DNA from: an uncultured Thermoprotei archaeon
GTDB lineage: Archaea > Thermoproteota > Thermoprotei > Thermofilales > B15-G2
DNA length: 64,000 nucleotides
Direction of reading: 5' to 3'
Assembly (NCBI GenBank): GCA_965367815.1
Contig: CBDUKN010000005.1
Location: 1 to 64,000, forward strand
Part shown: positions 1-64,000 of the stretch, one piece after another
How the letters are laid out: each line of letters opens with the position of its first letter
How positions within the stretch are numbered: the stretch's first letter is position 1
Translations under genes and position numbers: made by a program
Notes under the pieces: generated by a model
The model's input: only the letters and a program-made list of their open reading frames with translations
Told to the model about the DNA's origin: nothing
Database searches by the model: none

Positions 1-777
1 TACCTCAAAATATATCCTACACTTGTCATACCTTCATCGAAGTTATATGAGCTGTGGAAAAGAGGTCTATACAAGCCCTACGACGACAAAGAGTATATCG
101 AGCTTCTAGCCAAAGTCCTCGCGATGGTTCCGCGCTACGTGAGAGTCATAAGAGTGGGAAGAGATATTCCCGTGAAGTGGATTGCCGCTGGCCTGAAGTA
201 CGGAAACTTAAGGCAAGTGGTCTTAGATAAAATGAAAGAGCTTGGCCTCAAGTGCCGCTGCATAAGATGTAGAGAAGTAGGCCACTACATACTTGAGCAC
301 GCAGAAATACCAGATATGAGCAATGTTTCTCTGTGTCGAATAGACTATGAGGCTAGCGGAGGCCACGAGATTTTCTTGAGTATAGAGGACTTGAAGCGAG
401 ACATACTATACGCGCTCCTGAGGCTGAGAATACCGTCTGAAAAGGCTCATAGAAGAGAAATTCGAGCAGGGAGATCTGCGCTTATTAGAGAGCTTCATGT
501 CTACGGGCCATCTGTTCCAGTTGGAGAAAAGAGCTTCTGGTGGCAGCATAGAGGCTTGGGAAAATACTTAATGGCTTGCGCGGAGAGAATAGCTTACGAA
601 GAATTCGGAGTATATCGTATTTTCGTGATCTCAGGAGTAGGTGTGAGAAATTATTATCGGAGACTAGGCTACAAGAAATATCCCTTAGCTTTCTACATGT
701 TTAAAAACCTCAAAAAGCAGCCTTTTGTCCCACTAGAGCTCGATCTGCCTCTTGTAAAGCTACCCGAACATAGCTGA
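1..777 (+). CDS. elp3: tRNA uridine(34) acetyltransferase Elp3, 5'-truncated by the window edge
   Basis: Frame is open from base 1 (YLKIYPTLVI...). Contains CRCIRCRE, YEASGG.EIFLS, RELHVYG, QHRGLG and ISGVGVRNYYRRLGY, typical of the Elp3 radical-SAM/GNAT C-terminus. Confidence 0.95.
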   Translation, partial: YLKIYPTLVIPSSKLYELWKRGLYKPYDDKEYIELLAKVLAMVPRYVRVIRVGRDIPVKWIAAGLKYGNLRQVVLDKMKELGLKCRCIRCREVGHYILEHAEIPDMSNVSLCRIDYEASGGHEIFLSIEDLKRDILYALLRLRIPSEKAHRREIRAGRSALIRELHVYGPSVPVGEKSFWWQHRGLGKYLMACAERIAYEEFGVYRIFVISGVGVRNYYRRLGYKKYPLAFYMFKNLKKQPFVPLELDLPLVKLPEHS

Positions 778-791
778 AGAGTTAATAAGAG

Positions 792-1814
792 TTGAGTCGA
801 ATAAATTCTGTGGTTAGAGAAACTGGTGTATCCTATTATGGAGTAGCGTATCCTGATAGAGCTATATACGATTTTAGAGAACTGCTGGACTACGGGTGTA
901 ATGCTGTTCTTTTCGGTGTATCTGAGTTCGACTACTGGTTCTGGCATGATAACACACTAAAGTTAATAGAGGAAGCGAAACTTAGAGGATTCACAGTGTA
1001 CATAGACCTGTGGGGATGGGGTAAAGTCTTTGGAGGAGAGCCGCCTAGCATTTTTCTACAGAAACACCACGACTGCAGACAAGTTACAGCGAAAGGCGTA
1101 GTCTATCCTGCGGCATGCTTCAATACAGAGGAGTTCAGAAACTATGTAATCGAGCGTGTAGAGAAGCTAGCTAAAGAAAGTGACGCAGACTACTTTTTCT
1201 GGGACGAACCCCACTATGCGTGGCTTAAAGACGACTGGACTTGCCGTTGCCCCACATGTCTTAAGCTATTTAAAGAAGAGTACGGCTACGAAATGCCTAA
1301 GGAGCTCACTAAAGATGTAATAGAATTCAGGCAGAAGAAAATAGTGGAGTTTCTTAAGGTTCTGTCAGAAACCGTAAAGAAAGCTGACTCGAGCAAGAAG
1401 ATCTGTGTATGTCTTCTGCCAACTACTGAGGCTGTAGTAGGTATATCTGACTGGGAAACCATAGCTAAAATACCTGAAGTAGACATGGTAGCTACAGATC
1501 CCTACTGGATAGGAAGCGGCATGAGCCGTGAGGAAGGATTAAAGTGGTTCACAGAGCTGGGAATAAAGATAGTTGAACTAGGCAAGAAGTACGGTAAAGA
1601 AACTCAGCTATGGGTTCAGGCTTTCAGAATACCTAAAAATAGAGTAGATGAAGTAGTAGACGGTATTCTTAAGGCAGGAGAGCTGGGAGTAGACTCGATT
1701 TTCGTTTGGTGCTATAGAGCGGGGCAAGGAAGTATTCTAGCTTCAGAAGATTCTAACTACACGTGGAGAAAAATAGCCTATGCATTTAAGAAAGTAAGAG
1801 CTAAAGCGAGGTAA
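792..1814 (+). CDS. Putative glycoside hydrolase, TIM-barrel (GH42/GH-A clan-like)
   Basis: FWDEPH acid/base-like motif, CRCPTC metal site as in GH42-like enzymes, ATDPYW; no signal peptide. Confidence 0.6.
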   Translation: MSRINSVVRETGVSYYGVAYPDRAIYDFRELLDYGCNAVLFGVSEFDYWFWHDNTLKLIEEAKLRGFTVYIDLWGWGKVFGGEPPSIFLQKHHDCRQVTAKGVVYPAACFNTEEFRNYVIERVEKLAKESDADYFFWDEPHYAWLKDDWTCRCPTCLKLFKEEYGYEMPKELTKDVIEFRQKKIVEFLKVLSETVKKADSSKKICVCLLPTTEAVVGISDWETIAKIPEVDMVATDPYWIGSGMSREEGLKWFTELGIKIVELGKKYGKETQLWVQAFRIPKNRVDEVVDGILKAGELGVDSIFVWCYRAGQGSILASEDSNYTWRKIAYAFKKVRAKAR

Positions 1815-1816
1815 GT

Positions 1817-2248
1817 ATGGAGTACGCTATTGAAGTCATAGAAGCACGAGGACATATTAACATTAAAGGAGAACATGAAACTACATTTGAAATAACTAAG
1901 GAGTCTGAGGTCACTCCAAGAGGAGACTGCATAATTGGAGTTTCGGCCACTAAGGCGGCAGCAGACTTAAGCCAAAAGTTTAAAGAAATAGCGGCTAGCA
2001 AGAATTCTATTATAGTGGTTTTTCTGACGGCTGGAGGCGAAACCGATGTAGTAGTAGGCAGAGGAGACCCGAAGCTTACTTTCACAAATGAAGTATCAAT
2101 GGTTTTCAGGAAAAGCAACTATGTTTGCGGCAGAACTGTGATGGTTAAAGGCGATAAGGCTGCAGTTAATATTAATAGAAGACTAATAAACTTATTGAAA
2201 GATCCAAATACTATATTAAAAGTTGTTTTAGTGGCTTTAAAACCTTAA
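1817..2248 (+). CDS. DUF371 family archaeal protein
   Basis: RGH.NI...H.TT.EITK, TPRGDCIIGV, RKS.Y...RT, ADKAA-like motifs. Confidence 0.85.
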   Translation: MEYAIEVIEARGHINIKGEHETTFEITKESEVTPRGDCIIGVSATKAAADLSQKFKEIAASKNSIIVVFLTAGGETDVVVGRGDPKLTFTNEVSMVFRKSNYVCGRTVMVKGDKAAVNINRRLINLLKDPNTILKVVLVALKP

Positions 2249-2313
2249 ATTTATTTTATTAAAGTTAAGCGTAAAATTTTTACACGAGGTAGTTAAAGAG
2301 AGATAGACCTGTT

Positions 2314-2490
2314 ATGGCAAAAGACATCATAGTGTGTCCTAAATGTGGATTTAGGTTTAGTCTAAGCTATGCTAGAGCTTTTGCGTGCTCAGGTTGCCCA
2401 TATTCAAGTCTAGGTGATTGCAAGTACGTGCGGTGCCCCAAGTGCGGTCACGAGTTTCCGCTTTATTCTTCTAGGAGGAGTTCCATCTGA
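2314..2490 (+). CDS. Small Cys-rich zinc-finger protein (58 aa), not in the ORF track
   Basis: Hand translation MAKDIIVCPKCGFRFSLSYARAFACSGCPYSSLGDCKYVRCPKCGHEFPLYSSRRSSI: two CPKCG motifs plus CSGC...C. Fills the gap between flanking genes. Confidence 0.8.
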   Translation: MAKDIIVCPKCGFRFSLSYARAFACSGCPYSSLGDCKYVRCPKCGHEFPLYSSRRSSI

Positions 2491-2507
2491 GCATTTAATG
2501 GACATGA

Positions 2508-2523
2508 AATAAAGTTTATATAA
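2508..2523 (+). promoter_or_regulatory. Putative BRE/TATA box for luxE-luxC-like operon
   Basis: AATAAAGTTTATATAA upstream of a GGAGGGG Shine-Dalgarno-like site and ATG at 2565. Confidence 0.45.
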
Positions 2524-2564
2524 TCTGTCTAAACTGATTCAAGCAGTTGTCGGAGGGGTCACAT

Positions 2565-3863
2565 ATGCAACAGCTTACACTCACGTCCTCGCTGAACTAT
2601 CTGCTGAAAAAAGAAAACCTTTGGAGACCTAGAGAGAAGTTCGAGCCTTTTCTCGAGGAAATAATTTTGAGAATGCATAGATTTTATTACGAAAGAAGTG
2701 CTATTTACAGGAGGGTATGTGAAATAGAGAATGTTTCAGAGAGAGCTAAAATTGATGACTTGTTTAAAGTAATGCTCGTAGACAAAATCTTTAAGTCTTA
2801 TCCTACAGAGTATCCCGAAAAAGAGCCGGAAAAGTTTCTGTCATGGCTCAATAAAATAATGACAAGGCCTTTGAAAGTAAGAATAGAGCCGCAGAAGTCT
2901 CTGCAAAGCTTCTTAAATAAGTTAAGCGGATATATTTGGCTCAGCTACAGTAGCGGCACTACTGGAAGATTCTCGTTCATACCGAGAGATGAGAAAACAG
3001 TAGAATACTGTATAAAGTCGTACTCTGAAGCAGCTGTAGCTATTTCAGGCGACTATGTCAGAAAAATGCATTTCATTTTAGCATTACCTAAGAAAACACA
3101 CTTGTTCATTAGCTGGATACCTAAAGAAGTTGCCGAAAGAATTTCAGGCAAAGTAACTGTTCTGCTGAACCGAGTCTCGGCAGATATTGTTAGAGCTAGA
3201 ACTAAGCCTCCTACATGTTTCTCTGAAAAAATGAAAGCCTCGCTTATAGGAGTACTCGGCAATATTATGAAAAGCCAGCTTATCAAGAAGCTTTACCGCG
3301 AAGTCAAGAAAGCTGTAGAGAAAGGAGAGGAAGTAATAGTTTTTGGCTCAATGCCAGTAATGTATGCTTTCTGCAAGAAATTGTTAGAGAGAGGAGAGCG
3401 ACTAGAGCTTCCTGGAAGAAGCATTGTAGTGACAGGCGGAGGATTCAAGCTAGAAAAGGGAGTATCGCTTGAAGACTTCCGCAGAATGCTTAATGAAGCG
3501 CTTGGAATACCTGCTCCTGAAAGACATGTAGATGGCTATGGCATGTGTGAATGCAATGTACTGTTTTATTCCTGTGTAGAAGGCGGAGAAAAGCATATAC
3601 CTCCATGGATTAAACCTGTGCTTCTCGACGAAGAGTTTAATCCTCTACCAGAGCACGGTAGACAAACAGGGCGCTTCGCGTTCTTCGACCCGCTAGCTCA
3701 ATCATATCCAGGCTTCATAATCACAGGAGATAAAGTGACAATAAATTGGAATGGGTGCTCCAAGTGTAGTAGAGAAGGGCCTGTAATAGAGAGCATTGAG
3801 AGAGTAGAGTCTGAAGAAGGAAGAGGATGTGCGCTAGTTCTCGGTAAAGTTCTGGGAGAATAA
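2565..3863 (+). CDS. LuxE-like acyl-protein synthetase (ANL/adenylate-forming)
   Basis: YSSGTTG loop, TGGGFK, DGYGMCE, YPGFIITGD and C-terminal RGC acyl-acceptor Cys. ATG 2565 follows GGAGG (track start TTG 2547). Confidence 0.8.
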   Translation: MQQLTLTSSLNYLLKKENLWRPREKFEPFLEEIILRMHRFYYERSAIYRRVCEIENVSERAKIDDLFKVMLVDKIFKSYPTEYPEKEPEKFLSWLNKIMTRPLKVRIEPQKSLQSFLNKLSGYIWLSYSSGTTGRFSFIPRDEKTVEYCIKSYSEAAVAISGDYVRKMHFILALPKKTHLFISWIPKEVAERISGKVTVLLNRVSADIVRARTKPPTCFSEKMKASLIGVLGNIMKSQLIKKLYREVKKAVEKGEEVIVFGSMPVMYAFCKKLLERGERLELPGRSIVVTGGGFKLEKGVSLEDFRRMLNEALGIPAPERHVDGYGMCECNVLFYSCVEGGEKHIPPWIKPVLLDEEFNPLPEHGRQTGRFAFFDPLAQSYPGFIITGDKVTINWNGCSKCSREGPVIESIERVESEEGRGCALVLGKVLGE

Positions 3864-5404
3864 TGTTAAAGGGATATTTTCTTCCAAAAGAGCTTCAAGA
3901 TAGTTTTGATACTATCATAAGAGAGGTAAGCGGCTTTGAAATAGAGTATCTAAAGCTCAAGGAGGGCGATGCGGAGAAAATCTCAAAGTTTCTTAAAGAG
4001 GAGCGAAGAAAAGCGCTCAGTGAAGTAGGTATTTCTGAAAAAACTATGAGAGCGGCAGATAAGCTCGCCGAGTTATGGAGCAATAGCAACTATACTAAAA
4101 GGAAAATTGCTTTAGAAGTACTTCCCGAGCTTACGGGTTATCCCTCTAAAATGATTGAAGTACTGTCCTTCAGTACTTTGATAAAAGTTAGGGGAAACTA
4201 TCTTAAAGTGCTTAAAAGTCCTTCAGTTGGAAAAGAAGTATTCAAAAAGTTTACTGAAATTCTTGGACTTAATGTAAGAATAAAGGGATATGGGTCTTTC
4301 TTCGAGAAAATAAAGTTTGCAAAGAGTTTGTCTAGCTTGCCTGAAGTAGAGCTTATTTTACATATTTGTCCAGGAAATATTCCTGGCTTAGTTGAATCCT
4401 ATGTAATGCTACTTTCGTTGCTTTTAAATGCTGCAGCAATAATAAAGCCTCCAACTAGGCAGCCTGTATTTGCTGCTCTTTTTGCGGAGTCTTTAAGTGA
4501 AGTAGATGGAGATCTAGCTAACTTAGTTGCAGTAGTGAACTGGAGTAGGGGAGACGTTATTGAAAACGAGTTTTACTCGCATATTGATGTAGTCAATGTA
4601 GTTGGAGGAGAAGAAGCTGTAAGAAGTGTAAAAGAGAAAGTAGAGGAGTTTAGACAGAAAGGCAGGGATATTAGGGGATGCTACCATGGAGCAAAATTTG
4701 GAATCGAAATAGTTGCTAAAGAATATGCTTTACCTGAAGTAGCGGAACTAGTTGCTTTCGATATAATCGGCTATGAACAGGAAATGTGTTCTTCTCCCAG
4801 AGAAGTTAGAGTGGAGGAAGGAGGCAAGTTGTCTCCAAGAGAATTTGCAGAGAAAATAGCTGAAGCTATGAACTGGCTGTCAAGAATTTTTCCTCAATCA
4901 GAGAAATATCGAGCTAAAGCTAAGCCAATGATACTTAAATTAATAGCTGAAGGAGAGGCGTCAGACAAAATTGAAGTATTTGTTGTCAATAAAGGCCAAG
5001 GAGCAGTTGCATATGATGAAGAAAAGGTAAGGATCTTTGAGCCTATCTACTCTTATCGAGTCATCAAAGTCAAGCCTGTGAAAAATATACTCGATGTAAG
5101 CAAAATCATTAAGCCCTATAAGGAGTTCATGCAGACAGCAGGTGTTGCTGTACCAGAAGCACGAATCATAGAATTGGCTGAGGCTCTAGCTCAATCAGGT
5201 ATAGTAAACATCAGAGTAGCGGGGTCTGTTCCAATGCCTGAGCCTGGAGAGAGTTGGGATGGAAAGCTTCCGGGCTTAGAGTTTCTGTTCGATTCCAATA
5301 TTCAGTGGGTAACTATAGCATCAAAGAATTTAGATGAGAGCATAAAGCAGAATATCGAGTTCTTAGCCGAGCTAAAGAAACTAAATTTTTCTTCTAGCAA
5401 TTAA
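3863..5404 (+). CDS. LuxC-like acyl-CoA/acyl-protein reductase (ALDH superfamily)
   Basis: HICPGNIP, GGEEAV, HGAKFG, YEQEMCSSP (catalytic Cys, cf. DQxACxSP), QTAG, SWDG. Translationally coupled to the luxE-like gene (TAATG). Confidence 0.8.
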   Translation: MLKGYFLPKELQDSFDTIIREVSGFEIEYLKLKEGDAEKISKFLKEERRKALSEVGISEKTMRAADKLAELWSNSNYTKRKIALEVLPELTGYPSKMIEVLSFSTLIKVRGNYLKVLKSPSVGKEVFKKFTEILGLNVRIKGYGSFFEKIKFAKSLSSLPEVELILHICPGNIPGLVESYVMLLSLLLNAAAIIKPPTRQPVFAALFAESLSEVDGDLANLVAVVNWSRGDVIENEFYSHIDVVNVVGGEEAVRSVKEKVEEFRQKGRDIRGCYHGAKFGIEIVAKEYALPEVAELVAFDIIGYEQEMCSSPREVRVEEGGKLSPREFAEKIAEAMNWLSRIFPQSEKYRAKAKPMILKLIAEGEASDKIEVFVVNKGQGAVAYDEEKVRIFEPIYSYRVIKVKPVKNILDVSKIIKPYKEFMQTAGVAVPEARIIELAEALAQSGIVNIRVAGSVPMPEPGESWDGKLPGLEFLFDSNIQWVTIASKNLDESIKQNIEFLAELKKLNFSSSN

Positions 5405-6157
5405 ATACAATAGAGCGGCTGAGAGAAAAGATAAGAGCAGTATGATCGTTATCTTAGTGTACTTTTCTGGCGCACCAAAAGCTCTTTTACCTCCTTCTAC
5501 AGCAGTAGTTTTCTGAAGAGATATTGGGCTTATTCTTTCAAGAACTATAGTCAATTTATTAGGAACACTTCTTGTAATAGTAATTGATTTATGTGCTAGA
5601 GCACCTGTGGTAGCTGCTTCTAAGCGGTGTGACTGCTGAGGCATAGGTGTTGAATTCAGTGAATATACTTCAATATTCAAGTAAGGTAAATTAGGTACCT
5701 CTAGAAGAAGTTCCCCCTTTAAGGTAATACCGAAGGCTATTGTTTTATTTAAAATCTTTACAGCTATTAGGCATGAGTTTATTTTCCTGCCTTGAGTATC
5801 TAGCACTTCTATTTTGACGAGTTTTTTGGGATAGGAATTTATGTTAGTAACATTAATTGTTACTGAAGTATTAGATAATATCTTTAAATCAGTATAACCC
5901 AAGAAAATATCATTGCCTCTAATAAAGCCTGCTATAATAAAGTACCTGCCAGTTAAGGGCAGTGCAGCCGAAACATCTCCTGTTGTTGTTTCGATGAGTA
6001 CTCTACTACCTTTTTCTGAAAAGAAGTAAAAGAAGACTCTAGCTCCCGGATCCGGCTTAGGTTTAATACTAATGTTGACTAGTACTGGCTTAGCGGCAAC
6101 TAGAGTACATGATAGCAAGGCTAAGATTGCTGCCAGATAGACGGACTTGAGTAGCAT
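5381..6157 (-). CDS. Secreted, C-terminally membrane-anchored hypothetical protein
   Basis: Likely start MLLKSVYLAAILALL (signal peptide; GGAG upstream), beta-rich body, C-terminal TM helix followed by RRK. Confidence 0.65.
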   Translation of the reverse strand: MLLKSVYLAAILALLSCTLVAAKPVLVNISIKPKPDPGARVFFYFFSEKGSRVLIETTTGDVSAALPLTGRYFIIAGFIRGNDIFLGYTDLKILSNTSVTINVTNINSYPKKLVKIEVLDTQGRKINSCLIAVKILNKTIAFGITLKGELLLEVPNLPYLNIEVYSLNSTPMPQQSHRLEAATTGALAHKSITITRSVPNKLTIVLERISPISLQKTTAVEGGKRAFGAPEKYTKITIILLLSFLSAALLYLIARRKI

Positions 6158-6271
6158 ATCTCCGACTATTCTCTCGCGTAATGTGAATTTAAATGCTACT
6201 GCTGACCTACGCTGTACAATGCTTTTGAACAAAAAAAGTTTATTTAAAATATAACTTCTTTTAAATCAGTT

Positions 6272-6700
6272 ATGGAAGTAGCCTCGCGAGAAAAGCTTGA
6301 AGCTGAGCTCAAGGGAACAACGCTTAAGGTCTATGTAATGTTGCTTAAGTTAAATAGGCCTGTAGGTGTTAGGGAGCTTCAGCGAATAATGGGTTTTAGA
6401 AGTCCTAATACGGCACTTTATCACTTAGAAAAGTTGAGGAGGTTAGGTTTATTAGAAAAAAATATTGAGGGAGAGTATTTTGTGGCCAGAGAAGCCAAAG
6501 TAGGAGCTCTGATTTTTTTCACTAGAATAGGTTCTCTCCTTGTTCCTCGCTTTCTATTTTATGCTGTTTTCTTTACTGTTTTCTTGATAGTCTATCTTGT
6601 TTTAGAAAAGCCCAATATTTACGTTGTTTTGGTTACTTCTCTAGCGTCTATTTTCTTTTGGATAGAGACCTTGAGGGCTTGGTTAAATAAAGTGTTTTAA
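6272..6700 (+). CDS. Winged-HTH transcription regulator with two C-terminal TM helices
   Basis: GVRELQRIMGFRSPNTALYHLEKL..LGL wHTH followed by two hydrophobic helices. Confidence 0.75.
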   Translation: MEVASREKLEAELKGTTLKVYVMLLKLNRPVGVRELQRIMGFRSPNTALYHLEKLRRLGLLEKNIEGEYFVAREAKVGALIFFTRIGSLLVPRFLFYAVFFTVFLIVYLVLEKPNIYVVLVTSLASIFFWIETLRAWLNKVF

Positions 6701-8019
6701 AGTAAAGCTAAAACTCTTCCTTTATAGTCTACTACTTTTATTAGTGGAGCAGAAGTTTCTGTATGTGTAGCGCACGATAAGCATGGATCATAAGATCTCA
6801 CGGCGAGACCTATGAAATACTTCAGTTTTTCTTTATCTATGTTCCCGTTCTTAATGCATCTAGCTGAGACGATTTTTATGGATTCTTCAATAGAAGGAGC
6901 GTTTATTGTAGTCGGGACAATAATATTGGCTTTTGTTATTAAGCCCTTTTCGTCGCAGCGGTAGTGGTGAATAAGTAGGCCTCGAGGAGCTTCTACGACT
7001 CCTACTCCTTCTCCTTCATGGAAAGTTATTGCCGTATAAGGTTTTTCCTTAAAAGGTCTATCCACCAGCTTTTCTATTTCTTCGGCTAGTTGCAAGCATT
7101 CTTTAAGTCTCGAAATATTGTAATAGAGCATATTATTTTCAGTCTTTATATTCGAGACATTATATCTCGCTAAAGGCCCTACCCTAGTCAATTCTTCTTT
7201 AGCAGCTGTTTTAACATAAGGGTATTTAATGTAAGTATGCTTAATTGTTTTTTCAGTTAGTATTGAAGAGTATTTATCTGGAGGAATTTTTTCTAAAATA
7301 TTACTATTTTTGATGCATAGTTCTCCCTCATAAAAGTCCACATTATTCTTGTTGACTAAAGCTATATATAGCGTGTTCATTTCAAATATTTCTCTTAATT
7401 CTTCAGCCTTTTTATAGAAGATTTCTTCAGTTTTTTCAACTATTTCATTAAGTATTTTTACCAAGTTCTTTGCTTTAATTACTAGCTTTCTATATTTTTC
7501 GTTATCTGGGGAATTAAGTACTCCACCTACAGCGTTCAGTACGGGGTGTATCGATTTTCCTCCAGTTAGCTCAACTATTTCCTGTGAAAGCGTTCTCGCG
7601 GTAATAGTTGACTTGACTATCTCCGGTTTCTCTTTTAGCAGCATTTCGAGCGGATTATATGCTTTAAATTCAAGGTAGTCCGGTAAGGCTAGGAAAATTA
7701 AGTGCAGTAAGTGACTTTGAATTATTCCGGCATAGTGCATAATTCTCCTAAGTCTGATAGCGTCTTCAGGTGACGTTATCTGTAAAGCATTTTCAGCTGC
7801 TTTTGCCGAAGCCATGGAGTGGGCTACTTGGCATATTCCACATATTCTGCTAGCTATTCGCGGAGCTTCCTCAATAGGCCTACCTACTAGTATTTTCTCG
7901 AAGCCTCGGAACCCTAGAACCATGAATTTAGCTGACTCTATTTGTCCTCTTTCATCGAGCTTTATTATTACTTTAGCATGTCCTTCGAGTCTAGTAAGAG
8001 GACTAATCTCGATCTTCAT
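6697..8019 (-). CDS. mvhA: Group 3c [NiFe] hydrogenase large subunit MvhA
   Basis: TRLEGH, RICGIC (L1), EAPRG.L.H, DPCLSCATH (L2) with a cleavable C-terminal extension. Confidence 0.9.
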   Translation of the reverse strand: MKIEISPLTRLEGHAKVIIKLDERGQIESAKFMVLGFRGFEKILVGRPIEEAPRIASRICGICQVAHSMASAKAAENALQITSPEDAIRLRRIMHYAGIIQSHLLHLIFLALPDYLEFKAYNPLEMLLKEKPEIVKSTITARTLSQEIVELTGGKSIHPVLNAVGGVLNSPDNEKYRKLVIKAKNLVKILNEIVEKTEEIFYKKAEELREIFEMNTLYIALVNKNNVDFYEGELCIKNSNILEKIPPDKYSSILTEKTIKHTYIKYPYVKTAAKEELTRVGPLARYNVSNIKTENNMLYYNISRLKECLQLAEEIEKLVDRPFKEKPYTAITFHEGEGVGVVEAPRGLLIHHYRCDEKGLITKANIIVPTTINAPSIEESIKIVSARCIKNGNIDKEKLKYFIGLAVRSYDPCLSCATHTETSAPLIKVVDYKGRVLALL

Positions 8020-8899
8020 GCTTGACCCTCCTAAGTACTTCTACATTATACGGTATTGTTCCCGAAGGTAAAGTAAATCTATAAAAATATCCTGCAGGGT
8101 CAGGTATTTTCTCAAGGAGCTGCTGGGGATCTATTCTAGAAAATACGCTGGCTATTGCTGAAAGTAAGCGTTCTCCTTGATCTGAAATAGAGGGTGGAGG
8201 GCCTCTACATCCTCTGCACGGCGCTCCTCGAGAAGGACAGTGAGCTTTGCAGCCTGCTACTGTAGCTATGCCCATACAGAGTATTCCTTGTTCAAGAAGG
8301 CATCTAGAAGGATCTATTTCTATTTCTCCAAGCCTATAGACTTTAGAAGAAAACTCGTCCTTTTTCTCTAATGGGCATTCATCGCAGACTGTTTTAAAAG
8401 GAGGTTTAGGGAAAGTGTTCTTCTCTACGATTGAGAGAAGCGTGTCTCGAAGAAGCTTATAAGGCGGCGGACACCCTGGAATCATATAATCTACTTCAAT
8501 ATATTCGCTTACAGGAGCTGCTGCTCGAGTTAGCTTAAGTACCTCTACTGGAAGTACTTTCTCTCCATATACCTCCTTCAGCATATCTCTTACCACGTAT
8601 AAGTTAGCTAGACCGGGAATTCCTCCAAATGAAGCGCATGTACCTAACGCAATTACCTTGCTGCTTTTTTCTCTAATCTCTTTCAAAATCTCTATATCGT
8701 GTTCGGTGCGAACGGCCCCGCTCACGAGACTCAAGTCGATATTCGAGGGAATTTCTTCATAATCGGCTACTAGCGTTGAGTACACTATGTTTACTTTAGT
8801 TAAAATTTCTTGGCCGAGATCTATTAGTGCTACTTCGCATCCAGAACAGTAGCCTGAAAGACCCACAAGGGCTACTTTAATCATATTCTTCAACCCCAA
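8003..8899 (-). CDS. mvhG: [NiFe] hydrogenase small subunit MvhG
   Basis: CSGC, GTCA..GG, PGCPP, CDEC, C.G..T.AGC...CP....CRGC.G. Confidence 0.9.
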   Translation of the reverse strand: MGLKNMIKVALVGLSGYCSGCEVALIDLGQEILTKVNIVYSTLVADYEEIPSNIDLSLVSGAVRTEHDIEILKEIREKSSKVIALGTCASFGGIPGLANLYVVRDMLKEVYGEKVLPVEVLKLTRAAAPVSEYIEVDYMIPGCPPPYKLLRDTLLSIVEKNTFPKPPFKTVCDECPLEKKDEFSSKVYRLGEIEIDPSRCLLEQGILCMGIATVAGCKAHCPSRGAPCRGCRGPPPSISDQGERLLSAIASVFSRIDPQQLLEKIPDPAGYFYRFTLPSGTIPYNVEVLRRVKHEDRD

Positions 8900-9323
8900 G
8901 GTCTCTAATTCTAACTATTTTGGGCAAAGGTTTCATTTCTTCAAGCTCCTCTGTGAACTCGGATATTACTCGAGCAAATTTCTCTCCTTCTGAAGCGGAA
9001 ATCCACTCTAATTTTACTCTGTTTTTTTCTACTCCGAGTTGAGATAGCAGTTTTTTGAGGAGAGCTACACGGGCTCTAGCTTTATAGTTTCCGCTGATGA
9101 AGTGGCAGTCTGCGGGCAAATGGCATCCTGAGAAAAGTACTCCGTCAAATCCGCTTTTAAGGGCAGTGAGTGCAAATAGGGCTTCTTCTCTGCCTGAACA
9201 TATAAGCCTCACTATGTAAGCTGAAGGAGGATACTGTATTTTAGATACTCCAGCCATGTCAGCCCCAGCGTAGCTACAGTAAGTGCAGGTAAGGACAAGT
9301 ATTTTCGGTTTCATGTAGATCAC
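8877..9323 (-). CDS. mvhD: Hydrogenase [2Fe-2S] subunit MvhD
   Basis: CTYCSYAGAD, CSGR, GCHLPADCHF, WISASEG. Confidence 0.92.
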   Translation of the reverse strand: MIYMKPKILVLTCTYCSYAGADMAGVSKIQYPPSAYIVRLICSGREEALFALTALKSGFDGVLFSGCHLPADCHFISGNYKARARVALLKKLLSQLGVEKNRVKLEWISASEGEKFARVISEFTEELEEMKPLPKIVRIRDLGVEEYD

Positions 9324-11275
9324 TCCGCTAGAGCTTTGATCATAGCTAATATTTGTTCTCTAGTAAAATGTATTTGCTCAATAGCTCCAGAGGGACAGGC
9401 TGCTGCACAAGATCCACATCCTTTGCAGAGAGCAGTATTTACTTTAGCTCTTCTCTCGCCGTTTTCCTCTACAATCTCGATCGCTCCAAATTCGCAGACT
9501 GTAGTGCATATTCCGCATCCACTGCATAGTTCTTTATCTACTTTTGCCACATAGGGCACGGTCTCTACGTATCCTTTACTTAGAAGCTCTACAGCTTTCA
9601 TTGCAGCAGATGAAGCTTGGGCTACAGTATCTGGTATGTCTTTAGGGCCTTGAGCGCAGCCGCATATAAAGACTCCTTCTACGGAGGTTTCTGCAGGTCT
9701 GAGCTTGGGGTGTACTTCTAGGAAGAAGCCATCGGGGCTCTGAGATAACTTTAATATGTCTCTTATCGCCTTAGAGCCGGGATTGGGTATAATACCCATC
9801 TCCAGTACCACTAAATCGACTTTAAGCACTACAACTTCGTCTAAAGAGGGGTCGTAGACATATACTTCGAGTTTTCCGTCAGAGGATTTATGGACTTCTG
9901 ATGCTCTGCCCCTAATGACTATTACTCCTTCAGACCTTATTCTCCTATAGAACTCTTCATAGCCTTTTCCGAAAGACCTTATTTCAGGAGCAATTACATA
10001 AATTTTCACATCGCCTACGCTGTGCCTTATGTACCACGCATGTTTAAGCGCGTTCATGCATCCTATGCGACAACAGTAGGGTAGATGTTTTTCGTCTCTT
10101 GAACCCGAGCAGGCAATAATAGCTACGCTCTCGGGCTCCTTATTTTTCCCTGGAACAAGTATTTTTCCTCGCGTAGGACCAAAAGAACTAGCTAATCTCT
10201 CTAGCTGGAGTCCTGTAATTACTTCAGGGAAGATTCCGTACCCGTATTCGGGGAGATTCCTAGGATCGTATTCTTCGTACCCTGTTGCAACTATTATTGC
10301 GCCTACTTCAAGCCCTACTATTTCGTCTTCCTGCTCGTAGTTTATCGCTCCAACAGGACATACTTTTTCACAGATTCTACAAATTCCTTTAGTGAAGTAT
10401 AAGCAGTGTTTAGTGTCAATAACGGGGACTCGGGGAACTGCTTGAGGAAACGGGACATATATTGCTTTTCGTACACCTAGACCTCTTTCGAATTCACTCG
10501 GAACTCTAGTAGGGCACTTCTCCATACAGAGAAGACATCCTGTGCACTTACTTTCATCTACTTTTCTAGCTTTTTTGCGTACTTTTACTTTAAAGTTTCC
10601 GACATATCCCTCTATGTCGATTACTTCAGAGTAAGTAAGTAAAGTGATGTTAGGATGATTAGCTACTTCGACCATGAGCGGGCCTAAAATACATATAGAG
10701 CAATCAAGTGTCGGGAACGTTTTATCTAGCTGCGCCATATGCCCTCCGAGCGAGGGCTCTTTCTCAACGAGATATACTTTGAATTCTGCTTTAGCTATGT
10801 CAAGCGCAGCAGTTATACCAGCGATACCTCCACCTATTACAAGAACAGCTTTTTTAACAGGTATTCTCTCGACTTCAACTTCCTCATAGAGCCTTACTTT
10901 AGCTACAGCAGCTTTAATTAGTCTTATTGCCTTAAGTGTAGCTTCCTCTTTTTCGTGCTCATGCACCCACGAACACTGGTCCCTAATATTGGCCATTTCG
11001 AGCTGAAAGGGATTCAGACCAGCTCTCTTCAATGCTTCCTGGAAAATAGGTTCGTGAGTTCTAGGAGAACATGCTGCTACTACAACTCTGTCAAGATTAT
11101 ATTTCTTGATGTCTTCTATTATTAACTGCTGGCCTTCGCTGGAACACATAAAAGGATAGTCTCTGCAGACGACTACGTCCTCTAGCTTCGATATTTCACT
11201 CACTACTTTCTTCACGTCGATTACTCCAGCTATATTTTTGCCACAATGACAAACATATACTCCTATTCTTAGCAC
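9320..11275 (-). CDS. hdrA: Heterodisulfide reductase subunit A (FAD, Fe-S)
   Basis: GVYVCHCG.NI, AACSP, NIRDQCSWVH, GGGIAG, KTFPTLDCSIC, two ferredoxin inserts, GPKDIPD. Confidence 0.95.
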   Translation of the reverse strand: MLRIGVYVCHCGKNIAGVIDVKKVVSEISKLEDVVVCRDYPFMCSSEGQQLIIEDIKKYNLDRVVVAACSPRTHEPIFQEALKRAGLNPFQLEMANIRDQCSWVHEHEKEEATLKAIRLIKAAVAKVRLYEEVEVERIPVKKAVLVIGGGIAGITAALDIAKAEFKVYLVEKEPSLGGHMAQLDKTFPTLDCSICILGPLMVEVANHPNITLLTYSEVIDIEGYVGNFKVKVRKKARKVDESKCTGCLLCMEKCPTRVPSEFERGLGVRKAIYVPFPQAVPRVPVIDTKHCLYFTKGICRICEKVCPVGAINYEQEDEIVGLEVGAIIVATGYEEYDPRNLPEYGYGIFPEVITGLQLERLASSFGPTRGKILVPGKNKEPESVAIIACSGSRDEKHLPYCCRIGCMNALKHAWYIRHSVGDVKIYVIAPEIRSFGKGYEEFYRRIRSEGVIVIRGRASEVHKSSDGKLEVYVYDPSLDEVVVLKVDLVVLEMGIIPNPGSKAIRDILKLSQSPDGFFLEVHPKLRPAETSVEGVFICGCAQGPKDIPDTVAQASSAAMKAVELLSKGYVETVPYVAKVDKELCSGCGICTTVCEFGAIEIVEENGERRAKVNTALCKGCGSCAAACPSGAIEQIHFTREQILAMIKALAE

Positions 11276-11381
11276 TGCTAAACTTAATGAACTTAAGTAT
11301 TAAATACTTGTTACAGATCTCAAGAGGCTAAAGGTAGTATACTGTGACAGAATTTAAGTAGGTCTCAATACTACAAAATAT

Positions 11382-12809
11382 GTGTTAAAAGTATACAATA
11401 CGCTAAGCAAAAAACTTGAGGAATTCAAGCCCCTAGAAGATAATTTAGTCAAAATATATGTCTGTGGTCCAACAGTGTATGACTACACACACATAGGTCA
11501 TGCTCGAACTTACATTTCATTTGATGTAATAGTTCGATACCTTAAGTACAAGGGATACAACGTCAAGTACGTAGTCAACATAACAGACATTGACGACAAG
11601 ATTATAAGGAGAGCAAGAGAGCTAGGAATTTCTCCACAAGAATTAGCCAGAAAATTCGAGAAAGAGTTTTTTGAAGATATGGAAGCCTTAGGTCTACTTA
11701 AAGCAGACTACTATCCCAGGGTAACAGACCACATAGAGGACATAATTAAGGTAGTTGAAAAATTGATTGAAAAAGGATACGCGTATGTAGTAAACGGCAA
11801 TGTCTACTACGATGTCACAAAGTTCCCTGACTACGGAAAATTATCAGGACAGACACTCGATCAAATAAAAGCTGGTGCAAGAATAGAGCCTGACCTGAAT
11901 AAAAAGCATCCAGCAGACTTTGCGCTCTGGAAAAAGGCTAAAGAAGGAGAGCCTTACTGGAATAGCCCGTGGGGACCAGGTAGACCTGGCTGGCATATAG
12001 AGTGTACTGTTATGTCTATGAAGTATTTAGGCGAGCAAATAGATATTCATGGAGGAGGAACAGATCTTATTTTCCCGCACCATGAAAATGAAATAGCTCA
12101 ATCTGAAGCTTACTCCGGCAAAAAACCTTTCGTAAAGTACTGGCTTCACACAGGATACTTAATGATTAAAGGAGAAAAAATGTCTAAATCGCTGGGCAAT
12201 ATCATACCTGTCAAAGATTTCTTATCGAAATATGAGCCCGATGTCCTGAGACTCCTTGTTCTCTCAGCCCACTATAGAAGCCCTATAAACTTTACTTGGG
12301 AAAAGGCCGAGCAAGCTAAAAGTTCTTTAGAAAGAATAAAAAGAACTATTGAGCGTTTAAGAAGAATAATGACGTATGAAAAGCTGCACATAGAAAATCT
12401 TTCTCTCGACGAGAAAGAAGTATATGAAAGGGTATGTGAACTTCGAAGAAAGTTTGAAGAAGCTATGGACGAAGACTTTAATACACCTAAAGCGCTAGCA
12501 GAAATCTTTGAGTTTATATCATATATTAATAGGAAAATAAATGAAAATAAAGTGCCGGGGCCTCTGGCAAGGTATGTTCACGACGTACTAATGGAGCTTC
12601 TAAACGTCTTTGGTCTTCTTCAGAAATTTGAGATAACTGGAGTTTCAGCTGAAGTAAAACCGTTTATAGAACTTTTAGTAAAAATTAGAGATAAGGCTAG
12701 GAAAAGGAAAGATTGGGAAACAGCCGACTATATTAGAGATGAACTCAGAAAACTAGGGGTTATTCTAGAAGACACACCTAAGGGAACTATCTGGAGACTA
12801 TCCAAATAG
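11382..12809 (+). CDS. cysS: Cysteine--tRNA ligase
   Basis: YVCGPTVYD, HIGH, GRPGWHIEC, FPHHENE, KMSKS. Confidence 0.97.
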   Translation: MLKVYNTLSKKLEEFKPLEDNLVKIYVCGPTVYDYTHIGHARTYISFDVIVRYLKYKGYNVKYVVNITDIDDKIIRRARELGISPQELARKFEKEFFEDMEALGLLKADYYPRVTDHIEDIIKVVEKLIEKGYAYVVNGNVYYDVTKFPDYGKLSGQTLDQIKAGARIEPDLNKKHPADFALWKKAKEGEPYWNSPWGPGRPGWHIECTVMSMKYLGEQIDIHGGGTDLIFPHHENEIAQSEAYSGKKPFVKYWLHTGYLMIKGEKMSKSLGNIIPVKDFLSKYEPDVLRLLVLSAHYRSPINFTWEKAEQAKSSLERIKRTIERLRRIMTYEKLHIENLSLDEKEVYERVCELRRKFEEAMDEDFNTPKALAEIFEFISYINRKINENKVPGPLARYVHDVLMELLNVFGLLQKFEITGVSAEVKPFIELLVKIRDKARKRKDWETADYIRDELRKLGVILEDTPKGTIWRLSK

Positions 12810-12902
12810 ATTCGTGTTATAGCTGAAAAAACTATTTATAAAAATTTTCATTGAAGAAAAATTTCTTTTTGTTAAAAACGATGTAAATAAATTTGTGCAA
12901 TC

Positions 12903-12919
12903 GCAGAAAAATATATATA
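12903..12919 (+). promoter_or_regulatory. Putative BRE/TATA for the aromatic-rich small-protein cluster
   Basis: GCAGAAAA ATATATATA about 35-40 nt upstream of ATG 12954. Confidence 0.4.
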
Positions 12920-12953
12920 GTTTTTCCCTAGATAGGTATCTTGGAATGAGAGT

Positions 12954-13223
12954 ATGTGGAGCCCAGGATGGGGTAGAGGATGGGGTAGAGGGGGTTGGTG
13001 GGGCCCATGGCCAGGTAGAGGCCCCTTCAGTCACTTACCGCCCTGGCTAAGGCCAGGCTGGCTATTTGGTAGAGGCGCCTGCAGATGGCTATTTCCATGG
13101 CTATTCGGCTACGGCTGGTACCCCTACTACTTCCCAGCACCATACTACTATCCATACTACATACCACAGTACTATTACATGTACTACTATGTTCCATGGG
13201 CATATTACTACCCTTGGTGGTGA
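12954..13223 (+). CDS. Trp/Gly/Arg- then Tyr/Pro-rich small protein (DUF5320-like N-terminal motif)
   Basis: GWGRGWGRGGWWGPWPGRGPFSHLPPWLRPGWLFGRGAC followed by a poly-Tyr/Pro tail; strongly biased TAC codon use. Confidence 0.75.
   Translation: MWSPGWGRGWGRGGWWGPWPGRGPFSHLPPWLRPGWLFGRGACRWLFPWLFGYGWYPYYFPAPYYYPYYIPQYYYMYYYVPWAYYYPWW
12966..12989 (+). repeat. 12-bp tandem repeat GGATGGGGTAGA x2 (encodes GWGR)
   Basis: Exact tandem duplication inside the CDS. Confidence 0.7.
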
Positions 13224-13229
13224 TGCAGT

Positions 13230-13454
13230 ATGTTCCCCTACTACTGGTACAGTAGATACTATTACCCATTTCCAGTGATGCCAGCGATTCCACCAGATCC
13301 TATGGCCTTACTTTACATGTGGCCATATCTATGGCTATGGTACATGTCAATGATGTACTACATAGAGCTATATAAAATAACAATAGACATGTGGAGAAAG
13401 TGGGCTGAATCAGCGTTTAAATACATGTCTCCAACTACAAGTGGAACCAGCTAG
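13230..13454 (+). CDS. Tyr/Met/Trp/Pro-rich small protein
   Basis: 74-aa ORF starting 6 nt after the previous stop, preceded by GGTGA; composition similar to neighbours. Confidence 0.65.
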   Translation: MFPYYWYSRYYYPFPVMPAIPPDPMALLYMWPYLWLWYMSMMYYIELYKITIDMWRKWAESAFKYMSPTTSGTS

Positions 13455-13535
13455 CATTTCATTTAAATGTTTTTAAAAGAAAATATTTTTTAGCATATAC
13501 ACAAAATTTATTTTCCTCTTAACACCTTATATATA

Positions 13536-13883
13536 GTGGTTAGTATGCAGTGGAGACGTAGAATATGGAGATACTGGAGATATTTCCCGCCCCCTATGCC
13601 AATGTACTACTACTATCCGCCGCCCCCACCGCCTCAACAGCAGGCTCAAACACAGCCTCAGCAGGCTCAACAAACTTCAGCTCCGCAGACCCCGCCATAC
13701 TATCCTCCGCCCTACTTTATGTTTCCGCCTCCGCCTTCACCATATCCAATGACTCCTGAGGAAGAGCTAGAGTTCCTAGAAGAATACAGGAAAGCACTAG
13801 AGGAAGATCTAAGAGATCTTCAAGAAGAGCTAGAAAGCGTTAACGCTAGAATAAGAGAATTGAGGGAGAAGTTAGGTAAATAA
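13536..13883 (+). CDS. Pro/Tyr/Gln-rich protein with C-terminal acidic coiled coil (DUF5320-like C-terminus)
   Basis: YYYYPPPPPPQQQ...; PEEELEFLEEYRKALEEDLRDLQEELESVNARIRELREKL heptad pattern. Confidence 0.75.
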   Translation: MVSMQWRRRIWRYWRYFPPPMPMYYYYPPPPPPQQQAQTQPQQAQQTSAPQTPPYYPPPYFMFPPPPSPYPMTPEEELEFLEEYRKALEEDLRDLQEELESVNARIRELREKLGK

Positions 13884-13902
13884 TATTATTAGAGGTGATT
13901 TT

Positions 13903-14100
13903 TTGTCTTCTGAAGTCAAGAGATTTAAGTGTTTTGCTTGTGGACGTGAAATAACAGTACCTTATGGTGTCCCTAAGCCTGCTTACTGTCCTTATTGTGG
14001 AGCCCCGGAAGCAATGATACACAGACTTGATAAGGGACCGCACAGAAGAGGTAGAGGCAGAGGGGGGCCTCCTTGGGCGAAGAAGGGAGAAGAGTTTTAG
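13903..14100 (+). CDS. Zinc-ribbon/rubredoxin-like small protein with RGRGRGG tail
   Basis: CFACG...CPYCG; GAGGTGA Shine-Dalgarno-like site upstream. Confidence 0.75.
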   Translation: MSSEVKRFKCFACGREITVPYGVPKPAYCPYCGAPEAMIHRLDKGPHRRGRGRGGPPWAKKGEEF

Positions 14101-14891
14101 ATGAAATAGAAAAGAAATTGAGCAATATAACCTATAAAGTAATGGTTATAAGCGGAAAGGGAGGGGTGGGTAAAAGTTTCATTACAGCAAACCTCGCGCT
14201 CTGCACTGCGCTCATGGGCTACAAAGTTGCTGTTCTTGACGCTGATATACATGGACCGTCGATACCTAAAATACTAGGAGTCCACGGTAAGCGGTTCTCT
14301 GTAATATCTTCGGGAATAGTGCCTGTGCCAGGGCCTATGGGCATTAAAGTTGTCTCAATGGACTTTCTCCTTCCTTCAGAAGAAACTCCTGTCATTTGGA
14401 GAGGCCCGCTCAAATTCGCCGCCATTAGAGATTTTCTTTCTAAAGTAGAGTGGGGATACGCCGATTTCCTTTATATAGACCTTCCTCCAGGAACAGGTGA
14501 CGAGCCGCTTTCAGTAGCTCAGCTAATTGGAAGCTTAAATGGCGCTGTCGTTGTAACAATGCCATCAGACTTGAGCCTACTAGTAGTAAAGAAGGCCGTG
14601 TCCTTTGCTCAGAAAGTAGGTGTAAGAGTATTGGGCATTGTAGAAAATATGAGCGGTTTTACTTGTCCTTCATGCGGAAAAACATACTATGTTTTCGGAA
14701 AAGGTGCCGGAGAGAAAATAGCTAAGGAAATGAATGTACCTTATCTAGGTTCAGTACCCATCGACCCGAGGATCTCTGAGGCATGCGACAGGGGAGAACC
14801 CTTTGTCATAAAGTATTCTGATGCACCTGCAGCTAAAGCGCTAATGGATATTACGAGAAAAATTATTGAGTCTTTGAAAAAGTCTGTCTAA
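14073..14891 (+). CDS. mrp: Mrp/ApbC/Nbp35 Fe-S cluster carrier ATPase
   Basis: SGKGGVGKS, DADIHGPS, PVIWRGP, DLPPGTGD, ENMS.F.CPSC. Confidence 0.92.
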   Translation: MGEEGRRVLDEIEKKLSNITYKVMVISGKGGVGKSFITANLALCTALMGYKVAVLDADIHGPSIPKILGVHGKRFSVISSGIVPVPGPMGIKVVSMDFLLPSEETPVIWRGPLKFAAIRDFLSKVEWGYADFLYIDLPPGTGDEPLSVAQLIGSLNGAVVVTMPSDLSLLVVKKAVSFAQKVGVRVLGIVENMSGFTCPSCGKTYYVFGKGAGEKIAKEMNVPYLGSVPIDPRISEACDRGEPFVIKYSDAPAAKALMDITRKIIESLKKSV

Positions 14892-15004
14892 TTGTTTCAG
14901 TTAAAGTCTTTTTCTTGAAATTTATTATACTTAGATTTTTATACGAGATACGAGATTTTAGTTACTTGTAGTTATTCGCTATCAGCGATTACTGAGGGAT
15001 AATT

Positions 15005-15355
15005 ATGTGGTGCTGGCGTCACGGAAGAAGAGGACCTGGAAGACCAATGAAGCCTCGGTTCATTTCAACTTACCTAGGCGGCGTGAAATTTGTTCCAATT
15101 AGAGAAGACGGATGTATTGTTGAAGCTCCTCCGATAGTAATGCTTCCTGACGAACTAGAAGCCTTTAAACTAGTCTACTTAGACGGCTTATCGCAGGAGG
15201 AAGCAGCCAAAAGAATGGGTGTCTCTAGAGGGACTCTCTGGAGATGCTTAAGTAACGCTAGAAGAAAACTCGCTAGAATGCTTGTCGAAATGCGGCCCCT
15301 AGTAATTACTTGGAGCGGTGAGGAGTATGGAAGAGACTCTGCTGGGCAGTATTGA
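15005..15355 (+). CDS. DUF134 family HTH protein
   Basis: GRP.KPR.I, ELEA..L....GLSQEEAAKRMGVSRGT.WR.L..AR.K. Confidence 0.88.
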   Translation: MWCWRHGRRGPGRPMKPRFISTYLGGVKFVPIREDGCIVEAPPIVMLPDELEAFKLVYLDGLSQEEAAKRMGVSRGTLWRCLSNARRKLARMLVEMRPLVITWSGEEYGRDSAGQY

Positions 15356-16664
15356 GTGGAGTCTGCTACTAAAACTCATAATAGCTTTTGCTACTGGAGC
15401 ACTTATAGGAACAGAGAGAGAAAAAGCTAGGCTTGAGAAAAAGGAAGAAGATACAGCTGTTTTTCCTGGAGTCCGAAGCTTTGGTCTAATGAGTATTCTT
15501 GGTGCACTATCAATATGTCTCGTAAAGTTCTTTCCTAATGAAGGATTATCTCTAGTTGTAGTAGGTTCTATGTTTATTGTCTCTATATTGATTTTAGCTA
15601 GCTTTACTCTCTACAGGATATATCATGCTAAAGAACATGGTATAACCACGCCTATAGCTCTCGCCTTAGCTTATTTACTGGGAGTTCTTGTCGGAATAGG
15701 TCTTTTGCTCGAAGCAATAGCTATATCCATATTTGTTACCTTTGTTTTAGCAATAAAGCTTAGTGTAGAGAGAGCGCTACGCGGAATAACTTACAAAGAG
15801 CTTTTATCAGCACTACAAATAGGTATAATGGTGTTCCTACTCGGCCCCTTTGTTTTTACACAAGAGCTAACAGACCCTGTTTTTCACGTAATTAGCTTTA
15901 GAACGCTCTACATATTCTTCGTAGTTATTCTCTGTATATCATATTTAAGTTACATGGTACTCAAGCTCAAGAGAAAAGGAGGGCTCGAAATAGTTTCTTT
16001 CTTTGGAGGGCTAGTCAACAGCGAAGCTACAATAGTTTCTTTCACTAGACTTTGCTTTAAGCTATCTGTAGAAAATACTCTGCCTATAGTAGCTAAAGGT
16101 GTTGTTTTAGCTAACTTGGCTATGGTTGCGAGAAACCTCTTTCTCCTAATAATATTCTACTCTATTCTAAAGGTAGGTGTCAGCGATATATGGTACTTCA
16201 CTTTCCTCGGGTTTTTGGCATCACTTCTGACAGGATATGCTACGATAGCTCTAGTGTCTAGAAAGGAAAGTGAGATAGAGCTTGAAGAAGCTCTTGAATC
16301 TCCACTAAGCTATAGAATTGCATTTAAAGCATGTGTTATTTTCTTAGTAGTACTGACTGCTACAACTTTGGCTGTAAAACACTTAGGTGAAATAGGAGTG
16401 CTTGCAATGGGAGGTCTTGGAGGAATAGCTAGCACTACAGCCGTGATATTTACTATACTTTCGCTAATAGAGAGCAAGAGCATAGACTTGTCTGCAGGGC
16501 TTGCAGCAATACTGCTGTCTACAGCTACTGCTATATTAAACAAGTTTATCTACTTGAAAGCTCTAAGAGCGCCTAAAGTACTTATAAAGGATCTAGGCTG
16601 GAGGCTCCTATTTATGTCTATACCGCTATTCTTGACAAGTATACTGCTAGTTATGGGGACTTAG
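15327..16664 (+). CDS. MgtC/SapB-DUF4010 membrane protein
   Basis: GALIG.ERE, G.RSF, GITT, GGL.NS.A, multiple TM helices; ATG 15327 after GGTGAGG. Confidence 0.8.
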   Translation: MEETLLGSIEWSLLLKLIIAFATGALIGTEREKARLEKKEEDTAVFPGVRSFGLMSILGALSICLVKFFPNEGLSLVVVGSMFIVSILILASFTLYRIYHAKEHGITTPIALALAYLLGVLVGIGLLLEAIAISIFVTFVLAIKLSVERALRGITYKELLSALQIGIMVFLLGPFVFTQELTDPVFHVISFRTLYIFFVVILCISYLSYMVLKLKRKGGLEIVSFFGGLVNSEATIVSFTRLCFKLSVENTLPIVAKGVVLANLAMVARNLFLLIIFYSILKVGVSDIWYFTFLGFLASLLTGYATIALVSRKESEIELEEALESPLSYRIAFKACVIFLVVLTATTLAVKHLGEIGVLAMGGLGGIASTTAVIFTILSLIESKSIDLSAGLAAILLSTATAILNKFIYLKALRAPKVLIKDLGWRLLFMSIPLFLTSILLVMGT

Positions 16665-19600
16665 AAATATCTCTGCCGCTTATCATTAAGATCTCGTTGA
16701 ATAATTCTCTTAATACACTCTGGTAGTCTTTTTCTCCTTTTTCAATGAGATCCATTAATTCTTCTAATTTACGTGTCCTTTCTTCACAAACTAGTGGGCC
16801 GTAGTTTTTCATTAAGTAGTCATATACGTCTCTTCCAAGCTTTGTGATAATGAGGTATCCTCTTTTCATTGATTTAACGTACTTCCTCTCGACAAGTGTC
16901 TGCACTATTTTAGCATATGTTGAGGGTCGTCCAATACCTCTTTCTTTCATCAATCTTACTATATCTCCTTGAGTATACAGTGGTACTAGGTACTTGGAGT
17001 AAGTTTTAATGTCTACTATCGAGTATTCTCCTGGCTCAATTCTGCTCTCTGGGTAAATAGGAAGTATTTCGGTGAATCCTTTCTCCTTTACTTCAATTAT
17101 TCTCTCTAGCTCTCTTTGAGCTCCAGCAAACTTTACTCTAATTTTCTGTTTCACTACACGAGCTGGAATCATTTGGCTCGCGATAAATCTTCTGAAGATT
17201 AAGTTGTATAAGGCTAAGTGTCTACGAGTTATCCTAATAGGTGTAAAGATAGCCTCCTCTGCTAATAGTTCTCTTAGTCTCTCAGCATCTATAGGTCTAG
17301 TAGGTCTAATACACTCGTGTGCTCCTGCTTTACCCCAAGTTCTCGGTTTATAGAGTTTTCCTCCTCTTTCTCCAAATTCTTCTACAAGATACTCTTTTGC
17401 TATAGCTTGGCCTACAGCAGATACTCTTGTACTGTCTGTTCTGTGGTAAGTTATTAGACCGCTTTCGAAAAGTTCTTGAGCTAACTGCATTGTTTGAGGT
17501 GCAGTAAAGCCTAGTTGCCTTGAAGCTTCAGTTATAAGAGAATCTGTGGTGAATGGGGGAGGGGGCTGTAGCTCTACTTCACTTACTTCTATTTCTTCTA
17601 TTGAAGCCTTTTCTTTCTTTAACTGTTCTACGCGTACAAGTATTTCGTTTTTAGCAAACTCTAGTCTTAGTCCGTTCTCAAGGGTTATTGCATATACTCT
17701 TGTGTAGCTCTTGTTGTGTTCTTCAGTACGCTCTTTAATCCAGCCTAGTACAGGAGTCTGTACTCTTCCTGCAGAAAGCCACTTCAGCTTGAAGTGTTCC
17801 CAGAGCTTAGGGCTTAACTCGTATCCTATCCATCTGTCTTCTATTCTACGTACTAACTGTGCTCTAACTAAGTGGATGTTGAGGTCTCTCGGATTCTTTA
17901 TAGCTTCCTCGATAGCTCTTCGAGTTACTTCATGGAATTCTATTCTCTTGACTACTTTAGCGTAGGGAGCGAGCACTGCTGATAGATCCCATGCTATTTT
18001 TTCTCCTTCTGTATCGGGGTCTGTTCCCACTAGAACTAAGTCGACTTCTCTAGCAATATCTCTCAATATATTGACTATAGTTATTTTGTCTAGTGCCTCT
18101 CCGCCACAGTGGGGGCAGCGCGCATCTTTCCTCGGGTCTACGAACTGGAAACCGCACTTAGTGCACTTCTTTAATGTAGCGTAGTAGGGGTAGAAGAATT
18201 TCTCTCCATTTACTTCCTCGATTAGTATTCCGTGGAAGTGATACCTGTCTCCTAGAACTGCCTCAGGAATTGACAGTAAGTCGAATACGTGACCCATAGA
18301 GGAAGCTATCATGAGAGTCCACGGTCCTGTAGATACTTCATATACCTTGAGTCCCTTGTAGACTCTCGCGGAAGGCCTTCCGAAGAAGTTTGCTATAGTT
18401 TTGGCTTTTGTAGGCGACTCTACTACAAGCAATGCTGTTTTAGACAAGTCTTTGAGCTCTCCTCTTATTTTGCCTTCTCTAATGAGCTTTACTTGAAGCC
18501 TATCCTTGTCTATTTCCTCTATCAATTCATCTACATCTATTTCGTCTAAAGAAGCCCATGTAGTTTCAGCTATCCAGCGGCTTCTCTTAATTAGTCCATT
18601 CAATAGAGGCTTATAGTCGACAACTACTATTGATGCACCCTTAGTTAGTCCGCCTACGAAGAGCCTAGAAGTTCTACCACTTGCTTGAAGATAAGTCATT
18701 ATGTCCGGTATAAGTACGTACTTTCTTCCGTTCTCCTCTATGAAAACTACTTCTCCGCTTTCTTTCAGCCTTTCGACAACATCAGGTCTAGAGAGCAGAG
18801 ATTTAGTGTACTCTAGGGCTTTCATGAATTCTTTCTCTAGGAAAGTTTCCACTGGTTTTTCTCCTGAAAGTGCTTTCTGAAGCTGAGTGAGAGCAGCTAT
18901 GCTGCTTGTCTGTAGTCTACGCCTAAGTCTAGCTAAGAGAGCTTCTACTTCTTGCCGCTCTTTTTCCTCTACGGCGTCTCTCAAGTAAGCTAGAAGCCTG
19001 AGTATGCCTATAGCTGAGACTTCTTCAAGCATTGAGCTGAACTTAAATCTAGGTACTCCGGCGAAAACAGCATATCTAATTATTTCAGGTAAATCGAGTC
19101 CTCTTACGAGTATACCGTAGTATGTGGCTACACCTACTAGCACGTCTAGTTCTCCTTTCATGAATTTCTCTAGAGCGCCTCGCGCCTTAGCGTGAGCTGC
19201 TGCAGCCTTAATGCCGTTTTCCGAAAGATACTCTGCCAGCTTCTCAGCATACTCTATACCCTTATCTACTGGTACGTAAACTAGACCTCCTTTACCGAAC
19301 TTCTTTACTATTTCTAGGACTTTTTTCTCAACAGAGTTTTCTGGGAAAACATAAATATCTTGAATATTCCTTAGAGTCTCTGATCTACTACCTATATCAA
19401 ATGATAGGAGTTCTCTGAAGAGCTTTACTCTAAGTCCTCTAGGCCTACCAGTAGCCGTCGAAACTACTAAAACTCCTCTAACTTTCTTCTTTTCTTTCTC
19501 AATTATTTTCTCTACTTCTTCGAGCTCTTTAAGCACCTTTTCTATTTCCTCTCTATTCCTGTACACGTAGAGTCTCGCTAGCCTTATTTTCAGCTTGACA

Positions 19601-20346
19601 GCATTCATTGCTGCCTGAACAGCTTCTTCGCTGAAACCTAGTAGCATTAGCACTCTGTCGACGTTCTTCGAGCTCTTTATAATCGAGTCAACGTCGTCTG
19701 CAAAAATAAAAGCAAATTTATGGTGCTTAATTATATCAAATCTAGATGAGATAAACTTAGACGTTACTATAAGGATATCGAAGTCTCCTTCCTCTATTCT
19801 AGACACTAGTTCTTTCTTCTTAGCTGTCGATAGAGTTCCGTAAAACGCTATTACTCTAAGCTTCAGTTTTTCCGCGAAAGGCTTGAGTCTCTCATAGACC
19901 TGTTTTACTAAAGGAACTGTGGGCTCTATTATCAGACACTTCTTGTTCTTTGACGCTAAATAAGCGGACATCGTTACTCCGAAAACAGTTTTACCGACAC
20001 CCGTAGGCGCTAGTGCAGTGAAGCTCTTACCCAAAAGAACTCTCTTGACCCAGGTTCTCTGAATACTCCAAAGATGGCTACCTGTAACTTCATGAAATAT
20101 CTTGTCTACTTCCTCCAGCTTTTTGTCTACTTCAACTACTTCCTTATATTTCTTTAAATTGCCTATCTCTTTTAACATCCTATATACTTTCTCCTTTATC
20201 TCAGAAGGAGAGCTTTTTTCAAAATCACTCACTTCTATTGGAAGACAAGCTTCACAGGGTAAGGAGTAAAGCAGTCTTTCATCCTTAATTTCTCCCCCGC
20301 AATTAGGGCATAGATCTGCGTAAACTGTGTGAAAAAGCTTCCTCAT
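16651..20346 (-). CDS. rgy: Reverse gyrase
   Basis: N-terminal CPNC Zn finger, APTGVGKT, DDVD, QASGRTSR helicase part; VESPTKA TOPRIM, TDPDTEGE, SAGRVQ, ITYHRTDS, GIGRPSTY. No intein. Confidence 0.97.
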   Translation of the reverse strand: MRKLFHTVYADLCPNCGGEIKDERLLYSLPCEACLPIEVSDFEKSSPSEIKEKVYRMLKEIGNLKKYKEVVEVDKKLEEVDKIFHEVTGSHLWSIQRTWVKRVLLGKSFTALAPTGVGKTVFGVTMSAYLASKNKKCLIIEPTVPLVKQVYERLKPFAEKLKLRVIAFYGTLSTAKKKELVSRIEEGDFDILIVTSKFISSRFDIIKHHKFAFIFADDVDSIIKSSKNVDRVLMLLGFSEEAVQAAMNAVKLKIRLARLYVYRNREEIEKVLKELEEVEKIIEKEKKKVRGVLVVSTATGRPRGLRVKLFRELLSFDIGSRSETLRNIQDIYVFPENSVEKKVLEIVKKFGKGGLVYVPVDKGIEYAEKLAEYLSENGIKAAAAHAKARGALEKFMKGELDVLVGVATYYGILVRGLDLPEIIRYAVFAGVPRFKFSSMLEEVSAIGILRLLAYLRDAVEEKERQEVEALLARLRRRLQTSSIAALTQLQKALSGEKPVETFLEKEFMKALEYTKSLLSRPDVVERLKESGEVVFIEENGRKYVLIPDIMTYLQASGRTSRLFVGGLTKGASIVVVDYKPLLNGLIKRSRWIAETTWASLDEIDVDELIEEIDKDRLQVKLIREGKIRGELKDLSKTALLVVESPTKAKTIANFFGRPSARVYKGLKVYEVSTGPWTLMIASSMGHVFDLLSIPEAVLGDRYHFHGILIEEVNGEKFFYPYYATLKKCTKCGFQFVDPRKDARCPHCGGEALDKITIVNILRDIAREVDLVLVGTDPDTEGEKIAWDLSAVLAPYAKVVKRIEFHEVTRRAIEEAIKNPRDLNIHLVRAQLVRRIEDRWIGYELSPKLWEHFKLKWLSAGRVQTPVLGWIKERTEEHNKSYTRVYAITLENGLRLEFAKNEILVRVEQLKKEKASIEEIEVSEVELQPPPPFTTDSLITEASRQLGFTAPQTMQLAQELFESGLITYHRTDSTRVSAVGQAIAKEYLVEEFGERGGKLYKPRTWGKAGAHECIRPTRPIDAERLRELLAEEAIFTPIRITRRHLALYNLIFRRFIASQMIPARVVKQKIRVKFAGAQRELERIIEVKEKGFTEILPIYPESRIEPGEYSIVDIKTYSKYLVPLYTQGDIVRLMKERGIGRPSTYAKIVQTLVERKYVKSMKRGYLIITKLGRDVYDYLMKNYGPLVCEERTRKLEELMDLIEKGEKDYQSVLRELFNEILMISGRDISKSP

Positions 20347-20448
20347 ATAGCTCACTGGGTCTACGGTAAAAGTGATTTAAAAATCTTTTGCAAAAAACAC
20401 GCGAGGTATGAGAGAAATATTCGACGGGTATTTAAGGTTTTCGTTAAA

Positions 20449-20458
20449 CCTTATAAAA
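20449..20458 (+). promoter_or_regulatory. Putative TATA box for a leaderless transcript starting near 20479
   Basis: CCTTATAAAA about 25 nt upstream of GTG 20479. Confidence 0.4.
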
Positions 20459-20478
20459 TTTTCATGCGAGTAAAAAAT

Positions 20479-22452
20479 GTGAGCTCGGAAGCTAAAACTG
20501 AGGAGAAAAAAGTAGAGTATCAAAAGGGACTAACTCCTTTAGCCCTAGGTCTAGGTATAATTCTGGTAATAATAGGTACATATATAAACACGATGTGCTG
20601 GCTGGGCGCTCGAGTAACATTAGAGCCATGGTTCGCTGGACGAATCGGCTCAGCGCTCTACCCGCCATTTGCCCTAGCGTTCCTCTTGGCCATACTAGCA
20701 TACTTCATGCGAGGTAAACTATCAGCACAAGAAATCGCCATAATATCAGCAATGGTTTTCATAACAATGGACGCTCCATTTGTCATAATGACATTCCTTG
20801 AAATACCAATCGCAGCAACCTATCAAGCCCTGAAGAACCCTCAAGTCGAAGAGCTATGGGAATTAATGCCAGACTACTGGACACCTAAAGACCCAAGCTT
20901 AGTAGAGCCGCTTTATACAGGCGGAGGAGTAAATTTCGGCCCATTAATGCCTTACGTAAGCTTGGCGATATTTACATTACTGCTCTACCTACTACTGGTG
21001 TTCTTCATAGCAACTATTATTAGAGAATATCACATTAAAGTAGAAAAAATACCCTTCCCCAACGTACTACCACTAGTAGAAGTGGTCAAGTACGGAGTAG
21101 TCGAAAAATCACTGTTCCAAGTAAGTAAAATGATACCATTCTACGTAGGCTTCATTATAGGCTTAATTGTAGCTGGAATCTCCGTAATGAACTACATCGC
21201 ACCAATTTTCCCAATCTTCTTCGCCTGGGGCCAGTATTATCTAGGTCCCACCCTCGGAAGCTTTCTGCAAAGTGTATGCCCCTCTATCCAGGGATGGTGG
21301 ATGTTTATTCCCGCTGACGTGGCAGTGTTCTATTTGGCTCCTCTCGATATCTTATTCACTGGAACTCTCTGGACATTCTTATGTGCAATAATCTTACCGA
21401 TAGCCTTCGTATCGGCAGGAATTGTTCCAGCAGGTACAAATATTGGTTCGAGCGGACCATTCCAGTGGAGTAGAATCGCCAGATATAATGTGCCAATAGC
21501 AATAGGTGTCTTCGCAATAATCTTCGGATTAAAGACCTATAAAGAAAGCTTAGTGAAAGCTATCAGAGGAGAAAAACCCGAGCCAGGTGAAATACCGCCG
21601 CTGCTAATGTGGGGCGGCTTTATAGCAGTATTTATTATCTACCTTGCTTTCTGGAGCTACGTTGGTGTTCCAGCAATAGTAGCTTTCGTGGCGCTACTAG
21701 TCTGGATAATAGACAGCATTGGTTCAGCTAAGATTGTAGGAGAGTCAGGTACATGGCCGTCACTAGGTGGCAGCTGGATATACATGCAGTCTATCGCTTA
21801 CCAGACAGGAATGGCTCTAGGAATTTACCCAAGCAACCCATACAAGTCAACAAGTAGCTGGGCTCTAGGCGCCATGGTGTCTTACACACTGCCAGGCCTC
21901 GCGTACCAGTCATCAGGAACAGTATGGGGCTTCCTCTCAAGCTATGCCATAGCAGAACACCTCAAAGTAAGAGGCAAAGACATATTCTTAGCGATGCTCA
22001 TCGCACTTCTAGTAATGACCTTTATAGGTCCATGGGAGGTACTAGGTTACGCAAGCAGTGTAGGAATTAATAAATTGGGCCTAGCTTGGGGTATGGGCGA
22101 CGGCAGATTCGTTACAAGCAAGCAGATGTCCTATGTCCTTAGAGCAGGCTATACAGTCACGGAAGAACATGCAGGATTCCTTGTATTAACGTTCATAATA
22201 GTAGGCGTACTGTGGTTCCTAAGAACTAAGTTCCCATGGTTCATACTGAACCCAGTAGGTCTCTTCTTCTATGACGGAATGTGGCTGATTAACGTAGGTA
22301 TAGCATTTATACTTAAAGTAATCACAATTAAAGTCTTCGGAGCTAGAGCTTATGAGAGAGTAGGAGTGCCTCTAGCAGTAGGATTCGTAACAGGCCTAGG
22401 CCTAGGAGCGTTCCTAGGAATGACAGGATATACACTAATGAAAGCTCCATAA
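20479..22452 (+). CDS. OPT-superfamily-like polytopic membrane transporter, type B (DUF6785/DUF6784-like, from memory)
   Basis: Many TM helices; E.IPFP, YLAPLD, NPVG, K....FG...Y.R.G.P.A.G motifs shared with 46073-48037. Likely start GTG 20479, since the track start overlaps rgy. Confidence 0.65.
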   Translation: MSSEAKTEEKKVEYQKGLTPLALGLGIILVIIGTYINTMCWLGARVTLEPWFAGRIGSALYPPFALAFLLAILAYFMRGKLSAQEIAIISAMVFITMDAPFVIMTFLEIPIAATYQALKNPQVEELWELMPDYWTPKDPSLVEPLYTGGGVNFGPLMPYVSLAIFTLLLYLLLVFFIATIIREYHIKVEKIPFPNVLPLVEVVKYGVVEKSLFQVSKMIPFYVGFIIGLIVAGISVMNYIAPIFPIFFAWGQYYLGPTLGSFLQSVCPSIQGWWMFIPADVAVFYLAPLDILFTGTLWTFLCAIILPIAFVSAGIVPAGTNIGSSGPFQWSRIARYNVPIAIGVFAIIFGLKTYKESLVKAIRGEKPEPGEIPPLLMWGGFIAVFIIYLAFWSYVGVPAIVAFVALLVWIIDSIGSAKIVGESGTWPSLGGSWIYMQSIAYQTGMALGIYPSNPYKSTSSWALGAMVSYTLPGLAYQSSGTVWGFLSSYAIAEHLKVRGKDIFLAMLIALLVMTFIGPWEVLGYASSVGINKLGLAWGMGDGRFVTSKQMSYVLRAGYTVTEEHAGFLVLTFIIVGVLWFLRTKFPWFILNPVGLFFYDGMWLINVGIAFILKVITIKVFGARAYERVGVPLAVGFVTGLGLGAFLGMTGYTLMKAP

Positions 22453-22602
22453 ATTTCTTAAGATTTTTTACATTTATTCAAAATACTATTTTACTTCATC
22501 TCTCGAGAGTAGTTTTCTGAATTTTTCTCTATTCAGGAAATTTTCTTCTTCCAAAGATAATATTTATATTAAAACCTCGGATAAGTATTTCGGTGTCTCT
22601 CT

Positions 22603-25600
22603 ATGTCGAATAAATTAGTATTAATACTAGCTTTGCTGCTAACATTCCCATATATAATCTGTTTTACTGCAACAATGGCTCCTCAAATAACAACAGAAAT
22701 AAGCATTGAGAATATAGCTAAACACATAGAATTCTTCGTGAGCCTGGAGTCGCGATTTGTTGGAACTGAAGGATACTACAAGGCTGCAGAATATATTGAA
22801 AAGTATTTAAGTGGTCTTGGCTTAAAGCCGAAAATACAGGAATTTAAAGTCCTTGTCCCGGTGGAGAGCAACACTCGATTAACTGTAGGCGGCGAGGCAT
22901 ATGAACTATATTCAGTTTACCCGAACTTAGTGGCGCCATCAAAAGCACCGCCTGAAGGAATCACAGGCAAGTTAGTTTATGTAGGCAGGGGCTCACTCGA
23001 AGAAATGAGCGGAAAAGATATCTTTGGATCAATAGTTCTCATAGATATTGATGGATGTGACAAGTGGATTAATGCAATGAAGCTAGGTGCTAAAGCTATA
23101 ATTATTCTCGAGACAAAAGAAGTAGATAGACTACGACTAGAAAGAAGTCTGACTATAGGTGCTCCAATACCTTTTCCAAGATTCTACGCTAAAGGTGATG
23201 TAGCGCTTAAGTTAATAGAGCTAGCTAAGAAAGGAGTTACAGCAACAATTTATGGAGGTCATATATGGAAAGAAGTAAAGGGAATAAACATTATTGCCAC
23301 AGTTGAGGGAAGCGAATACACCAATAAAGTAATTTACCTGCTAGCACACTATGACTCATTTTCGTATGTTCCAGCACTAAGCCCTGGAGCAGACGAAGCA
23401 TGCGGAATAGCTACTCTCCTTGAGCTAGCTCGAATAATAAAAGAGCTTAAACCTAAATTCACAGTATGTATAGTCGCTATAGGAAGCCACTGGCAAGGGC
23501 TAGCTGGAGCAAGATACTTTGTAGAAGAATACTTGTTCAGCGAAGAAGTAGGCACTAAAATACAGCCTTACTTAGCTATAGGCTTAGACCTATCAACTAG
23601 CACTAATAAAGTATGTTTCGCGGTCACAGGCTACATGTACGCTATGGCTCATTCAAATCTTTACGATAGACTCCTCACATCAATATTTATGTTCTCCAGA
23701 GAAGTCTTAAACGAATTCCAGCAAGAATACAGTGATGTATACTCAAGAATAGAAAGCAATGAGCTCAAAAACTTACTAGGACTTACTGCAAGTAATTGGG
23801 GCTCTGGATATGTAATGCCTTATATTCTTGACACAGAACCATTTAATGTTGCAGGACTCCCTGCTTTTACTTTTTTGACTCTTTATGACATGAGAGGCTT
23901 CTGGTTGACGCCGTTTGATACCTTCGACAAAGTAAACTTAAATAATTTAAGAGATCAAGTGATTTTTATAAGCTACTATTTAAAGAAGCTAGTAACAGAG
24001 GCCACTCCAGACAATATATATAGAGGCTCTTGGAGTGATATAAAGCCTTCTAGATTAAAACTAATAGCGACGGGAGCAAACTTCGGCTATGATAGACTGA
24101 TAGTAGAAGTAGTTAGATACGACCCGACAACACCAAAGCTCTATAGACCAGTGCCAAATGCTATTGTTGTAGTATCAAAGAGAACAGGCTGGTACTCTAT
24201 CGCTGCAGCATACAATAGATACAATATGTTTGCTTGGATTTTAGCGAGAGCTGACGAAAATGGAACGGCTCTCATAGTAGGTGCTCCTTCAACCCACGCA
24301 GCATGCGGCAACGTATATGTGGAGGCCTATGTAGTAAGCGACGAGACAGGAAGACTAACATATGCTCCTGACGAAGGAAGTTACGGGACGAGTGTATACC
24401 CGCATGTAATAGAAGTAAAAGAAGATCTGCAGAGGAGTAGAACAGTGGTTTTTGAGTGCTCTACTCTAGTAGTATCTGATGTAATATATCCGTATACTTT
24501 GCAGAAAAACATTTATTTGTCACCATTTAAGTCGCCCACTAATCCGATACCTTATGCATCGTACGACACCCAGGTCTCAGCAGAAGTTCTTCAAGCAGAA
24601 GCCTTCAATCCGCTAATGTCTTATGGCTGGACGTATGACCCATTAACTTCTACTTTATTAGTATTTGCTCCACCCAACATACGCTTCGTAACTATCATTA
24701 AGTTCACGGGCCAAGCCTTCATAGGAGCAATAGTCTGTAACTCTACTCCAGAAGAACCTTTAGGTAAAGGCTACAGCTTCAATAAAATAGGAGAAGTAAA
24801 GTACATTACTATAGCTCCTCACCTCTACACCAAAGAGTTACTCTCAATTACCCAGCCAAGATATCATATAGCTTCTGTCTACAAGATACTTGATCCAGCG
24901 CTAACTAACTACTTTACTTTAGCTAATTCATTCCTAGCCGAAAGTGAGGCGAGCATTAAGAGCAAAGAGTATGCTAAGGCATACTATCAGTCGCTACTAG
25001 CATGGGGCTACGCGCTAAAAGCCTATGAGCGATCAAGAGACGTATACCTTGACGCTGCTTTCAGCATAACATTCGCTCTCCTAATAATTCTACCCTCAAT
25101 AGTGCTCATGGAGAAGCTCATAGGCAAAATGAAGGGCTTCAGCAGAATAACAATACTTGTGGCGATAGGTATCATATTCTTCACTATTCTATGGGCTCTA
25201 CACCCCGGTTTCAGCATTATAGGAAGTGTTCCTGCTCTGATCACGGGAACAGTAGTACTAGTACTCGTCGCACCAGTACTAGTACTAGTTATTTCCCAAG
25301 CGTCCTTCGGAGTAAGCGAAATTAGAAAGAGTCAGATAGGACTCCACTTCCTAGAGCGCTCGAGACTAGAGATGATTGTCTCAGCCTTATTAATAGGCAT
25401 TGAGCATATGAAGAGAAGAAAGCTGAGAACTTTGCTAACACTATTCACAGTCATAGCTGTTACATTCTCGCTAGTATCGCTAACTTCAGTTACTCCTGTG
25501 GTCGTACTCAAAGGAAACGTCCGTCCAGGAAAGCCACTATACAAAGGTATTCTAATAGAGTCAGTAGGATTCACTCCAATAGAAGAAAATGTTATCTACA

Positions 25601-27081
25601 TAGCTAAAGAGCTATTCCCCAACGCAATTGTATGCGAGAGAGTATGGGTATACCCCGAGCTAGGACAGAGAGAAGTTTCTCAAAGTACATTCTCGCTCTT
25701 CGCTAAAAACCAGACAATGTATCTGAGAGCAATAGTTGGAGTATCAGTCAACGAAAAGTATGCTCTAGGAGACTTCCTACTAACGAAAGCTTGGCTCGGA
25801 GGAAGCTGGTTTGACAGCGACTACGAGTACGCGTGTATCGTACCCAAGAGTGTAGCCAGCGCACTAGGACTGCACATTGGAGACACAGTCTGGCTAAACG
25901 GTATAAGATTCATTGTGAAAGGAATATTCGACGATATAGCTTTAAGCGAAGGCTTAATAGACTTAGACGGCTACTGCTCACTCCAGCCAATTTTCAGAGA
26001 AGAGCTGACAGTACTACAGGTATTCGACCCTGAAGTGAGAGTAAAGTGGAGCTCTCTTGTCTTGATACCTGTAGGCATAGCTAAAGCCATGCCAGGATCC
26101 TACCTAGCCTCAGTAGCAGTAGTTACCTCTGCACCTGACTCTGAGATAGTAAAGAAGGCTGAAATGATGTATTCCTGCATGGACGGACTAATAGTCCACG
26201 CAGGACTCTCGGATAGGGTACAAGTATACGCTAAAGCCTACGTGCAAGTAGTAAGCGGCTTCTCGATGGTTATTCCACTAATAGTCATTGGAGGCCTAGT
26301 AATTCTGACAACAATCCTTGGAAACACTTACGAGAGAATGAAAGAAGCAGGAATACTCAGCGCTCTAGGTCTATCGCCAATACATGTTTCAGGAATGTTC
26401 TTCGCAGAAAACGTCGTATATGCTCTCGTAGGAGCATCGATAGGATACGCTCTAGGACTAATAGGCGCTAGATTCTTCGCGGCATACCACATTCTGCCAG
26501 AGTACGTCGGAGTAAACTACACTTCAACAAGCGTGATCTTCTCGATAGGCATGGTTATAATCATGGTTCTATCGGCTTCACTCTATCCATTCTATAAGGT
26601 GTCCAAGCTAGTTACACCAAGCCTAGAGAGACGCTGGAAGCCTCCGACAAAGCCTAAAGGAGATGAGTGGGAAATACCACTACCATTCACTTACTTAGAC
26701 TTCAATGAAGTACTGGGTCTAGTCTACTACCTCTCAGAAATATACAGAGAGCACACCATTGAGAGAGCAGGAGCATATACTGTAGTGAAGCACAGAATGT
26801 TTAAGGAGCAGGAGAAAGCCGGAATAGAGTCGATAATATGGCTGCCGCCCTACGAGCTGAACATTAGGCAGAAATCGCTACTAGTACTATATAGAAGCAA
26901 GACTGAAGGAAAGTACGTGACCACATTAGTCTTAAAGAGACTGAGCGGACCTTACGTAAACTGGGTCAACTCCAACCTAGGCTATATAGACGAGCTACGC
27001 AAGCAGTTCTTGACATGGCGTCTCCTAAGGCCTGAGGAGAGGCGCAAGTATATAGAGAAGGCTTTATCTACTCTGAGGTGA
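22603..27081 (+). CDS. PA/M28-peptidase-like ectodomain fused to MacB/FtsX-type permease (1492 aa)
   Basis: Signal/TM; SR..GTEG, PA insert (YVGRG...GAKA), AHYDS, PGADE; TM bundle; RRKLRTLLT; MacB-like extracellular domain; YERMKEAGILSALG coupling helix; VTPSLERRWK. Confidence 0.8.
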   Translation: MSNKLVLILALLLTFPYIICFTATMAPQITTEISIENIAKHIEFFVSLESRFVGTEGYYKAAEYIEKYLSGLGLKPKIQEFKVLVPVESNTRLTVGGEAYELYSVYPNLVAPSKAPPEGITGKLVYVGRGSLEEMSGKDIFGSIVLIDIDGCDKWINAMKLGAKAIIILETKEVDRLRLERSLTIGAPIPFPRFYAKGDVALKLIELAKKGVTATIYGGHIWKEVKGINIIATVEGSEYTNKVIYLLAHYDSFSYVPALSPGADEACGIATLLELARIIKELKPKFTVCIVAIGSHWQGLAGARYFVEEYLFSEEVGTKIQPYLAIGLDLSTSTNKVCFAVTGYMYAMAHSNLYDRLLTSIFMFSREVLNEFQQEYSDVYSRIESNELKNLLGLTASNWGSGYVMPYILDTEPFNVAGLPAFTFLTLYDMRGFWLTPFDTFDKVNLNNLRDQVIFISYYLKKLVTEATPDNIYRGSWSDIKPSRLKLIATGANFGYDRLIVEVVRYDPTTPKLYRPVPNAIVVVSKRTGWYSIAAAYNRYNMFAWILARADENGTALIVGAPSTHAACGNVYVEAYVVSDETGRLTYAPDEGSYGTSVYPHVIEVKEDLQRSRTVVFECSTLVVSDVIYPYTLQKNIYLSPFKSPTNPIPYASYDTQVSAEVLQAEAFNPLMSYGWTYDPLTSTLLVFAPPNIRFVTIIKFTGQAFIGAIVCNSTPEEPLGKGYSFNKIGEVKYITIAPHLYTKELLSITQPRYHIASVYKILDPALTNYFTLANSFLAESEASIKSKEYAKAYYQSLLAWGYALKAYERSRDVYLDAAFSITFALLIILPSIVLMEKLIGKMKGFSRITILVAIGIIFFTILWALHPGFSIIGSVPALITGTVVLVLVAPVLVLVISQASFGVSEIRKSQIGLHFLERSRLEMIVSALLIGIEHMKRRKLRTLLTLFTVIAVTFSLVSLTSVTPVVVLKGNVRPGKPLYKGILIESVGFTPIEENVIYIAKELFPNAIVCERVWVYPELGQREVSQSTFSLFAKNQTMYLRAIVGVSVNEKYALGDFLLTKAWLGGSWFDSDYEYACIVPKSVASALGLHIGDTVWLNGIRFIVKGIFDDIALSEGLIDLDGYCSLQPIFREELTVLQVFDPEVRVKWSSLVLIPVGIAKAMPGSYLASVAVVTSAPDSEIVKKAEMMYSCMDGLIVHAGLSDRVQVYAKAYVQVVSGFSMVIPLIVIGGLVILTTILGNTYERMKEAGILSALGLSPIHVSGMFFAENVVYALVGASIGYALGLIGARFFAAYHILPEYVGVNYTSTSVIFSIGMVIIMVLSASLYPFYKVSKLVTPSLERRWKPPTKPKGDEWEIPLPFTYLDFNEVLGLVYYLSEIYREHTIERAGAYTVVKHRMFKEQEKAGIESIIWLPPYELNIRQKSLLVLYRSKTEGKYVTTLVLKRLSGPYVNWVNSNLGYIDELRKQFLTWRLLRPEERRKYIEKALSTLR

Positions 27082-27086
27082 GGAGA

Positions 27087-28994
27087 ATGGCCGAGGCCGG
27101 CGGAAAAGAAATAGAAGAATTTAAGCCCGGCCTAACGCCAGTATCGCTCTTCGCCATACTCTACGCAACAGTTGTAATGACTCCAGTAGTCATCTTCTTG
27201 CAGATAGTAGCCGGTGTCAGCGACGTAGTGAGATTCATACCTGTTTTCATAACTCTACTTCTATTTACTGAGGTAGGACGATTCGCCTACCGATATGTCA
27301 CAAGCCAGGAAGCCTTCATTATATACTTCATGGCCGAAATGGTAGCATTCGACGCGCCCTACTTTGGCGGATTAATATACAATCTGTATTTGAGAGAAGC
27401 ACCCTACACTAAGCTATTCGGGCTGGCCGACAAGATACCTACATGGGCTGCTCCACCGCTGACAAGCTACGGAGCAGTATTCAGAACATTTATTGCTCTT
27501 GAGTGGGCCATGCCTATAGCAGTATCACTAATAGGCTTTGCCGCAGGAACGCTTATAGACTTCGCGTTATCATTCATACTTATTCAGCTGTTCATCGAAA
27601 TAGAGAACTTGCCATACCCAGTAGCTCCAATCGACGCTCAGGCAATAACGACACTAACAGAGAGAACACCTGAGAAAATAACTTGGTTCTCGGTAGCAGC
27701 AGTTATTGGATTTATCTACGAATTCATACTGTACGGAATACCCAGCATAACTGAAACATTTCTCAAGACGAAGATATACTTCATACCCTACCCCTGGATA
27801 GACCTAACGTACCTCATAGAGAAAGTACTGCCAGGAGCAATGTTCGGCTTAGCTACAGACATTTCAATGTTCGTAGTAGGCTGGGTAGTGCCATTCGACG
27901 CCGCTATGTGGATTTTCATCGGAAGCTTAACAACCTTCGTTATAGGAAACTTCCTGGCACTAAAGCTACCGCTACCAGCTTTCGCTGAGTGGCAGAGAGA
28001 GTGGACACCAGGGCTAAGCATAAGCTGGCTATGGCAGAGAAGCATGTACAATATATGGGCTAGCCCGCTCATAGGACTCTCGCTAGGCGCATCGCTGTAT
28101 ATCTTCGCAAGATCGCTCAAGTACATGGGTAAAGCTCTCGAAAGCTTAAGGAGACTAACAGAGGTTTCTAGAGCCAAAGGATACCTTTCACTGAAGTACG
28201 TTTTAGCGATGTGGATCACAGGTATAGTTTTAGGAATAGCGATAGACTGTCTGCTAGTGCCGCAGATATGGTACGTATGGGTCTTCATATGGGCAGTAGT
28301 ACCATTCCTCCAGGCAATACTAGTAGGAAGAATGGTTGCTGAAATAGGAATAGGTACAGGTATCCCTTATATACGTGAAGCACTTCTGCTGGCTACAACA
28401 CCTCCAGGTTTCGTAGACCCCTGGATGGCTCCATGTAAGACAACTACAGCGGCTGGTATAATAGCACACAGGATTAAAGTAGCTCTGCTAACTAAGACAA
28501 AGCCTATTGACTACTACAAGGCATCAGTAATAGCCATACCGATAATAATCTTCGCGAGCTTCGTGTTCTGGAGCTTATTCTGGTCAATGGCTCCTATACC
28601 TTCAGCAATGTATCCGTGGACAGCTATTTCATGGCCAGTGCAGTCTCTAAACTTCGCTCTCTGGGTCTCGAGATCATTTCAGATATTCAAGCCTGACCAG
28701 ATACTTGGAGCAACAGTACTGATATTCGTTGTAAGCGCTATTGCAGAGAAATTCAAGCTGCCGTTCAACTACTTAGGCTTCGTAGCTGGCGCAGGCATGG
28801 TCCCGCCATTCGCTCTAAACTACTTCCTTGGAGCACTTGTAGGGAGATACATTGAGAAGAAAGTAGGTAAAGAGCGCTGGGAAGTACTGAGATCAGTAAT
28901 AATAGCTGGACTGTTCTGTGGTACAGGACTAGCAGTAGGTCTCTCAGTAGCAATACTGCTCATAGGCAGAAGCATTTGGGGAGCGCCCTACTAA
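27087..28994 (+). CDS. OPT-superfamily-like polytopic membrane transporter, type A
   Basis: GLTP, T.QEAF.I, IENLPYPVA, LPGAMFG, C-terminal SIWGAPY; homologous to 44250-46091. Confidence 0.7.
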   Translation: MAEAGGKEIEEFKPGLTPVSLFAILYATVVMTPVVIFLQIVAGVSDVVRFIPVFITLLLFTEVGRFAYRYVTSQEAFIIYFMAEMVAFDAPYFGGLIYNLYLREAPYTKLFGLADKIPTWAAPPLTSYGAVFRTFIALEWAMPIAVSLIGFAAGTLIDFALSFILIQLFIEIENLPYPVAPIDAQAITTLTERTPEKITWFSVAAVIGFIYEFILYGIPSITETFLKTKIYFIPYPWIDLTYLIEKVLPGAMFGLATDISMFVVGWVVPFDAAMWIFIGSLTTFVIGNFLALKLPLPAFAEWQREWTPGLSISWLWQRSMYNIWASPLIGLSLGASLYIFARSLKYMGKALESLRRLTEVSRAKGYLSLKYVLAMWITGIVLGIAIDCLLVPQIWYVWVFIWAVVPFLQAILVGRMVAEIGIGTGIPYIREALLLATTPPGFVDPWMAPCKTTTAAGIIAHRIKVALLTKTKPIDYYKASVIAIPIIIFASFVFWSLFWSMAPIPSAMYPWTAISWPVQSLNFALWVSRSFQIFKPDQILGATVLIFVVSAIAEKFKLPFNYLGFVAGAGMVPPFALNYFLGALVGRYIEKKVGKERWEVLRSVIIAGLFCGTGLAVGLSVAILLIGRSIWGAPY

Positions 28995-29102
28995 AATATT
29001 TAGAGAATATTTTAGCATTTCACTTTTCTTTATTTTGATTTAATATTTACTTGATATGATTAGCGTAACGCATATTAGTTCTCTCAGATAGGTAGAGGGG
29101 GA

Positions 29103-31811
29103 ATGTCTTCGATTAAATGGTTTAAACTTACAGTGGAAGATGTACTAGAAAAATTGAACACTTGTTTGAAGGGCCTTAGCGAAGAGGAGGCTAAGAGAAG
29201 ACTAGAGCTATACGGGTTCAATGAAATTCCTGAGCGCAGGAAAAGGGGCCCTCTCGACATATTCATTGACCAGTTTAAGAGCATACTTGTTTTGCTTTTA
29301 GTAGTAACTACTATAGTATCGTTTCTTTTAGGCGAAGTAAAGGATGCATTCGCTATTCTGGCGATAGTGATAATCAATACTATTCTCGGCTTTATTCAAG
29401 AGTATCGTGCAGAGAAATCTGTTGAAATGCTCAAAAAACTAGCGGCGCCGAAAGCCACTGTTATTAGAAATGGTATAGAGAAAATTATACCTGCACGCGA
29501 AATAGTTCCCGGAGACATAATAGTTCTCAAAGCCGGAGATAGAGTGCCCGCAGACGCTAGAGTAATCGAGGCGATGAACCTGCGCGTAGACGAGTCTATA
29601 TTGACAGGTGAGTCTGTTCCAATAGACAAGACCTCTGAGCCAATTGAAGCAGAAAGCCTGCAGATAGCGGATATGAAAAACATGGTTTTCATGGGGACAC
29701 TGGTCACCTACGGTAGGGGAAAAGCTGTAGTTACAGCTACAGGGTCTAAGACAGTTTTTGGAAAAATAGCTGAAGCTGTTCAAAAAGAGGAAAAAGAAGT
29801 AACTCCTCTGCAACGTAAAATGGAGCACTTAGGTAGAGTCCTAGTAGCTGTTGTCACTATTTTGACAGTAATAGTATTTCTCGACGAGTATTTCTTTGGA
29901 ACAGACCCCTTTGAAGCATTTATGACATCTGTTAGCCTAGCTGTTTCAGCTGTTCCTGAAGGTCTTCCCGCAGTAGTTACGGTAACTTTAGCCTTGGGTG
30001 TCCAAAGAATGGCTAAGCGAAACGCTATAGTCAGGAGATTATCGGCAGTAGAAGGACTTGGCAGTGTTACTGTAATCTGTACAGACAAAACCGGTACAAT
30101 AACAAAAAACGAGATGACAGTAGTTAGAGTCTACGCTGACTTCAAGGAAATCGAAGTAACGGGAGCAGGATATGTTCCTGAAGGAAAGTTTGTCTACAAG
30201 GGATCTCAGATAGATCCTCTGTCGAGTAGAACTCTTCGAAAGCTTCTCGAAGTATGTCTTCTATGCAACGACTCAAAACTCATTAAAGAAAACGGCGAGT
30301 GGAAAATAATAGGAGATCCTACTGAAGGATCCCTAATAGTTCTCGCCGCGAAAACAGGCCTCGATAAGAGCAATCTTGAGAAAAAGTGGCCTAGAGTAGA
30401 TGAAGTACCTTTTGATTCCGAAAGAAAAAGAATGACTACAATACACTTAGTCGACGGGAAGAAAGAGGCGTTTATGAAAGGAGCACCCGAAGTAGTGCTT
30501 TCTTTGTGCGACAGAATAATGGTTAATGGCGAGATAAGGAAAATGACTCAAGACGATGTAGAGAAAATACTGAAGAAAGCATCAGAGCTAGCGAATAACG
30601 CACTCAGAGTTCTCGCCATAGCCTATAGAGAGCTCAGCGAAAATACGCCTAAAAACGAAGTAGAGTCCCACATGATTTTCTTAGGCTTAGTCGGCATGAT
30701 AGATCCGCCGAGACCTGAAGTAAAGAGAGCCGTTGTGCTAGCAAAGCAAGCTGGAATCAAGGTAATAATGGTTACAGGAGACCACAAGTCGACGGCAGTA
30801 GCTATAGCTAAAGAAGTCGGAATAATAGAAGGAGACGATTTTCTAGCTCTCACAGGAGAAGACTTAGATAAAATGAGCGACGATGAGCTCTACGAAATAG
30901 TAGATAAAGTCAGTGTATACGCTAGAGTATCGCCTGAACACAAGCTAAGAATAGTGAAGCTTCTCAAAAAGAAGGGACACATAGTAGCTATGACTGGCGA
31001 CGGAGTAAATGACGCGCCTTCAGTCAAGCTAGCAGACATAGGAATAGCTATGGGGCAGAGAGGATCCGATGTAACTAGAGAAGTAGCAGACATAGTGCTA
31101 GCAGACGACAATTTCGTCACAATAGTCGCGGCAATAGAGGAAGGAAGAGGAATCTACGAAAATATAAGGAAGTTCCTCCGCCTACTGCTCTCCGCTAACT
31201 GGGACGAAATACTAGTAGTTTTCACGTGCTCTACGATGGATCTGCCTATACCTTTTACACCTATACAAATACTGTGGATTAATCTCTTAACGGATGGTCT
31301 GCCAGCCCTTGCGCTTGGCTTAGATCCGCCTGAACCAGGAATTATGAAAAGACCTCCTCGCGACCCTAATGAACCTGTGTACAAAGACATGGAGCTATTC
31401 ATAGCTGTATCGGTTTTAGTAGCTCTCTTCGCGTGGATTACACCGTTCTGGCTAGCATTGATAACTGGAAGAAATCTAGATGAAGCTAGGAGCATAGCTT
31501 TCACTCAGGCTGTTCTATTCGAGTTAATACTTTCCTTCAACTGTAGATCTGATACTCAATATGTCTTTAAGAATATCAAGCTTTTGTTTGCAAACAAGTA
31601 CCTTGTTCTAGCAGTTATTTTATCGCTAATACTCCAGCTAGCAGTAATATATGTGCCGTTTCTACGCTATATTTTCAAGACATGGCCTTTAACTCTAAGT
31701 GACTGGGTTATGGTAACGTGCTTTGCTCTCACAAGTCTACTGCTATACCCTGGGCTCTTTAAGACTAGCAGATTTATTCGTAAAAAGAGTAAAGCTGTCG
31801 TCAAAATGTAA
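29103..31811 (+). CDS. P-type (type II, Ca2+/Na+-like) cation-transporting ATPase
   Basis: TGES, VPEGL, DKTGT, KGAPE, TGDH, TGDGVND, QILWINL.TDG.PA. Confidence 0.95.
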   Translation: MSSIKWFKLTVEDVLEKLNTCLKGLSEEEAKRRLELYGFNEIPERRKRGPLDIFIDQFKSILVLLLVVTTIVSFLLGEVKDAFAILAIVIINTILGFIQEYRAEKSVEMLKKLAAPKATVIRNGIEKIIPAREIVPGDIIVLKAGDRVPADARVIEAMNLRVDESILTGESVPIDKTSEPIEAESLQIADMKNMVFMGTLVTYGRGKAVVTATGSKTVFGKIAEAVQKEEKEVTPLQRKMEHLGRVLVAVVTILTVIVFLDEYFFGTDPFEAFMTSVSLAVSAVPEGLPAVVTVTLALGVQRMAKRNAIVRRLSAVEGLGSVTVICTDKTGTITKNEMTVVRVYADFKEIEVTGAGYVPEGKFVYKGSQIDPLSSRTLRKLLEVCLLCNDSKLIKENGEWKIIGDPTEGSLIVLAAKTGLDKSNLEKKWPRVDEVPFDSERKRMTTIHLVDGKKEAFMKGAPEVVLSLCDRIMVNGEIRKMTQDDVEKILKKASELANNALRVLAIAYRELSENTPKNEVESHMIFLGLVGMIDPPRPEVKRAVVLAKQAGIKVIMVTGDHKSTAVAIAKEVGIIEGDDFLALTGEDLDKMSDDELYEIVDKVSVYARVSPEHKLRIVKLLKKKGHIVAMTGDGVNDAPSVKLADIGIAMGQRGSDVTREVADIVLADDNFVTIVAAIEEGRGIYENIRKFLRLLLSANWDEILVVFTCSTMDLPIPFTPIQILWINLLTDGLPALALGLDPPEPGIMKRPPRDPNEPVYKDMELFIAVSVLVALFAWITPFWLALITGRNLDEARSIAFTQAVLFELILSFNCRSDTQYVFKNIKLLFANKYLVLAVILSLILQLAVIYVPFLRYIFKTWPLTLSDWVMVTCFALTSLLLYPGLFKTSRFIRKKSKAVVKM

Positions 31812-32291
31812 ATAGAGTTTTGTGTTTTTAAGAAATCTAGCTAAATATTCTAATACTTCAATAGAATCATCGTGAACTTCTAAAACATTTTTGAGAGACT
31901 TTATTATCTCAAACTTTACTTCATAATCTTTTCTAAAATCTTCTCTTCTTCTAAAAAAGAAGGATATTTTAGATACAGGCACGCCGTAATCTTTCAGCTC
32001 TCTTAAAGTAGCCCTCTTAAGACTAGCTGGTCTACCGGTAACTATAGCTACATGCCCCTTCTCTATTCTATCTAAAAGGAGGTCTATTCCAACCTGTCTA
32101 GGCTTATCGTATATAATGTACTCTTCTGACAAAAACAGCTTCCAAAACTTAGACCGTGTTTTGATATCAAGGTCTCGAGGATCTTTTGCGTAAACACCTA
32201 ACTCTTCCATAACTGCTCTTATTTTATCTCTTACATCTACTAGCACGCCGTCTATGTCGAAAACATATACTCTACTGTACTCGAACAGCAT
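31743..32291 (-). CDS. HAD-superfamily phosphatase
   Basis: FDIDGVL, VTGRP, K, HDD motifs. Confidence 0.8.
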   Translation of the reverse strand: MLFEYSRVYVFDIDGVLVDVRDKIRAVMEELGVYAKDPRDLDIKTRSKFWKLFLSEEYIIYDKPRQVGIDLLLDRIEKGHVAIVTGRPASLKRATLRELKDYGVPVSKISFFFRRREDFRKDYEVKFEIIKSLKNVLEVHDDSIEVLEYLARFLKNTKLYLHFDDSFTLFTNKSASLKEPRV

Positions 32292-32343
32292 TACATTAGT
32301 GTTAGCGATTAAGATTTAATAAACTCTGAGACAATACTTACCT

Positions 32344-32865
32344 ATGATTACAGGAGTAGCATCTGATTCTCACGATAACTTAAGTAAAGTATCTAGAGCA
32401 GTTGAAGTTTTTAAAGAGCATGGAGTTGAACTAATACTGCATGCTGGAGACTATATAGCTCCCTTTACTTTGAAGAAGTTCTCAGAAGCTGGAGTAAAGC
32501 TAATAGGAGTTTTCGGGAACAACGACTGCGAAAAACCAGTCTTGTATAAAATAGCTATGTCTTACGGATTTGAGTTACATGGACAGCCACTAGAGCTGGA
32601 GCTCAGTGGAAGAAAAATCGTTCTCCTTCATGGCTGTGGAAATAAAAAGTTCACGAGAATATTCGTTGACGCTATTGCTGACACAGGTGAATACGATTTA
32701 GTTGTCTACGGACACACTCATGAAAAAGACTATAGGGTACTAGAGAAAAATGGAAAAAAAGTAATTATACTCAACCCCGGGGAAGTCTTCGGAGGACTTA
32801 CGGGAATATCGTCGGTAGCTATTGTTGACTTAAAGACGCTCGATGTGAAGATTATCGATATTTAG
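32344..32865 (+). CDS. Metallophosphoesterase (YfcE/MJ0936 family)
   Basis: SDSH, HAGD, GNND, HG, GHTH, NPGE. Confidence 0.9.
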
Positions 32866-33245
32866 CTTTCTTTGTAGGCAATGAAGCTTATTTCAATTAA
32901 CGCGCCTTTAGGTAAGTTAGATACTTCAACAGTGGTTCTCGCTGGAGGTTTTTCTTTAAAGAACTTAGAATATTCTTCATTAAACTCGGGAAAATCTTTT
33001 AAGTCTTTCAAGTAAACAAAGGTAGCTACAACATCTTCGAAAGTATAGCCAGCTGCTTCAAGAATACTCTTTATGTTCTCTAGAACTCTTCTTGTCTGCT
33101 CTCTAATGTTTTCTCCAACAAGTTTCCCTGTTTCAGGGTCAATTGCTATTTGTCCTGCACCGAAAAGAAATGGTCCTGCTTTTATTGCCTGAGAGTAAGG
33201 GCCTATTGGCTTAGGAGCCTTCTCTGTAAAAACTACTTCTTTCAC
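32862..33245 (-). CDS. ridA: RidA reactive intermediate deaminase
   Basis: [18 protein letters not shown]....LP....IE. Confidence 0.93.
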
Positions 33246-33324
33246 ATGTAGTATTCTTCTGAGAAGTAAATAAAACTTAGGAAGTAAGCGCTACATTTAA
33301 GGACTCTGAGAGAAAGTAGTTCAA

Positions 33325-34077
33325 GTGAATTTAGGAATATCTACGTGGGGTATTGAAGGAAAACTGATTGATGCTGCAAGAATTGCGGCAAAGTACTTCA
33401 ATGTAGTAGAAATATTTATTAGAAGCTACGAAGAGCTGAAGACAGTAAACGTACAGGGGCTCAAAAAACTTAATGTAGTTTTTACAGTACATGCGCCTGA
33501 ACAAGCTAGCTTAACTCTACCTAATTTGCAAGAATTAAAAAAGAGTATAGAAATAGTTAAATCGAGTATAGATTTAGCATATTCTCTAGACTCAGATATA
33601 GTTGTAGTTCATTCGGGAAGAAAATACGATGAGCAGAGCACCGATAGACTTGTTTATGCTCTTCGAGAATGTTCTTCTTACGCGGAAGCTCTTGGAGTGT
33701 ACTTATGTTTAGAAAACGGCTGGGGCAGAGGGTTAATTCACACACTGAGTCAGATAAGAGAAGTGATATCTAAAGTAGGCTCAGATTACTTAAAGGCTAC
33801 ACTCGATATAGGTCACTACTTTATAGTAGGCATGGATCCTGTAGACGAGTACCAAAAGAACTACGATATAGTTTTTCAAATTCATCTTCATAGCAACTAC
33901 GGTAATAAGGATGAACACTTGCCGCCATATGTAGGACTACTAGACCTACGTAGATTTGTTAAAGTCTTAAAGGAGAGAATGTACAATAGATGTATTGTTC
34001 TTGAAGTAAAGTGCGGCAAAAAACCCGAAGACTTTATTTCCGATATGAAAAAAGAGCTAGAGAGATACTTCATATAA
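33325..34077 (+). CDS. Sugar phosphate isomerase/epimerase (AP endonuclease 2 TIM barrel)
   Basis: VHAP, VVHSG, LEN, LDIGH, IHLHSN.G..DEHL, LE. Confidence 0.85.
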   Translation: MNLGISTWGIEGKLIDAARIAAKYFNVVEIFIRSYEELKTVNVQGLKKLNVVFTVHAPEQASLTLPNLQELKKSIEIVKSSIDLAYSLDSDIVVVHSGRKYDEQSTDRLVYALRECSSYAEALGVYLCLENGWGRGLIHTLSQIREVISKVGSDYLKATLDIGHYFIVGMDPVDEYQKNYDIVFQIHLHSNYGNKDEHLPPYVGLLDLRRFVKVLKERMYNRCIVLEVKCGKKPEDFISDMKKELERYFI

Positions 34078-35055
34078 TATTACTCTATCTACTTCTAGGT
34101 TCACTCCAAGGTCTTTGCTGTAAGTAGGATCTATTGATTCAACGTATATCAGGTATCTTTCTTCAAATGGGTCGTAAACTATGTCTACATAGCTGTGTAT
34201 TGGATAGTCTCTGCGCTCAAAAGGAGACATAGGCTTCCATTCTCCTATGAAAACTGTCTCTAAGTTCAATGACCTGTAGTCTATAATATAGGATTCGAAG
34301 TGTTTTGCTACAGCAGCACCGTTTATAACAGTACGGCTTGCTACACCAACAAACATTGGTCCTAGTCCTGTCGAGAAAATATTTCCGTAAAGAAGAAGAT
34401 AATCTGGTTGAGAATCGCCGTCTATTTTTAATACACCAAGCTTACTCCAATGTATTCCGTCGCTACTAACAGCAAGAGCTACATTTACTTTCTTACCGTT
34501 ATTAGCTTTATATAGGGCAAAGTACTTTCCGTCAACAAAACTTATTGTAGCGTCTCTGGCTTCAAGGGAGTCGTACTCGGTTCCCCTCTCTAAAACTACT
34601 CCGAGAGAAGTCCAAGGGCCTCTAGGGTCGTCTGCAGCTAAGAGTAAAGTGCACCAGCCTTTTCTTTCAGCATCGTCTATTGCTAAGTAAAGGTAATATT
34701 TTCCTGTTAGAGGGTCTCGGAGGAGCTGCTGTCCCTCAATACTATTTATTTTAATTCCGCAGAGTTCGGATACTTCTTCTTTACTAATGTAGGCTACTAG
34801 ACTGTAGTCTTCGCCGTTAGTAGACCTGTATATTTCAACAGCATAGCCTCTCACGCCTACTTTTCTAGGTCTAGTGGTCATCCAAAATTCGTGTGAATCA
34901 TAGTCTACTACCACGTTTCCTGCGCCTCGCCAAGACCCTGGCTCAAAGGAAGGAGGGTCTAAAACTACTTTAAGGAACTTTCTTTGAGACAAAAGGTACT
35001 GCGGAGGAATTGCTCCATGTATTCTCCAGCCTTCAAGCTTATTTTTCATACTCAC
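34057..35055 (-). CDS. Putative five-bladed beta-propeller glycoside hydrolase (GH43/32/130-like)
   Basis: S..G..Y, GPW, RDATI...DGKY...Y, SSDGIHW Asp-box-like repeats. Confidence 0.55.
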   Translation of the reverse strand: MSMKNKLEGWRIHGAIPPQYLLSQRKFLKVVLDPPSFEPGSWRGAGNVVVDYDSHEFWMTTRPRKVGVRGYAVEIYRSTNGEDYSLVAYISKEEVSELCGIKINSIEGQQLLRDPLTGKYYLYLAIDDAERKGWCTLLLAADDPRGPWTSLGVVLERGTEYDSLEARDATISFVDGKYFALYKANNGKKVNVALAVSSDGIHWSKLGVLKIDGDSQPDYLLLYGNIFSTGLGPMFVGVASRTVINGAAVAKHFESYIIDYRSLNLETVFIGEWKPMSPFERRDYPIHSYVDIVYDPFEERYLIYVESIDPTYSKDLGVNLEVDRVILYEVSL

Positions 35056-35086
35056 ACTTAATATTCGGGGCTAGGAATATATTATA

Positions 35087-35884
35087 TTAAGTAAGACCGT
35101 ATTTTCTGTAAACGTCCAGTTTTCTTTGATAAATTGCTGGAACTATTTTCCTAACTTCTTCTACTCTATTTAAATCTAAGTCTATTACAGCTACTTTTTC
35201 ACCTATACCTAAATCTATTATAACATAGCCTAGAGGGTCTACGGCAATACTTCTTCCTATAAAATCTTCTCCTGCATGACAGCAAGCAGCAACAAAAACT
35301 CCATTTTCATGAGCTCTCGCTTTGAGTAAAGTAAACCACTGTTCTTCTTTGAGAAGACCTCTGTACCATCCGGCACTTACTGCTATTACTTTAGCTCCTT
35401 TAAGTGCTAAAATTCTAGCTAATTCTGGGAAACGAATATCGTAGCATATTTCAAAACCTACAGGAGCTCCACGTACATCAGCTATAACTATTTCTTCTCC
35501 TGGAGAGAAGACCTTAGATTCTCTGTATTTAAATGCGTCAAAAAGATGTATTTTCCTATATATAGCCTTTATTTCACCTTTATCGCTAATAAGTACTGTA
35601 GAATTAAATATTTTATCATTTCTTTTTTCATGAACATTTACAGCTACATAGACCTCTTTTCCTTTGGCTGTTTCTTTAACTTTGCTCAAGAACGGGCCAT
35701 CGAGCGGCTCTGCTATTTTTTCTACAAATTTTCTATTAAAAGGCTTTGAGTAAGCCATAGAATACTCTGGAAATAATATTAAATCAGATAGTTTACTATA
35801 ATTTTCTATTATTTTGCAGATTTTATTTAAATTATCTTCTTTGTTCTCTACAGAAGCTATTTGAGCGAGCGCTACTTTAAACAC
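35087..35884 (-). CDS. Carbon-nitrogen hydrolase (Nit1/deaminated glutathione amidase-like)
   Basis: FPE, YRKIHLFD, ICYDIRFPE catalytic triad, ARA.EN. Confidence 0.9.
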   Translation of the reverse strand: MFKVALAQIASVENKEDNLNKICKIIENYSKLSDLILFPEYSMAYSKPFNRKFVEKIAEPLDGPFLSKVKETAKGKEVYVAVNVHEKRNDKIFNSTVLISDKGEIKAIYRKIHLFDAFKYRESKVFSPGEEIVIADVRGAPVGFEICYDIRFPELARILALKGAKVIAVSAGWYRGLLKEEQWFTLLKARAHENGVFVAACCHAGEDFIGRSIAVDPLGYVIIDLGIGEKVAVIDLDLNRVEEVRKIVPAIYQRKLDVYRKYGLT

Positions 35885-35903
35885 AGTTTAAAATACTTTC
35901 CTC

Positions 35904-36998
35904 CTACTTAAACAGTTTCACAACATCCTCAGTCGAGGCTTTGACGCCTTTAGAAAGGATTGCCTTAAAGCAGTACATGTAAATAGGAGCTTGCCAAGCA
36001 GCTTTTTCGCCAATCCACTTCTCTTTAGTTATTTCTGAAAGTCTCCTTCCTTCAGGAATACTTATAGTAAAGTAGTGCTGTTCAAGTATTTTCCATAAAT
36101 CTTTTTCAGCTAAAATATCTACTTCTTCTGCTTCCTTCATTTCACTCAAAATATCTGCTAAAGATCGTCTTCTATTCAATGAATACTTCTCTATAGCTCT
36201 CTTCACATACTCGAGATTCTGCTCGATAAAGGCTTCGAGATTCCACTTTAAGTTAAGGAGCTCTACTGTTAACCCCAAGTTTCCTCCACATAAAGTCCAT
36301 AATTCGCTGAAGTCAAGGGGGCAAGATACTTCGCTCAGAAACTTTTCATAAGTGCTCTTATCGAAGTTCCATAAAATATTTAGTTCTATTTTTGGTAAAC
36401 CTAAAATATTTCTTGAAAATACGGCTAGTATTTTTATAGTGCCACCCGCTTTCTTAATGGATTCAGAGAGTTTGCCGCGTAGTTCCTGACCAAGCTTATT
36501 GACGACCTTAATTGTATTCTGGTCACTTAGTACTTCGTCCAGGCCGTCGACAATAATTATGTGCTTTAATTTAAGTCTTTTCTTAAATATGAACTTTATT
36601 TTAGTTGATATTCTTAAAGGCGCATAGGGGTCTATAAATCCCAGTAGTTCTAAGCCTTTAGCTGGATATGAAAATCTATCGACTACTCTGAAGTATTTTT
36701 TGGACCATTTAGCTATATCCTTAGATATTCCAGAGTTTGTTGAATATATTTGAGTATACAAGTTGAGTCCTCTTCTCATATAGCCTATGTATGTTACTTG
36801 AGTATCTCCTTTTTCTTTAAGTAAATATGATATAACGTGCATCAAGTTAGTTTTTCCACAGCCTCTGGGACCTATTATAGCATGAGTCTGGAAATCCTCT
36901 AGAGCCAGTATACTGGAGATTTCTTTTTCTCTATCGATAAAGTGTATCCCTATATTGGGTAGTCGATATTTTTTTAGTATTGGAGCTGATAGCTCCAT
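35904..36998 (-). CDS. Archaeal P-loop ATPase (ATPase_2-like)
   Basis: FIDREKEI, GPRGCGKT Walker A, IIIVDG Walker B, GGN, AWQ.P.Y. Confidence 0.75.
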   Translation of the reverse strand: MELSAPILKKYRLPNIGIHFIDREKEISSILALEDFQTHAIIGPRGCGKTNLMHVISYLLKEKGDTQVTYIGYMRRGLNLYTQIYSTNSGISKDIAKWSKKYFRVVDRFSYPAKGLELLGFIDPYAPLRISTKIKFIFKKRLKLKHIIIVDGLDEVLSDQNTIKVVNKLGQELRGKLSESIKKAGGTIKILAVFSRNILGLPKIELNILWNFDKSTYEKFLSEVSCPLDFSELWTLCGGNLGLTVELLNLKWNLEAFIEQNLEYVKRAIEKYSLNRRRSLADILSEMKEAEEVDILAEKDLWKILEQHYFTISIPEGRRLSEITKEKWIGEKAAWQAPIYMYCFKAILSKGVKASTEDVVKLFK

Positions 36999-37047
36999 GT
37001 GCTACAGATATTACTCGAATTTAGCTATAAATATATAATTGTCATGG

Positions 37048-38604
37048 TTAACAGGGCTCAATAGTTGAAGGAGGCTTAGGAGTTATTGCGTAAGTTACCA
37101 TGGTGACATCATCTATTTCGTTGTAAATTCTGCTGGCTATTTTCTCGAGAATACTATAAGGTAGTTTTGCATAATCTGCGGTCATACCGTCTATGCTTTC
37201 TACAATTCTTATTGTGACAATGTATCCTTCAGCACGCTTATCGCCTTTAACTCCTACCCATTTATCTTCTCCTACTACAGCGAAAGCTTGCCACACTTTA
37301 TCATAGATTCCGTTTTTCTTCAGCTCTTCTTCAACTATTTTAGAGGCTTTTCTAACAATTTCTAGTTTTTTCTCATTTACTTCACCTATTATGCGGACAG
37401 CGAGTCCTGGTCCGGGGAAAGGATGCTTCTTTATGAGAGAATCCGGCAGATCCAATGCTTTAGCTATTTGCCGTACTTCATCTTTATAGAAGTATTTTAA
37501 AGGCTCTATAAGCTTTAAATTAAACCATTTCGGTAAACCTGCTACATTGTGGTGGCTTTTAATTCTGGCTGAGTGCTTTACTTTGCCGCTCTCAATTACA
37601 TCGGGGTAAATTGTGCCTTGAGCTAGCCACTTAATGGAAGAATCTCTTTCGACAATTTCCTTAAATATCTTAGCAAATTCTTCTCCTATAATTTTCCTCT
37701 TTTCTTCGGGATCTTTTACGCCTTTCAGTCTAAAGAGAAATCTTTCCTTTGCATTTACGAAGATATAGTTTACTTTAAGCCTCTTTAGCAAATTAAGAGT
37801 GATCTCTACTTCTCCTTCTCTCAGCAGTCCGTGGTCTACAAAAACTGCTACTAGTCTGTCTCCTATAGCTCTTTGAACTAATGCTGCTGTTACTGTAGAA
37901 TCTACTCCTCCGCTAACTGCACAGAGAACCTTTTCTTTACTGCCTACTTTTGCTTTAATTTCACTCACAAGTTTTTCTATCACTTGCTGAGGATTCCAGG
38001 AGGCTTTGCACTTCGCTATAGTGTAGAGAAAATTTTTGAGTAGGAGAAGACCTTTAGGTGTATGAGAAACTTCGGGATGAAACTGAACTCCATATATGGG
38101 TTTGTTTTTCACTTTGAATGCTGCAATAACATTATTTACTGAAACTGCTAAAATTTCAAGTGCTTCGGGTAGCGATTTGACTTGGTCTCGGTGGCTCATC
38201 CAGACTACTTCTTCTTGATTCCAGTTCTCGAAAAGAGCATTTCTTTTAACAATTTTTACTAAAGTTTTTCCATATTCTCCAGGACCTTTAGCTATAGTTC
38301 CTCCAAGCATGTAGGCTAACAGCTGATGCCCATAGCATATCCCGAGAACTGGTATTTCTCCGCGGAGAACTACTTTCAGTTTACTGGGATCAATGTCTGG
38401 AGGGCTCAGTGGGCTTCCTGAAAGTATTATTGCTTTAGGCTTTATTTCACGTAAAGTTTCCTCAGAGAAGTCAGCGTAATGGATTATCTCAGAGTATACT
38501 TTGAGTTCTCTTACTCTACGGGCTATCAGGTGAGCGTATTGTCCTCCAAAGTTAATTACAAGAGTTGTGTCGTGTGTAAAGTAAGGTCTCCAGTTATTCT
38601 GCAT
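37048..38604 (-). CDS. guaA: GMP synthase (fused GATase + ATP-PPase)
   Basis: LGICYGHQ, QFHPE, SGGVDS, IKSHHNV, PFPGPGL, KPPSTIE. Confidence 0.96.
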   Translation of the reverse strand: MQNNWRPYFTHDTTLVINFGGQYAHLIARRVRELKVYSEIIHYADFSEETLREIKPKAIILSGSPLSPPDIDPSKLKVVLRGEIPVLGICYGHQLLAYMLGGTIAKGPGEYGKTLVKIVKRNALFENWNQEEVVWMSHRDQVKSLPEALEILAVSVNNVIAAFKVKNKPIYGVQFHPEVSHTPKGLLLLKNFLYTIAKCKASWNPQQVIEKLVSEIKAKVGSKEKVLCAVSGGVDSTVTAALVQRAIGDRLVAVFVDHGLLREGEVEITLNLLKRLKVNYIFVNAKERFLFRLKGVKDPEEKRKIIGEEFAKIFKEIVERDSSIKWLAQGTIYPDVIESGKVKHSARIKSHHNVAGLPKWFNLKLIEPLKYFYKDEVRQIAKALDLPDSLIKKHPFPGPGLAVRIIGEVNEKKLEIVRKASKIVEEELKKNGIYDKVWQAFAVVGEDKWVGVKGDKRAEGYIVTIRIVESIDGMTADYAKLPYSILEKIASRIYNEIDDVTMVTYAITPKPPSTIEPC

Positions 38605-38606
38605 AG

Positions 38607-40028
38607 TTATAGGCTAGTTAAAATGTCATGTGGAAGTACTTCTCTACGCCCTATTGGAGTTAATTTAGCGAACTTGGCTTTTAACCAGAGTTCCTTAATG
38701 TTGCGTGCTCCAACATACCCTAGTGCGGCTTGTAGACCTCCTTTAAATTCTTCTACGACGCTCGCTACAGAACCTCTGTAAGGTACTAATCCCTCTACTC
38801 CTTCCGCTATTTTCTTTGAAGGCAAAGAATATCTATCCATAGAGTACCTTTTTGCTAAGGCACTTTTACTACCCATTCCTCTGTAAAGCTTGTATAGACG
38901 CGAGCCGACCGGTATTAGCGGACTACAGGCTTCATCTGTACCTGCGAGGGCTCGACCCAGCATTACAGCAGAGGCACCTGCAGCAAGCGCTTTAGCTGCG
39001 TCACCCGGTGTCTTTATTCCACCGTCAGCTATTATCGGTATATGCGCTACCCCATAGTCTTCAAGAGCATCTCTGACGTTAGCTACTGCAAAGAGTGTTG
39101 GAGCAGCTACACCAGTAGCTATTCCAGTTGAGCATATGCTTCCGCTGGCTATTCCTACTCTCAGCCCCGCTACGTTCTCAAGCATGGTTAGTATATCTTC
39201 GCATGCTTCATATGTTCCAATATTGCCTACGACAATGTCTACGCTTATTTCACGAAGAAGTTTCTTAGTAGCCTTAATGCAGTTGAGGTTATGGAAGTGC
39301 GCTACATCTACTACCAGTACATCTACCCATTTTTCAAGCATTTTTGCTCTTTTCAAGTCATAGGGAGAGATGGCTGCACCGGCCATTAGTCTTCCCTTTT
39401 CGTCTACTAAAGGCGTTATTTCGCCGTTAAGGCCGTTATCTAGTGTTCCCCAGTATCTTCCGTTACTGTCTACTATAGCTAGAAAGCTCTTCAAGTGAAT
39501 TTTGTCTGCTCTGAGTATTTCTTCCTTTCTGAGAACGTCATCTTTGACAACGTACTTAGCTACAGGATCTTTGCTTTCAGCTTTTCTTATACAGCTGTAC
39601 TTAAAATACCCTAGGAATAAACCGTTGGAGTCGACTACAGGTAGAACTTCGGTATTCAGCTCTACAAGCTTTCTGTATGCTTCCTCAACAGTAGAGGTGG
39701 CTTCTAGGTAAACGTACTTTATAGGGAATACAGGAGCTTCTTTAACTTTTTTAACTAATTCAACTTGATTTTCTCTAGAACAGTTTCTATGAATTATGCC
39801 TAGTCCGCCTAGCCTCGCTAAAGCTATTGCCATTTCTGCTTCGGTAACGGTATCCATGGGAGAGGAAACTATCGGTATATGTGCCTTAATATTTACAGTT
39901 ATATTAGTGGATAAGTCTACTTCTCGAGGCTCTACACTACTTCTCGAAGGAAGTAATACTATGTCTTCGAAGGTGAGAGCTATGGGCGCGTTAACAAGTT
40001 TATCTATAAATTTTCCCACAGCCGACAC
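38607..40028 (-). CDS. guaB: IMP dehydrogenase (with CBS insert)
   Basis: SSPMDTVT, IIHRN, GSICST, IIADGG, YRGMGS, EGVEG. Confidence 0.93.
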   Translation of the reverse strand: MSAVGKFIDKLVNAPIALTFEDIVLLPSRSSVEPREVDLSTNITVNIKAHIPIVSSPMDTVTEAEMAIALARLGGLGIIHRNCSRENQVELVKKVKEAPVFPIKYVYLEATSTVEEAYRKLVELNTEVLPVVDSNGLFLGYFKYSCIRKAESKDPVAKYVVKDDVLRKEEILRADKIHLKSFLAIVDSNGRYWGTLDNGLNGEITPLVDEKGRLMAGAAISPYDLKRAKMLEKWVDVLVVDVAHFHNLNCIKATKKLLREISVDIVVGNIGTYEACEDILTMLENVAGLRVGIASGSICSTGIATGVAAPTLFAVANVRDALEDYGVAHIPIIADGGIKTPGDAAKALAAGASAVMLGRALAGTDEACSPLIPVGSRLYKLYRGMGSKSALAKRYSMDRYSLPSKKIAEGVEGLVPYRGSVASVVEEFKGGLQAALGYVGARNIKELWLKAKFAKLTPIGRREVLPHDILTSL

Positions 40029-40157
40029 CCTTTTGGGAGCTATTATTTAAGTAAAATATTTAAATTTTTCTCATAATAGAGGAATAGATTTTCATCATTT
40101 AATTGAAGACCAGTCTATGCGAAAACTATATCAGAGTAGAGCGCAATATCCTCTTAG

Positions 40158-40206
40158 ATGATGAGCCATTGCAGATAGGAGCGGTGACTTGAGGTTTCCG
40201 GGCTGA
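40158..40206 (+). ncRNA. Box C/D methylation guide sRNA
   Basis: C ATGATGA (40158), 12-nt guide GCCATTGCAGAT, degenerate D'/C' (AGGA/GCGGTGA), guide CTTGAGGTTTCCGGG, D CTGA (40203); intergenic, GC-enriched, about 50 nt. Confidence 0.7.
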
Positions 40207-40312
40207 TTAAGAGCTTAATTATTTACAGAACTGAAGTAGAGCCGTAAAATTACATCTATTCTGAAGAGATAAGTTTTATATTTAGTGGCTTAGAGAAAGC
40301 CCTACGTCTAAG

Positions 40313-43300
40313 ATGAAGGAATTATACAGAGCTCTAGTGCTACTGATGATACTTCTAGTATTTCTTCAGCCCGAAGTACTGGGCAAAGAAAATCCTTTTG
40401 ATCTTAGAAGCTTTATTTCTTCAATAGACTTCAATAGAGTGTGGAATTATACTAAAGTACTCTCTAGCTATAGATCTCGTGTACCAGGTTATCCAGGCTA
40501 CTATAAGGCAATTAGATTTATAGCTGAATACTTTAGGAAAATCGGCGTAGGGTATATTCTAGAGAATTTTTCTGTAACTTCTCCTATAGAAGAAAAAGTA
40601 TATATAAAGGTTATTGAGACAGGCGAAGTTTTAGAGGCTCATGCGCTTTGGCCCAACATGATTGTGACGTCTAATATTGATTACAAGGGGAGAATCGTTT
40701 ACGGAGGTAAAGGAAAGCTTCTTGATTTCAACGGAAGAGATTTAGAGGGATCTATTGTTTTACTGGATTTCAACTGTAGATGGTTCTGGACGAATGCTTT
40801 TTCCTTGGGTGCTAAAGCTGTAGTTTTCATAGAGAATAAGTCTACTTTGAGGTTCGATGCCTGGCTCAAAGTCTTTCATATGCCAGCATATTTTCCTAGA
40901 CTATATGTTGATAAAGAAGTGGGAGAAAAATTAATTGAGTACGCTGAAAAGGGGTATCATGTAAAAATATATTCTAAGGTCGAGTGGCGTGAAGTAACTG
41001 CTACAAATATTGTGGCCATGATTCCGGGAACAGATGTAATTTTGTCTAAGGAGGCTGTGTGTATAGTAGCTCATGTAGACTCTCTTTCTCCAGTTCCAGC
41101 AAAAGCTCCGGGGGCTTCAGAAGCATTTAACGTAGCTCTTGTACTTGAACTAGCTAGACTCTTCCTTAAGTTAAAGCCTAAGAGAAGTATAGCAATTTTG
41201 ATTACTGGGGCTCATGGCTTGGCTTTGGCTGGGGCTAGAGAATATGTTTCAGTGCATTTTAACGAACTTGGAGTTAGAATAAGGCTTGTAGTAGAGCTTG
41301 ATTTAGATTGGACAGGCTCAGAGCTAGCTGCACAGTACTATGGTTTGTTTTATAACTTGTTGGCCTTTGTTCCAGGCTATGAGGCTAGATATAGGTGGGT
41401 AAGAGACCGTATGATCAGATACATGGATTCGATAGATGAGGCTCTTGGAGAAAAAGTATTTGTATACGATACATTGTCGCTTACGTACTTCTTTTACGAG
41501 CCAATTCCCTGTTTCTTAGACAGCGAAGTATTCGCTTTAACAGGCATACCTGCTTTCACTTTAAGAACATTTTACAGCTTTAGACCATGGCTATACACGC
41601 CATATGATACTTTAGAGCATGCAGACATAGATTTTGCGGAAAAACAAGCTAAAATAGCTCTCTCTATCATCTATTGTTTTACAAAGGATTCAGAGAAAAT
41701 GCCTTCCTCAACCCCTACTACAAGAGGTGTAGGATACGGATTTTCGTACATAAAGGGAAGAGTGTATAGGTACAATAGAACAAAGGGGTGGTTTGAACCA
41801 GTTTCAGCTATAGTGGCTTTACCTATGTGGCCTTATCACATAGGAGTGCTAACAGACTCTAATGGGACTTTCATAATTAAGGGAGTGAGATACAGTGGAT
41901 ACTACTGGCTTTTAGGATTTAGGCTAAATGAAGAAGGAACTGTTGAAGCAGCTAATGAGTATGGTGGATTAGGGCCTGTACTGCCCATGCTTTTCGGTGT
42001 TAGTGTCTATAAGACTATTTCTGAAGTAAACATTAGAATAACTGACTGTGGCTCACTTGTTATTACTAATGCATATGATCCTAGGTTCTTTATTCCAGGA
42101 TATTTGTCTTTCTCGGTTCTTAATGCTACTTATCATACGGCGCTGATAAGCCGGGGGCCTCAATACTGGTACTGGTATTCTCAAGTACTTATTCTTCCAG
42201 CTGGCACAAGAATAGAAGTAGTTATGAAAAGAGGACTCGATGTAGTCGCAGTAATAAATAATGCTTCTCCCGAGAATCCTTTAGGAAAGGGCTACTCTAT
42301 TGAGAAAGGTAAGCAAATTTTGTTAGAGAACTTTCCTCTTGTGGCAGCAAGTACTCTTTATACAATACTAGACTATAGGATAAAGACGCTCAGAGTATAC
42401 AGCTATAGAGTTCTAGACTATCACAAAGAAGCAGGAGTCTTAATAAATGAAAGCAGAAGACTTCTAAGAGAGAAAAAGTATGGAGTAGCCTATGCGTCGA
42501 TGTTAAGAGCGTGGGCTATGGAGGCCCATGCGTATAATTCTTTCCAGTTTCTGTTAGGAGACATAGGTTTTGCACTAATAGTTATTGTTGTACTGCTTTT
42601 CATAGCTTCTATGAGATTGAAGCTTTTGTTTAGAAAGTCGTCTAATACTGTTGCATTTACTTGTTTTGCTTTATCGCTATTCGTAATTTCGCTATGTCAC
42701 CCGTCTGTAAGAGCATGCTCTTTAGGCCTCTTTATAGTTCCTTCAGCTGGAGCTCTGTTAGTAATAATAGTTGTTGTCATATCGCTACTTAAGACTTTTC
42801 TTTCTCAAATAATGAAGATTAAAAGAAAGCCTCCTAGAGTATTTTCTCGCAGAGTTTTTGCAGAAATACTTCTCTTATCTCTTGCCACTTCAGTAAGTTT
42901 CTTTATGTCTGGTAATCTTACATATGTAACTCATATAAGTGAAGCTAGGCTAGGGGCCAAAGGGTCTTATAGCGGCATAATGATAAGGACTTTTCCGTGG
43001 AGTGTTCTATGTGAGGCTGAATACGATATAATCAGGAGCGAAGTCAAAGCTCTCGGCGGGTACTCTTCTATGAGAGTATGGGCTTATCCTCACTATGGTG
43101 AAGTTCGAGTAAGCAATATGACTATTCTCAAAGCGTTCTTAGGGCTGGGATTAGAGGAAGTGAAGATATCGAACATAAAAAAAGCTATAGTCAAGGGAGG
43201 CTGGTTTAGTAGTGAATTCGCGAAGGAGTGTATAGTTAGCTCTTTCTTAGCTAAAACACTAAATATTAGTGTTGGAGACGAAGTTGTACTATATGGACTT

Positions 43301-44269
43301 AGGCTGAAAGTGGTAGGGATATTTAATGAAAGCATGTTGAGTGTATTTAAAGACCTAGACGGAGAGCTAATAACTCCGAGAGACATAATGATTCCTAGGA
43401 GTGAGGAAATTCCGGTACATACAGCTCCCAAGTACATAGTTATAGTGCCGGATGAACTAGCCCGCGAAATGGACGGCAATATTTATAGTGTAGCTATATC
43501 GTTTAACAACAGTAAGCTTTTAGTAGAGTACGCACGTCGTCTAGCTTATATCTTTGATGGAGTCTACGTTTATTTGTCAGTAGACGGTGAAAGATATATT
43601 GTCGCAGCTCATCATGCACTCGGATTCAAGATAATAAATCGGTTCTTCTTAATACTTGTACTTTTCTTTTCGTCAATTATTCTTATAGTCGCATCGGTAG
43701 AAAAGGAGTTTACTACATCTGATGCTCTTCAAGCAAGCTTCATAGGAGGAATCCTAGGCTATGTAGTACACTTAGCTTTAGCTGAACTTGGTTTATGTGA
43801 GCCTAGTGTCATAACTTTGGCGCCTATAGTTAGCTGTCTTATAGGCTTTGTTCCAGTTTCACTGTCGACGGCTTTCTCGAGGAAAGTAAGAGAATTAAGA
43901 GAAGCTGCTATAGAGGCAGTTCCAGTCGAATATAGGATTAAAATAGAAGAGCCTTTACCTAGAGCTCTTGATTTCATCGAAGAGGTCGTCAAAGAGGCTT
44001 TGACAGAAGAACACGGGTATTTGATTAAACGTAGAAAAAGAACAGGCGAGTATCTTGCTCTATTAGTTCAAATACTGCCTAGAGAACTTTTCCTCTTCTA
44101 TAAAATAGTATTTAAGCCAATTACAGTAGATGGAGAAACATATATAGTCTTAGAGATAGCAGGCAAAGGCCTAGGTGCTAAGAAAATTAAAAGACGTATT
44201 GTACCCGATATAGTTGAGCTTATTGAAAACAAGTTGAGGGAAAAAGAGGGTGAGAAGCTTGAGGAGTAG
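40313..44269 (+). CDS. Second PA/M28-like + MacB/FtsX-like fusion (1318 aa), permease part degenerate
   Basis: SRVPG..G, PA insert, AHVDS, APGASE, FPRLY, NASPENPLGKGY, DLDGE.ITP; homologous to 22603-27081 but lacks the ERxxExxxLxxLG helix. Confidence 0.78.
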   Translation: MKELYRALVLLMILLVFLQPEVLGKENPFDLRSFISSIDFNRVWNYTKVLSSYRSRVPGYPGYYKAIRFIAEYFRKIGVGYILENFSVTSPIEEKVYIKVIETGEVLEAHALWPNMIVTSNIDYKGRIVYGGKGKLLDFNGRDLEGSIVLLDFNCRWFWTNAFSLGAKAVVFIENKSTLRFDAWLKVFHMPAYFPRLYVDKEVGEKLIEYAEKGYHVKIYSKVEWREVTATNIVAMIPGTDVILSKEAVCIVAHVDSLSPVPAKAPGASEAFNVALVLELARLFLKLKPKRSIAILITGAHGLALAGAREYVSVHFNELGVRIRLVVELDLDWTGSELAAQYYGLFYNLLAFVPGYEARYRWVRDRMIRYMDSIDEALGEKVFVYDTLSLTYFFYEPIPCFLDSEVFALTGIPAFTLRTFYSFRPWLYTPYDTLEHADIDFAEKQAKIALSIIYCFTKDSEKMPSSTPTTRGVGYGFSYIKGRVYRYNRTKGWFEPVSAIVALPMWPYHIGVLTDSNGTFIIKGVRYSGYYWLLGFRLNEEGTVEAANEYGGLGPVLPMLFGVSVYKTISEVNIRITDCGSLVITNAYDPRFFIPGYLSFSVLNATYHTALISRGPQYWYWYSQVLILPAGTRIEVVMKRGLDVVAVINNASPENPLGKGYSIEKGKQILLENFPLVAASTLYTILDYRIKTLRVYSYRVLDYHKEAGVLINESRRLLREKKYGVAYASMLRAWAMEAHAYNSFQFLLGDIGFALIVIVVLLFIASMRLKLLFRKSSNTVAFTCFALSLFVISLCHPSVRACSLGLFIVPSAGALLVIIVVVISLLKTFLSQIMKIKRKPPRVFSRRVFAEILLLSLATSVSFFMSGNLTYVTHISEARLGAKGSYSGIMIRTFPWSVLCEAEYDIIRSEVKALGGYSSMRVWAYPHYGEVRVSNMTILKAFLGLGLEEVKISNIKKAIVKGGWFSSEFAKECIVSSFLAKTLNISVGDEVVLYGLRLKVVGIFNESMLSVFKDLDGELITPRDIMIPRSEEIPVHTAPKYIVIVPDELAREMDGNIYSVAISFNNSKLLVEYARRLAYIFDGVYVYLSVDGERYIVAAHHALGFKIINRFFLILVLFFSSIILIVASVEKEFTTSDALQASFIGGILGYVVHLALAELGLCEPSVITLAPIVSCLIGFVPVSLSTAFSRKVRELREAAIEAVPVEYRIKIEEPLPRALDFIEEVVKEALTEEHGYLIKRRKRTGEYLALLVQILPRELFLFYKIVFKPITVDGETYIVLEIAGKGLGAKKIKRRIVPDIVELIENKLREKEGEKLEE

Positions 44270-46091
44270 TGCAGTTTTTCTTATTCTCTTTATTCTCTCA
44301 GCGATAATTATTCCTCTAATACTTTACTCGAATCTAATAGGAGCGGGATTTTCACAAATAAACGCTTGGCTTATAGTAATAGCTGTTTCAGAAATAGCTC
44401 TTTGGCTAGGGAAAAGGCTTACTCGAAGTGAAGCATTCTTAATACAGGTACTATTGCCTGTTATTACTGGTCAAGCTCTTCTATTCTACAATATTCTCTA
44501 CTACAGCTATATAGTGTGGAGCCCTTTCTCGAAAGAGTTCAGTTTCACCAAAATTATATGGTGGTTTCCCCAAGAGCCATTAGTAGCTTTGAATATAAGA
44601 AGTTTCATTCAGCCTACTTTTGCTCCTATAGTAGCGATTTTTGTTACAACATCTCTTATTAGTACTGTATCGGGACTTGCTTTAGGTTATATAGGATATG
44701 AATTACTGGTAGTCAAAGAGAAGCTTGACTTTCCTATGCAAGTAGCTGTAGCTGATGGTCTTTCAGCAGTAGTAGGAGAAGACCCCGTTAAAGTCAAGTT
44801 TTTCTCTATATCAGCCATTATAGGTATACTTTATGCAACATTAACTACACTAATACCTATTCTTGCTATGCGCCAAGTGCCTGCTCTGCTACCAATATTT
44901 ACCTACGACTTGACTCTAGTGGTAGAACATTTTCTTCCCGGAGCTACTTTAGGCATAGACTTTAATCTGCTTACATTCTCTTCAGGTCTAGTTATTCCTA
45001 TTAAAAGAGCTTTATGCCTGCTCATAGGCTCTCTCTTAGTATATGTAATCGGGAATCATTTGCTCGTAGTGACAGGCTACTGGACTAGTAGCCCTATAGG
45101 CAGATGGATGCCTGGGTCAAATATTTCCTACTGTATTAGATGGTCGTCGTTCAATTTCTGGACAAGCTTCAACATAGGTGTGGCTCTCTCTGCTGCACTA
45201 ATACCGCTTATTTTGAAGAGAGAAGTTGTCAAAGAAGTGTTCTCTACTATAGCTCAAGTAACTAAAGGTAAGGGAGGGTATGCTTCAAGAGCTCTTTTAC
45301 TGTTTATAGCTCTTTCTTTCTTAAATATCATGCTACTAGTGTTAGCTTTACCGGAGTTTCCCGTGTATTTAGTGGCATGTTTCATGCTACTATGGCCACT
45401 AGTCTCTACACTAGTATCAGCTAGCTCTATAGGTGCCTCAGTCTACAGCTTTAACATACCTTATGTCAAAGAAGGACTCATAATAGCGTCGAAGTATAAG
45501 GGTCTTGACGTGTGGATTTATCCGCTATACCTTGATCCAGGAGGAGCAGGATATACTGCTAACATGAAGACTTCTGTACTCTGTGGAGTAAAGCCAGGAG
45601 ACTACATCAAGTACACAGTGTTAGCAGTAATTATGGGCATAGCTCTCAGCTTTATTTTTACTACAATCCTGTGGTATATACATCCTATTCCATCATGGAG
45701 CTACCCTGCTACAGCATATAACTGGCAGATATCGGCCTATAATTTCCTCTTAAACATCTCGTGGATGAGTCACGGCGAGATCATTAAGCCGCATATAATA
45801 CTACTGGGAGTAATTATAGGAGGCATAGGCTATATTACAGCATATATCTTCAAAAAGGAAGCCCTTTTCTTCTCACTAGTAGCAGGTCTATCGCTAGCTC
45901 CTTCAGCTGCTCTAACAACATTCATAGGATCTCTAGTCAGTAGCCAGCTAATGTCGAGAATATATAAAGATAAGTGGCAAGAATATGTAGGAAGCGTGAC
46001 TTCAGGTTTAACTGCGGGCTGGGGAGCTGTTAGTTCATTTGCTTCAATAATAGCTTTTATCCAGAGGGGAGTATGGGTACTGCCATATTAA
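44250..46091 (+). CDS. OPT-like transporter, type A
   Basis: T.SEAF.I, EKLDFP, LPGATLG, IPY.KE, PIPS..YP, C-terminal GVWVLPY; paralogue of 27087-28994. Confidence 0.7.
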   Translation: MRSLRSSAVFLILFILSAIIIPLILYSNLIGAGFSQINAWLIVIAVSEIALWLGKRLTRSEAFLIQVLLPVITGQALLFYNILYYSYIVWSPFSKEFSFTKIIWWFPQEPLVALNIRSFIQPTFAPIVAIFVTTSLISTVSGLALGYIGYELLVVKEKLDFPMQVAVADGLSAVVGEDPVKVKFFSISAIIGILYATLTTLIPILAMRQVPALLPIFTYDLTLVVEHFLPGATLGIDFNLLTFSSGLVIPIKRALCLLIGSLLVYVIGNHLLVVTGYWTSSPIGRWMPGSNISYCIRWSSFNFWTSFNIGVALSAALIPLILKREVVKEVFSTIAQVTKGKGGYASRALLLFIALSFLNIMLLVLALPEFPVYLVACFMLLWPLVSTLVSASSIGASVYSFNIPYVKEGLIIASKYKGLDVWIYPLYLDPGGAGYTANMKTSVLCGVKPGDYIKYTVLAVIMGIALSFIFTTILWYIHPIPSWSYPATAYNWQISAYNFLLNISWMSHGEIIKPHIILLGVIIGGIGYITAYIFKKEALFFSLVAGLSLAPSAALTTFIGSLVSSQLMSRIYKDKWQEYVGSVTSGLTAGWGAVSSFASIIAFIQRGVWVLPY

Positions 46092-48037
46092 AGCAAGACA
46101 GGATAAGAATATTGAGGAATTACGCACTGGTAGTGTTTATTTCAGCGACTTTATCCTCTATTTCAGTTAGAATGATATGTATTAGAGGTGCGGGACTAGG
46201 ATTAATGCTGCCTGTATACTTAAATTCATCAGCTATATTGCTGTTCTTCCTTCTGGCTATTCTCTCTGATCTTTTGCTAGAGCTAGGCTTTAAGCCCAGC
46301 AAATTCGATGTAGCTTTAGTCTATATATCAATATATGTGTCTACTTCTATTGGAGGAATATGGCTTCTAGCGGGATCTATCGGCAGAGCAATGTTTCTTT
46401 CTTATCAAGAACCCTTTAGATCGCTTACAGCTGAATATAGGCCGTACTTCTGGGCACCGCCCGGAAAGTACTTAGCTAAACTCATGGCATCTCCTATGTC
46501 TATTGACTGGAGCGTATGGACTGTACCTCTTCTTTACTGGTTTTCGTTAGCTTTCTTAGCATGCTTACTAGCTATTTCGGCAGGCCGTATTCTAGCACCA
46601 GTATTGGTAGATTTAGAGGAAATGCCGTTCCCTACAATTACATTATACAGAGGAATTAGAGATTCTTTCAAGAGGGATGGACTCATAAGAAGAATTTTCC
46701 TATACTCTGCGCTAGTGTCATTTTTGATAAACTTGCCGGCTTTAATTCGACTAGCAGTACCATGGTTCCCCCTGTTTCCGTTCCCTCAGGCCTATGGATA
46801 TACTATGACCATAGATTTAGCGGCCGTAAGAGAGCTCAGAGTATTTATTGCGCAAAACGCGGTTTTAGTTTTATCAATTAATCCGCTGTGGATTGCTGCA
46901 TGCTATTTGCTTCCACTGGATACTCTGCTAACGTGGTGGATTTTTTACATAATTTTTAATGTTGTGTACCCGCTACTAGCTGTTTACTCGAATCTGCTCC
47001 CTCCACTAACACTACCCTTTGGAGCTCGACGAATATGGGTCTTGCAAAACTTTCGATATGGATTGTTCATGCCGTATATAGCTATTACAGTCGGAGGACT
47101 TATTTCCTTAGGAGTAGTCTCTATAGCAAAACTATTCTTATTAGCTAAAAGAACTACACGGAAATTTCTCCTTTTAATTGCTTTAGCTATAGCGGGACTC
47201 TCAGTACTATCCGCTGTAAACAGATTTTCTCTAGGGCTTATTGTGTTCTCGCTACTTTCTACAATACTTGCTATGGCCATTTACTTAGGCATTCTTTCAC
47301 TTGTAGGAGAGAGCTTTATATTACCTGTAATGCTTGCAAGACCATTTAACGCGGCACTAGGACAGTACTTGAGCGAATACATAGGTTTATCTACGTCGCA
47401 GGCTTTCGTGCCAGTACATGTTCTCGGAGTACTGCTTCTCGGCGAAGCCTCCTACTCTATTCTGGCTCCGGGAGTAGCTCTACTTGAAAGCTATCGACTA
47501 ATAGCGTCGCCAAGGTATAGGCCTAGAGAAGTCAGAGTACTTAGAAATAGTCTAGCTAAGCTAACTATATTGTCGGTGGCAGTTTCGCTTTTCTCAGCGT
47601 ACTATACTATGATTTCAACAGCACATGAATACAGTATAGGGAGCTTACCCGGCCTTAAGACAATAGTCTTCGAGTACGGTAAAGCTGAAGCAGACTTCTT
47701 AATGGACGCCGCTAAAATAATGGTCAGCGAAAATTGGTGGACAAGTCTAGTACTCGGTATGCTGTTCTTATCTATAGTCTCGCTGATAAGGCTTAAAATA
47801 CTCGCTTTCCCCATATGCCCTGTAGGACTAGTTTTATCTACTTCAGAGTTATCGCTTTACGGAATGTGGTTTTCAGCTCTGCTTGCTTACATACTCAAGA
47901 GAACTACTCTGGCTTTAGGAGGACCAAGGCTTTATATGAGAGAAGGTAGGGCTATTGCAGTAGGAGTAATTTTAGGTTACTCATTAAGCTACATAGCGTC
48001 GTCTGCACTCAGTTTCGCTTTATACTTTATTCACTAG
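46073..48037 (+). CDS. OPT-like transporter, type B (DUF6785/DUF6784-like, from memory)
   Basis: WAPP, EEMPFP, YLLPLD, PICPVG, K.....GG..LY..G...A.G..LG; paralogue of 20479-22452. Confidence 0.65.
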   Translation: MGTAILKQDRIRILRNYALVVFISATLSSISVRMICIRGAGLGLMLPVYLNSSAILLFFLLAILSDLLLELGFKPSKFDVALVYISIYVSTSIGGIWLLAGSIGRAMFLSYQEPFRSLTAEYRPYFWAPPGKYLAKLMASPMSIDWSVWTVPLLYWFSLAFLACLLAISAGRILAPVLVDLEEMPFPTITLYRGIRDSFKRDGLIRRIFLYSALVSFLINLPALIRLAVPWFPLFPFPQAYGYTMTIDLAAVRELRVFIAQNAVLVLSINPLWIAACYLLPLDTLLTWWIFYIIFNVVYPLLAVYSNLLPPLTLPFGARRIWVLQNFRYGLFMPYIAITVGGLISLGVVSIAKLFLLAKRTTRKFLLLIALAIAGLSVLSAVNRFSLGLIVFSLLSTILAMAIYLGILSLVGESFILPVMLARPFNAALGQYLSEYIGLSTSQAFVPVHVLGVLLLGEASYSILAPGVALLESYRLIASPRYRPREVRVLRNSLAKLTILSVAVSLFSAYYTMISTAHEYSIGSLPGLKTIVFEYGKAEADFLMDAAKIMVSENWWTSLVLGMLFLSIVSLIRLKILAFPICPVGLVLSTSELSLYGMWFSALLAYILKRTTLALGGPRLYMREGRAIAVGVILGYSLSYIASSALSFALYFIH

Positions 48038-48142
48038 TGCTTGGATACTAATGCTGAAGTCTTCTTCTCAGTATAGTGCTACTAGTCATAAAGAAAATTA
48101 GTGTTGTGTATAGTAAACAAATAAATATTTGTTAAAATAAAA

Positions 48143-48460
48143 ATGCCTGTGGAAATACCTCAGCAGGTACTCTCAAGAATGCAGCAACATATTAGGAAAG
48201 AAATAGTAGATTTATGTAAAAAAGAAGGAGTAACTAATATTCTCTACACAAAAGTAGGTATAGTTGAGAGAGATGGCAGAATGATGCTTTATGTTAAAAT
48301 AAAGCCGAAAGGCAAAATACCTTATGAGCTCTTAGATAAAATAGCTAAGTTAATGAGGATGAAGTACACAAGAAAAATACTCGTTGATTCTCCTCACTTA
48401 TATGCAATAAGGCTTAGTGGAGAGTTAAGAAAAGAAGTATTTAAAAGATTTAAAAAATAG
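48143..48460 (+). CDS. Hypothetical basic protein
   Basis: 105-aa ORF with typical codon use and a TATA-like element upstream; no recognised motif. Confidence 0.6.
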   Translation: MPVEIPQQVLSRMQQHIRKEIVDLCKKEGVTNILYTKVGIVERDGRMMLYVKIKPKGKIPYELLDKIAKLMRMKYTRKILVDSPHLYAIRLSGELRKEVFKRFKK

Positions 48461-48474
48461 AGATGTGCTTGCAG

Positions 48475-48624
48475 TCACTTTAAATACTTTAACACTATTT
48501 CGCCTTCTTTGAGAAATACTTGTATCTTAGATCCTGCTTTTAAGCCGAGTTTTACTCTGATATCTTTAGGAATTACTATACGTCCTTTTGAATCCATTTT
48601 GACGACGTAGACATCTTCGTCCAT
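48475..48624 (-). CDS. AbrB/MazE/SpoVT family DNA-binding protein (49 aa), not in the ORF track
   Basis: Hand translation MDEDVYVVKMDSKGRIVIPKDIRVKLGLKAGSKIQVFLKEGEIVLKYLK matches the D.KGRI.IPK.IR..LG...G signature. Confidence 0.9.
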   Translation of the reverse strand: MDEDVYVVKMDSKGRIVIPKDIRVKLGLKAGSKIQVFLKEGEIVLKYLK

Positions 48625-48747
48625 TTAAATCCCACGCACATTAACTAGCCATCTAAATATTTTTTCCTACTCTTTTCAAGAGGGCTTCTAAAGATCTCTA
48701 CATGGAACACATTTATTACTCCGCTGAGAAAAACTCTAGCAGAGATT

Positions 48748-51700
48748 ATGAGAAATAAAGCCGCTATTGTTATTATTGTCTGGCTAGTTCTACTACCAGT
48801 CTTCTCAAAATTTATAGCTCATCCCTCCTCATCTACTATTAAAATTACTTTCATAGATGAGGACTCAGAAAACCCTGTTGTTGGAGTTTTCTTGATGAAG
48901 AGCGGAAATAAATGGTTATATGTTAAGACAAATAATAGAGGTGAAATAATTGTTAACAAGAACAGTTTAATTTATGGCCCAAGAATATCTCCTAAACCAT
49001 ATTTTCCAATAAAGATAATAGCCTTAAAGAACACTACTATAAAACTAAAGAAAGCATACTTCATTGTAATGAAAAAATACTTAGCTCTATATAATCCATA
49101 TGAAAAAATAGAAAAAATTTCTCCTATTGGAGCTATCTCCTTTGAAGTAAATAATATGAGATTTGGCTATAAGAGCGACGCAAGATATCTTGGACTTAAC
49201 TCTTCAACAGTACTAGTTCCAGTAAGCGGGGAAATCATATTAATAAAAACGAATAACTTTATATTAAGTATAAATGCCACTCAAGCAAAATGGGGTGATT
49301 ATATTGAATTAGATTTAGGGAAAGTCAGCTGCAAATATAACAAGATATTCTTAGATAACTCTATAGCCAAGCTAAAAGAACAAATGAGTATACTAGAAAG
49401 AAAAGGTATTTACGTGGGGTTCTGTAAAACACTATTTGAACAGCTGATTGAACTTAAAAATAAAGCTGAAGAATTCTATAAACGCGGAAACTGGGAAGAA
49501 GCCCTTGTCGCCTATAAGAAAGCTTTTCTAATATATGGCGATATAGTAAACAGAATTAATGTTCTTAGTACTAGATCAACTTTAACTGTTCCTACTATAT
49601 CATTAGTTCTAGTTTTTCTTTCATACTTCTTGGCTTCATTTATAACTGACAAGAAGTTCAAGAAAATATTATTATATTCTTGCATATACTTTATATTACT
49701 GTTAATTATATTTGCAGTATATCCTATTTTACTTGAAGGAAATCCCTATCTTACGATATCTCCTTTATTCATATACCTATTCTCTCTGATAATCTTTATA
49801 TTATCTGAAAAGATACCTGACCATTATATCAGAGAAGGATTTTCTTTCGCCGCTGCTACTTCAGCTTCTCTATCAATAGTTTTAAGGGAGAATAGGAGAC
49901 GTAAATTGAGGTTAACCTTAACTTTGTTAACTATAGCTCTTGTAGCGTTTGCTGTACATACTTTAAACACTTTAACTATTATTCAGTGGTTCTATGAAAA
50001 GGAAGTAGCTTATGTATCTTCAGCATACAATGGAAGTATCTTAGTGACAAAACTTAAAGAAAGTGTATTTCCATATTATTCTCTTTCAATAGTATTTGTA
50101 AGAACTATTTCGAATATAGATTCTCCTCAAATAATTTGTATTAAACGTGAATCTTCGCCTTATTCTAAAGAGTTTAAAATAAGTTATGGCGAAAAAGAAG
50201 TATATGCACTAGGAGCTATAAGCTTTACATCCGAAGTAAAGTATTTTCTCCCTCTAAAAGAAGCCGTAATAGAGGGTAAAATTCCAAGTCAGGAAAGTGA
50301 AGTTCTCTTAAGTCAAACAATGGCGAGTGCCCTTGGAGCAAAGTGCGGAGATAAAGTATCTATTAATGGTATTGAGGCCACTGTTGTAGGAATATTTGAT
50401 GAAGATAAACTTAGTGAAATAAGAGACCTTGATGGAGGAAAGATATTGCCAGTAATGATAACTCGGGAAGAAGGGTCATGGAGACTTGAAGTAATTCCTG
50501 CCAAATACACTATTATCTGTTCCGAGTTACTAGGAGAACGCCTTAAACTGCCGCGCTACAAAATCTACGTAAAAGTTTTGGGAAATCCAGAAGACTACGC
50601 AAGAAAAGCCGCTATTTTAACCGGTTCGTTGGTTTTCATAAACATGGGAGGAAAAGTAAAGTACTATACTGTATCTACAGTTATTGTAGTTAAGGGAGAG
50701 TCTCTTATTATTCCGATAGTGATTGCTCTTCTAACAGTATTTGTTTCAATAATGGAGAATGTATATGAAAGAAAAAGAGAAATAAGTATACTAGCATCCT
50801 TAGGTCTAAATCCATCGAATATAGCTTATCTCTTTTCGCTCGAAGGAGCAGTCTTGGGTTTTGTGGGATCTGCTCTCGGAATGTTTGCAGGATTTATTGC
50901 ATTTAAAGCATTTAGTTTAGCGGAAGTACTTGTTCCAGTAGACTTTAAGTTATCTCCAGTAGAACTATTGTTTACAGTAGTTGCAGCAACGCTAGTATCG
51001 ATTACTGCGTCTCTTCCTCCGGCGCTAAAAGCGTCGGTCATGGTTACTCCTAGTCTTGAAAGACGTTGGAAACTAGAAGAACAGAAAGATTTCATTGAAA
51101 GAGGATTGACACAAACACTTCCAATAAGAATACCAGCAAATAGAGTAGAAGACTTTGTGAACTATGTAGTAAGCAAGTTCAGAGAACTGAGTACAGGTCT
51201 TTTGCAGAAAGTAGACTTAATTTCTGTGGAAAAAATAGGTGAAGAATACAGAATATTATTCAAGTACTACAAGGGAAGCGATATTAGCTATAAGTCGTGT
51301 TTTACTGAGAATACTTTAATATTATATAAGATCAGTGATAATGTCTACGGAGCTAAGGCTACATCAAAGCCTGTTACCCAGCACAGTAAGCTGGGACTCT
51401 ACTATGTTCATGAAACACTATCTTTTCTACGTAAAATAGCCTTGGAGTGGAGTTCGAGAGCCACACGAATACTCGTGGCTCTAGGAGAAAACCCTGCAGT
51501 ACTATACACTATAGTGAAAAAATATGACCCGTATGAAGTAATAGTTCTAACTACTCCTGAGCGCATAGAAACAGTATCAAATGCTAAGAAAATTCTTGTA
51601 AAAGAAAAAATTCGAGTACCTGCTATTAGAGTCTATTCATTATCTTCCCTAAGCGAGTTATTTAAACTAAAGGAAGACTTAAGAATTTTACTAAGTGAAG

Positions 51701-51909
51701 TGCAGTACATCGCAGTAGGCTACGACTCGGGTCTAGCTGGAGTAATTTTGACTATTCTTTCATCTAAAGCAGGGAAGAAAATACTGCTCATAGAAGACAA
51801 GAGGAGCAAAACTAAGAAAGAAGAGAGGTCTTTTGCTAAGCTAGAGGTAACAGAAGTTTCTCCCAGTGAGTTAAAGAGAATATTTGGCTACAGAGAGTCA
51901 TTAGAATAA
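48748..51909 (+). CDS. MacB/FtsX-type permease paralogue without M28 domain, with C-terminal CARF-like Rossmann domain
   Basis: RRRKLRLTLT, DLDGG.I.P, YERKREISILASLG and VTPSLERRWK shared with 22603. The extra C-terminal ~140 aa begins RILVALGENP...EVIVLTT. Confidence 0.75.
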   Translation: MRNKAAIVIIVWLVLLPVFSKFIAHPSSSTIKITFIDEDSENPVVGVFLMKSGNKWLYVKTNNRGEIIVNKNSLIYGPRISPKPYFPIKIIALKNTTIKLKKAYFIVMKKYLALYNPYEKIEKISPIGAISFEVNNMRFGYKSDARYLGLNSSTVLVPVSGEIILIKTNNFILSINATQAKWGDYIELDLGKVSCKYNKIFLDNSIAKLKEQMSILERKGIYVGFCKTLFEQLIELKNKAEEFYKRGNWEEALVAYKKAFLIYGDIVNRINVLSTRSTLTVPTISLVLVFLSYFLASFITDKKFKKILLYSCIYFILLLIIFAVYPILLEGNPYLTISPLFIYLFSLIIFILSEKIPDHYIREGFSFAAATSASLSIVLRENRRRKLRLTLTLLTIALVAFAVHTLNTLTIIQWFYEKEVAYVSSAYNGSILVTKLKESVFPYYSLSIVFVRTISNIDSPQIICIKRESSPYSKEFKISYGEKEVYALGAISFTSEVKYFLPLKEAVIEGKIPSQESEVLLSQTMASALGAKCGDKVSINGIEATVVGIFDEDKLSEIRDLDGGKILPVMITREEGSWRLEVIPAKYTIICSELLGERLKLPRYKIYVKVLGNPEDYARKAAILTGSLVFINMGGKVKYYTVSTVIVVKGESLIIPIVIALLTVFVSIMENVYERKREISILASLGLNPSNIAYLFSLEGAVLGFVGSALGMFAGFIAFKAFSLAEVLVPVDFKLSPVELLFTVVAATLVSITASLPPALKASVMVTPSLERRWKLEEQKDFIERGLTQTLPIRIPANRVEDFVNYVVSKFRELSTGLLQKVDLISVEKIGEEYRILFKYYKGSDISYKSCFTENTLILYKISDNVYGAKATSKPVTQHSKLGLYYVHETLSFLRKIALEWSSRATRILVALGENPAVLYTIVKKYDPYEVIVLTTPERIETVSNAKKILVKEKIRVPAIRVYSLSSLSELFKLKEDLRILLSEVQYIAVGYDSGLAGVILTILSSKAGKKILLIEDKRSKTKKEERSFAKLEVTEVSPSELKRIFGYRESLE

Positions 51910-51945
51910 TTTAAATAAATAGTGTAAATTGAAATATATGACAGT

Positions 51946-52266
51946 ATGAGTAAAAACATAACCTACATGAAGTTCAAGTCGCTCGAAGACTTAGTAAGAC
52001 TGATAGTGACAAGCCAAAGACCACTACTTTTTCACAGCACTTACGGAGAAAATAAACACGTTTACTATATCTATGGTACTGCTGGCCAAAAACTTATAGT
52101 ATACTATGTTATCTTAGATAAGCCTATAAACAAGAAATATATTCATTACAATGTTTTAGAAGGAAGAATATCGTATGGTAATGAAGTAAACAGAGATACC
52201 CGTTTCGTGAATATACCAGTAATTGAAGTGGATGAAGAAAATATAACTAGAGAATTAATTGAATGA
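51946..52266 (+). CDS. Conserved crenarchaeal-type hypothetical protein
   Basis: 106 aa, K..SLEDL.R ... IP.IEV pattern; own AT-rich promoter region. Confidence 0.6.
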   Translation: MSKNITYMKFKSLEDLVRLIVTSQRPLLFHSTYGENKHVYYIYGTAGQKLIVYYVILDKPINKKYIHYNVLEGRISYGNEVNRDTRFVNIPVIEVDEENITRELIE

Positions 52267-52277
52267 ATGTTAAAATA

Positions 52278-52328
52278 ATGATGAATATGCAGCCCTCTGA
52301 TCTTGATGAAGAGGTTACTAGGGTCTGA
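52278..52328 (+). ncRNA. Box C/D guide sRNA, probably targeting 16S rRNA
   Basis: Canonical boxes: C ATGATGA 52278, D' CTGA 52297, C' TTGATGA 52303, D CTGA 52325. Guides TGCAGCCCT and GGTTACTAGGG are complementary to recalled archaeal 16S segments AGGGCUGCA and CCCUAGUAACC. Confidence 0.9.
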
Positions 52329-52696
52329 TAAACTTTATTGTTATTGATTAGTATACTATGCTTTTAAAATTATGTAATTATTTCTTAAAGTTAAATATGT
52401 GTTACTGTATAGTTCACTATTTATTACTTTTTTAAAAAGATTCTTTTCTATTCCTACTAGCTTCTAGTTTTGTCTAGATCTTTGCCGAAACTCTCACTAT
52501 TTTGCTCTTTCAATCTCGTAAATGCTCTTGCACGGTATTCTCTAAGAATTCTAGCACTCGCAATCCTTAAGTGTATTATACTGTTCATGAGGTTCTTCAA
52601 AAATGACGGGGATTTAAGTCTGAACTTATATTATTTTCGCGCCGAGCTAGCATTTAAGCTCTAAAGGCTTAAATTTCTTCTAAAAGAATTATTTTT

Positions 52697-53746
52697 GTGA
52701 AGCCTCTTAAACTAGGTCTCGTTGGAGCCGGTGTAGGAGCAGACTTTGTTGCTAGGGCAGTTTCCGTAATAAAAGAAGAAAATGTAGTAGAGCTAATAGC
52801 CGTAGCGAGCGCTCGTCCTGAAAGAGCTAAAGCTTTTGCCGAAAAACATGGTATTTCACAGTGGTACTCAGACTACAAGGAAATGTTTAGGAAGGCAGGT
52901 ATAGAGGCTGTAGCAATATGTACTCCACACTACCTGCACTTCCCTATTGCCATAGATGCTATTGACGAGGGGCTACATGTTCTTGTAGATAAACCTATGG
53001 CTATAAGCATTAGAGAAGCCGATGAAATGATAAGAAGAGCCGAAAAGAAGGGAGTTAAGCTAGGAGTAATTCTTCAGAGTAGATTTGACCCTAAGTTCAG
53101 AAAAATGAAGAAATTGATAGATGCAGGAGAGCTCGGCAAGATAATATTAGGGGAAGCTGTAGTTAAGTGGCATAGAACTCAAGAATACTATGATAAAAGT
53201 CGCTGGAGAGGAAGATGGGCTACTGAAGGAGGAGGAGCTTTAATAAACCAAGCAATACACACTATAGATCTTCTAGTATGGATGCTAGGCGAGCCAGATT
53301 ATCTCTGGGCTCAAATAGACACAGTGGCACATAACATTGAAGTAGAAGATCTTGCTGCAGCAGTAATAAGATTCAAGAACGGAGCTATAGGAGTAATTGA
53401 AGGAAGCACTGCAACATATCCAGGCTTCCCGACGAGACTTGAAATTCACGGCACTGAAGGAGCTATACTGATTGAAGGAGAAACAGTGAAGTTTGCTGAA
53501 GCAGAAGGCAAGAAACTCAAAATAGAGGAAGAAAAGACAGGTAAGTTAGCCTCCTGGGCCCGGCCAGAGCTAGTTCCACCCGAGAATCATGCTAGACTTA
53601 TTAAAGACTTTGCTCAGGCAGTAAGAGAAGATAGAAAACCCTATGTAGACGGATACGAGGGCAAGCGTTCTATTGAAGTAATACTAGCAATATATGCTTC
53701 AGGCAAGAAAAATGAAGTAGTTAAGTTCCCCTACAAAGATTATTAA
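52697..53746 (+). CDS. Gfo/Idh/MocA NAD(P)-dependent oxidoreductase
   Basis: G.VGAG, CTPH..H, VDKPMA, WRG....GGGALINQAIHTID. Confidence 0.9.
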   Translation: MKPLKLGLVGAGVGADFVARAVSVIKEENVVELIAVASARPERAKAFAEKHGISQWYSDYKEMFRKAGIEAVAICTPHYLHFPIAIDAIDEGLHVLVDKPMAISIREADEMIRRAEKKGVKLGVILQSRFDPKFRKMKKLIDAGELGKIILGEAVVKWHRTQEYYDKSRWRGRWATEGGGALINQAIHTIDLLVWMLGEPDYLWAQIDTVAHNIEVEDLAAAVIRFKNGAIGVIEGSTATYPGFPTRLEIHGTEGAILIEGETVKFAEAEGKKLKIEEEKTGKLASWARPELVPPENHARLIKDFAQAVREDRKPYVDGYEGKRSIEVILAIYASGKKNEVVKFPYKDY

Positions 53747-53780
53747 AAATAAATAATTTTTAATTTGAATTAATTGTTTT

Positions 53781-54203
53781 TTACGGTGGAAGATATTCTC
53801 TGCAGTTATAGCAGTACCAGCGCTTGTACTGCTCTATCCAAGTAGCTGGTTTACCGCACTTAGGACATATGCGCTCTTCTTTCTTCTTAAAGAAGGGTAG
53901 CGATATTTTGCCTTTTCCCTCAACCGTGGGTGTGGGAGCTGGTGCAACAGGAGCAGCTGGCGGAGTAGGTGGTGACGGTATTTCTACTTTTTCTTTAAGA
54001 ATAATTATGTCTCCTACTTTCTCAACGGTTTTCCAGGGAACTTCTATTGTGGCGCCTGTTTTAGCCTGAATAATAAGTGTAAATTCAGCTGTTTCTCCCG
54101 GCACAAGTCCTACATCTTTTACAGTGCCTACGTAGTAAGCTTCAGGGTCATACACTTGCATGCCTATAATCTTAGATCTTGGAATGCTTTTCTTTTCACT
54201 CAT
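53781..54203 (-). CDS. PRC-barrel protein with Pro-rich linker and C-terminal zinc ribbon
   Basis: IIGMQVYD....VG.V.D ... VPW..V..VGDIIIL PRC barrel; PSPPTPPAAPVAPAP; CPKCG...WIEQYKRWYCYNC. Confidence 0.8.
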   Translation of the reverse strand: MSEKKSIPRSKIIGMQVYDPEAYYVGTVKDVGLVPGETAEFTLIIQAKTGATIEVPWKTVEKVGDIIILKEKVEIPSPPTPPAAPVAPAPTPTVEGKGKISLPFFKKKEERICPKCGKPATWIEQYKRWYCYNCREYLPP

Positions 54204-54260
54204 ACTCTCGTATATTTTTAGAAGCGTAGAATTTAAACTTATTGAGTTCTAAGTATACTA

Positions 54261-54863
54261 GTGATAAGTTCTAGAGAATGGTTCAAACGCAAAAGAAATC
54301 GCTTAAAGAGAATAGAGAGAGATAAAAGAATAGGATATTTTGACGAAAAAATAGATGAACTTGTAAACCATATAAACAGGCTGCCAGACTATAGTACGAC
54401 GAGTAGCTGTAGTGGGAGAATAATTTTCTACGACTCAGATGCGCCTTGGGGCTTTGACCACGGAGATGTTTTAGCTAAGACTCACGACCTTGTAGCAGAA
54501 GAATATCTTAGACAAATTTTACAAAAAGAGGCAAAAAGAATTCTTTGGGCTTCTGCCCAAGGGCCTATAGTGCATGTAGCTTGTAGAGATATTTCATCAG
54601 CTAACTGGTTAAATAAAATGGCTAGGAGAGTAGGATTTAAGCATGGAGGAGTTATTTCTTTAGAAGAAGAAGTAGTTGTTGAGCTGAGGGCAGTAGATAG
54701 AGTCGACATACCCCTGAAGCGCGGAGATATAGTCATAGTAAATGACCTAAAGATAGTGGCTGAGATTTTGAACAGTGTCTTAATTAAAGGATGGAATATA
54801 ATGAGTAGATTCTGCGATATTTTAGCAAAAATAGACGAATACGAATATCTGAGGGAAAAATAG
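54261..54863 (+). CDS. taw3: tRNA wyosine methyltransferase Taw3/TYW3
   Basis: D..I..L...IN, TTSSCSGRI, KTH, I.HVAC, GFK..G. Confidence 0.9.
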   Translation: MISSREWFKRKRNRLKRIERDKRIGYFDEKIDELVNHINRLPDYSTTSSCSGRIIFYDSDAPWGFDHGDVLAKTHDLVAEEYLRQILQKEAKRILWASAQGPIVHVACRDISSANWLNKMARRVGFKHGGVISLEEEVVVELRAVDRVDIPLKRGDIVIVNDLKIVAEILNSVLIKGWNIMSRFCDILAKIDEYEYLREK

Positions 54864-56219
54864 TTAAGAACTTTTCTCGATTACTCTATTAGCATAATTC
54901 AACGCTCTATCAATTAATCTTGAATATTCTCCGAGAAAGTTCTCTGGTTTTAAAGCCTCCTCAATTTCGTTTGGCGATAGATATTTTCTTATAAAGTTGT
55001 CTGTCATCAACACTTCTTTGAAACTTTTCTTTTCTAGTAATGATTTTTCTACAAGTTTTTTCACTCGATAGTAAGCTTCTCTTCTACTGACACCTTTCGA
55101 AAATAACTTCATGACTATAGCCTCTGACATAGCTCTGCCTTGAGTTAGCTCCAGGTTTCTTTTAATGTTTTCTGGAAATACTACAAGAGTTTCAATAACT
55201 TCAATCATAGTTCTAAGCATTTCATCCAAAATAATGAGTGCAAGAGGTATAGTGAATCTCTCGCTAGATGAGTTTGTTAAGTCTCTTTCATGCCACAGAG
55301 GAATATTTTCTAACGCTGGTACAACAAGTCCTCTCATCACTTTAGCTAATCCTGATACTTTTTCTGATTTAATTGGATTGGCTTTATGTGGCATAGAGCT
55401 GCTACCTACTTGAACTCCATACTTAAATCCTTCTGCTAATTCCATTATTTCTGTTCGCTGAAGATTTCTTATTTCAGTGGCTATTTTATCTAGGCTGGAC
55501 GCTAGTAGAGAACACCACAAAATAAGCTCAGCGTACCTATCTCTGTCAAGAACTTGTGTGTATATTTCAGCTGGAGGCAGACCTACGTATTCTGAGAACT
55601 TTTTCTCAACTAAAAATCCTTTATCTCCGTATGCAGCCATAGTTCCTACAGGGCCTCCTAATTTGCATACAAGGACTCTTTTCTTTGACTCTTGGAGTCT
55701 CTCGAGATTTCTAGCCATCTCACATGCATAGACAGCGAACTTAAAACCGAGAGTTACTGGTGATGCATGCTGGCCGTGAGTTCTACCGACCATTACTAGG
55801 TCTCTGTACTTCTTTGCTTTGTCGCGCAAAAGAGTGATTAGTTTTACAAGTTTCTTTTCGATAATATTCAAGGCATCTTTCAGCTGGAGACTTGTAGCGG
55901 TGTCGAGTATATCGTTGCTAGTAGCACCTACGTGTATATACTTTGCGTAGTCTCCGCATGCTTCACATAAAGCTTCAACAACTGCCATTAGCTCGTGCCC
56001 AATTTTTTTCTCTATTTCTTTCACTCGGCTAAGCTTTACTTTGTTCAAGTTCTCTTCGATCTTGCCGGGAACATTTTCTGGAATAAAACCTGTATCAGTT
56101 AAAGCTTTAACTAAAGCTAGCTCCACGCGCAGTAAATATTTTAGCCTGGTTTTTTCCTCAAAAATTTCTTTTATCTCAGGACTACCGTATCTGGATGTGT
56201 CTATAGGACATATAGGCAC
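54864..56219 (-). CDS. purB: Adenylosuccinate lyase
   Basis: H.GATSNDI, GRTHGQHA, GSSSMPHKANP, HERDL.NS..ER. Confidence 0.96.
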   Translation of the reverse strand: MPICPIDTSRYGSPEIKEIFEEKTRLKYLLRVELALVKALTDTGFIPENVPGKIEENLNKVKLSRVKEIEKKIGHELMAVVEALCEACGDYAKYIHVGATSNDILDTATSLQLKDALNIIEKKLVKLITLLRDKAKKYRDLVMVGRTHGQHASPVTLGFKFAVYACEMARNLERLQESKKRVLVCKLGGPVGTMAAYGDKGFLVEKKFSEYVGLPPAEIYTQVLDRDRYAELILWCSLLASSLDKIATEIRNLQRTEIMELAEGFKYGVQVGSSSMPHKANPIKSEKVSGLAKVMRGLVVPALENIPLWHERDLTNSSSERFTIPLALIILDEMLRTMIEVIETLVVFPENIKRNLELTQGRAMSEAIVMKLFSKGVSRREAYYRVKKLVEKSLLEKKSFKEVLMTDNFIRKYLSPNEIEEALKPENFLGEYSRLIDRALNYANRVIEKSS

Positions 56220-56487
56220 GAACTACATAGAGTTTAAGCAATATAAGGTATTTTCCCTCTGACATGAGGTAATAAAAGCAATATAGCTATCTTTTCTTGT
56301 GGCATTAAATTCTCAGTTCTGCATTTATTGAGAAAGAACATGATAGGATGAGAGCTAGTTCTCTCAGAATCTGCTAATTAATAGCATATATTCGATAATA
56401 AAGCACAGAAACTTAACAATCTTTTATTCATCGGATTCTCGTGAAAAATCGTGTGGAAAACCATATTTTTCATTGTGAAATCGAATA

Positions 56488-57810
56488 GTGGGAATGAGAG
56501 TTAGTGTACTAGGCGGGAGCGAGGCCGGAGCAACATCTATTTTAGTAGAAGATAATAGAGGAAGAGCTATTTTAGTAGATTTTGGCTTGAAGGTATTTGA
56601 AGACGACGAAATTGTTCCAAAGAAGTTTCCCGTAGAGTTAAAAAATCTAGTCAATAGAATTGAAGCAGTATTCATTACTCATGCACATTTAGACCATGTG
56701 GGGGCTCTCCCCTACTTGCTTAAATGGGGATACTCGGGACCAATATATTCTACAGAGCCTACAAGACCTTTAGTAAAAAGAGTCTTACTTAATAGTGTTA
56801 AAGTGCTTGGAGAAAACTCAGCTTATAGCGTAAAAGATGTTCTAGAAACTAGGAAAGGAATGAAAGCACTGAAGTTTTTTGAAGAAATTAATGTAGGAGA
56901 TTTTACAGTAAGCTTCTATAGCTCAGAACATATAATCGGCTCAGCAATGGTACTTATACGAGGAGAGAAAACGATTCTGATAACTAGCGACTTTAAGTGG
57001 GAAAAAAGTATGCTCCACTACGGTGTTCAAAGCAAAATAGCTGGGTCTTTGCTTTACGAAGAATTCGAGAGATGCGATTTAATGATAATGGAGTCTAGCT
57101 ACGGCAATAGGGAAGTAGTAAATTTTAAAGATCTTTTAAAGATTTTATCAAATAAAATAAATAAAACTGTAAAAAGAAAAGGTAAAGTACTAATAGTTAC
57201 AGGTGCAATAAACAAGCCGGGGGAAATAGCACTTATGATAGATAAATGCAAAAAAGAGGGGTTAATTCCCTGGAATTTAGAAGTATACATAGACGGTCTT
57301 GCAGCAAAACTCTATGATACACTGATAACTTTTAGAAAATTTACTAGAGTGAAAAACGCTAGGGTGCTTTCTAAGGCAGTAAAGAAAGTCGATTCTATTA
57401 CAAGAGAAAAATTAGTTGAAGAAAATGAGCCATGCGTAATAATTTCTAGTGGAGAGTACTTAAGCGGTATTACGAGTCTCTTTTACTTTAAGAAAATAGC
57501 ACCTTCAGAGAAAAATGCCGTAATTTTTGCTACAACAAATATTCCCGAAGGAACACTGGCATACAATGTAGTGCGAGGAGAGCGATTACTGGAGATGGGT
57601 GGCAGTAAAGTAGAAGTTAAAGCAGAAGTAAGTATATTGCCGCTATCACTTCATAGTGACAAAAGAGGACTACTTCAATTTGCTAGACTAGTAAAGCCTA
57701 AAAGAATACTCCTTATTCACGGAAGCAGAGAATCAAAAGAAGCTTTGGCTAAGCACCTACACGCATACAATCCAATAATTTCGTCTGAAAATATGAGGCT
57801 GAAACTATGA
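56488..57810 (+). CDS. MBL-fold beta-CASP ribonuclease (divergent aCPSF-like, no KH domains)
   Basis: LGG..E.G, DFG, THAHLDH, HIIGS, SDF, MESSYG, SLHSD, LIHG. Confidence 0.85.
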   Translation: MGMRVSVLGGSEAGATSILVEDNRGRAILVDFGLKVFEDDEIVPKKFPVELKNLVNRIEAVFITHAHLDHVGALPYLLKWGYSGPIYSTEPTRPLVKRVLLNSVKVLGENSAYSVKDVLETRKGMKALKFFEEINVGDFTVSFYSSEHIIGSAMVLIRGEKTILITSDFKWEKSMLHYGVQSKIAGSLLYEEFERCDLMIMESSYGNREVVNFKDLLKILSNKINKTVKRKGKVLIVTGAINKPGEIALMIDKCKKEGLIPWNLEVYIDGLAAKLYDTLITFRKFTRVKNARVLSKAVKKVDSITREKLVEENEPCVIISSGEYLSGITSLFYFKKIAPSEKNAVIFATTNIPEGTLAYNVVRGERLLEMGGSKVEVKAEVSILPLSLHSDKRGLLQFARLVKPKRILLIHGSRESKEALAKHLHAYNPIISSENMRLKL

Positions 57811-58373
57811 ATATGATTATTGACCCTTATTCTTTATCACTTCTTGAGAGAAAATTCCGAATTACAACAAAAAGGAGCAAATCTCCTAGAATAAGCGGAA
57901 ATAAATACTTTATAGAGAATTCTAGCTCAGCTGACGCGCTTAGGGAAGCAATACTAAACGACAGTAAAGTGGCATGTATTACTTTAAGTATTAGGAAAGA
58001 CAAAGTTAAAGTAAAACTCAAAACAATTGAAGGAGAGCTAGTAGTTATTCCAGGAGACCTTTCAGTATACGAAGTAAATACAATATTGTCGATGTGTAAA
58101 CTGCCGTTGAGACTTCATAGAAGACCAGGGCCTCTTTTAACTAGAGTTATTAAAGGAATATCGTATGATGTGTTCTACTTAAGTAAAATTAAGCCGAGTA
58201 TAATTAAATTAATAGCGAAGTGGGCTGAATCACATCCCGGTCACCGGGTAAGAGTATACTGTCCTTCAAGAAAATATGTCAGAATCATGAAATATGTTTT
58301 CAGCAACAGAAGGAACATTAAAGTGATTTTAGCTAGAAGGAGGCGCTATAGAGGCAGATTTAAAGGCAGGTGA
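57807..58373 (+). CDS. Hypothetical highly basic protein coupled to the beta-CASP gene
   Basis: ATGA overlap with the upstream stop; Lys/Arg-rich, ending RRRRYRGRFKGR. Confidence 0.55.
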   Translation: MNMIIDPYSLSLLERKFRITTKRSKSPRISGNKYFIENSSSADALREAILNDSKVACITLSIRKDKVKVKLKTIEGELVVIPGDLSVYEVNTILSMCKLPLRLHRRPGPLLTRVIKGISYDVFYLSKIKPSIIKLIAKWAESHPGHRVRVYCPSRKYVRIMKYVFSNRRNIKVILARRRRYRGRFKGR

Positions 58374-59053
58374 GGCTTTTCTAAAAATACTTCTCCTTTA
58401 CTATTCATAACTATATTAAAGGCGTATGCTTCAACACCTCTACTTAAGGCTTCTCTAAGTAGCTTTGCGTACTCTGGAGAAATGTCTGCATGCGGAGAAA
58501 ATGCTTTTACTCCTGGATATGATGCTACAAAAACAATGATACTTCTGTAACCTAGTTCTTTCAACTTAATTAGAGTTTTTAAATGTCTTATTCCACGAGG
58601 AGAAGGAGCATCAGGGTACATCGCATAAATGCCGCTGGAGTGTACGGCGCTTTTAATTTCTAGAAAACCTATTTTGTCACTTGATTTAATTAAGTAATCT
58701 AGAACAGAGTCATATGCCCTAGGATTTCTTTTTTCTATAGACCAGTCTTTAATCCAAGGGAATATGTCTGACTTAGCTAAGGTTTCAAATACCTTCATGT
58801 GGTAATTTGTGTCGAGAATAGAGCATAAGTTTCCTTTAATTTCGACGCCGAGCAATACATATTCTGTCTTACCATGAGATTTCGGTATACAAATTGCTTT
58901 AGAATTTCTTTTAATTAGGTTGATTAATCTACCGGTATTTCTTAAAAGAGCCCTGTATATCCTATTTTCTACTTCAATCAGTACTGTGAAGAGAGTTTCA
59001 CGCCTAATGATTTTACATTCAACTACTTTCGGTACTTGAATTATTTTTAACAT
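58346..59053 (-). CDS. sfsA: SfsA family DNA/RNA nuclease
   Basis: NTGRL, DY, EIKS, YPDAPS.RG.RHL..L, GVE..A. Confidence 0.9.
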   Translation of the reverse strand: MLKIIQVPKVVECKIIRRETLFTVLIEVENRIYRALLRNTGRLINLIKRNSKAICIPKSHGKTEYVLLGVEIKGNLCSILDTNYHMKVFETLAKSDIFPWIKDWSIEKRNPRAYDSVLDYLIKSSDKIGFLEIKSAVHSSGIYAMYPDAPSPRGIRHLKTLIKLKELGYRSIIVFVASYPGVKAFSPHADISPEYAKLLREALSRGVEAYAFNIVMNSKGEVFLEKPHLPLNLPL

Positions 59054-59675
59054 TACCTTCTCTGTTAGCGGTACATATATTTAAGTATTCGCAGTAACTA
59101 CATAGCTTAGATTCTTCGGGCTCTGGAATACATCCTTTACATAAGGCTTCTGAAAACATTTTTACTCTCTTCAAGAGTTTCTCTATTTCTTCTTCATTTC
59201 TATTTACTTCGAAGACTTTTACTTTACCATTACTTCTACTCACGTAGACTATGTAGGCTTTAGGTTTATCGAAAAGCCACATATATAGCTGTGACTGCGC
59301 TACATGAGAGTCATAAGGTTTATGAGGTATTTTGGCTACTGTCTTAAACTCTATTATAGCGTCTTCAAGTAGTCTATCAACTCTTCCTCGTATTTTTACT
59401 CCTTCGTATTCTTTTTCTTTAAGTTCTTCTCCAGCACCTAGTGGAAAACTTTCTTTAAGCAGGAAGTGTGCGCCGTCACCCATAACCATTAGTACTACTT
59501 TTTCATCACTCGGCGGCTCAGCTAAAGTACGCTGATACCAGCTTTTGCGCAGACATTGAGTGATTTCAGTTACGTAGACTATATTGCTTGGCGGAGGAAA
59601 GCCTCCTCTATCTTCTTCCCATGCTCTCCGAAAAGAAGTGTAAACAATTTTCTCTAAGAGCTCACTACTTGCCAC
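59019..59675 (-). CDS. Stand-alone Cas4-like PD-(D/E)xK nuclease with 4Fe-4S cysteines
   Basis: CLRKSW, G..H, GRVD, IEFKT, Q...Y, CSYCEY..IC. Confidence 0.85.
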   Translation of the reverse strand: MASSELLEKIVYTSFRRAWEEDRGGFPPPSNIVYVTEITQCLRKSWYQRTLAEPPSDEKVVLMVMGDGAHFLLKESFPLGAGEELKEKEYEGVKIRGRVDRLLEDAIIEFKTVAKIPHKPYDSHVAQSQLYMWLFDKPKAYIVYVSRSNGKVKVFEVNRNEEEIEKLLKRVKMFSEALCKGCIPEPEESKLCSYCEYLNICTANREGNVKNNSSTESS

Positions 59676-59735
59676 AGAATATTTTCTACTGAGATGATAT
59701 TAGTGTTTTTATAAAGATTAATGAAACTATTTATT

Positions 59736-60311
59736 TCACACAGATATTGACTCAAATCCTTTTTCAAATGCTAGTAAATTTAAGTCTATGTATTTTTTCT
59801 TAATATTTCGGCGTAAAGACTCTATGAGATCTTCTTTGCTTAAAGGAAATACCTTTAGCCTAGCGACGGCGCCTAGTATAACTGTATTTGCTATGAGTCT
59901 TGATCCTAGAGAATCAGCTATCTGGTTAGCTGGTACTACATAAATGTTCTTAGAGACTTTGTCTAAATACTTTAGAATGTAGTCTTTCGAAGGAACTTTT
60001 ACTCCTGGAATATTGGGTGGATATATCCAGTCGTTAACTACTATAGTTCCGTTCTTCTTAAGGAAGTAGAGGGATCTTAAGCACTCAAGCATTTCTAGCG
60101 AAATTACTGCGTCGGCCATGCCGTAGGAGGGCCTAGGGCAGTCGATATTACCGTATCTCACGTAAGTAACGACACTGCCTCCTCTCTGAGCCATACCATG
60201 TACTTCGGCAACTCTTACTCGAAGGCCTTTCTTTACTAAAGCGTCCCCTATGATTTTGGCTAAAGTGAGAATACCTTGACCACCTACACCTGCAATAATA
60301 ATAGTGCTCAT
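59736..60311 (-). CDS. iorB: Indolepyruvate:ferredoxin oxidoreductase beta subunit
   Basis: AGVGGQG, EVHGMAQRGGSV, N...LG, N..AF..G. Confidence 0.93.
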   Translation of the reverse strand: MSTIIIAGVGGQGILTLAKIIGDALVKKGLRVRVAEVHGMAQRGGSVVTYVRYGNIDCPRPSYGMADAVISLEMLECLRSLYFLKKNGTIVVNDWIYPPNIPGVKVPSKDYILKYLDKVSKNIYVVPANQIADSLGSRLIANTVILGAVARLKVFPLSKEDLIESLRRNIKKKYIDLNLLAFEKGFESISV

Positions 60312-62161
60312 TTTCTCACCTTAATTGTTCCAAAAGGACATATTTGTGTACATACCATACAGCCGAAACACAAACCTTCATCTATCTTAACTTTTCCTTC
60401 CTCGACTATGAGCGCTGGACAAGCGAAAGTATTTATGCAGACCATACATCCGCGGCAGTCTTCTACAGTAGGTGGAGTTCCTCTAAGACCTTTTCTAGCT
60501 GCTACAAGAGCACAAAGCCTTCTCGCAACAACAACTGCAGGCTTTTTCTCGCGCCGAACGTACTCGAGAGCATCTTTGATCGCTTGCTTTGTTTCTCCTA
60601 CATTGTAGGGATCGACTACTTTAACGAACTCTACTCCACAGGCTTTCGCGATGTCTTCGATTTTAATTATTTTAGCGGGCTTGCCTGTAGCAGTAATACC
60701 TGTGCCTGGATGGGGCTGGTGTCCTGTCATAGCGGTTACACTATTGTCCATAACTACTACGAGGAGCGGTGCGCTAGTGTAAACTGCGTTAATTAGTCCA
60801 GGTATTCCTGCGTGATAGAAAGTAGAGTCTCCAATAACAGCTACAACTGGTTTGTCTGTAAATCTAGCTATAGCTGCTCCCTCACCTAAGCTAGCGCCCA
60901 TGCATGTGGAAGTGTCTTGTAGCTGGAAAGGCGGATTATATCCCAGAGTGTAGCATCCAATGTCGCCTGTGCAGGGAATCTTTAAGCCAAGTTCTCTTAA
61001 AGCCTGTTTAAGAGAATAGTAAGTAGCTCTGTGAGGGCATCCTGGACAAAGCGTAGGTGGGCGTACTGGAATAGCTTTCTCTAATTCTTCTTTAAGTTTA
61101 ATAGATTCGATTGGCTCAGGTACTGTTTTCTCACATATTTTAGCTACAGCTCTCATTACTGTCAGTAAATCTAATTCTCCTGCAAGAGGCAGTAAGTCAC
61201 CTTTTCCGTAAATAGGTATTCTGAGGTCGAAGTCGTAGAGTTTCTCTTTAACTCTTCGCAGAAGGAACAAGTCGCCTTCCTCTACCACTAGAATTTTCTC
61301 TAACCCATCAGTAAATTTCTCTAGAAGCTTGGTTGGAAGCGGATGAGGAGTAGAGAGTTTAAGTACTTTCACTTTTCCGCAAAGATCGAGTTCTCTTAAC
61401 GCGTCAATTGCATAAGCGTATCCTATGCCGGATGTTATAATACCTACTTTACCTTCTCCCTCTATCTTGTTGAACTTAAATTCAGTTAACTTTTCTTCTA
61501 TCCTGTTCAATCTTTCTATTATCTTTACTCTAAGTTTTCTAGAATTAGCTGGCAGTAAGACCCATTTCGACGGATTGTACTCGAACACTGCTTTTCTTTC
61601 AATTTTCTTTATTTCACCTAAAACAACTTCTCCTCTAGTATGGCAGATTCTAGTTGTTACTCTAAAGAGGATAGCTGTACCGTTTTCTTCGGAGAAATCG
61701 TAGGCAGCTACTATAAGGTCTTTAGCTTCCTGCGGGCAGTAGGGCTCAAAGCACGGTATATATGAAGCTAAGCTGTAGTATCTGTTGTCTTGCTCATTTT
61801 GGCTACTATGGCAGCCAGGGTCGTCTGCAGATACTATTACGAGACCGCCTCTTACTCCGCTGTAGCCTATCGACATAAAGACATCGGCTGCTACGTTAAG
61901 TCCTACGTGCTTCATTGTAGCAAGAGCTCTCAGTCTGCACATTGATGCAGCGTAAGCTGTCTCTAGCGCTACTTTTTCGTTAGTACTCCAGTCTACGGTC
62001 ATGCCGACTTTATCTGCTACTCCAGCTAGAGTATCGATAATTTCGGTGGAAGGTGTGCCAGGGTACCCTGCTGCTACGTGTACACCTGCTTCAATAGCGC
62101 CCCTTGCGATAGCTTCATTGCCTAGTAGAAGAAGTTTTTCTCCGGGAGCACCAAGTATCAA
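60308..62161 (-). CDS. iorA: Indolepyruvate:ferredoxin oxidoreductase alpha subunit
   Basis: GNEAIARG, YPGTPS, KHVGLNVA, SSQNEQD, LCPGCPH, DIGCY, GDSTF.H, C-terminal ferredoxin. Confidence 0.95.
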   Translation of the reverse strand: MILGAPGEKLLLLGNEAIARGAIEAGVHVAAGYPGTPSTEIIDTLAGVADKVGMTVDWSTNEKVALETAYAASMCRLRALATMKHVGLNVAADVFMSIGYSGVRGGLVIVSADDPGCHSSQNEQDNRYYSLASYIPCFEPYCPQEAKDLIVAAYDFSEENGTAILFRVTTRICHTRGEVVLGEIKKIERKAVFEYNPSKWVLLPANSRKLRVKIIERLNRIEEKLTEFKFNKIEGEGKVGIITSGIGYAYAIDALRELDLCGKVKVLKLSTPHPLPTKLLEKFTDGLEKILVVEEGDLFLLRRVKEKLYDFDLRIPIYGKGDLLPLAGELDLLTVMRAVAKICEKTVPEPIESIKLKEELEKAIPVRPPTLCPGCPHRATYYSLKQALRELGLKIPCTGDIGCYTLGYNPPFQLQDTSTCMGASLGEGAAIARFTDKPVVAVIGDSTFYHAGIPGLINAVYTSAPLLVVVMDNSVTAMTGHQPHPGTGITATGKPAKIIKIEDIAKACGVEFVKVVDPYNVGETKQAIKDALEYVRREKKPAVVVARRLCALVAARKGLRGTPPTVEDCRGCMVCINTFACPALIVEEGKVKIDEGLCFGCMVCTQICPFGTIKVRK

Positions 62162-62292
62162 ATCGACACCATTTACATAGCTACAGCAGAGCTAATTTAA
62201 CTTATTACTAGAAATATGACTTCAAGAAATAGCCTCGTTTGACAGACTTCATTAAGTAAATTTACTAATGTAACTAGTATTATTGGTCGAGG

Positions 62293-62341
62293 TCAGAGCA
62301 CCGACTTACCATCATCTCTCGGCTTTTTCGCCGCTCATCAT
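62293..62341 (-). ncRNA. Box C/D guide sRNA
   Basis: Minus strand reads ATGATGA-GCGGCGAAAAAG-CCGA-GAG-ATGATGG-TAAGTCGGTGCT-CTGA: C, D', C', D boxes with two 12-nt guides in an intergenic gap. Confidence 0.8.
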
Positions 62342-62404
62342 TCCGCTATTTAGTGTATTATGGGGAAGACTATATTTAAATAATGCTTTGTTTCACTTTA
62401 CTAG

Positions 62405-62833
62405 GTGAGTTCGCAGAAAGTATCTGTTTCAATAAGGCTTACATATATTCATGGAGAAAAGTTAGTTGAAGAAACACCTAAAGAGCTTCAAGTTCATCTT
62501 CAGGTAACTTTACCTAGCGGGGAAGTCATTTTAAAGAAGCAAGGGCTTGAGGTTCCTTACGTAGTGTCTCTTGCGACGAATCCTCCTGTAGCCAATATCA
62601 CGGTGAAGGGTGTAGTAGTTATATCAGGAGATTCTTCGGAGCTTAAAAAGATAGAAAAGGATATCAAAAACAGGAGAGTGCCGCCGTTTATTATTAACTC
62701 TCTTATGCAGTTTGCTTTCTTTGAAGTAATGTTACTATCGAGAGAGCTGGGATTACCTCCTCCTGTGCCAATACCAGCTATTGCTCCACAGCAGCCTCAG
62801 TCTAAGTCAGGTAAGCCGCCCTATATAACTTAG
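62405..62833 (+). CDS. Archaeal hypothetical protein, possibly SecB-like fold
   Basis: Four beta strands then a helix ending L.RELGLPPPVPIP, reminiscent of the SecB-family C-terminal signature. Confidence 0.5.
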   Translation: MSSQKVSVSIRLTYIHGEKLVEETPKELQVHLQVTLPSGEVILKKQGLEVPYVVSLATNPPVANITVKGVVVISGDSSELKKIEKDIKNRRVPPFIINSLMQFAFFEVMLLSRELGLPPPVPIPAIAPQQPQSKSGKPPYIT

Positions 62834-62916
62834 GCAAACTCTTTTTTGAAACCTTTCTTTAAAGTGTTCTCGATAAAATTTTTAAGTAAAGGGCTCTCAG
62901 TTCTATAGGTGTCTTA

Positions 62917-63930
62917 ATGACATTAGCGCTGGGCAAGGTCCCATACAACATACTCGAAGAAAAGGTCTTTACTAAGCTAGGTGCTAAGGACGAGGCAGTT
63001 CTCTACGGACCTGGAATAGGACTAGACTCAGCTGTAATAGATATAGGTCCCAGAGTTTTAGTGGTACACAGTGATCCTATAACTGAAGCTAGAAAGAGAA
63101 TAGGATGGCTTTCTGTACACATATCTGCCAACGATGTTGCTGTGTGTGGAGCTAAGCCAAGATGGCTACTACCCGTTATCCTGTTACCTGAAGGTGCTGG
63201 TGAAGAAGTACTAGATGAGATTACAAGCGATATAGATCAAGCAGCCAAAGAAATAGAGGCAAGTATTGTTGGAGGACACACTGAAGTTACTCCAAGACTG
63301 GATAGGCCTATTGTCATCACGACGGCTGCTGGAGTAGTTTCTAAGAAACGTTTTGTGACAGCAGCTGGAGCAAAGCCTGGAGACCTTGTATTAGCAACTA
63401 AAAGTGTTGCGCTAGAAGGAACTGCTATTATAGCAGAAGACTTTGAGGAAGATTTGCGGGGAAAAGCTGTGCCTATAAGAATTATTGAGCGAGCAAAAAC
63501 ATTCATAGATGAAGTGAGCGTAGTAAAGGAAGCTTTAGCCGCTATTTCGACAGGTGGAGTCACTGCGGCTCATGACCCTACTGAAGGAGGCTTTCTCGGA
63601 GGACTAGTAGAGCTAGCGAAAGCATCTAATGTAATGATTGAAGCATATGAAGATAAAATACCTGTAAGAAGCGAAACTAGAGTTATATGCGACGCACTCA
63701 ATATAGACCCACTTAAGTTAATAAGCTCAGGAAGCCTAATATTAACAGTTAAAGAAGAAATGTTTGAGTCGGTCATAAGCGCTATTAGGAGGGAAGGTGT
63801 TGAAGTGCGTATGATAGGCAAGGTAAGTGAAGGATCTGGCGTTAAAGTACATCGTAAAGATGGAAAAGTAGAAGTATATGAAGAAATGATTGTAGATGAG
63901 TTGACAAAACTATGGGAGAAAAAAGTATGA
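62917..63930 (+). CDS. AIR synthase (PurM/HypE/ThiL) family protein
   Basis: G.G.D.A, SDPIT, NDVA..GA.P, GGHTE, HDPTEGG, DPL.LISSG. Confidence 0.88.
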   Translation: MTLALGKVPYNILEEKVFTKLGAKDEAVLYGPGIGLDSAVIDIGPRVLVVHSDPITEARKRIGWLSVHISANDVAVCGAKPRWLLPVILLPEGAGEEVLDEITSDIDQAAKEIEASIVGGHTEVTPRLDRPIVITTAAGVVSKKRFVTAAGAKPGDLVLATKSVALEGTAIIAEDFEEDLRGKAVPIRIIERAKTFIDEVSVVKEALAAISTGGVTAAHDPTEGGFLGGLVELAKASNVMIEAYEDKIPVRSETRVICDALNIDPLKLISSGSLILTVKEEMFESVISAIRREGVEVRMIGKVSEGSGVKVHRKDGKVEVYEEMIVDELTKLWEKKV

Positions 63931-64000
63931 CAATACCTACTGATGAAAACAAAAACAAAAGGGATATAGATAAACTGCAATTAATCAAGTGTATTTATAA
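63927..64000 (+). CDS. Possible 5' end of the next gene (truncated by window edge)
   Basis: ATGA overlap with the previous stop; frame MTIPTDENKNKRDIDKLQLIKCIY stays open to the end. Confidence 0.3.
   Translation, partial: MTIPTDENKNKRDIDKLQLIKCIY

Follow-up and report, generated by a model that had tools for sequence, protein, structure and literature searches.

Type VII ABC proteins (MacB, LolCDE, FtsEX, HrtBA, YbbAP, YtrEF, BceAB) have four transmembrane helices, the first and second of which are separated by a large extracytoplasmic domain. Nicastrin, nicalin and the transferrin receptor carry non-catalytic M28-like receptor ectodomains. Several sugar ABC importers, including CebEFG and DasABC, have the ATPase MsiK in common. 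In Bacteroidota, the SusC/SusD pair of surface receptor and transporter occurs in multiple copies amid varied glycan-catabolic genes. All OPT substrates known to us are peptides, glutathione or metal chelates, not sugars. Abundant uncultured archaea degrade organic matter in hot, anoxic sediments, and their uptake of polymers is poorly known. The lineages that host the module described below are among them. For the OPT protein HvYS1, a homodimer, the cited part of its description gives an elevator-like model (PMC9691689). MacB contacts its ATPase through a major and a minor coupling helix, according to the cited part of PMC5985334.

The window, which is the whole 64,000-nucleotide stretch analyzed here, contains two sets of three genes that we call F, A and B. 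The earlier note had described both sets as co-oriented trios, and this was borne out: locus 1 reads B-F-A (20479-28994) and locus 2 reads F-A-B (40313-48037), all on the plus strand. The features are as follows.

20479..22452, plus strand: B1, a DUF6785 polytopic membrane protein of the OPT superfamily, its ORF open back to 20329
22603..27081, plus strand: F1, a 1492-aa giant (Pfam, hydropathy, alignment to 2ek8, AF2, Foldseek)
26605..27078, plus strand: F1 residues 1335-1492, the cytoplasmic tail domain (alignment, AF2)
27078..28994, plus strand: A1, a 638-aa polytopic membrane protein, divergent member of the OPT family (Pfam matches of relatives, A1/A2 match)
40313..44269, plus strand: F2, a 1318-aa F1 paralogue whose FtsX module is degenerate and whose tail is divergent (Pfam, pairwise comparison)
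44250..46091, plus strand: A2, a 613-aa OPT-like paralogue of A1 (Pfam, pairwise comparison)
46073..48037, plus strand: B2, a 654-aa protein with DUF6785 and DUF6784 (Pfam, B-family HMM)
48748..51909, plus strand: possible accessory protein, a 1053-aa giant of the FtsX type that lacks an M28 head (Pfam)

Neighboring ORFs overlap by 4 nt (F1 stop and A1 start), 20 nt (F2 and A2) and 19 nt (A2 and B2). The first ORF of locus 1 spans 20329-22452, and its extension to 20329 overlaps the start of the reverse-gyrase gene. The GTG at 20479, which the earlier note chose as the B1 start, is plausible, and a TATA-like box (by-eye reading only) lies about 24 nt upstream of it at 20453-20460. The accessory giant starts 711 nt past locus 2 and consists of TPR, MacB_PCD and FtsX regions and a long cytoplasmic tail (Pfam). 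It shares 35% identity with F1 across the PCD-FtsX region, including the motif VTPSLERRWK. Smaller giants of this kind also adjoin trios on two other contigs of the genome (C7 and C3) and in 5 of 80 related loci.

We then looked at how often the three genes occur together. The 2.45-Mb genome of this heat-loving archaeon encodes eight F giants, six A and eight B proteins, arranged in six complete trios and two partial ones, and each A and B either adjoins an F or sits at a contig end. Among the 80 related archaeal loci, all of which contain F (80/80), 73 contain A, 62 contain B and 60 contain both. A lies within 700 bp of F in 70 of the 80, while most of the missing A and B genes fall at contig ends. 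This recurrence is far beyond chance and supports the proposal that the trio behaves as a single unit. The module had also been called uncharacterized, and our literature search found no publication on it. F paralogues are divergent and number seven to nine per genome. In the class sample, the module is absent from every genome whose assembly consists of one or two contigs, which may be the reason that it went unstudied.

Both transporters are OPT-like, as had been proposed. A1 itself has no Pfam match, and A2 scores 25.6 bits for OPT (E-value 6.1e-6) against a cut-off of 25.8. The two are 28% identical over their full length (E-value 8e-59), and OPT (PF03169) is matched by 30 of the 57 aligned A-family members at E<=0.01 (best 2.4e-16), with the A paralogue on contig C3 scoring 60 bits. 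B1 matches DUF6785 (57.1 bits, 1.6e-15), B2 matches DUF6785 (31.8 bits) and DUF6784 (40.6 bits) in Pfam, and five other B paralogues in this genome match DUF6785/DUF6784. The similarity between B1 and B2 is confined to the C-terminal end (E-value 7e-7), and B2 matches the B-family HMM with an E-value of 1.5e-103. An alignment of the A and B families spans 577 columns (hhalign probability 99.9, E-value 2e-36), which indicates that B is a full-length homolog of A. Members of both families measure roughly 610-720 aa, with about 12 hydrophobic segments in A1 and about 12-15 in B1. The A-family profile had no match among PDB sequences at E<=1, a result compatible with a shared OPT/YSL fold. Searches with A1 or B1 as query found no fused F-A or F-B proteins, which is weak evidence.

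F1 comprises a signal/anchor (residues 1-27), a PA/M28 head (about 28-470), further ectodomain (about 471-812), three extra transmembrane helices (813-907), a MacB-type module (940-1333) and the tail (1335-1492). By hydropathy, the module consists of TM1, a periplasmic core domain and TM2-4. Pfam matches in F1 are weak for PA and MacB_PCD and stronger for Peptidase_M28 (57.9 bits) and FtsX (52.8 bits, cut-off 25.5); F2 matches M28 (51.3 bits) and, weakly, MacB_PCD. The two giants are 26% identical (E-value 2e-86), and their alignment stops before TM2-4.

By sequence, the F1 head is closest to bacterial PA-aminopeptidases (2ek8, 6e-24). It also has weak matches to nicalin, and one F paralogue weakly matches the Nicastrin Pfam family. 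When aligned to 2ek8, F1 has His-Trp in place of the catalytic Glu-Glu pair and Leu in place of the last His. Neither the Glu-Glu pair nor the C-terminal His ligand is present in any of the eight F paralogues of this genome (0/8 for each) or in any of the 43 homologs (0/43 for each). A new His at the position of the first Glu is kept in 36 of the 43 homologs, so that a conserved His-aromatic pair replaces Glu-Glu. Considering these losses in every copy examined, the earlier statement that M28/PA domains bind or cleave peptides would hold for binding at most and not for cleavage. Residues 470-812 of F1 gave no usable match in the ESM Atlas.

The F1 base was modeled together with the tail (AF2, residues 800-1492, pLDDT 85.4). 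Foldseek ranked MacB (5gko, 1.2e-10) first, followed by LolCDE (4e-10) and then HrtBA, YbbAP and YtrEF. The Foldseek probability was 1.0 for both MacB and LolCDE, and the isolated periplasmic domains aligned with TM-scores of about 0.6 (normalized to target). The predicted base has a MacB/LolCE fold. FtsX is matched by seven of the eight M28-type giants in this genome, with F2 as the exception. Both positions that correspond to the MacB coupling helices are near-invariant across the F family and rank with its most strongly conserved segments. In F2, both coupling-helix motifs are absent (by reading the sequence), and there is no match to the tail HMM.

The tail opens directly after TM4 with a near-invariant TPSLERRW helix (alignment of 57 sequences). 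Its AF2 model (pLDDT 93.2) has the order strand, helix, four strands, two helices. Foldseek found no match to the tail model in the PDB at E<=1e-3, and the best VIA Z was 8.2 (KA1, Ups1, START and Aha1-like alpha+beta folds), which is within the tool's range for models without a true match. The tail profile matches 1579 cluster representatives (50% identity clusters) at E<=1e-3. The tail was also considered as a motor, but neither the AF2 model nor the Foldseek and VIA matches listed gave any sign of an NTPase.

We tentatively propose, with slightly less than even confidence, that each trio is a capture-and-import machine for nutrient oligomers. F would be the receptor: a four-helix base of the MacB/LolCE type would hold its non-catalytic PA/M28 head on the outside of the cell. 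A and B would form the translocating unit, most simply a heterodimer in place of the OPT homodimer, and would move the captured substrate inward on an ion gradient. The F base would pass conformational change between cytoplasm and head. Since MacB-type proteins do not translocate substrate, the base would not do so itself. The base would probably be driven in trans by a LolD/MacB-type ATPase that is encoded elsewhere and is common to the seven to nine receptors of a genome.

On the ATPase, this proposal departs from the earlier note, which had reported that no ATPase gene adjoins either locus and had described the system as having no ABC ATPase. The first statement applies to all 80 related loci as well. 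The 149-kb contig from which the window is taken has no ABC_tran match above the cut-off along its entire length. Every ABC ORF is at least about 1.4 kb away from F in the related loci, where ABC density is 1.46 per 100 kb versus 1.80 genome-wide. We also considered the ATPase_2 gene at 35904-36998 as the missing motor and rejected it; its product is of the archaeal AAA type, and its match to ABC is below threshold. The second statement stands only in cis, since an orphan LolD/MacB-type ATPase elsewhere co-occurs with the giants across genomes. This LolD/MacB/FtsE-like protein (C4:10332-11063) has no permease neighbor. Among 61 genomes of the class, an ortholog (at least 80% identity) and tail-bearing giants are both present in 16, the tail alone in one, the ATPase alone in two (69% and 85% complete) and neither in 42, a count that overstates independence as these genomes are related to each other. 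None of 17 orthologs has an FtsX neighbor within 1.5 kb. Identity of 80-87% across the families of the class indicates that the orphan ATPase evolves slowly, and five distant F-bearing archaea carry matches that are 67-81% identical to it. Counting against the proposal, nearly the same genome distribution is shown by a paralogous ATPase whose partner is a small FtsX protein. Given the co-occurring orphan and the conserved coupling positions, a lack of cis-encoded ATPase genes does not imply a system without one.

A rather unlikely alternative is that the same import module truly has no ATPase. The FtsX base and tail would then anchor the head as a static dimer, with at most a regulatory role, import would be powered entirely by the ion-driven OPT pair, and the orphan ATPase would serve something else. 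This is consistent with the lack of any ATPase in cis in this genome and in the 80 loci, and with the tail, whose 158 residues are conserved in the tail-bearing giants, are absent from four ordinary FtsX proteins with ATPase neighbors, and might occupy the ATPase docking site. It also fits locus 2, where F2 still has A2 and B2; this copy would not use an ATPase, because both coupling motifs are lost. Such an anchor is at odds with the near-invariant coupling positions of the family as a whole, and with the tight co-occurrence of a slow-evolving orphan ATPase with the giants.

The genes around the trios bear on the substrate. Carbohydrate-related ORFs made up 37 of 128 flanking ORFs, scanned out of 223 candidates, versus 10 of 119 ORFs in the control (Fisher p 4e-5), with a carbohydrate list drawn up after the matches were seen and a control taken from a single genome that has many glycoside hydrolases of its own. 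For glycoside hydrolases alone, the counts were 11/128 and 4/119 (p 0.11). Flanking catabolic genes include GH130, GH10, GH15, GH66, sugar kinases and Leloir genes. In the genome studied here, only about three of the eight loci have sugar-related neighbors, and the others adjoin peptidases or a penicillin amidase. Carbohydrate-derived oligomers, either oligosaccharides or glycopeptides, are a more likely substrate than plain peptides. The different catabolic neighborhoods suggest that substrates differ among paralogues.

The earlier note had favored peptides or glycopeptides, captured by a large surface receptor and passed to an OPT-like heterodimer. Uptake of peptides or oligopeptides, in which the M28/PA head would bind peptide termini and pass them to the OPT-type importers, appears unlikely, as peptidases are few among the 128 flanking genes, 37 of which are sugar-related. 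In its favor, the M28/PA fold is a peptide-binding scaffold and characterized OPT members carry peptides. Some loci also adjoin peptidases or amidases, namely DUF5700 and M50 on contig C12, penicillin amidase on C3 and an M28 gene in locus L058.

It is considerably less probable that the module exports or remodels envelope material, with a base that, like LolCDE, MacB or FtsEX, works outside the membrane (lipid-linked glycans or S-layer glycoproteins would be examples of targets) and an OPT-like pair that exports or flips the substrate. According to the cited part of PMC5985334, every characterized system of the MacB type either acts outward or regulates hydrolases outside the cell, and the glycan-related neighbors could fit envelope glycan turnover. 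However, no glycosyltransferase or S-layer genes occurred among the flanks scanned, and seven to nine divergent paralogues per genome beside catabolic enzymes resemble nutrient acquisition. A BceAB-like sensor that detects an extracellular ligand and signals inward via the tail is highly improbable: BceAB-type FtsX proteins do sense ligands (cited part of PMC5985334) and the tail weakly resembles KA1/START-like regulatory domains, but no kinase or regulator is consistently adjacent and the constant partners are two large transporters.

If each trio is indeed a capture-and-import machine, it would join a MacB-type mechanotransmitter to an OPT elevator-type carrier, two classes not known to work together. 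The concept of a shared ATPase would then apply to type VII systems too. With seven to nine copies per 2-Mb genome, it is likely a major part of nutrient acquisition. More doubtfully, the module could be an archaeal counterpart of polysaccharide-utilization loci, in which families of surface receptors with type VII ABC mechanotransmission bases, all served by one orphan ATPase, deliver glycan fragments to heterodimeric OPT-fold importers in uncultured Thermoproteota, Bathyarchaeia, Brockarchaeota and their relatives. In that case, it would be the first type VII ABC system to cooperate with a secondary transporter, and its OPT proteins would be the first to carry carbohydrates.

The resemblance to SusC/SusD is a works-like analogy only, as the two are not homologous and the archaeal module involves neither a TonB-dependent transporter nor an outer membrane. 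The MsiK systems likewise combine many permease loci that lack their own ATPase gene with one separately encoded ATPase. They are classical importers with binding proteins, whereas the permease-like partner here is a type VII module and would only by inference use the orphan ATPase. Like nicastrin, nicalin and the transferrin receptor, the F head combines PA and M28 folds with lost catalytic residues, but it is nearer to bacterial PA-aminopeptidases, is fused to a MacB-type base and has a new His-aromatic pair. A and B resemble OPT/Yellow-Stripe-like proteins in size and in their 12 or so, or more, hydrophobic segments, and the HvYS1 dimer fits a two-subunit unit (cited part of PMC9691689). 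They differ in that A is very divergent, A and B are always two distinct paralogues beside a giant FtsX protein, and their substrate may be non-peptide. Finally, F shares the four helices and large extracytoplasmic domain of type VII ABC proteins. Unlike them, it has no fused or adjacent ATPase, carries an 800-residue pseudo-peptidase head and three extra transmembrane helices before the module, extends past TM4 into a conserved 158-residue cytoplasmic tail, and is partnered by two OPT-fold proteins rather than by adaptor or outer-membrane proteins.

All six ORFs of the two trios that the earlier note described are present in the window, each on the + strand:

20479-28994, +: locus 1, gene order B1-F1-A1
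40313-48037, +: locus 2, gene order F2-A2-B2

F is a giant protein with a PA/M28 head on a MacB/FtsX-type base, A a divergent OPT protein and B a DUF6785/DUF6784 protein. The same trio does recur at both loci, as the note had it: pairwise comparison showed that A1/A2 (E 8e-59), F1/F2 (2e-86) and, more weakly, B1/B2 (7e-7) are true paralogues. Genes within the trios overlap by 4-20 nt. F1 matched Peptidase_M28 and FtsX in Pfam, with weak matches to PA and MacB_PCD, and F2 matched only M28 and MacB_PCD. Both B proteins contain DUF6785, with DUF6784 additionally in B2. The OPT match of A2 was slightly below the cut-off, and A1 had no Pfam match.

The host is a hyperthermophile-type archaeon. The window also carries a TYW3 gene (Pfam), and the nearest relatives of its DNA are Thermoprotei MAGs. 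A reverse gyrase gene (16651-20355, -) is divergent from locus 1, and an 81%-identical relative (L015) keeps the neighbourhood of MgtC/DUF4010, reverse gyrase, trio and P-type ATPase. By eye, TATA-like boxes were seen at 20453-20460, 22566-22573 and about 40275, approximately 24-35 nt ahead of the starts of B1 (GTG at 20479), F1 and F2; a separate promoter for F1 within locus 1 is thus possible.

The module is repeated across the host genome (2.45 Mb, 99.4% complete). Four of the 18 FtsX matches are ordinary small FtsX genes, each with an adjoining ABC ATPase gene. The remaining matches are giants, roughly 970-1533 aa long, that have no such neighbour. Eight giants of the genome (F2 included, although it gave no FtsX match) bear an M28 head, and others have TPR or CarboxypepD_reg instead. 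Every one of the six A and eight B genes found by family HMMs adjoins a giant or sits at a contig end. Six trios are complete (two on C5, the others on C7, C1, C24 and C3), while C12 holds a further trio truncated by the contig end and a solitary F. In the trio on C24, A and B are separated by two paralogous proteins of ~516 aa that weakly match DUF4861 and have a coiled coil at the C-terminus (C24:8946-12072, L007). A 1200-aa FtsX giant at C3:116339-119941 (L002:3339-6941), directly following a penicillin amidase gene, has a recognisable tail, but its head is of the Phospholipase_B/AAT (Ntn-hydrolase-like) kind. Since this head sits on the same base and tail, the scaffold accepts interchangeable heads.

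To place the trio among other archaea, we surveyed one genome per species for relatives of the F base. Of the 188 found, the 80 best loci all come from archaeal MAGs, including Thermoproteales, Thermofilaceae, Brockarchaeota, Bathyarchaeia, Nitrososphaerota, Caldarchaeales and others. Genes were counted with HMMs made from the host's own paralogues, and the linkage of the trio holds.

Trio genes at the best 80 of 188 loci (family HMMs)
F: 80/80
A present: 73/80
A at most 700 bp from F: 70/80
B present: 62/80
B at most 700 bp from F: 38/80
A and B both present: 60/80

Most loci missing A or B stop within a few kb of F; the exceptions, with no B despite ~10 kb of flank, are L012, L034, L039, L088 and L089. 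The commonest orders were B-F-A (27), F-A-B (12), B'-F-A (10) and F-A (10), with others rarer. That no ATPase gene lies beside the trios was also borne out: none adjoins the M28-type giants of the host, and at the 80 loci no ABC ATPase ORF is contiguous with F. The 19 ABC ATPase ORFs in these 1.30 Mb (1.46 per 100 kb, against 1.80 in the host genome) represent no enrichment. The module is real, widespread and unstudied.

Layout of F1 (1492 aa), N to C terminus, from hydropathy and an AF2 model of residues 800-1492 (pLDDT 85.4)
Signal or anchor
Ectodomain of ~785 residues
Three TM helices
Cytoplasmic amphipathic helix
TM1, periplasmic core domain, TM2-4
Cytoplasmic tail

Foldseek grouped the base of F1 with MacB, LolCDE, HrtBA, YbbAP, YtrEF and BceAB. 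Aligned with the PA-aminopeptidase 2ek8 (E 6e-24), the head shows His-Trp in place of the Glu-Glu pair and Leu in place of the last His ligand. Neither the pair nor this His was found in any head among the host's paralogues (0/8) or the homologues (0/43). All homologues (43/43) retain Asp in the His-x-Asp motif and 36/43 have a His in place of the first Glu, so the site has been remodelled rather than merely decayed. Judged by these residues, the head is not a canonical peptidase. The note had M28/PA domains bind or cleave peptides; here cleavage is lost with the catalytic residues, and the head probably retains a binding pocket. The 158-residue tail after TM4 is well conserved, and its fold is confidently predicted (pLDDT 93.2), although a structure search with the model returned no convincing relative. 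The tail defines a large family, with 1579 representatives in a profile search (E<=1e-3). In all 150 matches listed of these, the tail lies at or near the C-terminus, mostly in proteins of ~1430-1570 aa.

Thirty of the 57 A-family members match OPT and no other family, and the A- and B-family alignments match across 577 columns (probability 99.9). The solved OPT relative HvYS1 is described in PMC9691689 as a homodimer joined via scaffold domains, with an elevator-like model. By analogy, the always co-encoded paralogues A and B would most simply form a heterodimer.

Flanking genes offer a lead on the substrate. We scanned 128 of 223 candidate ORFs, up to two on each side of the module, omitting 73 from L067-L090 and 22 more (near-duplicate loci L021-L023, L028 and L057, two very long ORFs and short end fragments). 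Carbohydrate-related families (E<=1e-8) included glycoside hydrolases (GH10, GH15, GH53, GH57, GH66, GH127, GH130 three times, GHL10), BNR, GFO/IDH/MocA, xylose-isomerase-like barrels, enolase-type dehydratases, UxuA, FGGY, Leloir enzymes, SIS and TrmB. They matched 37/128 flanking ORFs versus 10/119 control ORFs, the latter taken from eight 20-kb stretches picked arbitrarily in the host genome (Fisher p 4e-5); the list was compiled after the matches were known, so the carbohydrate-related context is a lead, not proof. Glycoside hydrolases alone numbered 11 versus 4 (p 0.11), and peptidases were rare in the scanned flanks. Nutrient capture and import is the most likely role of the module, although the full model is tentative.

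Five host ATPases cluster by similarity with the MacB/LolD kind, and four adjoin FtsX genes. The fifth (C4:10332-11063, L099:4332-5060) is an orphan, with RLI/ABCE1, a TFS-like gene and Cgi121 as neighbours and no permease near. Its best NCBIfam matches (LolD, MacB, DarD, DevA, YbbA, FtsE) are all under the equivalog cut-offs. Between several families of the class its sequence identity is 80-87%, and it never has a permease as neighbour.

Orphan-ATPase orthologs (at least 80% identity) and tail-bearing giants in 61 genomes of the class, which are related and so not independent
Ortholog and giants: 16/61
Ortholog, giants absent: 2/61 (69% and 85% complete)
Giants, no such ortholog: 1/61 (93% complete, ~150 contigs)
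Neither: 42/61 (best ATPase matches at most 57% identical)

One family has both in three genera and neither in two. Searching 1.5 kb around each ortholog showed no FtsX-type neighbour (0/17). In MacB, according to the review PMC5985334, the ATPase contacts a major coupling helix between TM2/TM3 and a minor one after TM4. In F, these two sites rank with the best-conserved stretches of the protein. One ATPase common to several systems has some precedent in sugar ABC importers, e.g. MsiK. The orphan ATPase is a candidate for acting on the giants in trans. Two further caveats apply: F2 lacks both coupling motifs, and another ATPase, a paralogue whose partner is a small FtsX protein, shows a phyletic distribution nearly equal to that of the giants. 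Five distant F-bearing archaea each have ATPase matches of 67-81% identity, one copy orphan-like and one paired with a small FtsX protein. In the host this pair lies at C9:63012-64375 (also L118, L124-L126, L128), the partner having about 212-240 aa, 4-5 TM and no periplasmic domain. Stop codons break ABC_tran matches at C20:43972-44389, C16:14043-14473 and C14:17170-17595, suggesting pseudogenes of ABC ATPases or frameshifts. F2 (40313-44269) also has no FtsX Pfam signal or recognisable tail, and an FtsX giant with no head (48748-51909), which starts 711 nt after locus 2, retains the signal, both motifs and the tail; speculatively, the two might pair like LolC/LolE.

In the literature searched, we found no description of the trio combination, the tail or the missing cis ATPase, none of DUF6785 or DUF6784, and nothing relevant on an archaeal FtsX/M28/OPT or M28/FtsX permease. 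The parts themselves are familiar, being members of the type VII ABC permease, OPT and M28-like pseudo-enzyme superfamilies.

Follow-up and report, generated by a model that had tools for sequence, protein, structure and literature searches.

A CARF-fold domain of the CARF_m8 family at the cytoplasmic end of an FtsX/MacB-type permease from a Thermoprotei archaeon

CARF domains are receivers of cyclic-oligoadenylate alarm signals from type III CRISPR systems. The window analyzed here, a stretch of 64,000 nucleotides from an uncultured Thermoprotei archaeon (assembly GCA_965367815.1, contig CBDUKN010000005.1), raises the question of whether a permease-like membrane protein, P0001, ends in such a domain and, if so, whether that domain receives such a signal.

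The tail peptide quoted in the initial annotation does lie in frame within the 1,053-residue open reading frame of P0001, where RILVALGENP begins at codon 907 (position 51466). That annotation described a five-stranded domain ending at position 51800, which is codon 1018; our model has six strands, and the domain, here called D2, runs ~85 nt further 3' to ~51885, taking in beta6 and alpha6. The features of the gene, and of the paralogue with which it is compared, are as follows.

48748..51909, + strand: whole gene of P0001, a 1053-aa membrane protein (open reading frame; match to the CARF_m8--CARF_LolE_TM profile)
48748..49572, + strand: residues 1-275, N-terminal signal-anchor-like hydrophobic stretch and presumed ~250-aa ectodomain (read from the sequence)
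49864..51072, + strand: residues 373-775, FtsX/MacB-type permease module (Pfam; identity to the locus-1 paralogue)
51097..51456, + strand: residues 784-903, tail domain D1, beta-alpha-beta5-alpha, KA1/START-like fold
51466..51885, + strand: residues 907-1046, tail domain D2, CARF-fold domain with six strands
51481..51498, + strand: residues 912-917, beta1-alpha1 loop LGENPA at the CARF motif 1 position (secondary structure; aligned to the GGQAAP region of Can2)
51715..51735, + strand: residues 990-996, beta4-alpha4 loop VGYDSGL at the CARF motif 2 position (HMM alignment to Sso2081 and Sis0455)
22603..27081, + strand: locus-1 paralogue, an M28-PA-FtsX fusion of 1492 aa, with no D2 and ending after D1

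The permease module consists, in order, of an amphipathic RRRKLR helix, TM1, a MacB_PCD-like outer domain, and TM2-4. Residues 655-763 match the Pfam FtsX model PF02687 (51.7 bits, cut-off 25.5); residues 391-554, between TM1 and TM2, score below the cut-off for MacB_PCD (PF12704; 23.6 bits against 27), and P0001 is matched weakly, below threshold, by the NCBIfam models lolCE, MacB, and FtsX. The topology places the ectodomain within residues 1-275 presumably on the outside of the cell, and a sub-threshold CarboxypepD_reg match occupies the same position in one orthologue (L040; 28.9 bits, cut-off 32.3). The permease module aligns to the locus-1 paralogue at 31% identity. Since the paralogue continues past the aligned part for just 146 residues, which match the first tail domain only (profile positions 1-110), P0001 carries an extension of ~150 aa beyond the paralogue's end, as had been proposed. 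D1 is, at least in part, common to all 12 paralogues in the genome; D2 is found in 1 of these 12 tails, that of P0001, and is missing from the other eleven.

A Foldseek search with a model of the two-domain tail gave a confused list in which Atg7, LOV2-Rac1, and spermine synthase appeared and rmsd values were very high, so D2 was modeled and searched alone. The D2-only model (pLDDT 92.0) has the strand arrangement of CARF domains within a Rossmann-like alpha/beta fold and is nearest to solved CARF domains. Its best Foldseek match was the CARF domain of Cam1, and CARF proteins came out on top when D2 was compared with 48,161 chains by a search independent of Foldseek. At the level of profiles, D2 alone matched the PADLOC models CARF_m8 (E = 6.5e-38), CARF2 (1.8e-4), and CARF1 (3.5e-4), and its homologue P0005 matched CARF2 (6e-7) and CARF4 (1.7e-4). 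Profile searches of the PDB returned weak matches to Sis0455 and Sso2081, both ring nucleases (E = 0.009 to 0.2), and also to Can2; as leads only, small CARF-clan clusters in the ESM Atlas scored 0.84 to 0.88. No Pfam CARF-clan model matched the tail or D2, even at E values up to 10, a phmmer search of PDB sequences with the tail gave 0 matches, and NCBIfam returned nothing for D2. Pfam matches of the tail or D2 to OLD-like TOPRIM (19.6 bits, cut-off 27), HI0933_like, and Cas6_N were sub-threshold and were treated as noise. Taken together with the predicted two-fold dimer described below, the fold searches and PADLOC profiles bear out the CARF assignment: the C-terminal ~140 residues of P0001 form a true member of the CARF superfamily, in the minor family CARF_m8, and we are highly confident of both the fold and the family membership of D2.

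The initial annotation knew of no described system with this architecture. The architecture is, however, already known as a named PADLOC-DB profile: residues 204-1033 of P0001 match positions 2-810 of the 810 in PDLC01991 (CARF_m8--CARF_LolE_TM, PADLOC-DB v2; E = 7.8e-279, 925 bits), a fit from end to end. P0001 is a plain member of this family, with no structural difference from it, and the database offers a name without a function. The CARF_m names reportedly originate with Makarova et al. in 2020. A longer form, PDLC01990 (CARF_m8--CARF_Beta-galactosidase_LolE_TM), matches P0001 at E = 1.2e-107, and the ~1800-aa relatives correspond to this beta-galactosidase form. Literature searches for CARF with FtsX or for CARF_m8 found nothing, and those for CARF with MacB or with LolE gave nothing relevant among the matches listed. 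In the available portions of their texts, Makarova et al. 2014 (PMC4012209) mention a "membrane-associated CARF" and no permease, ABC, or transporter, and the 2025 CRISPR classification (PMC12669027) mentions no permease, ABC, or FtsX; the supplements of either may list the family.

Among 401 sampled genomes of the phylum, D2 was found in 38, at the C terminus of proteins of 1000 to 1850 aa and without internal stops. Given this conservation at the C terminus, D2 is not a chance pattern, and the retention of the domain in orthologues, which the initial annotation had left to be checked, was seen in these genomes. The carriers span at least nine families of the phylum and usually have one to three copies each, and the domain is always C-terminal.

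In CARF sensors, the domains work in pairs, and modeling of a two-fold dimer had been proposed for this tail. Three D2 dimer runs gave ipSAE values of 0.79, 0.78, and 0.79, relative to 0.37 for the best control; of the solved pairs, 20 out of 30 reached the ipSAE mark applied, as did 1 out of 23 single chains. At least 90% of the contacts agreed between runs, and the partner pLDDT was at least 83. The predicted interface is symmetric and of the CARF type, comprising the motif-2 loop, alpha4, beta5, and beta6, and it brings the two motif-2 loops together at the predicted two-fold axis (self-contacts 92:92 and 91:92). This pass may reflect the model's memory of, or the likeness of D2 to, solved CARF dimers.

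The ligand motifs of CARF domains are a small-residue beta1 loop and, after beta4, [DN]-x-T-G-G-x-K. P0001 has LGENPA and VGYDSGL at these positions instead. Where the second motif reads ITGGRK in the stand-alone ring nucleases Sso2081 (Crn1) and Sis0455, P0001 has GYDSG and most of its relatives have an acidic DSDDG, in line with the earlier description of this motif as degenerate. (S/T)GG is kept only in some ~1100-aa relatives, and the basic residue is kept in none. The loop at the motif-1 position varies across the family.

Could D2 then be a relic that no longer binds a ligand, its CARF fold serving as a cytoplasmic dimerization or scaffold module that joins permease protomers or docks a partner protein? 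Such a relic would fit with what is seen here, namely classical pocket motifs that are very poorly conserved. In 18 tail sequences the sole invariant residues are R124 and P157 (tail numbering), with W130 nearly so, and in 18 D2 sequences they are E2, Y28, and P30; judged from the alignments, these few residues look structural. The confident symmetric D2 dimer also suits a scaffold, as does the fact that the eleven other paralogues manage without D2. Against this reading, the pocket-lining beta1 and beta4 loops co-vary by subfamily, G-x-S/D occurring with DSDDG and D-P-S..SQ.YT with (S/T)GG, and DSDDG is strongly conserved inside its subfamily, which together suggest that the pocket is under selection; moreover, D2 has been kept, mostly in single copy, across the nine or more families. 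We therefore regard a ligandless relic as somewhat unlikely, and the correlated change of the two loops indicates that the D2 pocket is probably in use.

If D2 does bind a ligand, the candidate named in the initial annotation was a nucleotide second messenger that gates the permease. This would make P0001 a membrane immune effector with a cyclic oligoadenylate or related defense messenger as its CARF ligand, and it would resemble the cA4-activated proteins Cam1, the Csx23 type, and Cap1, in which a cytoplasmic CARF or CARF-like domain is likewise joined to TM helices. In published abstracts, however, these are small pore-forming proteins that have one or two TM helices and come from type III loci, whereas P0001, with its 1053 aa and large outer domains, is a permease of the type VII ABC-like kind and has housekeeping genes around it. 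It differs also from the ring nucleases, Can2/Card1, Csa3, and Csm6, in that no nuclease, HTH, or HEPN effector is fused to it and in that D2 lies C-terminal to a polytopic permease without type III CRISPR association.

The genomes likewise argue against a defense messenger. The window's own genome (99.4% complete) has no match to the Cmr2, Csm1, or Cas10 palm models (TIGR02577, TIGR02578, and PF22335), and its one SMODS/CD-NTase match is below threshold (21.7 bits against 26.5); a Cas1 is encoded on another contig (C8). The check for type III CRISPR or CBASS that the initial annotation had suggested thus came back negative for Cas10 by three models and for a CD-NTase above threshold. Neither TIGR02578 nor PF22335 finds a Cas10 in 27 of the 38 carrier genomes, and TIGR02578 matches 9 of the 38 carriers, compared with 132 of the 401 genomes overall. 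Where a carrier does have a Cas10 palm, it lies on another contig than the D2 gene or at least 164 kb from it. The replacement of TGGRK by GYDSG in the window copy and by DSDDG in most relatives points the same way, as an acidic motif-2 loop, at what is the phosphate-binding position, fits poorly with binding of a polyanionic nucleotide. The proposed gating by cyclic oligoadenylate is therefore left without support, and we consider it unlikely both that cyclic oligoadenylate is the ligand of D2 and that P0001 is an immune effector of this kind.

The neighbors of the D2 gene, which also count against a defense role, are housekeeping and transporter genes (a purine, histidine, and transporter context). 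Three genes lie upstream of it on the same strand, identified by Pfam.

40313..44269, + strand: M28-peptidase/MacB_PCD fusion
44250..46091, + strand: OPT-like transporter
46073..48037, + strand: DUF6785/DUF6784 protein

The pair formed by the OPT-like and DUF6785/6784 genes is also present at an orthologous locus (L041), within ~7 kb of the CARF_m8 gene. Housekeeping, rather than defense, is most likely the role of the P0001 gene.

That D2 is a generic Rossmann-like domain (E1/MoeB-like, USP, receiver, or TIR-like) merely resembling CARF is very improbable: Foldseek alone does mix the E1-type folds Atg7, MoeB, and UBA5 (E = 5.6e-4 to 3e-3, TM-scores 0.45 to 0.52) among its top matches, with E values similar to those of the CARF matches and TM-scores of 0.45 to 0.60 for the two together, de novo Rossmann designs lead one PDB profile search, and the Pfam CARF models are silent, but the searches described above favor CARF, and no USP, TIR, or receiver domain, the folds the initial annotation had named as refuting it, appears in the 50 rows shown of the structure searches, where weaker similarity is possible.

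FtsX/MacB permeases function as dimers. P0001 resembles MacB, LolCDE, and FtsEX, which work by type VII ABC mechanotransmission, in its above-threshold FtsX domain and, putatively, in the sub-threshold MacB_PCD-like outer domain between TM1 and TM2. It departs from them in its additional TM helices at the N terminus, in its ectodomain, and in having neither a fused nor a neighboring ABC ATPase. To our knowledge, a two-domain cytoplasmic tail made of a KA1/START-like and a CARF domain is absent from MacB, LolC/E, and FtsX. The LolD model (E ≤ 1e-20) finds no ABC ATPase on the contig (C5) and 36 matches elsewhere in the genome, and ABC_tran is absent among the scanned open reading frames of the window; a distant ABC ATPase partner of the permease is possible. 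The ABC ATPases near one orthologue (G098) were considered as a MacB-type partner and rejected, since they belong to a system of the branched-chain amino-acid type.

Returning to D2 as a sensor, we lean toward a model in which the P0001 tail dimerizes in the cytoplasm and serves an envelope machine as a ligand sensor or coupling module, its ligand probably being nucleotide-derived and not a type III cyclic oligoadenylate. The CARF domain would lie in the cytoplasm after the last TM helix of the FtsX/LolE/MacB-type permease, behind the KA1/START-like linker domain. Prediction arranges two such domains around a two-fold axis, their beta4-alpha4 loops face to face, as in CARF sensors. The dimer would then bind a small cytoplasmic ligand, probably derived from a nucleotide but distinct from the cyclic oligoadenylates of type III CRISPR, and its opening and closing may be coupled through D1 and the TM helices to the outer domains, or the coupling may run in the opposite direction. 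Encoded beside the OPT-like and DUF6785 membrane proteins, P0001 could form part of an envelope or nutrient-handling machine. The parts of this model differ in strength: that D2 is a cytoplasmic dimeric regulatory module we judge reasonably likely, and that it binds some small ligand is plausible, albeit short of an even chance. Candidate signals for CARF_m8 include a metabolite derived from a nucleotide or, in view of the acidic DSDDG, a cationic ligand or a metal-nucleotide complex.

The architecture itself is no discovery of this analysis, the value of which lies in narrowing the hypotheses for a family catalogued by name only. Tentatively, CARF_m8 may be a working sensor of a non-CRISPR cytoplasmic signal that switches an ATPase-less FtsX-type envelope machine in Thermoproteota; CARF would thus have been recruited for housekeeping transmembrane signaling, with ligand specificity diversifying between subfamilies. 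If D2 binds no ligand, it would illustrate how a sensor fold can be reduced to a dimerization module. If it does bind one, CARF sensing would be used outside defense, which would point to a new small-molecule signal in hyperthermophilic archaea.

The permease gene is one uninterrupted frame:

48748..51909, + strand: whole gene, single open frame of 1053 codons

Pfam recognized the FtsX permease domain of its product (residues 655 to 763) at 51.7 bits against a cutoff of 25.5, and the MacB periplasmic core domain (residues 391 to 554) scored 23.6 bits, under the cutoff of 27. The CARF-like domain of the initial annotation, nucleotides 51466 to 51800, corresponds to codons 907 to 1018, and the peptide quoted for it was located there. 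The closest named homologue of the protein comes from a "Thermoprotei archaeon" metagenome bin. Because the window also encodes reverse gyrase, the source organism is a hyperthermophile, marked by this gene:

16651..20355, − strand: reverse gyrase (helicase, topoisomerase IA and reverse gyrase zinc finger; Pfam)

The G+C content across 48001 to 50000, the 5′ half of the permease gene, is 0.316, versus 0.36 to 0.46 elsewhere in the window. Two small putative open reading frames (ORFs) of 105 and 106 amino acids flank the gene (48143 to 48460 and 51946 to 52266, both + strand); neither matched a Pfam family, and the downstream one had no obvious look-alike in the related locus L012.

When residues 772 to 1053 were searched with HMMER against 1.84 billion representative proteins, 43 proteins matched at E ≤ 0.001, 15 of them at E ≤ 1e-10. 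In proteins of at least 650 amino acids (range, 650 to 2090), the matching segment sits at the C terminus or close to it, and the shorter entries look like fragments; this tail is a conserved two-domain module. AlphaFold2 confidently modeled two domains (pLDDT 89.4, pTM 0.67, 32 aligned sequences), here called D1 and D2. D2 (residues 907 to 1046) is an alpha/beta domain of six strands, rather than the five originally described, and reaches nucleotide ~51885, past the limit first set at 51800. Although the tail profile matched 12 places in the organism's own genome, D1 and D2 were both covered only in the gene at 48748..51909, the other 11 ending after D1 at the latest. Since, in addition, the M28-PA-FtsX paralogue at 22603..27081 is 31% identical across residues 373 to 775 and has just 146 residues thereafter, the initial annotation was correct that the protein continues beyond the end of this paralogue. 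In L012 (genome G370, contig C57, 1004 to 2364, − strand), two overlapping ORFs make up the orthologue, which is divided precisely at the D1/D2 boundary, the D2 piece being a 147-amino-acid protein (P0025); a frameshift, a sequencing error or a genuine split could account for this.

Folded on its own, D2 gave a pLDDT of 92.0 and a pTM of 0.85, and its best Foldseek matches were Cam1 with cA4 or cA6 (E 6.9e-5) and Sso2081, with E1-type Rossmann folds interleaved among the CARF proteins. Among PDB sequences, family profiles weakly matched the ring nucleases Sis0455 (E 0.009 to 0.03) and Sso2081 (E 0.04 to 0.2) over beta4-alpha4 and Can2 over beta1-alpha1-beta2. PADLOC profiles matched D2 alone (CARF2, E 1.8e-4; CARF1, E 3.5e-4) and a 29%-identical homologue, P0005 (CARF2, 6e-7; CARF4, 1.7e-4); no Pfam CARF model matched D2. 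Its ESM Atlas neighbors were small CARF-clan proteins, which serve as leads only because their scores were below 0.9. By fold and family, the CARF assignment of D2 is confirmed.

The architecture had been described as unfamiliar, but it is already catalogued. PDLC01991, "CARF_m8--CARF_LolE_TM," in PADLOC-DB matches residues 204 to 1033 over profile positions 2 to 810 of 810 (E 7.8e-279), which places the protein in this named family; a match at 1.2e-107 was also obtained with the sister profile "CARF_m8--CARF_Beta-galactosidase_LolE_TM." The claim of novelty is not upheld, the family being on record as CARF_m8. The CARF_m8 names reportedly originate in the CARF classification published by Makarova and coworkers in 2020. 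According to another paper (PMC11754643), that 2020 work listed 6665 CARF proteins from 13,116 genomes. In the searchable literature, no paper joins CARF with FtsX or names CARF_m8, and no functional study of the family was found.

MacB and FtsX permeases function as dimers, so a dimeric cytoplasmic cap below the membrane domain would be geometrically natural. In favor of a functional module, a symmetric D2 dimer was predicted with ipSAE values of 0.79, 0.78 and 0.79, versus 0.37 for the best control, a mark attained by 20 of 30 solved pairs and 1 of 23 single chains. Contact agreement between runs was at least 90%, with partner pLDDT of at least 83. In the model, the motif-2 loops (residues 990 to 996) and alpha4 come together on the axis, which is the CARF-type arrangement; the passing scores may just mirror likeness to solved CARF dimers. 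The main rival to a ligand-binding D2 dimer is a dimerization scaffold that binds no ligand.

The beta1 and beta4 loops line the CARF pocket. The beta1 loop is variable across relatives, and the beta4 position of "ITGGRK" in Sso2081 and Sis0455 is "VGYDSG" here and a well-conserved acidic "DSDDG" in most relatives, including the ~1800-amino-acid subfamily and the group of genome G098; some ~1100-amino-acid relatives keep "(S/T)GG." The loops covary by subfamily, "G-x-S/D" with "DSDDG" and "D-P-S..SQ.YT" with "(S/T)GG," and this joint change favors a working module. Only R124 and P157 (tail numbering) are invariant in 18 tail sequences, W130 being nearly so, and only a Glu where D1 meets D2 and "Y.P" ahead of beta2 are invariant in 18 D2 sequences.

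Of the 401 genomes sampled from the phylum, 41 matched the D2 profile. Three were excluded as nonfamily, with weak matches (E ~1e-4) in ORFs of 184 to 213 amino acids:

G325:C1:1994764-1994952, G163:C1:1879374-1879562 and G038:C1:1018071-1018247: excluded weak matches, E 2e-4 to 9e-4

These are complete genomes of one family, all with Cas10 matches, and their ORFs may encode free-standing small CARF proteins, e.g., ring nucleases. The remaining 38 carriers belong to at least nine families and retain D2 at the C terminus, mostly in single copy, another point in favor of a working module.

Least likely of the CARF readings is a defense effector in which D2 is a switch gated by cyclic oligoadenylate (cOA), and the evidence is mostly against it. 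Besides the altered motif 2, the own genome (99.4% complete) showed no recognizable cyclase: nothing matched the Cmr2, Csm1 or Cas10 palm model, and its single SMODS match fell below threshold (21.7 bits versus 26.5):

G000:C26:25772-26143 (locus L046): sub-threshold SMODS (CD-NTase) match in a 489-amino-acid frame

This may be another nucleotidyltransferase, e.g., a CCA-adding enzyme. Cas1 is present on a different contig from the gene. The window also holds a stand-alone Cas4-like PD-(D/E)XK nuclease gene (59019 to 59675, − strand), with no cas neighbors within the window. TIGR02578 matched 132 of the 401 genomes overall versus 9 of the 38 carriers, PF22335 matched 9 carriers, and one or the other matched 11, leaving 27 without either, in counts drawn from related, non-independent genomes and fragmented assemblies in which divergent cyclases could escape detection. 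In the nine palm-positive carriers, Cas10 and the D2 gene lie on separate contigs or, in G334, on the same contig with 164 kb or more between them.

The gene context also argues against a cOA switch. Upstream on the same strand, Pfam identified an M28-peptidase/MacB_PCD fusion, an OPT-like transporter and a DUF6785/DUF6784 protein; an oxidoreductase, TYW3, adenylosuccinate lyase, IMPDH and GMP synthase lie downstream and around the gene. The orthologue in G098, of a different family, again has DUF6785/6784 and OPT-like genes within ~7 kb, and that in genome G085 follows a histidine operon. Gating of the permease by a nucleotide second messenger, as first proposed, is unsupported and partly contradicted.

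The window contains two paralogous same-strand clusters (20329 to 28994 and 40313 to 48037), in which a giant M28-peptidase/FtsX or MacB_PCD fusion is combined with polytopic proteins of the DUF6785 (and DUF6784) and OPT-like types; no ABC ATPase lies close to either cluster, and the 638-amino-acid ORF at 27078..28994 had no Pfam match. The gene's contig carries no ABC ATPase genes, and 36 lie elsewhere in the own genome, five of them strongly LolD-like.

Past fold and family, we infer the whole of the mechanism. The protein would be a type VII ABC-like permease subunit that has outer domains and, in the cytoplasm, a D1-D2 tail. A small ligand from the cytoplasm would bind to the D2 dimer, and the dimer's opening or closing would be passed by way of D1 and TM4 to the outer domains, or the reverse way. 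The catalogued CARF_m8 family may show CARF sensing outside defense.
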